32,000 bases of DNA from NCBI GenBank assembly GCA_017475605.1, contig JAFVFD010000005.1, forward strand, positions 90,001 through 122,000, read 5' to 3'. The notes beneath the pieces were generated by a model that saw nothing but the letters and a program-made list of their open reading frames with translations, ran no database searches and was not told where the DNA came from. The position numbers and the translations under genes are program-made. How positions within the stretch are numbered: the stretch's first letter is position 1; every line of letters starts with the position of its first letter. The DNA comes from Alphaproteobacteria bacterium. Its GTDB lineage: Bacteria; Pseudomonadota; Alphaproteobacteria; Rs-D84. Below are positions 1-32,000 of the stretch, piece by piece.

Positions 1-573
1 AACAGTATCCGGTGTGGCAACAATTTCTGTTTTCTGTTCCGGACATGGAGTTGGTTTCACCGGTGCCGACTTCGCTGGCTGCGCTGGTTTAACAGGTGCT
101 GGTTTTGCCGGTTTCACAGGCTGTGCTGGTTTTGCCGGTTTTGCAGGCTTTTTGGCTGGCTTGGCCGGCTTTTTAGCCTGTTTCGCTGGTTTTTCACATT
201 TGCAGCAATCACATTTGTTTTTCGCATCCTTGCAATCACAACCTGTCTTATTACCTTGGCATGCGCAAGCCTTGGCTTCACGACAAACCGCCAAAGAATC
301 ACGCAAATCTGCTATTGTGGAATCACGTACGACAATTGTATCGCGCAAAGCGGAATTTTCATCATTCAATTCACTAATGCGCCCATTTGCCGCTTCGACT
401 GCGTTGCTGGCATCTGTCAATGCTGTATTGTTCTTTGAAACAAGTGTATGCCATTCCTGTGCTTCATCACGTGCAGCACGTTTATCGCTGCACTGTTTAA
501 CACCGAAAACAATAGCGATAACCGCAACCGTTCCCAGTGCGATATTTGCCCAAGTTCTTTTATCCATAGCCAT
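1..573 (-). CDS. Partial membrane-anchored protein (3' end lies beyond the window edge). It has an N-terminal TM helix, a coiled-coil-like segment, a dense Cys cluster and a Pro/Ala/Lys repeat region.
   Basis: Absent from the ORF track because no stop codon lies in the window. Reading the reverse complement from ATG 573..571 gives MAMDKRTWANIALGTVAVIAIVFGVKQCSDKRAARDEAQEWH...CREAKACACQGNKTGCDCKDAKNKCDCCKCEKPAKQAKKPAKPAKKPAKPAKPAQPVKPAKPAPVKP..., open for 191 codons down to position 1. An AAAGGGA Shine-Dalgarno-like motif (revcomp of 580..586) lies 6 nt upstream. A TTGACA-17-TATATT promoter lies further upstream. Confidence 0.6.
   Translation of the reverse strand, partial: MAMDKRTWANIALGTVAVIAIVFGVKQCSDKRAARDEAQEWHTLVSKNNTALTDASNAVEAANGRISELNDENSALRDTIVVRDSTIADLRDSLAVCREAKACACQGNKTGCDCKDAKNKCDCCKCEKPAKQAKKPAKPAKKPAKPAKPAQPVKPAKPAPVKPAQPAKSAPVKPTPCPEQKTEIVATPDTV
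96..141. repeat. 19-nt perfect direct repeat gtgctggttttgccggttt (96..114 and 123..141, 27-nt period) inside the PAK-repeat coding region
   Basis: Read directly from the sequence. On the minus strand it encodes successive KPAKPA units. Confidence 0.8.
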
Positions 574-605
574 TTTTTATCCCTTTGGTTATACTTGATG
601 ACTAA

Positions 606-634
606 AATATAGACAAAATATTATGTTTTGTCAA
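606..634 (-). promoter_or_regulatory. Sigma70-type promoter for the 1..573 gene: TTGACA (revcomp of 629..634), 17-nt spacer, TATATT (revcomp of 606..611)
   Basis: Perfect -35 hexamer, 17-nt spacer and a 5/6 -10 match, about 30 nt upstream of the ATG at 573. Confidence 0.5.
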
Positions 635-674
635 GTATAAATTTCATTTTTATTATTTTATCTTGTTTTTCCCT

Positions 675-703
675 TTGCGCCCCACACCGTTTTTTGATAT
701 AAT
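675..703 (+). promoter_or_regulatory. Extended -10 promoter for the 720..7642 gene string: TTGCGC (675..680), 17-nt spacer ending in TGa, TATAAT (698..703)
   Basis: Perfect TATAAT preceded by TG at 695..696 (the TGnTATAAT form). It ends 16 nt upstream of the ATG at 720. Confidence 0.5.
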
Positions 704-719
704 TAGGCATCAGAGAGAA

Positions 720-1580
720 ATGATAAAAAAACTTGCTTTTGTAATACTATCTTGTGCGCTGGTGCCTGTGGTTGGGCATTCGGCGTGTTCACGCGCGAAT
801 TTAACACGTTGTTTGGATTCTGCGTGTGCGGTTAACATATCGTCAAATCCGGCGGCACGTTGTCAATATTGTGGTACTGCGGATGCCGGCGAACCGAACG
901 ACGCGGGGTTGCGTGCCGTATCCGTTGGAACATCTGCGAAATACAATATTTCGGCGCGCGATTTGAAAAGCGCCCCAACCGATCCCGGCGAACGCTATGT
1001 TTGGGCATCAAAAAAATGTATTTCTATTGTTGATGGCTGTACCGCGGACGATGTGTCGGATGTGTACGATAAATTAATTGAACAATCTTGTACCGCCGCG
1101 GGAATAAGTGCACAAATGGCCGTACTATTCGAAAATGCGCGCAAGGTTAAGACAGAATCTGCATGTAAATCTGAAATAACGGCGTGTATGGTTGGCGAAG
1201 CAAAATGTACTTCTAAATACAGCGGCTGTGCCGAAGATGCCGATTTTGATAAATATTTTTCGGAATGTTCCATCGCATCTGTTGGTTGTGATGCGTATTT
1301 GTCGGACATCCGTTCAACACTTGCCACCGCACGCGATCGCGCAATTAAAAACGCCGAGGAAACACTTTTGGCCATTGTCCAATCGTACAGGGATGCGCGT
1401 GCAAAACGTTTGGCTGCAATTACCAAATCGTGCGATGATAACTCTGCGCGCGACGCGTGTATAACATCTGTATGTAACCGCAGTATGCCGAACAAGTGCG
1501 ATGCGGCATATCCATCTGAAAAATCTATGGCAACACAGTTGTGCAAGTTTTATGACATAGCGTGTTCGACATTAAAATAA
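720..1580 (+). CDS. Secreted cysteine-rich protein, small member of the Cys-module family (about 20 Cys in the mature chain by my count)
   Basis: The track ORF 663..1580 starts at a TTG. The first ATG (720) gives a classic signal peptide, MIKKLAFVILSCALVPVVGHS. Cys modules: CSRANLTRCLDSACAVNISSNPAARCQYC (786..875) and CKSEITACMVGEAKCTSKYSGC (1164..1229). A helical Arg/Ala-rich stretch precedes further Cys pairs. Confidence 0.75.
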   Translation: MIKKLAFVILSCALVPVVGHSACSRANLTRCLDSACAVNISSNPAARCQYCGTADAGEPNDAGLRAVSVGTSAKYNISARDLKSAPTDPGERYVWASKKCISIVDGCTADDVSDVYDKLIEQSCTAAGISAQMAVLFENARKVKTESACKSEITACMVGEAKCTSKYSGCAEDADFDKYFSECSIASVGCDAYLSDIRSTLATARDRAIKNAEETLLAIVQSYRDARAKRLAAITKSCDDNSARDACITSVCNRSMPNKCDAAYPSEKSMATQLCKFYDIACSTLK

Positions 1581-1587
1581 ACGGAAT

Positions 1588-3624
1588 ATGTTGAAAATGA
1601 ATACGAACAGAACCGGAATCTTTGGCAGAAAAATTTGTAGTGTGGCCTTTATTATTTTGGCGGTCGTTGCCGATGCGTCGGCTGCAAATGTGGTCCAGCG
1701 AAATACGGTATCTTCAACAAATCGGGTTTCGGCCACACGTCCATCCGCCGCGGCATCTCGTATGCCAACAATGATGGTTAATGTTGGCGCAACATCACAA
1801 AGCACAACACCGGCAGTATCGGACACACCCGCCACGACAACAACGAAAACCACAACTACAAACACCCCGGAACCAACACCAAACATTGAAAACAAATCAT
1901 CACAATTTGGTACGGGCCTTACATCTAAATCAGAAACCCAGATTGACACCGCGGCAACAAACCTGGCTGAATTGGTCCGCGCACAACGTGCTGCACTGGA
2001 TGCGGCGGATGCGACCGCGGCAATAACTGCGGCGGCACAAACCGTTACAATCAACGGGGAAAACTCCTGTGATACCGCGTTGCGTGAATGTATGATTGGC
2101 AAATGTGGTTCTAATTTTGCAAAATGCGTTTCCGATACAGATACTACATTTTTCGATAAAATGGACACATGCCGTCGCACAACGAATTGTACCGGCCATG
2201 AATATCAATTGTTTTCCGTTGAAATCAAGGCCGATCGTGATTTAAACGCAATGCTGGCAAATTATAACGCGACAATCGATTGCGGTAATAATTACGATTC
2301 TTGTATTATCGCACAGTGTGGGGCTAATTATTCCAAATGTATTGGTAAAAGTGCCGGCGACACCGCAATTGCAAAATGCGAATCAATCGCGAAATCATGT
2401 ATTGAACGCGATTCCGGTTTGGCAATGCGAACAATGGGTGTATTTGGCGAACTACGCCAGGATGCCGAACGCCAGATAGCAACCGACGAACAAAAATTGT
2501 ATGCCCTGCGGGATAGAATGCGCACCCTTTGTACGCGTTTGGGTGCAATGTTTGACGAACGCAGTTTGGATTGTGTTTATACGGTTAATTTTTATGCTGG
2601 CAAGGACAACACGCTTTTCGCATCCAAAAAATTATATGCTGGTTCAACATTTGATTGCACACAAAATTGGTTCGGTATTGATGTAACAACATACCGCGAA
2701 AACGCACTCCGCGAAACACGCGCACAAACCGCGGCATCATCTGCGATGCTGGGGTCCGGTCTGGGCCAGGCCGTTGGTGCATTCACATCGGGCGCAATTG
2801 GTCGTGCCGTTGACCGGTTCCGCGCCGACAATGCCCTGGAAGATAAAATCAATGAATGTATGGAAACCCACAACATGACGGAATCAGAATGTCGCGCCAA
2901 GATTAGTCCATCATCTGAAAAAACGGACAAGACGGGAAATGCCAGCGAAACATTAAAGGCCGCCAAAGCACAATTTGATGATATTAAGAACAAGTTGGGT
3001 ACAGACGGTGAAGGAAGTTTTTCAACGGGCACTGTTTCATCTGCGGCCACAGCGGCAGCCGGTGCTGCAACATCCCAAGAAGATGGTTCGACTAAAGAAG
3101 AAGTTGTTGAAGAACAACCTGAAGACGAAGAGGTTTCAATGTCCACCCCAGATAATATAGACAAACCAGTAATCGACAAGAAACAAACAGATGACGTGTA
3201 TGATGTTAATTTGCCAACCTCTTTATCAACTGAACCAATAGCTATCATCAACGGAAAACTTAAGGTAAATGTTGACAATAAGTACGCAGATGCCATTAGA
3301 AACTTTGTGAAAGACGAACGCTGGAAAGGTTCTGAAAAGAAACCACAGATATATAAAAATGTCCCCAACCAAACAATAGAGATAAGTTTATATAATAAGG
3401 CCTGGACTATAAACAAAGACTTGCATGACAAATGGTTGAAAACTACAAAAGTCGATTCAAACAATTATCCTAATGATGAAATGTTTTCAGTTTGTTCAAC
3501 ACTAGAAAGCCAGTATTGTAATGGTTTAGACAACTGTGGCATAAGTTATGTCGGTCGTCATAGTGGCACAGAAGCCAACTATTACTATGGTTGCTACATC
3601 TCTGTGCCATACAGCGAACAATAA
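1588..3624 (+). CDS. Secreted cysteine-rich protein of the Cys-module family, with a Thr/Pro linker, a glycine-zipper-like segment, an acidic linker and an AT-rich C-terminal domain of unknown function
   Basis: Signal peptide ...ICSVAFIILAVVADASA; the start could be 1588 or the ATG at 1597. Modules: CDTALRECMIGKCGSNFAKC (2068..2127) and CGNNYDSCIIAQCGANYSKC (2281..2340). Gly-rich segment MLGSGLGQAVGAFTSGAIGRAV (about 2734..2812). The start lies 7 nt after the upstream stop. Confidence 0.8.
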   Translation: MLKMNTNRTGIFGRKICSVAFIILAVVADASAANVVQRNTVSSTNRVSATRPSAAASRMPTMMVNVGATSQSTTPAVSDTPATTTTKTTTTNTPEPTPNIENKSSQFGTGLTSKSETQIDTAATNLAELVRAQRAALDAADATAAITAAAQTVTINGENSCDTALRECMIGKCGSNFAKCVSDTDTTFFDKMDTCRRTTNCTGHEYQLFSVEIKADRDLNAMLANYNATIDCGNNYDSCIIAQCGANYSKCIGKSAGDTAIAKCESIAKSCIERDSGLAMRTMGVFGELRQDAERQIATDEQKLYALRDRMRTLCTRLGAMFDERSLDCVYTVNFYAGKDNTLFASKKLYAGSTFDCTQNWFGIDVTTYRENALRETRAQTAASSAMLGSGLGQAVGAFTSGAIGRAVDRFRADNALEDKINECMETHNMTESECRAKISPSSEKTDKTGNASETLKAAKAQFDDIKNKLGTDGEGSFSTGTVSSAATAAAGAATSQEDGSTKEEVVEEQPEDEEVSMSTPDNIDKPVIDKKQTDDVYDVNLPTSLSTEPIAIINGKLKVNVDNKYADAIRNFVKDERWKGSEKKPQIYKNVPNQTIEISLYNKAWTINKDLHDKWLKTTKVDSNNYPNDEMFSVCSTLESQYCNGLDNCGISYVGRHSGTEANYYYGCYISVPYSEQ

Positions 3625-3652
3625 AGTAAACGAATAAGAATTACAAAAGACA

Positions 3653-6600
3653 ATGAAAAAATTATTGATTGCTTTTTTATTTATCGTATCTGTAATACCG
3701 GCGGCATTTTCCGCACAGTCTGATGTGTATTCATGTGGTATTGCGTCATCCGCTTCTGCACCGAATATAGTTCCCGCAGACAATTGTATTCCCCAGGATA
3801 TTTTACGGGACTATCGTGTTATCAAGGGAACCGTTGTCAAGGCAAAAACAGATTCCAGGGAAAAGGTCGAACTTGTTTCCATACGTTTTACCCCGAAAGA
3901 TAAATCTCAATCAAAAGAATTAATGTTCATCGCCAGCCCACATTTCGCATTTTATATCAAGAAAGGTATAGATGGTGATATTTCTTTTACTGCCGATGGA
4001 TATCAAACACTTATATTACACCCACGTGATTTTGATGAAACCATGGGACGTTATGTTGAAATGGTACCCCAAAGTGCAGCCCCAACCACTACAGCACATG
4101 CTGTTGAAAGTCCAACAACACCAACATCTACCCCTGAAGCAAATAAAGCTGCAACCAGCACAACGCGCACACGTGCATCTACGCGTTCAGGTTCTACGCC
4201 ACCAACAAATGGCGGTTCTGCCACTACCGCAACAGTACATAAAAAAATTAACGGCAAGATTATCGAAGGTGACACAAAATTACCCGCTATTGGCGCATAC
4301 GTTACCCCACGTGGTGTCAAATCGTCCCCGTCTAATTCGGGTATAGCCGATGAAACAGGTGCTTTTCATATTGAAATGTTCCCTGCAAACACCGACGCAG
4401 AGGTGTCGTATATGGGGTACACAACAAGAATAGTTTCCGCATCACAAATGAATGATGGGATGAATATTACACTTCAGCCATCTACAGAAACTTTGGACAA
4501 GGCGGTCCTTTCCATTGTTGATTGTGGCAAAGAAAAGCGTGCAGAATTACACGCACTTACAGCCGAAGTATTAAACAACACAACGTGTATTCCAACATCT
4601 TGTGAAAATGGTTATATTTTGGAAAAACCTAAAAACATTGATGCAAAATGTACATCTTGTACAGGTCGTGTTCCCCTGGCCCGCACAGTAACAGTTGAAA
4701 ACAACCAATGTGTTCCTGACAGATGCGAAACAAACCTGGTACGCGTTGGCAATCAATGCTTGGTCGATTGTGATAAATTCAAATCTAAATTAAATGCCAA
4801 GACGGTAACACGAAAGACCCCCGGGCCAACAACTATTGCCCCAAACAATGACTATTCTTCATTTTGTAACATAGAAAGTTGTATAAACCATTCTTTCAAA
4901 AAAATTGATAATCAGTGTGTCTTACAAACAGACAAAGAATGTGATGATGTCGCCAAAAACATTAAATATGCATCGCCAAAAGGTAAATATATATACGATC
5001 GCAAGACCGATACTCTTATCTGCATTCCGGACTCTTGTACAGCAACGGGATATGTTGTTAATAAGACTACTGGTCAATGCGAATTAAAAGATAACAATTG
5101 CCCTGCTGAAATCTTGGAAAAGATGGATCCAAATGCATCGGCGGGCAGTATAAAAGAACGTGACCCCATCACAGGTGTTGCCAAAACATGCGAAATTACA
5201 GGGTGTAATAATTCCATGACCCCTAATTCCAACGGCACCAAATGCGTCAATTCGCAATGTGGCTGCGGTCAAACTTGGGATTCAACAAAAGATGAATGTG
5301 TGTCAAAAACCGAAAGAACATGCAGTGTAAAAAATGTAAAACACGCAAAGCCGTCTGGAAAATTACAATGCCAAAACACAACAAGCATGGCATTGTCTGA
5401 CGCATGCGACAAGAATACTAGTTGTAAAGAAATCTGTGCTGTTACAGAATGTGAAGACGATTACAAATTAAACCAACAAAACAATTCTTGTGATGTTCCA
5501 ACCGGTGAATGCGATTTTACTGGCGACAAACAATTCGCCAAAGACAAAGGTATTTGGAAAGAAAAATCAGGTGTGTTGGTTTGTGAACCCATCTGTAATG
5601 GCACAAACTATGAACTTGACTGGAACCCCCAAGAAAAGAAGTATAACGGTTGCAAAGTTAAATATTGTCCATGTGGTTCAATCTTGGATGACTCGACAAA
5701 GTCTTGTAAAACATGGGCCGAACTTGGTAAATCTAACTGCGACCCGATGCCGACTGGCGCAACAGCGGCCACCCGCAGTTGTCGCGATAATTCCAGTGGT
5801 GTCGAAACCACCAACTGTGCCGACGGTACATGTACAGAATTCTGTAAGATAACCGCGTGTGATACGGCCGCCGGATATATATTAAAGGATGGCACATGTG
5901 AATCTCAGGTTGGCAAACCATGTACCGCCGAGCAATTGCCAGAAAACGCGGTGGCGGGAACACAACGCGAAAACAATGGCAAGATAGAATGTGTTATCAG
6001 CAAATGCGCCAACGGATTTGAGGTTCGCCCTGATGAATTGTCCTGTGCACCCAAAATGGTATTAAGTCCGGAACAATACCAAGATGAAATCGCCGAACTG
6101 GCCGACAACGCACAAAAAATGCATGAACGTGAAACATCGTTGGAAAATCGTATATTGGGCGCGGCGGGAATTGGCGCAACGGGTATTGGTGGTACAATGA
6201 TTGGCGGCGCATTGGCCGAACGTCGTGCGGACGATGATGCGGAACGCGCAATGCGTGCATATCTGGAAACATTCCATTGCGATTATGGTAATGGTACGAA
6301 TGTAAAGGGTGGCGAAACAAATGTCGAATTACCGGGCGGTAACGATATGATTGGCCTTTACACCGAATACGCACAACTTGCCAATGATTTAAAGATTCGC
6401 AAGGAAGCCCTGGGCCTTCGTCCCGGCATTGAATCCGAGGTTGTTATTGACAAGGCCGAAACAGGTTTATACGAATACAGCAATAACGGTATTACCGGTG
6501 GAACGTACGCATCTATCGCACGTGCCCTGCTGAACCCAGACGGCGAAGATGCAAAGATGTGGGCCGCGCAACGCGCCGCCACCGACAGCAAATTAAAAAC

Positions 6601-7642
6601 AGGTGCAATTGTCGCCGGTGTTGGTACGGTGGGTTCCCTGGTCGGCAACATCGCAATCAATCATGGCAAGGGAAATAATGCAAAAGAGATTATAGCAAGA
6701 TATGAAAAATTACGCGCACCACTTGCCGTGGCCGCTGAACATGCCAACACACCGTATACCCCGGGTGATAATTCGCTTGATTGTTCTAGATTTACCGGAA
6801 CCACAGGTGTTGGTAAATCACCAAACTGCGTATGCGCAGACCCAACAAACACAAGATTTAACTATGACCGTGGTGGTTGTGTTCCATGCGAAAGCAACAA
6901 GGTATATAATCAAAACGACGAATGTGTGTGCCCAAGTGCAACACCACGTTGGAACGATGCGACAAATCGTTGCGAGTCAGAACCAACCGTTTGTCCATTG
7001 GCAAATAAATTAAAACACGCCACAAAATGTGAATGTGTTGAAAACGCAAGTGCGCCAGACGGCAAAAATTGCCAATGCAAAACAGACGAAGGTTTCGAAG
7101 AAAAAGACGGTCAATGCGTTCAGAAAGAAGTACCACCAGAACACGAATCTGGATCAGAAATTGGAAAATTCTCGTTCTCGGCAGATGCCCTTTTCGCGTC
7201 AAGTCGCTGGGAAATCAAATCTGACAAGCTTACTCAACTGCGCAGCGATTTGGCAAATGCAAAACAAACTGCGACAACCGAAAAAATTGATTTGAACGCG
7301 GACGATTATTGTGTCGTCGTCGTTGGAAAAACCGACCGCACACAATATCCTAAAAACAGTTCTATGAACAATACAAAACTGTCTTTGTATCGCGCAAATG
7401 CCATCAAAAACGAATTAAAAACTGTATTCAAAGAATCTAATATACTTACCTATGGCATCGCAGCGAAAGACTGTCCGAAAACAAAATATCCCAGGGCAAA
7501 TACCGCCGATTGCCGTCGTGTAGATGTTACTTGGTTGGCAGGATCATGCGAAGACAATAAAAATAATACAACAAATTGGATTAGCAATGTCGCAGAAGCA
7601 ACAGATGCTATATCAGAATTACAGAGTTTATTAAAAAAATAA
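3653..7642 (+). CDS. Giant mosaic envelope protein (1329 aa). Order: signal peptide, one or two CarboxypepD_reg-like beta-sandwich domains, at least 8 Cys repeats, two glycine-zipper-like segments, EGF-like Cys repeats, C-terminal OmpA_C-like domain.
   Basis: Signal peptide MKKLLIAFLFIVSVIPAAFSA. INGKIIEGDTKLPAIGAYV...DETGAFHIEMFPANTDAEVSYMGYTTRIV...NITLQPS (about 4241..4483) matches the CarboxypepD_reg pattern. Repeats of the form C-x3-4-C-x2-3-[GY]-x-[LV]-x4-7-C include CIPTSCENGYIL, CIPDSCTATGYVVNKTTGQC, CKITACDTAAGYILKDGTC and CVISKCANGFEVRPDELSC. ILGAAGIGATGIGGTMIGGALAERR lies at 6153..6220 and GAIVAGVGTVGSLVGNIAINHG at 6601..6666. CQCKTDEGFEEKDGQC is EGF-like. The C-terminus ...VVVVGKTDRTQ...NNTKLSLYRANAIKNEL...CRRVDVTW (about 7168..7540) fits OmpA_C (GhTD...N..LS..RA...RRV). 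Confidence 0.85.
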   Translation: MKKLLIAFLFIVSVIPAAFSAQSDVYSCGIASSASAPNIVPADNCIPQDILRDYRVIKGTVVKAKTDSREKVELVSIRFTPKDKSQSKELMFIASPHFAFYIKKGIDGDISFTADGYQTLILHPRDFDETMGRYVEMVPQSAAPTTTAHAVESPTTPTSTPEANKAATSTTRTRASTRSGSTPPTNGGSATTATVHKKINGKIIEGDTKLPAIGAYVTPRGVKSSPSNSGIADETGAFHIEMFPANTDAEVSYMGYTTRIVSASQMNDGMNITLQPSTETLDKAVLSIVDCGKEKRAELHALTAEVLNNTTCIPTSCENGYILEKPKNIDAKCTSCTGRVPLARTVTVENNQCVPDRCETNLVRVGNQCLVDCDKFKSKLNAKTVTRKTPGPTTIAPNNDYSSFCNIESCINHSFKKIDNQCVLQTDKECDDVAKNIKYASPKGKYIYDRKTDTLICIPDSCTATGYVVNKTTGQCELKDNNCPAEILEKMDPNASAGSIKERDPITGVAKTCEITGCNNSMTPNSNGTKCVNSQCGCGQTWDSTKDECVSKTERTCSVKNVKHAKPSGKLQCQNTTSMALSDACDKNTSCKEICAVTECEDDYKLNQQNNSCDVPTGECDFTGDKQFAKDKGIWKEKSGVLVCEPICNGTNYELDWNPQEKKYNGCKVKYCPCGSILDDSTKSCKTWAELGKSNCDPMPTGATAATRSCRDNSSGVETTNCADGTCTEFCKITACDTAAGYILKDGTCESQVGKPCTAEQLPENAVAGTQRENNGKIECVISKCANGFEVRPDELSCAPKMVLSPEQYQDEIAELADNAQKMHERETSLENRILGAAGIGATGIGGTMIGGALAERRADDDAERAMRAYLETFHCDYGNGTNVKGGETNVELPGGNDMIGLYTEYAQLANDLKIRKEALGLRPGIESEVVIDKAETGLYEYSNNGITGGTYASIARALLNPDGEDAKMWAAQRAATDSKLKTGAIVAGVGTVGSLVGNIAINHGKGNNAKEIIARYEKLRAPLAVAAEHANTPYTPGDNSLDCSRFTGTTGVGKSPNCVCADPTNTRFNYDRGGCVPCESNKVYNQNDECVCPSATPRWNDATNRCESEPTVCPLANKLKHATKCECVENASAPDGKNCQCKTDEGFEEKDGQCVQKEVPPEHESGSEIGKFSFSADALFASSRWEIKSDKLTQLRSDLANAKQTATTEKIDLNADDYCVVVVGKTDRTQYPKNSSMNNTKLSLYRANAIKNELKTVFKESNILTYGIAAKDCPKTKYPRANTADCRRVDVTWLAGSCEDNKNNTTNWISNVAEATDAISELQSLLKK

Positions 7643-7657
7643 TATGATTGTTATTTG

Positions 7658-7685
7658 ATACCCCCGCCCATTTGGGCGGGGGTAT
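7658..7685. terminator. Bidirectional intrinsic terminator shared by the convergent genes 3653..7642 (+) and 7687..8442 (-)
   Basis: Perfect 12-bp stem ATACCCCCGCCC / GGGCGGGGGTAT with an ATTT loop. It is followed by TTTTAT on the plus strand and preceded by an AT-rich run. Confidence 0.75.
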
Positions 7686-7686
7686 T

Positions 7687-8442
7687 TTATGGGTTGTAAT
7701 AACAACTGCTTGTAAATTGAAAATTACCAATATTATCGTGCAGTGTATAGTTCCCTGGTATATAACACTCATTTATGGCAGAGGCCCCTGCCCCTATTGT
7801 TGTTCCAACCGCTGCATCAGTGCCACTTGTTCCAGCATAAAATGTTGAAGATATCGGACATCGACTGCAAGAATTATTATTTAAATAATATCCTTGTACA
7901 CACACAAAATTCGGCCCACCTGGACAACCAGCATTATCAGGACACGCATTACACCGCGGGTCGTCCATTGAACTGGCTATTCCGTAATACCCAGATGCAC
8001 ATCTAAACTCTACTATTGTATTACATGTGCCACAAATACATGTTTTTCTTTGTCTCATTTGAATGTGATACGAATTAGCCGGTGTCCAGTCTGAATCGGA
8101 ACAATTTGTACAAGATGCCGAAGGGCACCCGCAGGTTTTATAAATATTCGTTGACGAATATTCACATCCATCATCTGTATAAGTTACATCCGTTAACACT
8201 TGACCTGTATTACATGATGTGCAACTTTGTACAGGACGAAAAGCCACGCTACCACTGCCATCGTAATTTGGATTAACAATAAAGTATATTGTTTCCGATG
8301 TTTTACAATTACTGCCAGTTATTATTGTTGAAAGTACATAAGAAGAATCGGGCCTGGTTTTTGTATTTGTACATGTTTGTCCATAAGCGTTAGTAAGTGT
8401 AACAAATATTATACTAGATGTGATTAAACAGTTCCTCTTCAT
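7687..8442 (-). CDS. Secreted cysteine-rich protein with ephrin-receptor-like / furin-like (GCC2_GCC3-type) repeats
   Basis: Signal peptide MKRNCLITSSIIFVTLTNAYG. Repeats: CASGYYGIASSMDDPRCNACPDNAGCPGGPNFVCVQGYYLNNNSCSRCPISSTFYAGTSGTDAA...INEC. This fits the C..GYY...C..CP pattern typical of eukaryotic-type Cys-rich repeats. RBS AAAGGGAAGGGGA lies upstream. The gene looks AT-rich relative to its neighbours by eye. Confidence 0.75.
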   Translation of the reverse strand: MKRNCLITSSIIFVTLTNAYGQTCTNTKTRPDSSYVLSTIITGSNCKTSETIYFIVNPNYDGSGSVAFRPVQSCTSCNTGQVLTDVTYTDDGCEYSSTNIYKTCGCPSASCTNCSDSDWTPANSYHIQMRQRKTCICGTCNTIVEFRCASGYYGIASSMDDPRCNACPDNAGCPGGPNFVCVQGYYLNNNSCSRCPISSTFYAGTSGTDAAVGTTIGAGASAINECYIPGNYTLHDNIGNFQFTSSCYYNP

Positions 8443-8475
8443 TGTGTTTCCCCTTCCCTTTGTGTTTCCAAGCGA

Positions 8476-8589
8476 CCGATTTAAAACGGTGGTTTTGATT
8501 CGGCTATTTTTGCCGTTGACAAAGTCCCGGAAAACCGAATAAAATAGGAATAATTAAGAGGCCGATTTTAAACCACCGTTTTAAATCGG
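8476..8589. repeat. 20-bp perfect inverted repeat bounding a 74-bp spacer: ccgatttaaaacggtggttt at 8476..8495, and its reverse complement at 8570..8589
   Basis: Read directly from the sequence. The right arm also lies inside a local hairpin (8561..8590) that is followed by a T-rich run. Confidence 0.8.
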
Positions 8590-8670
8590 CAACTTTTATT
8601 TTATGCAACACATTGTGTTTACGGCATAATCCGCCGATTTTTTGTTTTTAATTTTTTGTGTTTTTTCTTT

Positions 8671-8742
8671 GTCATTGCAAGCCTGCGAAGCAATCCACAA
8701 ACCCGTTAGATTGCCACGGTCGCTATGCTCCATCGCAATGAC
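8671..8742. repeat. Imperfect palindromic intergenic element (gtcattgc ... gcaatgac), REP-like
   Basis: The termini GTCATTGC (8671..8678) and GCAATGAC (8735..8742) are reverse complements. Internal partial symmetry: gcgaagcaatc versus gattgcc..gtcgc. Its translation (..IAMEHSDRGNL..IASQACNDKE.. on the minus strand) resembles the spurious peptides that such palindromic repeats produce in many genomes. Confidence 0.55.
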
Positions 8743-8864
8743 AAACACCACTACCCCGGCTCGTTTCACTCGCCACCCCTTAGCATGCGAAGGGGAATTA
8801 CTGAACTCTGCCCCCCATCGCCCCACCATATTATGTTGACAGGAAACACGACATTGCTTGTACT

Positions 8865-8891
8865 AAAAAACCGCCCGTATGGGCGGTTTTT
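8865..8891 (-). terminator. Intrinsic terminator downstream of the autotransporter gene
   Basis: AAAAAA-CCGCCC-GTAT-GGGCGG-TTTTT, located 10 nt beyond the stop codon at 8902..8904 (minus strand). The symmetric A/T flanks make it potentially bidirectional. Confidence 0.75.
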
Positions 8892-8901
8892 ATCAAGAAC
8901 A

Positions 8902-11900
8902 TTAGAATCTGTACGACCCAGACAATCTGAACTTGTGGAACTGAATATCGTTGTTATATTGATAACGATAATCAAGACCCATTTGGAATCCCTTGGCCGA
9001 CAACAATTCCACACCACCACCAATATTTGCCCACAATGGATCAATATCTACACTGTACTTGCTGTAAGTTTTCGCCGGACCAAACTTAAAGTTAATTGAA
9101 TCTGGAACCCCCAGGACATCATATTCGATTCCCGCCGATGCATATGGACGAACCTGGAACCAGGATGTTGGGTATATACGTTTTTGTACAATCAACGAAT
9201 AGCCCGGTGTGAATATCAGATAACCATCCGAATCCATTTGCATATAATCGGAACCTGCGGCCTTTTCTTTGACCGAGAAGCCAAAGTTATATCCAACACG
9301 CGCATACGCGTTACCGACCAGATATTGATTCAACCAATCATGTAACAGGCCCCATTCGGAAATCAAACTAAATGCCGTACCGGAACCACTTATGCTTGAA
9401 ACATAGTTCTGTTCACGCGAAATATCCAGCAAGTGTAAATCAAAGAACCCGTTTCCATACAGACGTGTTTTCGTACCCAAAATCTTCATCATGTATGCAC
9501 CCAAACCAATATTCGTGTCTGCAACATCAAAACTGACGCGGCCATTGATGGTTTCATTTGGTCTGTAACTTAAATCTATTGTATCAGCATCATCAGATGA
9601 CATGTGCGAAACATGGCCAACAAATCCCAAAAGTAATGTTGAAGAATGTTGCCAATCATAACCGCCCATTATGCTGAATCTGTCGCCGTTCGCATGTTTT
9701 CCATCATCTGTATTTTGATAGAATAAACCATAGTCAACATCAACCCATGCTTTTTTCAAACTGCGATGACGATTCCAAATAAATTCATCCAACATGTGAT
9801 CTTCGAAATCGCGGAATGTGGTATGTTCATTTAACACAACATCGCCCGCAACCAATTCTGCTTCACGTGGCTGGACCAGGCGACTAAACCGCGCCAATGC
9901 TGTACCATCCGGATTCAACACATATTGTTCCATACGGTTGTACAATTCATTTGCCAATTCTTCTAAATTAGTTCCGGCAAATGCTACTGGTATCGCCTCG
10001 ATTGGTGTAGTGTTATTAAACTTCTTATCCTTTAACCCACCCGCAATCATTTCGTCCAATGCGCCGGCGGCATCATGTTCACCATCGGTATGATTATCTA
10101 CACGATCCACAATTGGTTGAATTTTGAAGACTTCAACCGGACCACCAAAGCGGGAATCAAACACGATATAGATACTGTCGGTTACACCATCTTCGTCTAT
10201 ATCACGCACCGTCAGATATGCCGGTAATTGTGTTTGCGTTTGGTTCGCGTTTGCATTTTCAGCAATAGAATTGTCGAAATACTTGAAACACAAACTGCCA
10301 TCGGCATTACAGAAATTGACATTCAGGTTACGAATCTTGTTTGCCAATTCATCCAAGCCTTCACTGCTGGCGGAATGTAACAACCAAATGGCGGTACCAC
10401 TGTCCACCATATCGAATATATCAATTCCGATTTGTGGCGCGACCAATTCATCGCCCGACAATTCAGAACCAACATTCGTTGCCTTGTTGATAAAACGACC
10501 CGCAACAGAAATCAATGGTGCCGCATTACCATCTGTGGCATTTGTGATTTGACCCAATGTATTATCATCAGCCAATGATACCGTCGACCAATAATTGTAT
10601 GTTGTTGAATTAATTTCCACACCCGGATATCCTAAAATCGCGGCATGTATCATGCTGTTATTATCAAATGTATAATTACCGCCAACATCCATGTGTTCAA
10701 GGCCAACAAATTGTACCCCGCCAGAAACATTACCACCCACATCAACATCCAGCCAGTTATTTGCTGGATCCGCCTGGATACGCAAATTGGTTGCATCAAT
10801 ATTATTCGTAATCGCAACATCACTGCTTTTAATCGTCATTGAACCAGATTCCTGTTTGATTCCCTTGACGGTTAAATTAGATGTTGTTAATACATGATTG
10901 TCGGACATTATGTTAACATCGCCCGTTCCCAACCCAGATGTATAATTTTGACGCAACATTCCACCAATCGTAAACGCATTACCCAATGTCAAGGTATTTG
11001 CGGTTATTGTTGCCGTCCCAGTGTTATTTTTGAACGATGCGGCATTAACGGCACCTGATGTTGTCTTTAATGACAAAGTACCAGTATTTTCCACAACCCC
11101 CAATGACAAATCATCAGTTGTATTCAATGTCAACGTGCCCGCGTTTTTGGTCTTTGCGTTGTTCCCCGTTATCGCGACAGATTCCGCATTGATTATTGCC
11201 GTACCCGCTGCAACAACATCAATACCATTTGCAAATGTCGCATTATTTGTAATGTTATAAGTTACTGTATTGGCATTAACCAACAATGCACCACCTGAAA
11301 CATTCAAATTATCTGCCTTCAATGTGCCGCCATTATTCAAGACCAACACACCACCGGTTGTGCCACCCTGGCTCATATCGCCATTGGATACAGATATATC
11401 GCCATCAACATCTATCGCCCCAGATGCCAACTTGGTTGTTCCGCCCGACAATGTCATACTATCTGAATTAACAGATGCACCCGACAAAGTAACATCGCCC
11501 CCCGATACAACCACAGAATCTATGCCCAGCGCATTTGTTGCCGCCACCGTCGTTGTCCCGGCCGATGAATCCAACCCGGACATTGTTATGGCCTTGGCAT
11601 TTATATCCAATGTACCTTTGTTCGTTACAGTACCCGTATTAACCGAATCGGTGGTGTTCGTGGTTCCCAATGAAACCGTACCAGATGTCCCATTGTTAAT
11701 CGCCGCTGTTTTAACGGTTGTACCGGTTGCCGTAACCGTACCACCATTTGTTGTTGTTATTGCATCATTAAACTTAACCACATTAGATGCAGTAACATTT
11801 AACACACCATTCGCTGTATCTGCCACAATTGCACCACCCAACGTTGCATCGTTTCCGGACACAATATTCAATGTTCCATTTTTAATCGATGCACCACCAT

Positions 11901-14097
11901 CTACCAATACATCGCCGGTATTCGTTTTTAATGTAATTGCGGATGGGCCACTTATAACCACACCCTTGGTTTGACCGGTTGTACCGTCAAAGAATATTCC
12001 ATTATCAATATCAATGTCGCCACTTGTTGCGGTTACACCATTCCCATGCAGAAGGAACAATCCAGCCCCCGACAAAGATTTTAATGTTGTTGCACCAGAA
12101 TATATTTCAACCGTTCCACCATTGTTTGCCGTAACATCACCAGTAATATCTAATGTTGTTTGCGTTGTTGATGTTGGTGCGTTACCGAACGCAATATTCC
12201 CCTTGCCACCAACGGTTACATCGCCACCAACCTCTATTACATTGGCCGCCAATGTTCCAGTACGCGCCACAGACGAATCGGTTGCGGTAACATCACCATC
12301 AATATTTATTTGTCCAGTGGACGCAAGTGTAAATCTGTTAACACCACTGTTTGCAACATTAACATCGCCCGCCGCGGTTGCATTAGTTCCACTAAATGTT
12401 AAATTGCCATTGATTTGCGTTCCGCCACCAACAGTTAAATTATATGTATTCGCCCCAACGTTAAACGCACCCGTCGTTACCAAAAGGTCGTTAGTTATTG
12501 TTGCGCCACCAATCCGCGCATCCAGGTTTGTTACACCACCCTGGGCATCAATACCACCGATAACAACACTGGCCCCTGCCAAATCGGAGCCCTCGATTGT
12601 CGTTGTTCCTGCGGTTGTTAACACAACGCCATCAATTGCGATTTGACGCGCACTAACATCAGTTGTTCCACCGGAATTGCTAACCCCACCAGACAAATGA
12701 ATTTTTCCAGTCGGATCGGTTTGCGCCGCAACGGTCAAAACACCATTACCAGTATTGGATACACTGGTTAATTCTATGATATCGCCATTCAATGTCATCA
12801 CACCGGCATTAGATACCGCCCCGGTCGCGGTTAATGTGCCATCCGCAGAAACCGTCGTTTTTGACCCGGCGGCACCATAAATACTTGTCCCAGATGGTGT
12901 AGTAATTGTGATATTACCGGCGGTGTCTTCTATTGTAGAAACTGTTAATTGATAACCGCGGTTTTGAATTGTGTTGGCTGTTATGCCGCCGGCCCCCGCG
13001 GTCAAAGTCATATTTGCCGCCGCGTTTTCTGAACCGTTGGAAATATTGTTCGCAGCAATTGAACCGCCACTTACCACCAATTCAAAGTTTGTTAATTTAT
13101 TATTTTCAAAAACCTGGGACAGACTGTCTGCACCGCCACCCAAATTCAATGTACCTGTTTTAAGGCTGAAAGTATTGGTGGCCTCCATATCGCTTAAATC
13201 AAAACCATATGCCAAACTAGTTTCACCCGTAACAACAATTGATAAATTACCCTTGTTCACGAACGATGCCTGGGTCCCCGAACCACCATTAATTTCCAAT
13301 GAATCAACCGCAATATTCATGATACTGCCGGTGTTATCATTCTTCATTGTTCCATCAACAGTCATATCCGTACCGGTTATACGCATAAGGGTTCCACTGT
13401 TTTCGACACTGCCACTTGTTGTAATTTCATCACCCGATTCAACAAGCATAGAACCACTGTTGTTTTGGATATTACGCGCAGAAATACTGCCCGCTGTGAT
13501 TTGCGTTTCCGCATTACCATTTGCGATAAAATCGTTAGTAATCGCTAAACCATTTGTAACATTGATTGTTGTGTTTCCGGACACAGAATCAATCGTTCCG
13601 GTTATATTTGCGGCATTCGCGGTTATTTCAAGGTTATCCTTGCTGGTAATATTACCGGTATTAAGTGTACCGATATTTTCCATTACCAACCCACCATCCG
13701 CACTTATCGTACCAATATTAACAGACGAAATTGTTGTGCCCTGGGTTTTAGATTTAATCCCCAACGAATAACCAGACAAAACTTCTAATACACTTGTAAT
13801 AGAAACATTACCATCACTTGCAATTGTATACGGATTCAATGCGGTTGGTTCAACAAAAATCTGACCACTGGCAACCCCGGAACCAGCCTGTCCAACATAC
13901 AAATTACTTGCCGACAAACCGCCGGTTCCCAACGATAAACCGTTACCTGAAATAACACGCACAAAATTATCAGACGGCACCGCCAGCCCATCCATAACAT
14001 TTGAATTCGGGGCCGTCGCCGGATCAATAACAATCGGTTCCGCGACCGCCGCGCTAAACGGCACAACACATGACATAAATGCTAAAAATTTTTTCAT
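8902..14097 (-). CDS. Type Va autotransporter (1731 aa) with a long repetitive beta-helix-type passenger and a C-terminal beta-barrel translocator
   Basis: Signal peptide MKKFLAFMSCVVPFSAAVAEP. About 1200 aa are rich in Gly/Thr/Asn/Val with degenerate repeats (..GGTTxV, ..TxTGxxV..). The C-terminal ~280 aa show an alternating hydrophobic pattern and end in ...FRLSGSYRF, with the terminal aromatic typical of OMP barrels. Confidence 0.9.
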   Translation of the reverse strand: MKKFLAFMSCVVPFSAAVAEPIVIDPATAPNSNVMDGLAVPSDNFVRVISGNGLSLGTGGLSASNLYVGQAGSGVASGQIFVEPTALNPYTIASDGNVSITSVLEVLSGYSLGIKSKTQGTTISSVNIGTISADGGLVMENIGTLNTGNITSKDNLEITANAANITGTIDSVSGNTTINVTNGLAITNDFIANGNAETQITAGSISARNIQNNSGSMLVESGDEITTSGSVENSGTLMRITGTDMTVDGTMKNDNTGSIMNIAVDSLEINGGSGTQASFVNKGNLSIVVTGETSLAYGFDLSDMEATNTFSLKTGTLNLGGGADSLSQVFENNKLTNFELVVSGGSIAANNISNGSENAAANMTLTAGAGGITANTIQNRGYQLTVSTIEDTAGNITITTPSGTSIYGAAGSKTTVSADGTLTATGAVSNAGVMTLNGDIIELTSVSNTGNGVLTVAAQTDPTGKIHLSGGVSNSGGTTDVSARQIAIDGVVLTTAGTTTIEGSDLAGASVVIGGIDAQGGVTNLDARIGGATITNDLLVTTGAFNVGANTYNLTVGGGTQINGNLTFSGTNATAAGDVNVANSGVNRFTLASTGQINIDGDVTATDSSVARTGTLAANVIEVGGDVTVGGKGNIAFGNAPTSTTQTTLDITGDVTANNGGTVEIYSGATTLKSLSGAGLFLLHGNGVTATSGDIDIDNGIFFDGTTGQTKGVVISGPSAITLKTNTGDVLVDGGASIKNGTLNIVSGNDATLGGAIVADTANGVLNVTASNVVKFNDAITTTNGGTVTATGTTVKTAAINNGTSGTVSLGTTNTTDSVNTGTVTNKGTLDINAKAITMSGLDSSAGTTTVAATNALGIDSVVVSGGDVTLSGASVNSDSMTLSGGTTKLASGAIDVDGDISVSNGDMSQGGTTGGVLVLNNGGTLKADNLNVSGGALLVNANTVTYNITNNATFANGIDVVAAGTAIINAESVAITGNNAKTKNAGTLTLNTTDDLSLGVVENTGTLSLKTTSGAVNAASFKNNTGTATITANTLTLGNAFTIGGMLRQNYTSGLGTGDVNIMSDNHVLTTSNLTVKGIKQESGSMTIKSSDVAITNNIDATNLRIQADPANNWLDVDVGGNVSGGVQFVGLEHMDVGGNYTFDNNSMIHAAILGYPGVEINSTTYNYWSTVSLADDNTLGQITNATDGNAAPLISVAGRFINKATNVGSELSGDELVAPQIGIDIFDMVDSGTAIWLLHSASSEGLDELANKIRNLNVNFCNADGSLCFKYFDNSIAENANANQTQTQLPAYLTVRDIDEDGVTDSIYIVFDSRFGGPVEVFKIQPIVDRVDNHTDGEHDAAGALDEMIAGGLKDKKFNNTTPIEAIPVAFAGTNLEELANELYNRMEQYVLNPDGTALARFSRLVQPREAELVAGDVVLNEHTTFRDFEDHMLDEFIWNRHRSLKKAWVDVDYGLFYQNTDDGKHANGDRFSIMGGYDWQHSSTLLLGFVGHVSHMSSDDADTIDLSYRPNETINGRVSFDVADTNIGLGAYMMKILGTKTRLYGNGFFDLHLLDISREQNYVSSISGSGTAFSLISEWGLLHDWLNQYLVGNAYARVGYNFGFSVKEKAAGSDYMQMDSDGYLIFTPGYSLIVQKRIYPTSWFQVRPYASAGIEYDVLGVPDSINFKFGPAKTYSKYSVDIDPLWANIGGGVELLSAKGFQMGLDYRYQYNNDIQFHKFRLSGSYRF

Positions 14098-14208
14098 TGT
14101 ATTTTTTCGTTTTATTATGGTTAATTTTATGCTTGTATTTTATCATAATTTAGCAATCATAACAAGACAGAAAAATAACTTATCGTTACGTAAAGAAGGA
14201 GAAAAAGT

Positions 14209-15471
14209 ATGTACAAAATAAAACGTATCCACGCACGTCAAATCATGGACAGCCGCGGAAATCCAACCGTTGAATGCGATGTCGTATTGTCCGGTGGCGC
14301 GTTTGGGCGCGCGGCGGTACCGTCCGGCGCATCTACCGGTGCAGCCGAGGCGCTTGAACTGCGTGATGGTGGAACGAAATACATGGGACGTGGGGTATTG
14401 ACGGCGGTAAAAAATGTTAACGATATTATCGCACCGGCAATTATTGGAATGGATGCCACACACCAGATTGAAATTGATGAAAAAATGTTGGAATTGGATG
14501 GCACAGACAACAAATCAAAATTGGGGGCGAACGCAATATTGGCCGTATCTTTGGCGGTGGCACATGCGGCGGCATGCGCAAAACAAATGCCACTATACAA
14601 ATATATCGCTGAAATATTTGGCGAAGAAAACCCATGCGTTTTACCACGTCCAATGATGAACATTATTAACGGTGGCGCACATGCGGACAACGGCCTGGAT
14701 GCCCAGGAATTTATGATTATCCCTGTTGGTGCGAAATCTGAATTTGAAGCTATCCGTATGGGGTCCGAGGTTTTCCATCACCTTAAAACAATTCTGAAAC
14801 GCGGTGGCAATTCAACAAATGTTGGTGACGAAGGTGGCTTTGCACCAAACTTTCAATCAACCCGCGCGGCATTGGATACCATTATGACCGCAATAACCGA
14901 TGCGGGATACACCCCCGGTACCGATATTGCAATTGGCCTTGATGTTGCATCATCTGAATTTTACAAGGATGGCAAATATTTATTCGAAGGCCACGAAATG
15001 TCCGCCGATGATATGATTGCGTTTTATGAAAAATTAATTTCTGATTATCCAATCATTTCTATTGAAGATGCACTGGCCGAAGAAGATTGGGATGCATGGA
15101 AAACATTGACCGCGCGCATTGGCAACAAATGCCAATTGGTTGGCGATGATTTATTTGTAACGAATCCTGCACGCCTTGAACGCGGTATAAATATGGGGGC
15201 GGCAAATGCCATCTTAATCAAAGTAAATCAGATTGGCAGTCTTACCGAAACCCTGCGCGCAATTAAAATGGCCCAGGATGCAAAATATGGTGTAATCGTT
15301 TCACACCGCAGTGGCGAAACCGAAGATACCACGATTGCCGACCTGGCGGTTGGAACAAACGCTGGCCAAATAAAAACTGGTTCCATGTCGCGTACCGACC
15401 GTATGGCAAAATATAACCAGTTGGTCCGCATAGAAGAAGAACTGGACAAACGCGCAAAATATGGTATATAA
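14209..15471 (+). CDS. eno: Enolase (phosphopyruvate hydratase)
   Basis: [19 protein letters not shown]...[19 protein letters not shown]...; [12 protein letters not shown]; [11 protein letters not shown]; [12 protein letters not shown]; [17 protein letters not shown]. Strong RBS GAAGGAG lies 7 nt upstream. Confidence 0.97.
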
Positions 15472-15486
15472 ATATACAACAAAGGA

Positions 15487-15512
15487 AACGGGGAATAGCA
15501 TTATTCCCCGTT
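15487..15512 (+). terminator. Intrinsic terminator after eno
   Basis: Stem AACGGGGAATA / TATTCCCCGTT with a short loop, followed by TAGTTT. Confidence 0.6.
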
Positions 15513-15523
15513 TAGTTTAACAA

Positions 15524-15727
15524 ATGAATGTATCTAATTTGATTATTTATATCAAATACATTGTCGCAATTATTCTGGTTGTGGCGGTTTTCTGTGCGCC
15601 GGCATATCTGGCGGGCCAAACCGGTCGCGATAAAACAGATATGACAAAAATACGTGTTGGATCATGGCTGCTGGGGTGGTCAATTATCGGTTGGCTTTGG
15701 GCATTATTCAAAGCATCCAAGAAATAA
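15524..15727 (+). CDS. Small two-TM membrane protein, superinfection-immunity (Imm_superinfect)-like
   Basis: ...VFCAPAYLAGQTGRDKTDMTKIRVGSWLLGWSIIGWLWALFKA matches the conserved ...LLGWT.iGW..AL.WA C-terminal motif of that family. There is no obvious Shine-Dalgarno sequence. Confidence 0.5.
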   Translation: MNVSNLIIYIKYIVAIILVVAVFCAPAYLAGQTGRDKTDMTKIRVGSWLLGWSIIGWLWALFKASKK

Positions 15728-15749
15728 ATTATAAAAAACAATAAAAAAA

Positions 15750-15772
15750 GACGGGGCATGAAAAGCCCCGTC
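15750..15772. terminator. Bidirectional intrinsic terminator
   Basis: GACGGGGC-ATGAAAA-GCCCCGTC, with an A-run upstream (15741..15749) and a T-run downstream (15782..15789). It sits between the convergent 15524..15727 (+) and 15808..15939 (-) ORFs. Confidence 0.7.
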
Positions 15773-15807
15773 ATTTAATTGTTTTTTTTCAGATGTTTGA
15801 ACAAATA

Positions 15808-15939
15808 CTATCTTTCGATTTCTTCGGGCAGTTTTCCCAGGCGCGCCGACAGTTCTGCGCGGATATCAACCTTCGCAGCCGCCTTTTTAAAGCCAACTTT
15901 ACGCCCTGCCTGTTCAAACTTTTTTACGTTATCAGTCAT
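15808..15939 (-). CDS. Candidate small protein (43 aa), below the ORF-track size cut-off
   Basis: The reverse complement reads ATG (15939..15937) MTDNVKKFEQAGRKVGFKKAAAKVDIRAELSARLGKLPEEIER, with stop TAG at 15810..15808. AAAGGTAG lies 5 nt upstream. A near-consensus promoter lies upstream and a terminator downstream. I recognise no family. Confidence 0.35.
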   Translation of the reverse strand: MTDNVKKFEQAGRKVGFKKAAAKVDIRAELSARLGKLPEEIER

Positions 15940-15977
15940 GTTTCTACCTTTATTCAAAACATCTCTCTGACAAACCA

Positions 15978-16005
15978 ACTATATACACATAAATATTTTT
16001 GTCAA
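15978..16005 (-). promoter_or_regulatory. Sigma70-type promoter TTGACA-16-TATAGT on the minus strand, driving the 15808..15939 small ORF
   Basis: TTGACA is the revcomp of 16000..16005 and TATAGT the revcomp of 15978..15983. The flanking 13-mer ttttgtcaagtat also occurs at the 606..634 promoter. Confidence 0.45.
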
Positions 16006-16045
16006 GTATTTTGTTGTTTGTCAAATTTTATCCCAAACACCCCTT

Positions 16046-17602
16046 TTATTCGTCGCAACCGTATTCGCCACACGTGCCATCGGAATATTCGCCAACTTCT
16101 ATCGCGACAGGATTGCCTGCCGGCTCATTAGTTGTATAATGCGTTTCCTTGACTACGCGGACACGACGATTTGCCGCATTCGGTGTATTGTCTGGTGTCG
16201 GAACAGCCAAATCTTCTTCACCACTGGATACGGCGACAATCTGACTTGCCGGGATACCGTATTGAATCAGCATTTTCTGGACCGCTTCGGCACGACGACC
16301 CCCCAGGGCATAGTTGTAACTTTTTGACCCGGCGGTATCGGTATGTCCGACCACAGAAACCTTGATATTCTTGTTTGATTGTGTCGCATCGGCCAATTTT
16401 TCAATCAAATCACGATATTCAGGTTTAATAATCGCCTTGTTGAAATCAAAACGAACTTCAAAGACTTCTTCCATGACATGCTGTTTTGGTTCCAATGGAA
16501 TCTGTTGAACCTTAATCATTGTCTTTTCGCCAGCGGCCGCCTGTAATTTATCCAAACGTGCGTTAATTGCCGCCAATTCTTCACGCATAGCCATCATCAT
16601 ATCGATAAATTCTGCGCGGGTTACGACATCGTCATTTACGACTGGAACAACAACTGGTTCTGGGTCTGGACAATTACATGATTCCTGGACAACAGGTTCT
16701 GGTTGTGGGCATGGCTTAACCTTGCACACAGTTTTTGCGCATGTGCAGTTTGATCCGGCCTGTAAACTGTTACCATTGTTGGACATGTTTTTGCTGACTG
16801 TTTTATCACCACCATAAATGTTTTGATTAAATACCATTGGTTGTACAGGTACCGGGTTAATAAGGTGTTCCGGCACATTCACATTGTTAACAATAATAAC
16901 ACCTTCGCGGGCGCGAGACGAATTGCTCATTGCGCGCATATTGCGTGTTTCCGGGTAATATTCACCGGCACTGCGCTGAACATCATTAACTGCGATTTCT
17001 GTTTTAACTGTTTGTGTTGTCTGGGTCTGGACAGGTGTTTTTGCGATTACCTTGCCCCCCTTGCAATCACGCAGGGCAACCAAAGCCTTTTGGAAACGGT
17101 CGCGACATTGACGCGCGGTTGCTTCTTGGCCACTGGCGGTGGCGGACAACCAACAATCGTATTTAGCCTGAACTTCGGCCGCCAATTCAGGATGTAAATC
17201 GGATGCATCGTTTTTCAATTGTTCCATCAATTCATTGTATGCGGTATATAATTCAAACGATGTTTGTTCATCATCAACCGGCCAATTTTCCATTGTTTCC
17301 GGGAACGGCAATTCACCAGAAAATGCGGCAACCGCCTTCTGTGCGAACAATTCGCCCATTTCAGGATAGCCTGATGTACGCGCATTGTATATAGCATACG
17401 AACGATAGTTCATCGCCAATTGATTCAAAAAGGAATCTTTATGTGGTGCAGAATACACATCCAACCGTTCAACATAATCGACAGTTGGTGTTGAAACATC
17501 ATATGCGACATCGCCCGCATTATCACGCGCACACGCGCCCAATGCCAGTATCAACAGGCCTGTCAATATTTGTACTTTGCACTTTGAACTTTGATTTTTC
17601 AT
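16046..17602 (-). CDS. OmpA-family outer-membrane lipoprotein with a Cys/Pro-rich linker and a peptidoglycan-binding OmpA_C domain
   Basis: Signal peptide with lipobox ..LLILALGAC. OmpA_C: FDFNKAIIKPEY...VSVVGHTDTAGSKSYNYALGGRRAEAV...NRRVRVV. Linker: CTCAKTVCKVKPCPQPEPVVQESCNCPDPEPVV. RBS AGGAAAGGGGA. Confidence 0.9.
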   Translation of the reverse strand: MKNQSSKCKVQILTGLLILALGACARDNAGDVAYDVSTPTVDYVERLDVYSAPHKDSFLNQLAMNYRSYAIYNARTSGYPEMGELFAQKAVAAFSGELPFPETMENWPVDDEQTSFELYTAYNELMEQLKNDASDLHPELAAEVQAKYDCWLSATASGQEATARQCRDRFQKALVALRDCKGGKVIAKTPVQTQTTQTVKTEIAVNDVQRSAGEYYPETRNMRAMSNSSRAREGVIIVNNVNVPEHLINPVPVQPMVFNQNIYGGDKTVSKNMSNNGNSLQAGSNCTCAKTVCKVKPCPQPEPVVQESCNCPDPEPVVVPVVNDDVVTRAEFIDMMMAMREELAAINARLDKLQAAAGEKTMIKVQQIPLEPKQHVMEEVFEVRFDFNKAIIKPEYRDLIEKLADATQSNKNIKVSVVGHTDTAGSKSYNYALGGRRAEAVQKMLIQYGIPASQIVAVSSGEEDLAVPTPDNTPNAANRRVRVVKETHYTTNEPAGNPVAIEVGEYSDGTCGEYGCDE

Positions 17603-17695
17603 AAAGTATCCCCTTTCCTAATTGTCTGTATTATACGATTTTTCGCAAAATTAGTAAAGCATAAAAACACAGAACCCAACAATTATTACAGGTTT

Positions 17696-18511
17696 TTATT
17701 TATCCATAAACTGTGATGCGATTGATCCCAACGAAGACAGCCCACCATTAAGGCTTGCGCCACTTTGCGTGATACTTCCAACCGTCTGCATAATTTGTGA
17801 TGTGCTGGTGTTTTTCCCAACATTACCCATAGCAGTGGTAAGGAAGTCCCCCCACATTTCTTTTTTCTTTTTACTGATTCTAGTGTCGGAACAATCTTCT
17901 ACACGCGCCAACAATTTTCCAGCCATTGTTAAATTATCACGTGTGGTATAATCGGCCATACCGAAATCAACTAAATCAAAAATCTCATAAATATTAGAAA
18001 CTGTTTTTTGGTCTTTTGTACTGCATGTCGGTGAACCATCTGGACAATATGTCGCCTTGCTGGCCTTTGGAAAACCATTCCAGACCATTTCTGCATCCGC
18101 AGCAGATGCAAAATTATCATAGCAAATATTTGCCATATCGGTTCCCGCGGAATAACGCACCGAAGCCTCGTACCCCACACCACCGGGACAACGCGTTTTA
18201 TTTAATTTACGTTCAACTTCTTCTGCCGTCATTGTTCCAGTTTTTGCCCATTCCTTGATTGTGTTATTTACGAATTCGATTTCTGCACTTGATGGAATAC
18301 AATATGTATCAAGTTCGCGTTGCTTTGCATTAAGGTTTTGAACATCGGAAACCAAACTTAAAACAGATGGCACCAAACTTGTTGCGGTGTTTGTTGCGCT
18401 TGCTTCCTGGGTCGCGACCGGTGCCGCTTTTTTAATAGTAACAGCCGCACCCACCACATTTGTGGTCGCGCACAAAACCAACGCAATAAACAATGTCAGA
18501 TTTTTCTTCAT
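17696..18511 (-). CDS. Secreted protein of unknown function (six Cys in the mature chain, Ser/Gly-rich C-terminus)
   Basis: Signal peptide MKKNLTLFIALVLCATTNVVGAA. Full-length ORF with no competing frame. No family recognised. Confidence 0.7.
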   Translation of the reverse strand: MKKNLTLFIALVLCATTNVVGAAVTIKKAAPVATQEASATNTATSLVPSVLSLVSDVQNLNAKQRELDTYCIPSSAEIEFVNNTIKEWAKTGTMTAEEVERKLNKTRCPGGVGYEASVRYSAGTDMANICYDNFASAADAEMVWNGFPKASKATYCPDGSPTCSTKDQKTVSNIYEIFDLVDFGMADYTTRDNLTMAGKLLARVEDCSDTRISKKKKEMWGDFLTTAMGNVGKNTSTSQIMQTVGSITQSGASLNGGLSSLGSIASQFMDK

Positions 18512-18602
18512 CTCTCTGTGGTAAATATTATATCATAAAAAATGTTGCTCTCAAATATAAAAATTGCTTTTTATTAACGGGCGCGCTAAAGTGTTTCTTG
18601 AT

Positions 18603-19079
18603 ATGACAGACAACAGAACATTTCTTATCTTTTCTAAACACCGCCGTCTTCAACGTCTGTGGCAGTTTTTTTTCACAGGCTGGGGACTGGTGATGGTTGC
18701 GGCATTGGTTGCGGGCACGCTGTTCACGCGCCAATTATTATGGACGCCTATTGCCGCGATAAATATGCGCGACATCGCAACAAATCAGTTCAAGATGACG
18801 GACGCATCTTTTTCCGGGCTTGATCGCGATGGCAACCCATTTCACATCAATGCAAAAACAGCGCGCCAGGAATACGACCAACCAGACATTGTTTTTCTGG
18901 ATACAATACGTGGCAACATAACACGTAAAATTGATGGAAAAATGGAAACGAATAATGTTTCCGCCGACCATGGTCAGTATCATATAAAACAGAAACGCGT
19001 TACTTTAAGTGGTAATGTATATTTACATTCGACAACTGGGGACAAGGTATTAACAGACGAAATGGTGATAAAACTATGA
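18603..19079 (+). CDS. lptC: LptC-like LPS export protein (N-terminal membrane anchor plus a beta-jellyroll-type domain)
   Basis: The track ORF starts at TTG 18564; the first ATG is at 18603 (MTDNRTF...). TM anchor WQFFFTGWGLVMVAALVAGTLF. Its size, its position immediately upstream of lptB and the ATGA stop/start overlap all fit lptC. The assignment is mainly by context. Confidence 0.55.
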   Translation: MTDNRTFLIFSKHRRLQRLWQFFFTGWGLVMVAALVAGTLFTRQLLWTPIAAINMRDIATNQFKMTDASFSGLDRDGNPFHINAKTARQEYDQPDIVFLDTIRGNITRKIDGKMETNNVSADHGQYHIKQKRVTLSGNVYLHSTTGDKVLTDEMVIKL

Positions 19080-19804
19080 AACAATCTGTATTACGTGTTG
19101 AACATTTATCAAAATCATATGGAAAACGCATGGTTATACGCGACATATCACTGGTCGCGCGCCAGGGCGAATCGGTTGGCCTGCTGGGACCGAACGGTGC
19201 GGGAAAAACAACTGCGTTCTATTGTATAACGGGCCAATTAAATGCCACCGGCGGACAAATCTTTTTGAATTCCCAGGATATAACCCACCTGCCGTTTTAT
19301 CAACGGGCAAGATTACACATCGGCTATTTACCCCAGGAAAACAGCGTGTTCCGCGGTCTTACCGTTGAACAAAATATTATGGCTATATTAGAGGTTGTCG
19401 AACCCAGCAAAAAGAAACGTCAACAAAAATTGGATGCTTTACTTGATGAATTTGCGATTTCGTCCCTGCGACGCAGCCCGGCAACCGCACTTTCCGGTGG
19501 TGAACGTCGCCGCGTAGAAATTGCGCGCGCGTTGGCGAACGATCCAAAGTTCATTTTGCTGGACGAACCATTTGCGGGTATTGACCCGATTGCTGTTAAT
19601 GAAATTCGTTCATTGGTATCGCAATTAAAAAATCGTGGTTTGGGGGTAATTATTACCGACCACAATGTTCGTGAAACATTGGGCATTACCGACCACAGTT
19701 ATGTTTTACACGACGGCAAGATTTTAAAGCATGGCACGACTGATGAAATTATTGCCGATGAAATGGTTAAAAAAGTCTATCTTGGCGAAGATTTTGTGAT
19801 GTAA
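19076..19804 (+). CDS. lptB: LPS export ABC transporter ATP-binding protein LptB
   Basis: Walker A GPNGAGKTT, signature LSGGERRRVEIARAL, Walker B FILLDEPFAGIDP and the ITDHNVRETL motif. The 242-aa length is typical of LptB. Confidence 0.9.
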   Translation: MKQSVLRVEHLSKSYGKRMVIRDISLVARQGESVGLLGPNGAGKTTAFYCITGQLNATGGQIFLNSQDITHLPFYQRARLHIGYLPQENSVFRGLTVEQNIMAILEVVEPSKKKRQQKLDALLDEFAISSLRRSPATALSGGERRRVEIARALANDPKFILLDEPFAGIDPIAVNEIRSLVSQLKNRGLGVIITDHNVRETLGITDHSYVLHDGKILKHGTTDEIIADEMVKKVYLGEDFVM

Positions 19805-19808
19805 AAAA

Positions 19809-19861
19809 CCGCCCCAGTTTTCACGCGACAAGGATTAACGTGAAAACTTTTTTCGGGGCGG
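19809..19861. terminator. Compound (nested) hairpin terminator between lptB (+) and 19897..21993 (-)
   Basis: The outer stem CCGCCCC (19809..19815) / GGGGCGG (19855..19861) encloses the inner stem GTTTTCACG (19817..19825) / CGTGAAAAC (19839..19847). An A-run lies upstream. Confidence 0.6.
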
Positions 19862-19896
19862 CACTTTAGGGACACACCTAAAGAAACTTTTACCCG

Positions 19897-21993
19897 TTAT
19901 TCACATGCACCATACGATGCGGCAACGGTCGCATTTTCGATACACACACTGCCCGATACCGCGCATGCGGAGCGAACCAAAGTGATTGTACCATCAATGC
20001 TTGATTTGTAATTCAGGGCCGCGGCCTTACACTGATTCAAATCAGTATATTCCGCACATGACAATTTCCAAGACTTACAATCAACCGCGGTTGCTGTTGG
20101 GCTAACCGTATCTGGCAAACGCAGATTCCATTTCACATAAAAATCTTTCAATGTGCCAATCGAATGTGATTTACCAAAACCAACCGTATTCAAACCATCA
20201 CCAACACGACAGTTAATATTGTTGCGTTCAACAAATGCGGTAATAGCGGTCGCCAAACCACCGGTTCCCGCACCAATCGCCGCGCCGGTTGCAATACTCT
20301 TGCCCATATTAGACTTTTCGCCATTCAACACATCAAGGCCACCGAACACACCATCTAATTCGGCAATTTCAACCTCGGTTTCATCCTTGTTAACACAGCC
20401 GATACCCAGGTTTGTACATTTCAAACCACCTGCCAAATTGTCCGGATTGCGTAATGACTTGAAACGGCAACCAACTGTATCTTTGGCACACGAAGATGCC
20501 TCAACATTCAAATCACCAGATTCAATCGAACCAACCGAAACCAAGTAATCTATACAAGGTTTAGTATCCAATTTCCCGGCACCCGCACACGTTGTTGCCA
20601 GCAAGTTATCAATACAGGCTATTTTAGCACCATCATCTTCACAACCCGCTGGTAATTCATATCCATTCGGATCAAACGAATCATTATAGACAAATGTACA
20701 ATTCAACACATCATTACCAAAGCAACGGCTAATATCTTGCTTTACGGTTTGATAGTTTGTGTACAAATCGACAATCGCACGACATTGACGCGCCGTCAAA
20801 TCATTCGTTGTGATTTTATCGCCTTCGGGTAAATATCTGTTAAGAGAATAGATATTCACACTTTTACGCAATTGGTCGCTTAATGTTTTGACCGCAGATT
20901 TATTATCGCAATCAAATGCGCGTTTGCCATGGCCCGCCAATGCACCAATTCCGGCACCGGCCAATGTTCCGCCACCAATACCCACAACCGCGGCAGTGCT
21001 TGTATCGTTCATCAACGAAAAACCGAACAAATCTTTGTTACAAGTGAATGTATCGCCGGCGGCACGCCAAACCTCGGCTGGCTGGTCATTGCCCAGTGCA
21101 CCGAACAACCAGTTGTTTTTGATTTGAGTGTCTTTGTTATATGCGGCCACGCGCAGATAGCAGGTTGCAGTTGTTGCATCCCAACGCGCATAGTGTCCAC
21201 GCGCCCCATCAACACCCGGGTTGCCATAATTTAATTCTGCGCCCATCGGATTAGTCTTGATTAACACCCCGCCCTGTTGATTATTATAGGCACCAACGCG
21301 GTTATTATATTCACTTGTTGTACCACCATTGTTTTCGACGGCTGCAAACGATGGCCCATATGTATTCACATCCAACAACAGACATGTGTTTTCAGCCTGG
21401 TTTGGTGTCAAACCCGTTTTGCGCAAAACAAAGTTGTAATATTCCGGCTGAATCTTGCGCGAATTAAAGTCAACCCAAACATCTGCGATTGCGCGATATA
21501 CAGGCTTGCAATCACGACGAACATCCGTCATACATTTTTCCACCTGAATCGAGCAAAGCCCCATGCCATTCATAATCGCATTACGCATATCTTCGTTGAA
21601 CAAATCATTCAAACCACCCGGCAAGGCACCGTTATTTATACACGCCAAAACATCGTTCATACAGTTTTGAACAGTATATTCAGAATTACGCACACCACCA
21701 TCTGGACATTCCGGGGTTGGTTGTGGATCTGGCTGTGGATCATCTGGTTTTGGGTCCGGCTGTGGTTGTGGTTGTGGTTGCGGTTGTTGTGCAACATTTG
21801 TTGATATATTTGCCGGATTAATTGTCATTGTCGGCATAGACGGCATACGAAACGATTGTGCACCCGCACGATTACCCGCACGAACATTTGCCGCCGCACG
21901 CGGTGTTGCATCCGCCGCAAATGCCGCACAAACAAAGGATATTACACCGAAACAGGCAACCAGGCCGCCGAATAATTTTGATGATTTTGTCAT
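19897..21993 (-). CDS. Secreted cysteine-rich protein of the Cys-module family, with a PQ repeat and two glycine-zipper-like segments
   Basis: I prefer the start ATG at 21993 (MTKSSKLFGGLVACFGVISFVCAAFA), which has GGGGGGA 7 nt upstream; the track start 22008 has no RBS. It contains QQPQPQPQPQPDPKPDDPQPDPQP, the modules CMNDVLAC (21640..21663) and CSIQVEKCMTDVRRDC (21508..21555), VVGIGGGTLAGAGIGALAGHGKR (about 20921..20995) and ATGAAIGAGTGGLATAITAF (about 20232..20305). Confidence 0.8.
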   Translation of the reverse strand: MTKSSKLFGGLVACFGVISFVCAAFAADATPRAAANVRAGNRAGAQSFRMPSMPTMTINPANISTNVAQQPQPQPQPQPDPKPDDPQPDPQPTPECPDGGVRNSEYTVQNCMNDVLACINNGALPGGLNDLFNEDMRNAIMNGMGLCSIQVEKCMTDVRRDCKPVYRAIADVWVDFNSRKIQPEYYNFVLRKTGLTPNQAENTCLLLDVNTYGPSFAAVENNGGTTSEYNNRVGAYNNQQGGVLIKTNPMGAELNYGNPGVDGARGHYARWDATTATCYLRVAAYNKDTQIKNNWLFGALGNDQPAEVWRAAGDTFTCNKDLFGFSLMNDTSTAAVVGIGGGTLAGAGIGALAGHGKRAFDCDNKSAVKTLSDQLRKSVNIYSLNRYLPEGDKITTNDLTARQCRAIVDLYTNYQTVKQDISRCFGNDVLNCTFVYNDSFDPNGYELPAGCEDDGAKIACIDNLLATTCAGAGKLDTKPCIDYLVSVGSIESGDLNVEASSCAKDTVGCRFKSLRNPDNLAGGLKCTNLGIGCVNKDETEVEIAELDGVFGGLDVLNGEKSNMGKSIATGAAIGAGTGGLATAITAFVERNNINCRVGDGLNTVGFGKSHSIGTLKDFYVKWNLRLPDTVSPTATAVDCKSWKLSCAEYTDLNQCKAAALNYKSSIDGTITLVRSACAVSGSVCIENATVAASYGACE
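21761..21790. repeat. Hexanucleotide tandem repeat (TGTGGT x3, then TGCGGT, TGTTGT) encoding the PQ repeat
   Basis: Read directly from the sequence. It is in frame: 6-nt units encode Pro-Gln on the minus strand. Confidence 0.8.
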
Positions 21994-22095
21994 AGAAAAT
22001 CCCCCCATGATAGTTGTTCTAATTATACCATAAAAAAGCCTTAAAAAAAGTTTTTTTACCGTAATTTTTGCTTTTTATTGAAAAAACTTAAAACA

Positions 22096-22123
22096 TTGAC
22101 AAAAACAATATCTTGTCTATAAT
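22096..22123 (+). promoter_or_regulatory. Consensus sigma70 promoter TTGACA-16-TATAAT, placed 7 nt upstream of the ATG at 22131 (leaderless configuration)
   Basis: TTGACA at 22096..22101 and TATAAT at 22118..22123, both perfect hexamers. There is no Shine-Dalgarno sequence between the -10 and the ATG. Confidence 0.55.
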
Positions 22124-22130
22124 AGAATTG

Positions 22131-23213
22131 ATGTGGAATAAAGTACAAGATTTTTATAACAATAACAAACATGCGATTATTTGGACCGCATGCTATATCT
22201 TTGCGTCATGGGCCATTATGCGCTATATGTTTAATTTCAATATCTTTTCCGCAACCCGTTGGCACCAACTGTTTCATTCGCATCTGTATGGCTTTGCGGG
22301 TTTCGTATTCAGTATTTTGATTTTGGCGATGGTGCCACTTTACATTGCAACGACCGTTATTATCGCACGAACCAAAACGCCACTTTTTAATATAAACATA
22401 ACAATACCTGAATTTATCAAGACTTTTATTAAGAACGCATTTATTCAAACACCAATGCCGGACGAAGAACCACTTGCCACCACAGTTCAGGAAAACGAAT
22501 CGGGACAAGAAAACCCAACCGAACAAACACCAGGCAACGAAAATACGGAAACACCGACCGAAACCACATCGCCCAACCCCGTACCAGACACCGTCCCGGC
22601 GGAATTACGCGTTGCATATATGCGCGCCCGCGACAATGTTTTACACACACAGAAATCTGTATTTGACCTTGCTAATACCACCCGGACACCCGCCCCGGCA
22701 CCAATCGCCGAACCGGCAAGTGCGGATGCCACCCCAATGGAAGATTTTTCTATTCCAACAGATTTTGATATTACCGACACAGACAGCATTATGGGGAACG
22801 TGCCAACATTTACCGATATTGACCTGGATGCCGATATTGATGACGATACCGATGAACAAACACCCGAAATTACAGACATAAAAACCCAAAACAATGAAAA
22901 CCAAGATGTAATAAACTATCTGAACAAAAAATCTGTTCCATGTGAAATTATTGACGACATTGTTGTAACTGACAAATTCGCAATTGCATCGCACACAGAT
23001 TCTGATTTCTGGGTTGCGGACAATGAATCATGGTTTGCCGCCGGAAAAATAAGAAAATCACCAATTGTATCTGTGTTAAATGTTGCAAAGCAACGCAACG
23101 TCCAACCGGTGTTATATTTGACATACGATAACATAATGGACATTGATGAATTGCGTACTGGGTGGCAAGATGCCGGCATTCGTGTGATAAACAACTTGGA
23201 CGAATTAAAATAA
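22131..23213 (+). CDS. Membrane protein with N-terminal TM helices, a long acidic Thr/Pro/Asp/Glu-rich linker and a C-terminal globular domain of unknown function
   Basis: The track ORF starts at TTG 22113, inside the promoter spacer; the first ATG is at 22131 (MWNKVQDFY...). Hydrophobic segments: AIIWTACYIFASWAIM and LYGFAGFVFSILILAMVPLYIATTVII. Acidic tract: ...DFDITDTDSIMGNVPTFTDIDLDADIDDDTDEQTPE. Confidence 0.7.
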   Translation: MWNKVQDFYNNNKHAIIWTACYIFASWAIMRYMFNFNIFSATRWHQLFHSHLYGFAGFVFSILILAMVPLYIATTVIIARTKTPLFNINITIPEFIKTFIKNAFIQTPMPDEEPLATTVQENESGQENPTEQTPGNENTETPTETTSPNPVPDTVPAELRVAYMRARDNVLHTQKSVFDLANTTRTPAPAPIAEPASADATPMEDFSIPTDFDITDTDSIMGNVPTFTDIDLDADIDDDTDEQTPEITDIKTQNNENQDVINYLNKKSVPCEIIDDIVVTDKFAIASHTDSDFWVADNESWFAAGKIRKSPIVSVLNVAKQRNVQPVLYLTYDNIMDIDELRTGWQDAGIRVINNLDELK

Positions 23214-23238
23214 AAAACCGCCCGTTTGGGCGGTTTTT
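23212..23238. terminator. Bidirectional intrinsic terminator between 22131..23213 (+) and 23240..26194 (-)
   Basis: AAAAAA-CCGCCC-GTTT-GGGCGG-TTTTT fills the whole 26-nt gap between the two stop codons. Confidence 0.8.
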
Positions 23239-23239
23239 A

Positions 23240-32000: not shown

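Follow-up and report, generated by a model that had tools for sequence, protein, structure and literature searches.

Helicobacter HcpA-E are secreted, all-alpha, Sel1-like proteins in which regular Cys pairs staple neighboring helices, and they form a lineage-expanded set of paralogues. TraN of F-type conjugation is a large Cys-rich envelope protein with about 22 conserved cysteines. The window analyzed here, a 32-kb stretch of DNA from a gut alphaproteobacterium of the order Rs-D84, encodes proteins that resemble the Hcp proteins in several respects: they appear to be secreted and all-alpha, belong to a host-associated bacterium, have Cys pairs that would staple helices, and include lineage-expanded paralogues. 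However, Sel1 (PF08238) went unmatched at E <= 0.1 in proteins A, B, D and E and in 20 E orthologues, and instead of a 36-residue periodicity the Cys gaps are mostly x6 within a six-Cys unit. The Rs-D84 proteins also greatly exceed the Hcp proteins in size, possess variable heads as well as glycine zippers, and are clustered with an OmpA protein. Like TraN, they are large Cys-rich proteins of the probable envelope, but Pfam and NCBIfam gave no family match to it, and the cluster is devoid of secretion ATPases and of transfer genes of any other kind.

The chlamydial OmcA/OmcB/MOMP complex offers a second parallel: its proteins, too, are Cys-rich, exported to the envelope and restricted to one lineage, in a bacterium that is obligately dependent, and in both sets disulfides are presumed to brace the envelope. 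Pfam and NCBIfam nevertheless gave no match to the chlamydial Cys-rich OMP families, the Rs-D84 models are helical rather than beta-rich, and the pattern of Cys loss implies defined intramolecular pairs. In addition, Rs-D84 retains its peptidoglycan synthesis genes (PMC12306168). A third parallel is with CHCH proteins and the small Tims, in which Cys pairs on one helix face form disulfides that pin a second helix, as we propose here. Whereas those proteins carry twin CX9C or CX3C motifs and are mitochondrial, the present unit has x6 spacing and six cysteines in bacterial exported proteins, and Pfam CHCH was unmatched.

An initial annotation of the window had proposed that A, B, D and E, which it regarded as belonging to no named family, are secreted, lineage-specific paralogues. 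Signal-peptide-like hydrophobic leaders are indeed present at all four N termini. Neither Pfam nor NCBIfam gave a match for A, B, D or E, whether the window proteins or their orthologue sets were searched; PDB sequence profiles returned only low-complexity artefacts (huntingtin, TBP), and Foldseek found nothing significant for the B and E models against the PDB or for E against BFVD. The AlphaFold models are confident and mostly alpha-helical, and are available to guide experiments. All named matches were to gut Alphaproteobacteria or Ca. Enterousia metagenome-assembled genomes of about 1 Mb, so that on sequence evidence the cluster is confined to the genome-reduced gut order Rs-D84/Ca. Enterousia. 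These widespread uncultured bacteria live in the guts of humans, livestock, birds and rodents, and searches of the literature on Rs-D84 or Enterousia turned up no account of these proteins. Rs-D84 genomes were reported to be below 1 Mb and to encode many hypothetical membrane proteins, and the authors suggested that the bacteria depend on partner cells (PMC12306168).

The initial annotation had defined the common element as a C-x6-C-x4-6-C-x6-C unit. The quoted Cys peptides are all located where it placed them, but the real module is longer, with six cysteines in roughly 45 residues (C-x6-C-x4-6-C-x6-C-x11-14-C-x5-7-C). In protein A (286 aa; 720..1580, plus strand), a signal peptide is followed by a Cys-rich domain throughout, and the module occupies aa 149-190 (1164..1289, plus strand), beginning with CKSEITACMVGEAKCTSKYSGC at aa 149 and reading C-x6-C-x6-C-x6-C-x12-C-x6-C; it aligns with the modules of B and E. 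Protein B contains two copies, at aa 161-201 (2068..2190, plus strand), which includes CG.DF..C.GDTDT, and at aa 232-271 (2281..2400, plus strand), recognized by its Cys spacing pattern. The module cysteines are invariant over more than 100 homologues. The first two, seven residues apart and so on the same face, are close to where a long helix ends; the chain then makes a tight CG.D[FY]..C turn, and the last two cysteines sit in or beside a short return helix. This is a previously undescribed type of helical building block with six cysteines, and it provides a new domain family definition.

Could such spacing arise from composition? Sequence shuffling argues against this: C-x6-C gaps exceed expectation in A (6 versus 0.9), B (5 versus 0.5), D (6 versus 1.0) and E (11 versus 1.2), with P <= 0.001 in all four, in agreement with the earlier claim. 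The four-Cys pattern was reached in just 0.1-1.4% of shuffled A, B or E sequences, and the Cys-rich proteins C and H show no excess of C-x6-C spacing. The counts of homologues with the six-Cys pattern are 151/151 for A, 142/142 for B and 191/204 for E, compared with 0/49 for D, and the other Cys-rich proteins do not have it.

We conclude from sequence comparisons that A, B and E are remote paralogues built on the six-Cys module. Kinship could not be settled by pairwise BLASTP within the window, where the matches were weak (E = 0.003-0.06 in a tiny database), and full-length hhalign with 20-sequence alignments recovered signal peptides only. Both results would suit the alternative of non-paralogous proteins whose common module arose by convergence or from composition. 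We turned instead to local hhalign that allowed alternative alignments and to HMM cross-searches, with reversed or shuffled sequences as controls. HMM cross-matches among A, B and E reached 1e-5 to 1e-7, compared with 0.05-1 for reversed or shuffled databases, so the reciprocal matches are 4-6 orders of magnitude better than the controls. Local hhalign gave probabilities of 38-88% over 110-230 columns, beyond the motif itself, against less than 10% for the unrelated neighbors K and C; these probabilities are moderate, and the A-B value fell from 88% to 38% when the alignment was enlarged. The alignments extend well past the cysteines (e.g., CG.D[FY]..C.G.DTDT), nearly all homologues of A, B and E have the pattern, and the genes are syntenic. 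Convergence is highly improbable in light of these observations. The all-versus-all comparison thus left BLASTP indecisive but tied together A, B and E, leaving out the Cys stretch of D.

Only three of the four proteins therefore have the module in common; D is linked to them through other elements. Protein D (698 aa from MTKSSK; 19897..21993, minus strand) is related to B without the six-Cys module. Its Cys stretch, CSIQVEKCMTDVRRDC at aa 152 (703-aa numbering), was rejected as a copy: it has three cysteines, did not align with the others (0.1%), and never showed the pattern. From the N terminus, D comprises a signal peptide, an RMPSMPTM leader, a conserved N-terminal domain, glycine zipper 1, a variable Cys-containing insert, glycine zipper 2 and a conserved C-terminal domain. 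Zipper 1 (aa 336-359 in the 703-aa numbering; 20932..21003, minus strand) has invariant glycines and is preceded by AGDTFTCNKDLFGF; this part of D corresponds by homology to B aa 320-430 (87%, E = 4e-6). The insert (aa 391-540; 20389..20838, minus strand) has an identity of 0.09-0.30 and is flanked by both zippers, the second of which (aa 571-594; 20227..20298, minus strand) is a GxxxGxxxG run with invariant glycines. By sequence, then, D is a mosaic relative of B that has in common with it the RMPTM leader and a ‘TFxC....FG plus glycine-zipper’ domain, but not the module.

Protein B (678 aa; 1588..3624, plus strand) was divided on the basis of its conservation profile and AF2 model. The RMPTM leader (aa 58-62; 1759..1773, plus strand), found about 25 aa past the signal peptide, is common to B, D and a third class of E-like paralogues. 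A Thr/Pro linker leads into the conserved helical Cys domain (aa 91-420), a core modeled at a pLDDT of about 90 and ending in a glycine zipper (aa 382-405; 2731..2802, plus strand) in which G389, G391, G393, G397 and G402 are invariant. The C-terminal alpha/beta head (aa 421-678) is hypervariable and confidently folded in the model, and in some homologues the head is an Ig-like CarbopepD_reg domain. Searching the contig index for the exact B sequence returned no record. Protein A is the smallest member of the family, and its gene comes first in the A-B-C operon. It has 730 clusters of homologues of 286-289 aa, every one annotated as hypothetical, and a promoter-like site lies at 628-656.

Protein E (984 aa; 23240..26194, minus strand), the largest family member, has 38 conserved cysteines, with a long-helix scaffold, an Ala/Gly/Val-rich linker and a small C-terminal beta domain. 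Its AF2 model has a pLDDT of 77 (about 90 in the core) and helices of 45-58 residues. There are 887 representatives at E <= 1e-3 and a relative in 380 GTDB species genomes; mean column identity among orthologues is 67%. An internal duplication relates repeat 1 (aa 287-466; 24797..25336, minus strand), which contains a four-Cys module at aa 310-331, to repeat 2 (aa 477-593; 24416..24766, minus strand), which contains a six-Cys module at aa 497-538. The Arg/Ala/Glu-rich helix described as tending to follow each module comes before module 1 in this protein. The N-terminal Cys motif of E (aa 108-132; 25799..25873, minus strand; C-x6-C-x4-C-x9-C-x-C, all five cysteines invariant) had been matched to the N terminus of A as a second shared module. 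The two are in register, but the first gap in A is x7 rather than x6, and the similarity is by itself not significant (P = 0.025). The hydrophobic Ala/Gly/Val-rich segment (aa 847-917; 23444..23656, minus strand) is of variable length and modeled with low confidence; as a conserved TM hairpin it is doubtful, with an occupancy of about 50%. The beta domain (aa 922-984; 23243..23431, minus strand) is conserved, with a pLDDT of about 93.

Disulfides are indicated because cysteines are lost in pairs across homologues, which backs the earlier suggestion of disulfide stabilization. In E, the pairs 420/466, 432/448, 504/530 and 950/979 are gained or lost together; further co-varying pairs are 424/435 in B and, in the insert of D, 437/507 and 456/465. 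Paired gain and loss is thus found as expected for a disulfide-bonded exported class, along with 20 invariant cysteines in mature A (an even number), 38 conserved cysteines in E and 15 invariant ones in the B core (an odd number). From co-loss we infer a C504-C530 disulfide in E repeat 2, in which module Cys 2 would pair with Cys 5, outside the four-Cys core. This distinguishes the module from CHCH proteins and speaks against the idea that the four cysteines form a self-contained two-disulfide knot.

The very high Cys content, in a strictly fermentative anaerobe reported to have no respiratory chain (PMC12306168), would also suit a different chemistry, in which the cysteines bind zinc or iron-sulfur centers instead of forming disulfides and the proteins are periplasmic redox or metal-handling factors. 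We consider this very unlikely: the cysteines disappear two at a time, not in ligand sets of three or four, and metal sites typically have CxxC or CxxCH, not the C-x6-C spacing of these proteins. Among the invariant columns we noted no His that might serve as a conserved partner, and no metal-binding family was matched in Pfam or NCBIfam. The customary route of oxidation, through quinone-dependent DsbB or VKOR, is doubtful because no respiratory chain is reported, and the extensive disulfide bonding predicted here would therefore pose a biochemical puzzle.

Three features went unmentioned in the initial annotation: the hypervariable domains, the conserved glycine zippers, and protein C, which has an OmpA domain. 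Protein C (1329 aa, 69 Cys; 3653..7642, plus strand) is co-operonic with A and B. It was excluded from the module family, with hhalign probabilities below 5% against A, B, D and E and a different Cys spacing. A hypervariable N-terminal region of CarbopepD_reg and EGF-like Cys repeats is followed by a conserved double glycine-zipper domain (aa 811-1020; 6083..6712, plus strand) and a divergent OmpA-like peptidoglycan-binding domain (aa about 1173-1304; 7169..7564, plus strand) that is clear in orthologues. The window copy scores 15.2 bits against Pfam OmpA, below the cut-off of 27.2; its match to TIGR03350 (E = 1.1e-7) is under that model's cut-off, and that to NF053611 (E = 0.043) covers the OmpA part only. 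Six of seven orthologues reach 54-69 bits against the same OmpA cut-off of 27.2, and membership of C in this family holds by orthology of sequence. Conserved glycine zippers and a C-terminal OmpA-like domain recall outer-membrane lipoproteins of the YiaD/SlyB glycine-zipper type and the OmpA-family anchors of peptidoglycan. However, C has a signal peptidase I type leader and is not a lipoprotein, is 5-6 times longer, and has the hypervariable Cys-repeat N terminus; the Gly-zipper_Omp, Rick_17kDa_Anti and YiaD models were unmatched in Pfam/NCBIfam, yet invariant GxxxG runs are present.

Protein K (22113..23213, plus strand), with two TM helices, an acidic linker and a C-terminal domain of ~95 aa, matched nothing in Pfam or NCBIfam and always adjoins D divergently (51/51 loci). 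C adjoins B in 20/20 loci and B adjoins A in 29/29. The description of the genes as scattered among housekeeping genes is true of this genome, where the cluster is split in two, but in most relatives it is one contiguous E-K-D-C-B-A unit, the usual and probably ancestral state. The commonest order among loci with all six genes is E+K-D+C-B-A-, and counts from E-anchored and, independently, D-anchored loci agree. The cluster is diagnostic for the order Rs-D84, and being large, conserved, unannotated and structurally unmatched, it is a prime candidate for machinery of a dependent lifestyle.

Signal peptides and an operon partner with an OmpA domain fit the envelope location proposed in the initial annotation; a surface role, its other suggestion, is putative. 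The explanation we favor, at a probability of roughly 45% that includes the account of the module and cluster, is that a new protein family makes up an envelope scaffold, disulfide-stapled and peptidoglycan-tethered, with variable heads on display. The proteins would be exported by Sec and adopt long, all-alpha scaffold folds, with many intramolecular disulfides as braces. Their attachment to the envelope would rely on glycine zippers conserved in B, C and D and on the peptidoglycan-binding OmpA domain of C. Hypervariable, partly Ig-like domains (the B C terminus, the C N terminus and the D insert) would be presented at the cell surface and may contact a partner cell or host surface, the organism being thought to depend on other cells. 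The conservation profile shows such hypervariable parts on conserved scaffolds at these places in B, C and D. It shows no hypervariable head in E, which we count against this explanation. Also against it are the moderate hhalign probabilities, the doubtful oxidation route, and the zipper segments, which are borderline hydrophobic (Kyte-Doolittle 1.2-1.7) and poorly modeled by AF2, so that their membrane insertion is only putative. Since C has two zippers, a simple one-pass topology with the variable part outside and the OmpA domain inside does not follow.

A cross-linked structural shell in the periplasm or on the inner face of the outer membrane, with no partner-binding role, would account for much of the same evidence. 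By analogy with the chlamydial Cys-rich complex, such a shell might rigidify the envelope, e.g., for oxic transmission between hosts. The strong conservation, 38 cysteines and long helices of E and the OmpA tether of C are in keeping with it, and the odd cysteine of the B core could leave one free for intermolecular bonds. The bacterium being an anaerobe (PMC12306168), oxidation could come upon exit from the gut. Still, we regard a shell as rather unlikely, as hypervariable, domain-swapped regions in B, C and D are hard to square with an internal strut, and pairwise Cys loss points to particular bonds within each molecule, not to a haphazardly cross-linked network.

The invariant GxxxGxxxG runs of B, C and D raise the further question of whether the Gly/Ala-rich zippers insert into a partner's membrane or into the cell's own outer membrane, forming a pore or fusion bridge for metabolite uptake in the manner of VacA-type GxxxG channels or viral fusion peptides. 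In D, AVVGIGGGTLAGAGIGALAG has what we take to be a fusion-peptide-like composition, a lead only, which we count for such a conduit. Rs-D84 genomes lack standard transporters, and uptake via intercellular connections was suggested (PMC12306168). A conduit is nonetheless quite unlikely: searches of the PDB and BFVD gave no structural similarity to pore-forming or viral fusion proteins, Pfam matched neither a glycine-zipper nor a toxin family, and the zippers lie inside the proteins, not at their ends, and are of marginal hydrophobicity.

Extending the envelope-scaffold explanation, E-K-D-C-B-A may specify a novel, Rs-D84-defining surface organelle, a disulfide-braced helical stalk of novel fold tethered both to peptidoglycan and to the outer membrane and bearing swappable attachment heads. 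We offer this as a tentative and somewhat doubtful proposal. If true, the heads would let bacteria with genomes of ~0.8-1 Mb attach to other cells, from which they might also take metabolites; the epibiotic lifestyle proposed for Patescibacteria would then have a proteobacterial counterpart.

Elsewhere in the window, protein H was ruled out as a family member on Cys spacing, ORFs G (14-598, plus strand) and L (28965-29372, minus strand) look spurious, and Rfam and tRNA scans were empty. The neighboring genes are enolase, LptC, LptB, an OmpA-family protein, rpoA and rplQ. The Cys-rich exported proteins A, B, C, D, E and H take up about 12.7 kb, or about 40% of the window.

The peptides that the initial annotation had assigned to a cysteine module shared by four large secreted proteins, A (720-1580, plus strand, 286 aa), B (1588-3624, plus, 678 aa), D (19897-21993, minus, 698 aa) and E (23240-26194, minus, 984 aa), were all found where it had placed them. 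C-x6-C gaps are enriched in each (P <= 0.001, 2000 shuffles per protein), with 6 observed against 0.9 expected in A, 5 against 0.5 in B, 6 against 1.0 in D and 11 against 1.2 in E. The same gap count shows no enrichment in two neighbours, C (3653-7642, plus, 1329 aa, 69 Cys) and H (7687-8442, minus, 22 Cys). The four-Cys motif first described, C-x6-C-x4-6-C-x6-C, is too short: the conserved unit holds six cysteines, C-x6-C-x4-6-C-x6-C-x11-14-C-x5-7-C. Module cysteines are invariant in 119 B, 106 E and 31 A homologues. All 151 A and all 142 B homologues have the six-Cys pattern, as do 191 of 204 E homologues, and it is absent from all 49 D, 20 C and 52 K homologues, K (22113-23213, plus, 366 aa) being a further neighbour. 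Only 21 of 1061 other ORFs in related loci contain it, and those of the 21 with independent family evidence are additional B- or E-like paralogues.

Because pairwise BLASTP between the window proteins was marginal, we turned instead to alignments of orthologues, drawn from 77 related genome loci and from database homologues. The profile HMM of A matches B at 1.4e-7 and E at 3.7e-5, and that of B matches A at 8e-7 and E at 1.8e-6, against best matches of 0.05-1 in reversed or shuffled control databases. Local hhalign alignments, spanning 110-230 columns, give 88% for A-B (38% with a larger alignment), 70-74% for A-E and 75-77% for B-E; K and C stay below 10% against the family. Non-Cys residues are also common to B ('KCG.DF.KC.GDTDT') and E ('RCG.DYTQCIGLDTDT'), and E is internally duplicated (287-466 resembles 477-593, 86%). 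These sequence comparisons make A, B and E very probably true remote paralogues. Mere convergence would fit the marginal pairwise scores, but given the profile matches and common non-Cys residues we allow it only a very small chance. A second module, said to open both A and E, aligns in register, but at just P = 0.025.

The proposed family of four does not extend to D, which lacks the module. Its Cys stretch was rejected as a module copy, having three cysteines and no alignment to the module. The full-length similarity of B and D (90-92%) is carried by two other elements, a leader 'R...RMP(T/S)M' shortly past the signal peptide (82-96%) and a beta element, 'DC.Y.V..Y...AG.TF.C....FG', followed by a glycine zipper whose Gly are invariant (87%, E = 4e-6). 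The RMPTM leader also opens a third class of E-like paralogues (720-776 aa) in other genomes. D is thus a mosaic relative and does not count among the proteins that bear the module. As R...[SQ]RMP[ST]M, the leader lies at ~1759-1773 (plus) in B and ~21826-21849 (minus) in D, ~25 aa past the signal peptide, and recurs in L015, L018, L024, L037 and L046. It may direct sorting or processing; we know of no signal that matches it.

Cysteines are gained and lost pairwise across homologues. In E, co-loss is seen for C420/C466 (4/4), C432/C448 (5/5) and C504/C530 (6/6), with C950/C979 co-lost or co-absent in 54 of 57-64. In B, C424/C435 are co-absent in 72 homologues; in D, C456/C465 are co-lost or co-absent in 12, and C437/C507 are gained or lost together. 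Across 1030 distinct instances of the module, internal loss takes a single form, removal of the second Cys, and the fifth is also gone in both such instances that reach through it. This pairwise loss reads as a signature of defined disulfide pairs. Metal binding by the cysteines is very improbable beside such pairing. A self-contained knot within the four-Cys core can be discarded, since the Cys that is lost with the second lies outside it. Mature A has 20 invariant cysteines.

In AlphaFold2 models of B and E, module Cys 1 and 2 sit seven residues apart on the same helix, with Cys 3 and 4 in, or directly past, the next turn. The B model (mean pLDDT 65) has a core at aa 160-350 (~90), helical with a small beta element, and a variable C-terminal domain at pLDDT 85-95. 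The E model (mean pLDDT 77, pTM 0.58) reaches ~90 over residues 100-840, with helices of up to 58 residues, followed by a poorly modelled Ala/Gly/Val-rich segment (aa 854-917) and a confident C-terminal beta domain. The helical models have no significant structural match in PDB (B and E) or BFVD (E).

Per-position conservation separates constant from variable parts. Conserved aa 91-420 of B end directly past the zipper, and aa 421-678 are essentially unalignable (identity ~0.05). In C, aa 811-1020, comprising both zippers and the stretch between, are conserved, and aa 31-780 are hypervariable; in D, conserved aa 91-360 and 541-703 flank a variable insert between two zippers (aa 391-540). E is conserved over its whole length and has no variable part. 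The variable parts are predicted to be folded domains, and in homologues they are often Ig-like. Protein C was rejected as a family member by profile comparison. In orthologues of C, a clear OmpA peptidoglycan-binding domain (54-69 bits, cut-off 27.2) is found at the C-terminus and a CarboxypepD_reg-like domain of the Ig type at the N-terminus; the copy in the window is divergent.

In relatives, the E, K, D, C, B and A genes form a single cluster, with adjacency in 51/51 related loci for K-D (divergent), 20/20 for C-B, 29/29 for B-A, 39/52 for E-K and 16/21 for D-C. Where all six genes are present, the commonest order is E+ K- D+ C- B- A-, both in E-anchored genome loci and, independently, in D-anchored metagenome loci. 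In the window the cluster is split in two by genes for a 1731-aa autotransporter-like protein, enolase, an OmpA-family lipoprotein, a secreted 271-aa protein and lptC/lptB. The earlier description of genes scattered among housekeeping genes is therefore true of the window, but the arrangement is derived. A, B and C run in the same direction, separated by 7 and 28 nt. A promoter-like site precedes A, neither gap has a terminator-like site on that strand, and the three genes probably form an operon. E-like genes are often tandem, with up to 5 copies; L026, L042, L069, L152 and others have 2-5 abutting copies, some truncated, and further divergent E-like classes of 720-800 aa adjoin the cluster (e.g. 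L001 17530-19917 and 20382-22550). Protein K combines a pair of TM helices with an acidic Pro/Glu/Thr linker and a conserved ~95-aa C-terminal domain; eleven orthologues gave no family match.

Against 1.84 billion proteins, the E profile retrieves 887 representatives at E <= 1e-3 and 281 at E <= 1e-30, and at least 380 GTDB species genomes contain an E relative. For A there are 730 clusters at 90% identity, of which the best 120 are 277-330 aa long (mostly 286-289), and for B there are 823. Named matches are without exception 'hypothetical protein' entries of Alphaproteobacteria or of unclassified MAGs from the gut. E itself is 100% identical to 'MAG: hypothetical protein IJ866_02430 [Alphaproteobacteria bacterium]' at NCBI, encoded on a 364-kb scaffold of sample ERZ28654170, and the window belongs to an alphaproteobacterium assembled from a gut metagenome. 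GTDB relatives bear the titles Candidatus Enterousia, 'uncultured Rickettsiales' or 'Alphaproteobacteria bacterium' and were recovered from the guts of humans, ruminants, horses, birds and rodents; one of the genomes is circular and measures 958 kb. Enterousia has been assigned to the order Rs-D84; reported genomes measure 0.75-1.0 Mb, lack a respiratory chain and retain few biosynthetic pathways, and a partner-dependent lifestyle has been suggested (PMC12306168).

Established points are the module, the remote paralogy linking A, B and E, conservation of the cluster, the export signals, the OmpA domain in C orthologues, the paired cysteines and the helical models. From them we propose, with a probability of roughly 0.45, that these proteins form helical scaffolds in the envelope, braced by disulfides. 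Glycine zippers and the OmpA domain of C would tether these scaffolds, which would present swappable heads outward to contact partner cells or host surfaces. Weak points of this proposal are the marginal hydrophobicity of the zippers, the topology of C, the fact that E has no variable head and the need for oxidising power in an anaerobe that lives by fermentation. A cross-linked shell of purely structural role, as in chlamydiae, which the high conservation of E would suit and the paired cysteines and hypervariable domains would not, is unlikely. A membrane-active pore or fusion conduit would draw on the invariant zipper Gly and face the same marginal hydrophobicity; we rate it as quite improbable. 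The closest functional analogues are Helicobacter Hcp/Sel1 proteins, the chlamydial cysteine-rich outer-membrane complex, twin-CXnC hairpins, YiaD/SlyB-type zipper plus OmpA anchors, and TraN. Membership failed for each, with the exception of OmpA in protein C only (clear in orthologues, divergent in the window copy). The sequence family and its detectable fold are new and undescribed, although a lineage-specific, disulfide-rich set of exported envelope proteins has precedents as a type. That the cluster is a new attachment or feeding organelle is doubtful.

Several other genes in the window deserve description. The secreted 1731-aa protein (8902-14097, minus) contains a long, passenger-like repetitive region rich in Gly/Thr/Asn and a beta-barrel-looking C-terminus ending ...RLSGSYRF; neither Pfam nor NCBIfam has a model that it matches at E <= 0.1. 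The OmpA-family lipoprotein (16046-17602, minus) has the lipobox LGAC and a Cys/Pro-rich linker, and the uncharacterised 271-aa protein (17696-18511, minus) a Gly/Ser-rich C-terminus. Protein H, 251 aa with a signal peptide, was rejected as a C-x6-C family member, its Cys spacing being x1/x2 and EGF-like; in the loci compared it has relatives for its C-terminal third only (L038, L069). At the left edge, a minus-strand ORF running past the window (1-573) encodes a protein with a membrane anchor at the N-terminus, a stretch resembling a coiled coil, densely clustered Cys (CACQGNKTGCDCKDAKNKCDCCKCEK) and repeats of the PAKPAK type; plus-strand ORF 14-598 is probably the shadow of this ORF. Neither tRNA genes nor Rfam families were detected in the window, whose plus-strand GC skew is negative throughout (cumulative -1.5 over 32 kb). 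The usually contiguous ribosomal-protein/rpoA operon is broken between rpsK and rpoA (29518-31977, minus; in L078, 2856-6677) by an insertion of hsdM and hsdS, genes of type I restriction-modification, and of an alpha/beta-hydrolase-like gene.

Follow-up and report, generated by a model that had tools for sequence, protein, structure and literature searches.

Three open reading frames that code for exported, cysteine-rich proteins lie in tandem on the plus strand of the window, that is, the whole 32,000-nt stretch of DNA analysed here, which comes from a member of the uncultured alphaproteobacterial order Rs-D84 (Candidatus Enterousia), whose genomes measure about 0.75-1 Mb. The features of the locus, in window coordinates, are as follows.

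1-573, minus strand: 5' part (191 of 266 codons) of the divergent gene up266, which shares a 146-nt control region with gene 1
606-634, minus strand: promoter-like site of the divergent gene (TTGACA, 17 nt, TATATT; 11 of 12 matches)
675-703, plus strand: predicted operon promoter, with a -35-like TTGCGC (675-680), a 17-nt spacer and the extended -10 TGATATAAT (695-703)
712-719, plus strand: GA-rich leader AGAGAGAA, which abuts the ATG; presumed ribosome-binding element
720-1580, plus strand: gene 1, 286-aa exported protein, predicted all-helical
1588-3624, plus strand: gene 2, 678-aa exported protein, signal peptide at residues 1-32
after the gene 2 signal peptide, plus strand: disordered, Thr/Ala-rich N-region with conserved short motifs
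1975-2847, plus strand: conserved core of gene 2 (residues ~130-420), 15 invariant Cys, Gly-rich segment at residues 383-404
3205-3621, plus strand: variable C-terminal alpha/beta domain of gene 2 (residues 540-678)
3653-7642, plus strand: gene 3, 1329-aa exported multidomain protein
4247-4507, plus strand: CarboxypepD_reg-like Ig-fold domain of gene 3 (residues 199-285), E 3e-5, below threshold
4523-6046, plus strand: gene 3 stalk (residues 291-798), 48 Cys, EGF/CPL1-like repeats
6050-6697, plus strand: conserved middle domain of gene 3 (~215 residues, 800-1015), coiled coil, two Gly/Ala-rich hydrophobic segments
6782-7117, plus strand: second Cys-repeat block of gene 3 (residues 1044-1155), 14 Cys, CxC motifs
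7169-7552, plus strand: OmpA/MotB/TssL-like domain of gene 3 (residues 1173-1300), predicted to bind peptidoglycan, Asp1228 and Arg1247 kept
7657-7690, plus strand: intrinsic-terminator-like hairpin, 12 Watson-Crick pairs and one G-U pair, 4-nt loop, then UUUA

All three reading frames proposed by the sequence-only reading were recovered with the same limits and lengths, and its intergenic gaps of 7 and 28 nt hold in the window; public gene callers place the start of gene 2 at Met4 (1597), which gives a first gap of 16 nt, and in relatives the median gaps are 11 nt between genes 1 and 2 and 18 nt between genes 2 and 3. The signal peptides that had been claimed for the three products are present on inspection and alignment, each with an n-region, an h-region and an AxA-type site conserved in orthologs, and their hydrophobic peaks (KD19 > 2) fall at residues 5-23 in gene 1, 18-36 in gene 2 and 4-22 in gene 3. 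Cysteine accounts for 21 of 286 residues (7.3%) in gene 1, 22 of 678 (3.2%) in gene 2 and 69 of 1329 (5.2%) in gene 3, in agreement with the earlier description of the products as Cys-rich. A hairpin scan found no hairpin followed by a T-run on the plus strand between 720 and 7642, as had been stated; the lone plus-strand hit inside the operon, at 6762, has three GC pairs and lacks a T tail, and the number of hairpin hits in this interval is not above that in shuffled sequences. Rfam and tRNA scans of the whole window returned no match. An origin from a mobile element was considered and is unlikely, as the GC content of the window varies gradually (0.35-0.49) without an abrupt block and conserved core synteny surrounds the genes.

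The promoter predicted ahead of gene 1 lies where it had been placed. Its extended -10 is perfect and ends 16 nt 5' of the gene 1 ATG, and the site was not listed by a simple scan because the -35 matches at only 3 of 6 positions. TGnTATAnT is found 15-21 nt from the gene 1 ATG in 76 of 81 related loci (denominator 80-81), a TTGC -35 precedes gene 1 in 52 of 80, and GAGAGA occurs at most 16 nt from the ATG in 78 of 80; the promoter motif has been kept though the proteins are merely ~55% identical among relatives. Internal start sites, which would have spoken against a single unit, were looked for as the same promoter motif, and it precedes gene 2 in 0 of 79 loci and gene 3 in 2 of 49, with a count inside gene 2 as the control (0 of 79). 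By eye, many upstream regions of relatives also show a TTGTCAA stretch comparable in position to the promoter-like site of the divergent gene at 606-634.

At the other end, the 12-bp-stem hairpin described at 7658-7685 is present (ATACCCCCGCCC-ATTT-GGGCGGGGGTAT) and is followed by a short T tail (TTTAT), which is why it is absent from the list of the scan; the shortness of this U tract counts against the operon model. The stretch 7643-7700 folds with a dG of -29.7 kcal/mol (z -4.7 against shuffles). The hairpin stands between convergent genes and adjoins the stop codon (7687) of the minus-strand gene; in relatives, GC-rich hairpins with a T-run follow the gene 3 stop in 18 of 48 loci under a strict rule, and in more by eye. 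These features support a tricistronic operon of genes 1-3 read as a single transcript, in which one conserved sigma-70 promoter with an extended -10 would drive gene 1 and the unit would end at the intrinsic-terminator-like hairpin.

The conservation of the three-gene order, which had been suggested as a check, was followed over 82 loci (80 GTDB species representatives and two metagenome loci). In all 82, gene 2 is immediately preceded by gene 1, and a gene 3-type gene follows on the same strand in 45 of the 53 loci whose flank reaches 3.5 kb or more and is missing from this position in 8; at some related loci extra Cys-rich signal-peptide ORFs are inserted or substituted, including between genes 2 and 3. 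A relative of gene 2 is encoded in 194 species genomes. The conserved unit reaches two divergently transcribed upstream genes, up1126 and up266, which are also syntenic, up266 weakly so (32 of 82 loci by tblastn); in the product of up266, an N-terminal membrane anchor is combined with a coiled coil, a cluster of Cys and a (PAKPAK)n spacer. Because the gene for a divergent neighbour, an exported ankyrin-repeat protein, is syntenic, the true unit probably comprises five genes. Downstream, dn251, the gene for a 1731-aa protein and enolase are not syntenic, the latter two being kept in one locus only, and gene order in the region is therefore not frozen. The downstream gene for a 251-aa Cys-rich protein was also considered as a variation cassette for gene 3 and was rejected, having neither protein similarity nor DNA repeats in common with it.

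Since reduced genomes generally keep their gene order, synteny by itself is only weak evidence that genes are linked in function, and the three genes could be co-transcribed but functionally unrelated envelope proteins whose tight spacing and synteny reflect the economy of a compact 0.9-Mb genome. The coding density of Rs-D84 genomes, ~0.9 (PMC12306168), fits this explanation, as do the synteny of up1126 and up266, the loci without gene 3, the other ORFs between genes 2 and 3, and the lack of detectable homology between the products of these two genes, including that between gene 2 and the gene 3 middle domain (hhalign). We nevertheless regard it as rather unlikely, given that the pairing of genes 1 and 2 is without exception, that a single conserved promoter serves the whole string, that the downstream genes do not share the synteny, and that genes 1 and 2 have a Cys-spacing motif in common (BLASTP E 3e-4; hhalign E 0.0017, probability 16%), which is only suggestive of relatedness.

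Gene 1 belongs to a family of at least 730 homologs (55-98% identity), and its mature form has exactly 20 Cys in 73 of 73 sequences, among them the pair in an invariant CQYC (C48-Q-Y-C51). No family in Pfam (E <= 0.1) or NCBIfam matches it, and a PDB fold search with its AF2 model (pLDDT 76) returned nothing at E <= 0.001 and nothing thioredoxin- or Erv-like. The protein is not a lipoprotein: its early Cys12, in the h-region, is not conserved among orthologs, which have AxA signal-peptidase I sites and no conserved lipobox. At least 823 homologs were found for gene 2, and the 15 Cys of its core are present in 78 of 79 species. A Pfam scan of gene 2 (E <= 0.1) gave few weak matches, its family profile against PDB sequences returned low-complexity noise only, and its AF2 model (mean pLDDT 59; core 70-85) found no match in the PDB at E <= 0.001. 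On these comparisons genes 1 and 2 are two new protein families, without match in Pfam, NCBIfam or the PDB, by sequence or by fold.

Gene 3 is built differently, from parts that are conserved to very different degrees, and its orthologs are between 511 and 1866 aa long. Close to the N-terminus, the Ig-like domain matches in 31 of 46 orthologs, and in 39 of 49 by a local HMM; the ortholog domain resembles the N-terminal extension of RagA/SusC (6sli, E 1e-9, query P0001; 6ytc, E 3e-5), and in the window copy of gene 3 it is preceded by a further domain of 115 residues and by a Thr/Ser/Pro linker. We asked whether this domain migrates between the C-terminus of gene 2 and the N-terminus of gene 3, as in a Rosetta-stone link; at paired loci it sits in gene 3 in 39 of 49 and never in gene 2, and only 2 of 30 unpaired gene 2 proteins carry it, so that the idea was dropped. 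The stalk is hypervariable between species in both length and sequence. Eleven of 46 orthologs match the Pfam CPL1-like family (best E 9e-18) and two match cEGF, and the window stalk itself is not significant for either.

The middle domain of gene 3 is conserved. It was found in 826 cluster representatives by exhaustive HMMER search, at offsets of 2-1290 residues into the protein in relatives, and it has one Cys in 48 of 49. Its two hydrophobic segments, at residues ~826-852 (KD19 1.29) and 983-1003 (KD19 1.71), flank a 130-residue core with the single invariant Cys876. The domain has no Pfam match, and its profile against PDB sequences gave low-complexity noise only; Gly-zipper_Omp, Gly-zipper_YMGG and Rick_17kDa_Anti gave no hit (E <= 10) to residues 815-856 or 975-1012 of gene 3 or to residues 373-417 of gene 2, and whole gene 3 matches the YiaD family NF053611 weakly (E 0.043). 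The charges that flank the Gly-rich segments do not decide between the inner and the outer membrane.

The sequence-only reading had ended gene 3 in a peptidoglycan-binding OmpA_C domain. For the window copy taken by itself this falls short, as it scores 15.2-18.9 bits against the Pfam cut-off of 27.2; for the family it stands, 40 of 46 orthologs matching at E <= 0.001 (best 4e-19), and the window copy is assigned to OmpA because its orthologs match clearly. The window domain also matches TIGR03350 (E 1e-7). In the OmpA family, the peptide stem is contacted by an Asp and an Arg within the motif TD...LSxxRA; their counterparts in gene 3, Asp1228 and Arg1247, show at least 90% conservation in the ortholog alignment, and the window reads GKTD...LSLYRA.

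The solved and curated relatives closest to this domain are TssL, MotB and PomB, which are proteins of the inner membrane, and gene 3 could accordingly be read as an inner-membrane protein of that type, with a transmembrane hairpin, a cytoplasmic 130-residue core and both large ends in the periplasm, in which case the operon would code for the wall-anchored base of a trans-envelope machine and not for an outer-membrane or surface structure. In favour of this, the second segment reaches KD 1.71 over residues 984-1002, a single one of the 69 Cys falls between the segments, as expected of a reducing compartment, and the Ig-like domain resembles an extension that is periplasmic in RagA/SusC. The first segment, however, is only marginally hydrophobic, the consensus has a strongly acidic loop start and a Lys-rich side before segment 1, contrary to the positive-inside rule, and hypervariability of the stalk would be unusual in a purely periplasmic part; we consider this arrangement improbable.

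The Cys blocks of gene 3 outside the middle domain are all even (2, 48, 14 and 4), and an intermolecular disulfide may join the orphan Cys of the gene 2 core, probably C357, to C876 of gene 3. Loss of the gene 2 orphan Cys where gene 3 is not adjacent was looked for and does not occur, the core 15 Cys being kept as above, a result that is uninformative because gene 3 may lie elsewhere in those genomes. The fixed Cys numbers, with one orphan Cys each in genes 2 and 3, the invariant C48-Q-Y-C51 and the tandem of Cys-rich exported proteins under one promoter might also speak for a Chlamydia-like disulfide-cross-linked lattice, or for gene 1 as an oxidative-folding helper whose CXXC acts on the Cys of gene 3, the main role then being mechanical strength and not cell contact. 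This seems highly improbable. A Pfam scan (E <= 0.1) found no chlamydial family, OmcA and OmcB included, for genes 1, 2 or 3, gene 3 matching only CarbopepD_reg_2 and OmpA; gene 1 is no lipoprotein, is predicted to be all-helical and has no thioredoxin or Erv-like match. The organism, moreover, keeps MreB, RodA and MrdA (PMC12306168) and hence has a wall, and a canonical Pal/OmpA-like gene lies elsewhere in the window (16046-17602). An outer membrane is present as well, since the window encodes LptC and LptB.

We therefore favour, with a probability of roughly 0.6, an operon specific to Rs-D84 and nearly universal in it that would code for an envelope module, most likely a structural or cell-contact apparatus. 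The three proteins would cooperate in this module, possibly as a physical complex. Gene 3 would be its anchor, with the two Gly/Ala-rich segments in a membrane and the C-terminal domain on the cell wall, and would bear a fast-evolving stalk of disulfide-knotted, EGF-like repeats with the Ig-like domain at its tip; the products of genes 1 and 2 would act as its invariant structural partners, being helical proteins that evolve slowly and are stapled by disulfides. The bearer of the apparatus would be a bacterium thought to live off other cells: according to a published proposal, Rs-D84 are obligate symbionts or parasites that interact with cells by means of unknown membrane proteins, and their genomes lack respiration and standard transporters (PMC12306168). 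The absence of respiratory chains puts in question the oxidising power for ~100 periplasmic Cys and counts against the module. Taken further, the operon could encode a previously undescribed, lineage-defining tripartite apparatus, in which two new disulfide-stapled helical folds are joined covalently, by one orphan Cys each, to the wall-anchored protein with its rapidly diversifying EGF-like stalk and which, together with the ankyrin protein, forms an organelle for attachment to and exploitation of partner cells; we hold this extension to be doubtful.

Rs-D84 are widespread gut inhabitants of humans, rodents, birds and ruminants. The operon takes up almost 7 kb of a tiny genome, no species examined lacks its first two genes and its promoter is near consensus, which places it among the most strongly maintained lineage-specific features. 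That makes it an obvious starting point for antibodies or FISH-coupled imaging, for metaproteomics and for structural work on the partner and the mode of contact.

Compared with known systems, the gene 3 family shares its C-terminal domain with OmpA_C/MotB/TssL (PF00691), and the succession of a Gly-rich, membrane-associated segment and a wall-binding domain recalls YiaD, a glycine-zipper and OmpA lipoprotein. Unlike OmpA_C proteins, YiaD or Pal, however, the window protein scores below the family threshold, is no lipoprotein and lacks a beta-barrel, and it adds ~800 residues of Cys repeats, the Ig-like domain and the 215-residue middle domain without known relative, a new architecture around an OmpA-type wall anchor. 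The Ig-like domain is like the N-terminal extension of the RagA/SusC TonB-dependent transporters, but in gene 3 it is followed by a Cys-repeat stalk instead of a plug and barrel. Regular Cys spacing is common to the stalk and to eukaryotic EGF-like and CPL1-like repeats, from which it differs in being bacterial, in a repeat number that varies widely between species and in a window copy that does not reach significance. The chlamydial omcA-omcB pair, in a reduced-genome bacterium, consists of tandem genes for one small and one large exported, Cys-rich envelope protein, and the present operon is alike in concept only, as a presumably co-transcribed tandem of small and large Cys-rich genes; here the operon has three members instead of two, the small one is no lipoprotein, one is a predicted peptidoglycan binder, and the Enterousia host keeps its rod-shape and wall-synthesis genes.

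The three genes of the candidate envelope operon (genes 1 to 3) lie on the forward strand with the coordinates that the sequence-only reading had given them, and their gaps of 7 and 28 nt hold neither a hairpin nor a T-run. The string and its surroundings are arranged as follows.

L001:2625-6005 (source contig, just outside the window), minus strand: divergent gene for a 1126-aa protein, present in 79/82 loci
1-573, minus strand: 5' part of a 266-aa gene, between the 1126-aa gene and gene 1
675-703, plus strand: promoter, TTGCGC at 675-680, a 17-nt spacer and TGATATAAT at 695-703, a perfect extended -10 ending 16 nt short of the gene 1 ATG
712-719, plus strand: leader element AGAGAGAA, immediately 5' of the gene 1 ATG
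720-1580, plus strand: gene 1, ORF of 286 aa
1588-3624, plus strand: gene 2, ORF of 678 aa (public gene callers start it at the fourth codon)
3653-7642, plus strand: gene 3, ORF of 1329 aa
7658-7685, plus strand: hairpin, ATACCCCCGCCC-ATTT-GGGCGGGGGTAT, then TTTAT

The extended -10 promoter that had been proposed upstream of gene 1 was thus located, and it is not listed by a consensus scan because its -35 matches at just 3/6 positions. Since the -10 occupies 698-703, AGAGAGAA, which 78/80 species keep although it is no canonical Shine-Dalgarno sequence, would form nearly the entire 5' leader of gene 1. The hairpin proposed as the terminator was located as well, though its U tract is short: the segment containing it (7643-7700) has a fold energy of -29.7 kcal/mol (z = -4.7 against shuffles). 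Directly next to it a convergent gene on the minus strand (7687-8442) has its stop codon. No terminator-like site of whatever quality was found on the plus strand within the string, and the counts of promoter-like and terminator-like matches in the region show no excess over shuffled expectation.

One genome per GTDB species was scanned and a relative of gene 2 was found in 194 genomes, the best 80 of which, together with one metagenome locus and the source contig, gave a comparison set of 82 loci. Gene 1 lies directly 5' of gene 2 on the same strand in 82/82 of these loci (median gap 11 nt), and 45 of the 53 loci with at least 3.5 kb after gene 2 have a same-strand gene of the gene 3 type downstream of it, recognised through its middle domain (median gap 18 nt). 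Three loci have a further signal-peptide, Cys-rich ORF between genes 2 and 3, and in several the position of gene 3 is taken by another such ORF. Identity to the nearest species is 67-78% for gene 1, 62-71% for gene 2 and 42-51% for the alignable part of gene 3. Although identity between the proteins is only about 55%, the region upstream of gene 1 is strikingly conserved: TGnTATAnT lies 15-21 nt from the gene 1 ATG in 76/80 loci, 52/80 have TTGC as the -35 and in 78/80 GAGAGA stands just 5' of the ATG. In the 150 nt preceding gene 2 the same extended -10 motif is found in 0/79 loci, and in those preceding gene 3 in 2/49 (control within gene 2, 0/79), and a GC-rich hairpin with a T-run lies just past the gene 3 stop in 18/48 relatives by a strict rule and in more by eye. 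Internal start sites or terminators, or a lack of synteny in relatives, had been named as findings that would speak against an operon; as far as sequence comparison shows, neither is the case. The three genes might still encode unrelated envelope proteins that are merely co-transcribed, their synteny a by-product of genome compaction, which we consider improbable.

Conservation extends beyond the three genes first proposed, and the divergent 1126-aa gene probably belongs to the same functional cluster because it is syntenic in 79/82 loci. Its product has a signal peptide and, at the N-terminus, ankyrin repeats that match designed ankyrins with E 5e-18; its C-terminal region looks autotransporter-barrel-like by eye. 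The 266-aa protein, poorly conserved at 23-44% identity, combines a membrane anchor at its N-terminus with a coiled coil, a dense cluster of cysteines and (PAKPAK)n repeats, a layout that is TonB/TolA-like by eye only. Downstream of gene 3 the genes (251-aa Cys-rich protein, 1731-aa protein, enolase) are non-syntenic, the last two being kept only in L006, the closest relative.

7687-8442, minus strand: 251-aa signal-peptide protein with furin/VSP-like CxxC repeats, dissimilar to the gene 3 product; related ORFs lie elsewhere in five other loci
8443-8901: gene-free stretch of 460 nt; its 29-nt inverted repeat (8476-8504 / 8561-8589) is 90% complementary, and it has two strong promoter-like sites in opposite orientations; no Rfam match
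8902-14097, minus strand: 1731-aa signal-peptide protein resembling an autotransporter, its passenger repetitive and rich in Gly, Thr and Asn and its C-terminus beta-barrel-like; no Pfam or NCBIfam match; 62% identity in L006
16046-17602, minus strand: 518-aa protein with a canonical Pal/OmpA-like domain (Pfam E 3e-19)
18564-19804: LptC and LptB
19897-26200: three more large ORFs (703, 366 and 986 aa) with no Pfam family, in a region rich in uncharacterised proteins

Because the 518-aa protein bears a canonical domain, an ordinary wall anchor exists besides gene 3. With genes for LptC, LptB, this Pal/OmpA-like protein, enolase, RpoA and L17, the window represents chromosomal DNA of an LPS-bearing diderm, and its GC content changes only gradually, from 0.35 to 0.49. 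A Logan assembly of run SRR12529321 matches the window. The MAGs with homologs of genes 1 and 2 are from gut and rumen and bear the labels Alphaproteobacteria bacterium, uncultured Rickettsiales or Candidatus Enterousia; one of them is circular (958,618 bp). A record titled Bacteroides fragilis (CAVGNU010000017.1) holds a complete Enterousia-type cluster; the bin has almost certainly been mislabelled or contaminated. Ca. Enterousia belongs to the GTDB order Rs-D84 and has genomes of 0.75-1.0 Mb; genomes of this group encode MreB, RodA and MrdA and have no TCA cycle, respiratory chains or standard transporters, and a partner-dependent lifestyle has been proposed (PMC12306168).

The products are Cys-rich, as had been claimed (7.3%, 3.2% and 5.2% cysteine in genes 1, 2 and 3), and inspection and ortholog conservation support a signal peptide on each. 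Gene 1 has more than 730 homologous cluster representatives, nearly all of about 286 aa and 55-98% identical, and matches no Pfam or NCBIfam family. Its orthologs have an AxA site directly before a conserved CSRANLTRCLDS, and it is not a lipoprotein, as the h-region Cys of the window copy is not conserved among them. All 20 cysteines of the mature protein are invariant, and its AlphaFold2 model (64 sequences) is all-helical with a mean pLDDT of 76 (85-93 over residues 150-286) and no fold match in the PDB. An invariant CXXC (C48-Q-Y-C51, window 861-872) within this otherwise all-helical, non-thioredoxin protein is possibly a redox-active site.

Gene 2 has more than 823 homologous representatives. 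After its signal peptide come a Thr/Ala-rich region that is predicted to be disordered yet holds the conserved motifs ANVVxR, ASRMPTM and IENKSSQF, then a core (residues ~130-420) with 15 invariant cysteines and a Gly-rich stretch (383-404), and a variable C-terminal part. In the AF2 model (mean pLDDT 59) the core, at 70-85, consists of helices and one beta-hairpin, and a window-specific alpha/beta domain at 540-678 reaches 80-96. No match to the PDB was found by fold or by profile. Genes 1 and 2 have a CX6C-X4-CX6C type of spacing in common (BLASTP E 3e-4; hhalign E 0.0017, 16% probability) and could conceivably be distant paralogs.

An exhaustive HMMER search with gene 3 residues 796-1040 returned 826 representatives (641 at E <= 1e-30); these proteins are 265-1865 aa long and have the middle domain at offsets 2-1290. 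Alignment of 46 orthologs and domain scans gave the family architecture, in order:

signal peptide
CarboxypepD_reg-like Ig domain, 31/46 orthologs
Cys-repeat block, length-variable and unalignable across species (CPL1-like in 11/46, cEGF in 2)
conserved middle domain, window residues 800-1015
second block of Cys repeats
OmpA-family domain, 40/46 orthologs, best E 4e-19

The window copy adds an N-terminal domain of 115 residues and a Thr/Ser/Pro linker, and the Ig domain of one ortholog (P0001) matches the N-terminal extension of RagA/SusC (6sli, E 1e-9). The OmpA_C end claimed for gene 3 stands for the family; the match of the window copy itself falls under the family threshold, and its C-terminus is, judged by orthology, a member of the OmpA/MotB domain family. 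Asp1228 and Arg1247 are almost invariant, and the nearest solved relatives are TssL, MotB and PomB. Within the middle domain are a coiled coil and two hydrophobic segments rich in Gly and Ala (KD19, the hydropathy of a 19-residue stretch, 1.29 and 1.71), which lie on either side of a core of 130 residues; this core had no match in Pfam or the PDB. With its MotB/TssL-like domain and almost no Cys between the hydrophobic segments, gene 3 could instead encode an inner-membrane hairpin protein with a cytoplasmic core, the operon forming the base of a trans-envelope machine; the first segment is weak and the charge distribution unfavourable, and we consider this slightly less probable than the co-transcription of unrelated proteins. 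Cysteines of the window copy number 2, 48, 1, 14 and 4 by block; C876, alone in its block, is invariant, and in 48/49 species the middle domain contains one Cys and no more. As the count in the gene 2 core is odd and fixed (15), gene 2 and gene 3 products each have one cysteine with no intramolecular partner and gene 1 has none, and these orphan cysteines suggest a disulfide between the gene 2 and gene 3 products, or homodimers.

The string has one conserved promoter, a tightly kept gene order, export signals, fixed Cys patterns and an OmpA-type domain in the gene 3 family, and we put at roughly 0.6 the probability that it is a co-transcribed, functionally linked envelope module with gene 3 as the wall-bound member; any specific role is much less probable. 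In such a module the three products would act jointly in the envelope. The gene 3 product would be the anchor, with its two Gly/Ala-rich segments in a membrane, its C-terminal domain on peptidoglycan and a fast-evolving stalk of disulfide-knotted repeats, and the slowly evolving gene 1 and gene 2 products may be its constant partners. An abundant module with a structural or cell-contact role is favoured over an enzyme or regulator by the promoter, which is close to consensus, by the space that the operon takes in a 0.9-Mb genome, by the hypervariable stalk and by the exported ankyrin-repeat neighbour, as well as by the partner-dependent lifestyle that has been proposed. A disulfide lattice of the Chlamydia kind, or an oxidative-folding helper, is very unlikely, as there is no homology, gene 1 is not a lipoprotein and the organism retains a wall; the missing respiratory chain of Rs-D84 is a general difficulty for every oxidised-cysteine model.

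Gene 1, gene 2 and the gene 3 middle domain matched no curated family or solved structure, and no description of them was found in the literature, which for this lineage consists of genome surveys only. The operon offers a well-supported and testable way into the biology of a gut lineage that is enigmatic. The OmpA/MotB C-terminus, Ig-like domain and Cys repeats of gene 3 are of known kinds, and the operon form itself is ordinary; the novelty lies in the content of the string and in its status as a lineage-defining cluster. In kind it would be a wall-anchored envelope protein with dedicated partners.

Follow-up and report, generated by a model that had tools for sequence, protein, structure and literature searches.

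A probable modular envelope protein rich in disulfides from an uncultured gut alphaproteobacterium, and its conserved core domain

Introduction

Within the 32,000-nucleotide stretch of DNA analysed here (the window), a single 1329-aa open reading frame brings together a beta-sandwich, cysteine-rich repeats, two glycine-rich helices and an OmpA_C-like domain, which raises the questions of whether such a protein is a recent fusion of unrelated pieces or an established architecture, and where in the cell it would act. An initial annotation, made from the sequence, had described it as a mosaic with an unusual domain combination. Here, we report that the gene belongs to a large, unnamed family of envelope proteins of uncultured gut Alphaproteobacteria and is not a one-off fusion. 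We know of no characterised protein combining all of these parts, and the product is best read as a disulfide-rich, modular cell-envelope protein.

Results

The modular gene is real, and all five sequence features listed in the initial annotation are present where it had placed them (Table 1).

Table 1 Features of the gene and of its operon, with positions in the window.
Feature	Position	Strand	Residues	Description
Operon gene 1	720..1580	+		286-aa secreted protein, 7.3% Cys, hydrophobic N-terminal leader
Operon gene 2	1588..3624	+		678-aa secreted Cys-rich protein; C-terminal extension variable
1329-aa ORF	3653..7642	+	1-1329	ATG start; intact; 28 nt past stop of upstream gene
Sec-type signal peptide	3653..3715	+	1-21	MKKLLIAFLFIVSVIPAAFSA; cleavage site inferred from sequence
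N-terminal domain	3716..4057	+	22-135	Possibly degenerate second CarboxypepD_reg-like beta-sandwich
Pro/Thr/Ser-rich low-complexity linker	4058..4240	+	136-196	Read from translation; GC2 0.76, GC3 0.23
CarboxypepD_reg-like beta-sandwich	4241..4510	+	197-286	PF13715 and family profile
Array of ~11 Cys-rich half-EGF-like modules	4523..6046	+	291-798	48 Cys; Cys map
Family-defining core	6047..6742	+	799-1030	Coiled-coil helix, zipper helix 1, acidic alpha/beta insert, zipper helix 2, helix
Glycine-zipper helix 1	6152..6217	+	834-855	ILGAAGIGATGIGGTMIGGALA; KD 1.29, summed Hessa +4.24
Inter-zipper domain	6218..6598	+	856-982	127 residues, net acidic; conservation table and charge counts
Glycine-zipper helix 2	6599..6664	+	983-1004	TGAIVAGVGTVGSLVGNIAINH; KD 1.71, summed Hessa +3.85
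Five C-x-C...aromatic...C modules	6782..7117	+	1044-1155	14 Cys; loosely EGF-like
Divergent OmpA_C-like peptidoglycan-binding domain	7169..7549	+	1173-1299	Four cysteines of its own
C-terminal helical tail and stop codon	7550..7642	+	1300-1329	Predicted helix, model residues 510-539

An old architecture in a conserved operon

The identical protein is present in NCBI (MBR2286276.1, annotated as hypothetical, from a MAG contig of 696 kb) and altogether on three contigs from two kinds of assembly, one of them an independent Logan assembly, and the assembly chimera that had been considered possible is therefore unlikely. A search of other genomes for the same architecture, as the annotation had proposed, recovered it in at least ten orthologues and in most of 46 long relatives. 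The full series of signal peptide, beta-sandwich, Cys modules, core, CxC modules and OmpA_C is found in P0001, P0122, P0123, P0233 and six MAG loci, and the long relatives carry OmpA in 35 and CarbopepD_reg_2 in 29 of the 46 cases. The closest relatives labelled by source or organism are gut MAGs assigned to Alphaproteobacteria, including one Candidatus Enterousia, a genus of the order Rs-D84, in which genomes are smaller than ~1 Mb.

All six full-length loci have the gene in third place of a conserved three-gene operon that encodes secreted Cys-rich proteins. Orthologues of operon gene 2 (52-56% identity) lie directly upstream of it in every case (6/6), and those of operon gene 1 (55-59% identity) occupy the matching place in L001 and L003-L007. 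The two upstream genes share weak profile similarity (hhalign 61%, E 8e-5), and a Pfam search with operon gene 1 gave no match.

The one observation in favour of recent assembly, either by fusion of compositionally different pieces or as a chimera, is the contrast that had been seen between an AT-rich Cys part and a GC-rich zipper part. This shift is real and modest, with GC climbing from 0.39 in the first half of the Cys repeats to 0.50 in the core. First codon positions account for most of it (GC1 0.60 vs 0.42), in keeping with Gly/Ala/Asp/Glu content, it recurs over the core of the orthologues L001 and L003, and GC3 (0.32-0.44) lies inside the range of the neighbouring genes. Moreover, architecture and operon place are kept in relatives of only 36-43% identity, and neither DNA repeats nor junction signatures were found in the gene. 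Thus, the domain inventory of the initial annotation was essentially right, but its reading of the composition boundaries as a sign of fusion or chimerism is contradicted by the orthologues, the operon and the GC1 effect. Together with the independent assemblies, these observations lead us to reject a recent mosaic, whether a fusion from differing compositional backgrounds or an assembly chimera, an origin that we find scarcely credible.

A conserved core with two glycine-zipper helices

The two Gly-rich segments described at 6153..6220 and 6601..6666 are present as aa 834-855 and 983-1004, and the region around them, previously treated as a minor linker, is in fact the most conserved and family-defining part of the protein (52-65% identity between relatives vs ~25-35% in the stalk). 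Searching with the core gave 177 matches, and the family comprises 886 clusters (50% identity), 743 of them at E<1e-30. Some members of ~250 aa consist of a leader and the core, while others fuse it to a beta-sandwich (P0100-P0104), a trypsin-like protease or OmpA (L008, P0053). Sequence comparison thus identifies the core as a conserved, previously unnamed domain, found alone and fused to other exported domains. It matched nothing in Pfam, NCBIfam or PDB sequences, Pfam glycine-zipper models were absent from the matches, and its AlphaFold model gave no significant fold match, only generic long helical bundles.

Each zipper spans 21-22 uncharged residues with one strict GxxxG and small-xxx-small ladders. 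Both zippers are conserved family-wide, and in zipper 1 at least 80-90% of members keep G844, G846 and G847. The domain between them is marked by the motifs AYLxTFxCxYG, GGExxxELPGGN, PGIESE and GLYD and by a near-invariant single Cys876, with averages per sequence of 13.9 K+R vs 21.5 D+E and 1.0 Cys. In both AlphaFold models (pTM 0.37-0.46) the zippers form the distal ends of long helices, and the proximal half of each helix borders the globular insert; the insert is modelled at pLDDT 75-91, and confidence is lowest over the zipper helices (pLDDT ~50-55). Summed Hessa values have a family median of ~+5.1, and can be compared with E. coli SlyB (+4.42) and YiaD (+4.24/+4.35) and with inner-membrane MotB (-0.41) and Tar (-4.05, -1.3).

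A variable N-terminal stalk

Within the protein, hydrophobicity over 19 residues peaks in the signal-peptide-like leader (KD 2.22), which contains no lipobox cysteine; a hydrophobic N-terminal leader is present in 214 of 251 (85%) Met-starting family members. The clear CarboxypepD_reg-type sandwich proposed at ~4241..4483 stays under Pfam's 32.2-bit cut-off (PF13715 on aa 198-286, 24.3 bits, E 3.3e-5) and is confirmed by a profile of family members (69.8 bits, E 8e-21) and by orthologues whose beta-sandwich clears that cut-off. The weaker candidate near 3830..4030 (aa ~57-126) lies in an N-terminal domain common only to the closest orthologue, P0233 (41% identity). Its retention there speaks for it, but it matches the family beta-sandwich profile with an hhalign probability of only 15% (P 0.0018), so that a second beta-sandwich is plausible rather than established.

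Most cysteines (48 of 69, by the Cys map) fall within aa 286-800. A family-derived profile detects six copies of a module with the consensus CIITECKDGYKPNDDGNKCV at E<0.01, and ~5 further degenerate copies are readable by eye from the map, so the earlier count of at least eight repeats is fair under a relaxed pattern; at the DNA level, no repetition was found in the array. Among relatives, the best domain matches have E 1.5e-9 (CPL1-like) and E 3.8e-9 (cEGF). Cysteines before the core number 28 in P0001 (L001) and 30 in L003 vs 50 in the window protein, P0233 is without one whole stalk unit, and module number differs among orthologues. Sequence divergence is much faster in the N-terminal stalk (beta-sandwich and ~11 modules) than in the core, and stalk indels are whole modules.

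The CxC modules and the C-terminal domain

The EGF-like C-x-C repeats noted at 6830..7125 resolve into five modules that are kept in orthologues, with cysteines invariant vs P0001. AlphaFold renders them as short beta-hairpins (pLDDT 71-89), and one orthologue has a weak cEGF match in this region.

The OmpA_C assignment (given as 7168..7540) is weak in Pfam, at 15-19 bits and under cut-off, and was borne out by family profiles, orthologues and fold search. The NCBIfam TssL-type OmpA domain TIGR03350 matches aa ~1173-1299 (E 1.1e-7), the OmpA region of the family aligns with YiaD, MotB and canonical OmpA (hhalign 98.3%, E 1.5e-14), and the AlphaFold model resembles solved OmpA_C domains (Foldseek 5nhx, E 3e-6, TM 0.76). 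In the hhalign alignment, D1228, R1247 and R1288-R1289 line up with the TD, RA and RRV motifs. These comparisons identify the domain as a divergent OmpA_C retaining the Asp/Arg that bind peptidoglycan in characterised OmpA_C domains. The C-terminal tail is missing from P0001, which ends just past its last Cys.

Discussion

Localisation and function are inferred here, and we give a probability of about one half to a Sec-exported envelope protein whose OmpA_C is bound to peptidoglycan, whose zipper hairpin lies in or at the outer membrane and whose EGF-like stalk evolves fast. After export, the two glycine-zipper helices would pack as a hairpin, OmpA_C would hold peptidoglycan non-covalently and the rigid, disulfide-stapled stalk could act as spacer or as binding arm. 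In this way the protein might link the outer membrane to the wall, display a variable binding surface, or both, and the products of the two genes directly upstream, both secreted and Cys-rich, are its probable partners. The Hessa values, matching SlyB and YiaD and clearly unlike MotB and Tar, point to an outer-membrane zipper, the distal zippers of both AlphaFold models suit a hairpin, and the stand-alone members and several fusion types among the 886 clusters suggest an anchor-like autonomous core. Against an outer-membrane hairpin stand the missing lipobox, the 127 residues between the zippers in place of a tight turn, the low AlphaFold confidence over the zipper helices, the single conserved Cys of the insert and the lack of homology evidence to outer-membrane zipper lipoproteins; zipper-flanking charges in the family conservation table give no clear topology signal. 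A hairpin also puts stalk and OmpA_C on one side of the membrane, so that the ~800-residue stalk would be periplasmic, a position that fits poorly with an adhesin role.

Alternatively, the Gly-rich helices could be true TM helices of the cytoplasmic membrane, with stalk, CxC modules and OmpA_C in the periplasm and the acidic insert in the cytoplasm, giving a MotB- or long-TssL-like link between inner membrane and peptidoglycan. The order of leader, periplasmic N-terminus, TM1, loop, TM2 and periplasmic C-terminus suits Sec insertion, the uncharged stretch in each helix counts in favour, and the single conserved Cys of the insert is as expected for a cytoplasmic domain because the exported parts pair their cysteines, the other 68 all lying in would-be periplasmic segments. 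The best NCBIfam match of the OmpA domain is likewise to the long form of the inner-membrane protein TssL, but it spans only the generic OmpA_C part. The hydrophobicity (+3.9, +4.2) is marginal for autonomous insertion, like that of Sec-passing outer-membrane lipoprotein zippers, and the flank after zipper 1 is acidic (1.6 K+R vs 4.5 D+E), contrary to the positive-inside rule. We consider this topology rather unlikely. Distinctly improbable is a soluble periplasmic scaffold, in which the Gly/Ala helices would form the packed core of a homo-oligomeric bundle (an alanine/glycine zipper coiled coil) outside membranes, as a peptidoglycan-bound strut. The almost all-helical prediction for the core, with a coiled-coil-like helix in front, the helical bundles as sole fold matches and the low zipper confidence in a monomer model, as expected for an oligomer interface, agree with it, as does the periplasmic placement of CarboxypepD_reg and OmpA_C in PorE (PMC7192894). 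Uncharged segments of this length with charged flanks are, however, more typical of lipid-embedded helices, a purely internal strut is difficult to reconcile with the fast divergence of the stalk and its turnover of modules, and a weak Lpp-like match is not significant (E 0.11).

Among known systems, PorE is, to our knowledge, the characterised protein that pairs a carboxypeptidase-regulatory-like with an OmpA_C-like domain. It differs from the window protein in being a lipoprotein, from Bacteroidota, that contains TPR and WD40 domains but neither Cys-rich modules nor a glycine-zipper core, and the window showed no type IX secretion genes. PorE (PG1058) acts in type IX secretion of Porphyromonas gingivalis and is described as periplasmic and outer-membrane-associated (PMC12773672, PMC7192894). 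MotB and long-form TssL likewise place a periplasmic OmpA_C after one or more membrane helices, and Foldseek matches of the OmpA_C part include MotB, TagL and TssL domains; they differ in having one strongly hydrophobic TM helix and in lacking both a signal peptide and an exported N-terminal stalk. Flagellar and type VI secretion genes are absent from the neighbourhood of the gene.

The outer-membrane lipoproteins SlyB, OsmB, YiaD and YfgH are described as having a 2TM glycine-zipper domain, to which YiaD adds OmpA_C, and the zipper helices of SlyB, YfgH and OsmB reside in the outer membrane and form oligomers (bioRxiv 10.64898/2025.12.22.696046). Like the window protein, the latter three are exported, with Gly-rich, marginally hydrophobic helices of similar hydrophobicity; the window protein has no lipid anchor, another domain context and no detectable homology to them. 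Homology to these lipoproteins is unsupported, because there is no Pfam zipper match and the core profile scores SlyB at ~1 bit (YiaD at about -2 to 1 bits). Outside OmpA_C, YiaD shows no similarity, its NCBIfam model covering only aa 1215-1292 (E 0.043) and BLASTP giving no match. E. coli YiaD has 219 aa, is lipidated and spaces its zippers only ~10 residues apart, whereas the window protein has no lipobox, a conserved domain between the zippers, an 800-residue stalk and five CxC modules. Both proteins carry zipper helices of comparable hydrophobicity N-terminal to OmpA_C, and their OmpA_C regions are homologous.

Conservation and structure of the core domain

By far the best-conserved part of the 1329-residue protein under study (hereafter the target) is a double-zipper domain, here called the core, which follows an N-terminal stalk of beta-sandwich and Cys modules. 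The core is 52-65% identical between relatives, whereas their stalks reach only ~25-35%. Searches with the full-length target and with a second long query gave one and two matches, respectively, probably because words from the low-complexity linker and the repeats filled the index. The core alone, used instead, returned 177 proteins in the word-indexed database, and its profile matched 886 clusters (50% identity) in a library of 1.84 billion proteins, 743 of them at E<1e-30. Matches carrying a name or source label are all gut MAGs labelled Alphaproteobacteria, including one labelled Candidatus Enterousia. In the first core alignment, the target's core shares 38-61% identity with the 76 other members; it contains all motifs of the family, namely ExSxxNxxLG, both Gly-rich helices, and the strongly conserved AYLxTFxCxYG, GGExxxELPGGN, PGIESE and GLYD of the inter-zipper insert, a net acidic segment with one near-invariant Cys.

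The two GxxxG-rich segments recognised in the initial annotation are real and uncharged. Each has one strict GxxxG (G847xxxG851 and G994xxxG998) together with small-xxx-small ladders, such as G839-T843-G847-G851-A855 in zipper 1. Two AlphaFold models of the core (mean pLDDT 70) give a common layout. A coiled-coil-like helix comes first, followed by a helix of 44 residues with zipper 1 in its first half. A small beta-hairpin and three to four short helices lead to a 39-residue helix, the second half of which forms zipper 2, and one more helix closes the domain. The pLDDT is 75-91 over the insert and only ~50-55 over the zippers.

The core had no significant match in Pfam, NCBIfam or PDB sequences. 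Against PDB sequences, the profile of alignment A2 gave no match at E<=1 and the full target gave noise only, and Foldseek comparison of the core with PDB and BFVD returned nothing significant (best E 1.1 and 0.17). The core is thus a domain without a name in Pfam or NCBIfam and without a solved or recognisable structure, and a literature search on Enterousia and Rs-D84 returned no paper with a title or abstract on the target family.

Positions of the target's domains and of neighbouring genes (window coordinates; residues in target numbering)
Feature	Window position (strand)	Target residues	Remark
ORF at left window edge	14..598 (+)		194 aa
First operon gene	720..1580 (+)		
Second operon gene	1588..3624 (+)		
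Target	3653..7642 (+)		1329 codons, ATG start
Weaker sandwich candidate		~57-126	
CarboxypepD_reg-like sandwich		198-286	
Cys-rich region		286-800	48 of the 69 Cys of the target
Core		~800-1030	
Zipper 1		834-855	
Insert		856-982	
Zipper 2		983-1004	
CxC modules		1044-1155	five modules, 14 Cys
Cys-rich exported protein	7687..8442 (-)		251 aa, signal peptide, 8.8% Cys
Large exported protein	8902..14097 (-)		1731 aa, signal peptide, only 3 Cys
Canonical OmpA-family lipoprotein	16046..17602 (-)		lipobox LALGAC
Large protein with hydrophobic leader	19897..22008 (-)		~4% Cys
Large protein with hydrophobic leader	23240..26200 (-)		~4% Cys

The core in other architectures

The core occurs in a wide range of proteins. 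It stands alone after a signal peptide in proteins of ~250 aa (P0054, P0058, P0065, P0084), is preceded by a single beta-sandwich (P0100-P0104), follows Cys-rich regions without OmpA (L009), lies directly ahead of OmpA_C (L008, P0053), or lies at the N-terminal end of 1400- to 1800-residue proteins without recognised C-terminal domains. In two relatives, a serine protease domain of trypsin type precedes it (P0246, Pfam Trypsin E 4e-13; P0193, E 3e-10), which suggests that enzymes, and not only stalks, are anchored by the core. Among the members examined, exported domains of recognisable passenger type are N-terminal of the core and the CxC/OmpA_C part is C-terminal, and 85% of the members starting with Met have an N-terminal hydrophobic leader. 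Because of these varied architectures, the simplest reading of the sequences is that the core would serve as a general envelope anchoring or oligomerisation module.

Two stand-alone cores, P0085 (191-kb contig) and P0090 (267-kb contig), apparently lack a signal peptide and carry a Lys/Arg-rich tail; either the wrong start was called for them, or the topology is reversed in part of the family, which bears on localisation. A scan with two short peptide patterns showed that each of two MAGs carries at least two core-containing genes (L005 and L008 in SC0372_S2_6; L010 and L011 in RGIG896), and the true number of core paralogues per genome is probably higher.

Domains flanking the core

All five sequence features proposed for the target in the initial annotation (CarboxypepD_reg-type beta-sandwich, Cys repeats, glycine zippers, EGF-like C-x-C repeats and OmpA_C) are present in the proposed places. 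The target's own copy of the clear sandwich scores 24.3 bits with Pfam PF13715 (E 3.3e-5), under the curated cut-off of 32.2 bits, and the match spans nearly the entire model (1-87 of 88). The assignment is borne out through homology: the orthologues' sandwich domains are above the cut-off at 38.8-60.6 bits, and a jackhmmer profile seeded with one of them (from L006, Pfam 59.8 bits) finds the target domain at 69.8 bits (E 8e-21). Compared with the sandwich domains of the family, the weaker N-terminal candidate aligns in its IxGTV and GY motifs, at a low hhalign probability of 14.8% (P 0.0018). Of the orthologues, only the closest, P0233, has this region conserved, and there it scores only 5 bits with the family sandwich profile.

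At least eight Cys repeats had been proposed for the stalk. A family-derived module profile (consensus CIITECKDGYKPNDDGNKCV) finds six at E<0.01, and ~5 further degenerate modules are discernible by eye on the Cys map, so that this count is reasonable if the pattern is relaxed. With 3-4 Cys each, these modules look like the C-terminal half of an EGF domain only. The CxC modules downstream of the core are likewise there. No EGF-type Pfam model matched the target even with a requested limit of E 10, and the target does not show the combination that marks EGF or cEGF domains, a profile match plus six Cys per module in a 1-3, 2-4, 5-6 pattern. Among 46 long relatives sampled, Pfam matches were obtained for cEGF in two (best E 3.8e-9) and for CPL1-like in seven (best E 1.5e-9).

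The OmpA_C domain is divergent but secure through homology and fold. The target stays below the curated cut-off of 27.2 bits for PF00691, with 15.2 bits as a whole protein and 19.1 bits as an isolated segment, while P0001, one of the full-architecture relatives, and all seven locus-encoded relatives reaching the C-terminus score 33.5-59.3 bits; the TssL-type OmpA model TIGR03350 of NCBIfam matches the target itself (E 1.1e-7). Pairwise BLASTP of the region gave no match with either YiaD or the OmpA lipoprotein of the window, so profile-profile comparison was needed. Compared by hhalign with YiaD_C, MotB_C and the canonical OmpA of the window, the family's C-terminal alignment gave a probability of 98.3% (E 1.5e-14, 108 columns). 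AlphaFold pLDDT over the domain is mostly ~80-94 with two dips near 60, and the best 50 Foldseek matches of the model in PDB are all of OmpA_C type (top match 5nhx, E 3e-6, TM 0.76). The conserved Asp and Arg of OmpA_C domains contact the diaminopimelate of the peptide stem in OmpA and Pal structures; in the target, YiaD's TD, RA and RRV motifs are matched in the alignment by D1228 (GKTD), R1247 (LSLYRA) and R1288-R1289 (RRV). As the window also encodes a canonical OmpA lipoprotein (Pfam OmpA E 3.4e-19), the organism has a standard protein with OmpA_C in addition to the target with its divergent copy.

Gene integrity and origin of the architecture

The target ORF is intact and starts 28 nt past the stop of the preceding gene. 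An assembly chimera is very unlikely, since the identical protein is found both in the NCBI record MBR2286276.1 ("hypothetical protein IJ866_02375"; 695,807-bp contig of a MAG labelled Alphaproteobacteria bacterium) and in an independent Logan assembly of run SRR12529321.

The initial annotation had regarded the target as an unusual mosaic and its change in composition as a sign of domain fusion. The shift itself exists, with GC rising from 0.39 over the first half of the Cys modules to 0.50 over the core. It arises mainly at first codon positions (GC1 0.42 versus 0.60 in the core), because of the Gly, Ala, Asp and Glu content of the core. GC3 along the gene is 0.32-0.44, which is no departure from the spread of 0.25-0.42 in neighbouring genes, and GC likewise rises over the core in the orthologues of loci L001 and L003. 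The whole architecture also recurs in P0001, P0122, P0123, P0233 and six MAG loci (L001, L003-L007), at 36-43% overall identity, and OmpA and CarbopepD_reg_2 were found in 35 and 29 of the 46 long relatives, respectively. With architecture and operon position conserved and the GC shift recurring in orthologues, a recent fusion is very unlikely. Recent tandem duplication of the Cys modules was rejected as well: no direct DNA repeats of >=18 nt occur within the gene beyond three chance-level pairs, so the modules are old.

Membrane location and possible function

From its sequence, we rate the target as a putative peptidoglycan-anchored envelope protein with a glycine-zipper module. Known proteins to compare it with are SlyB, OsmB, YiaD and YfgH, described as outer-membrane lipoproteins with a 2TM glycine-zipper domain, of which YiaD also has OmpA_C (bioRxiv 10.64898/2025.12.22.696046). 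The Pfam glycine-zipper models PF05433, PF13488, PF13436 and PF13441 matched neither the core segment nor eight stand-alone relatives, at a requested limit of E 10 with HMMER filters dropping most matches above about 0.1, and the core profile scored 1.1 bits on SlyB and -2.3 bits on YiaD. We see no homology of the core to these lipoproteins, and the likeness concerns how the target may work. In the SlyB/YiaD type the two zipper helices are adjacent, joined by a short turn, and the protein has an N-terminal lipoprotein signal, whereas those of the target are 127 residues apart with a conserved folded domain between them, and its leader ends ...PAAFSA/QSD without a Cys before position 28.

The favoured path, by analogy, is that the target would be exported via Sec and then associate with the outer membrane, its OmpA_C domain binding the wall. 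We infer this location of the zippers from their insertion energies, taken as a simple Hessa sum over the best 19-residue window: zipper 1 (+4.24) and zipper 2 (+3.85; family median ~+5.1) are at the level of SlyB (+4.42) and YiaD (+4.24 and +4.35), whereas the inner-membrane anchors of MotB (-0.41) and Tar (-4.05, -1.3) lie far below. An inner-membrane hairpin with a cytoplasmic insert would also suit the distribution of cysteines, 68 outside the insert and one inside, and the charges flanking the zippers were uninformative on topology in a positive-inside analysis. With a hairpin, OmpA_C and the stalk would end up on one side of the membrane, and exposure of the stalk at the surface would require a different, oligomeric arrangement. 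A toxin or pore-former was also considered, as colicin and Tc-toxin helices are among the Foldseek matches of the core; these are non-significant generic helices, and this reading was rejected.

Members of the Rs-D84/Candidatus Enterousia type are uncultured gut Alphaproteobacteria with genomes below about 1 Mb, without respiratory chains, most biosynthetic pathways and standard transporters, and dependence on partner cells is suspected (PMC12306168). The labels of the relatives and the 696-kb contig would place the window in this order. That 4 kb are spent in so small a genome, and that the family comprises so many clusters with varied architectures, suggests a role central to the envelope or to cell contact. 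Extending the outer-membrane association, the core could be a new alpha-helical outer-membrane anchor, oligomeric and membrane-spanning, that displays variable EGF-like stalks, proteases and other passengers and ties the outer membrane to peptidoglycan, the family and its Cys-rich operon partners forming the main cell-contact apparatus of the lineage; we consider this unlikely as it stands, at a probability of roughly 0.15. If true, it would represent a beta-barrel-independent route to surface display in reduced-genome, probably partner-dependent gut bacteria. The core would also add to the short list of outer membrane-peptidoglycan links that are neither lipoproteins nor beta-barrels; to our knowledge, Alphaproteobacteria lack Braun's lipoprotein, hence the interest in other such links. 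The value of the target lies in the undescribed core and in what this may reveal of the surface of a reduced-genome gut lineage. Defining the core would annotate hundreds of "hypothetical proteins" of gut metagenomes and provide tools (targets for antibodies or tags, marker genes) for studying how these uncultured bacteria attach and feed.

Operon and genomic setting

The target orthologue is the third gene of the same operon in all six full-length loci (L001, L003-L007). The two preceding genes encode secreted, Cys-rich proteins of ~290 aa and 430-680 aa without a Pfam match, which are 52-59% identical between genomes, compared with 36-39% for the target. In the window, their products are weakly similar to each other at the profile level (hhalign 61%, E 8e-5), and the core profile showed no relation to either. 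The second operon protein also has a Gly-rich segment (AMLGSGLGQAVGAFTSGAIG).

The remaining window is ordinary bacterial chromosome, with enolase, LptC, LptB, RpoA and the canonical OmpA lipoprotein, and is unusually rich in Cys-rich proteins with a signal peptide and without a Pfam match. Since at least six exported Cys-rich proteins are encoded in these 32 kb, the data suggest a heavily disulfide-bonded envelope. No ORF of the window was recognised as a paralogue of the target, the window's other large exported proteins gave no cross-matches with one another, no tRNA genes were found, and promoter and terminator scans gave counts not above shuffled expectation. The ORF at the left edge is probably spurious; on the Logan contig L002, the gene called there encodes a 266-aa protein on the (-) strand running off the window's left end.

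Among the other exported proteins, the 1731-aa one has neither a Pfam or NCBIfam match nor a relative in any of the loci compared. The 251-aa protein encoded next to the target, also without a Pfam match, contains C..GYY..C..C motifs reminiscent of furin-like or variant-surface-protein-like repeats and has paralogue-like relatives (~30-34% identity) in L004, L006 and L008. The two large proteins with hydrophobic N-terminal leaders have no Pfam match and are 55-63% identical to genes of L003 and L004, which occur there in the same relative order.
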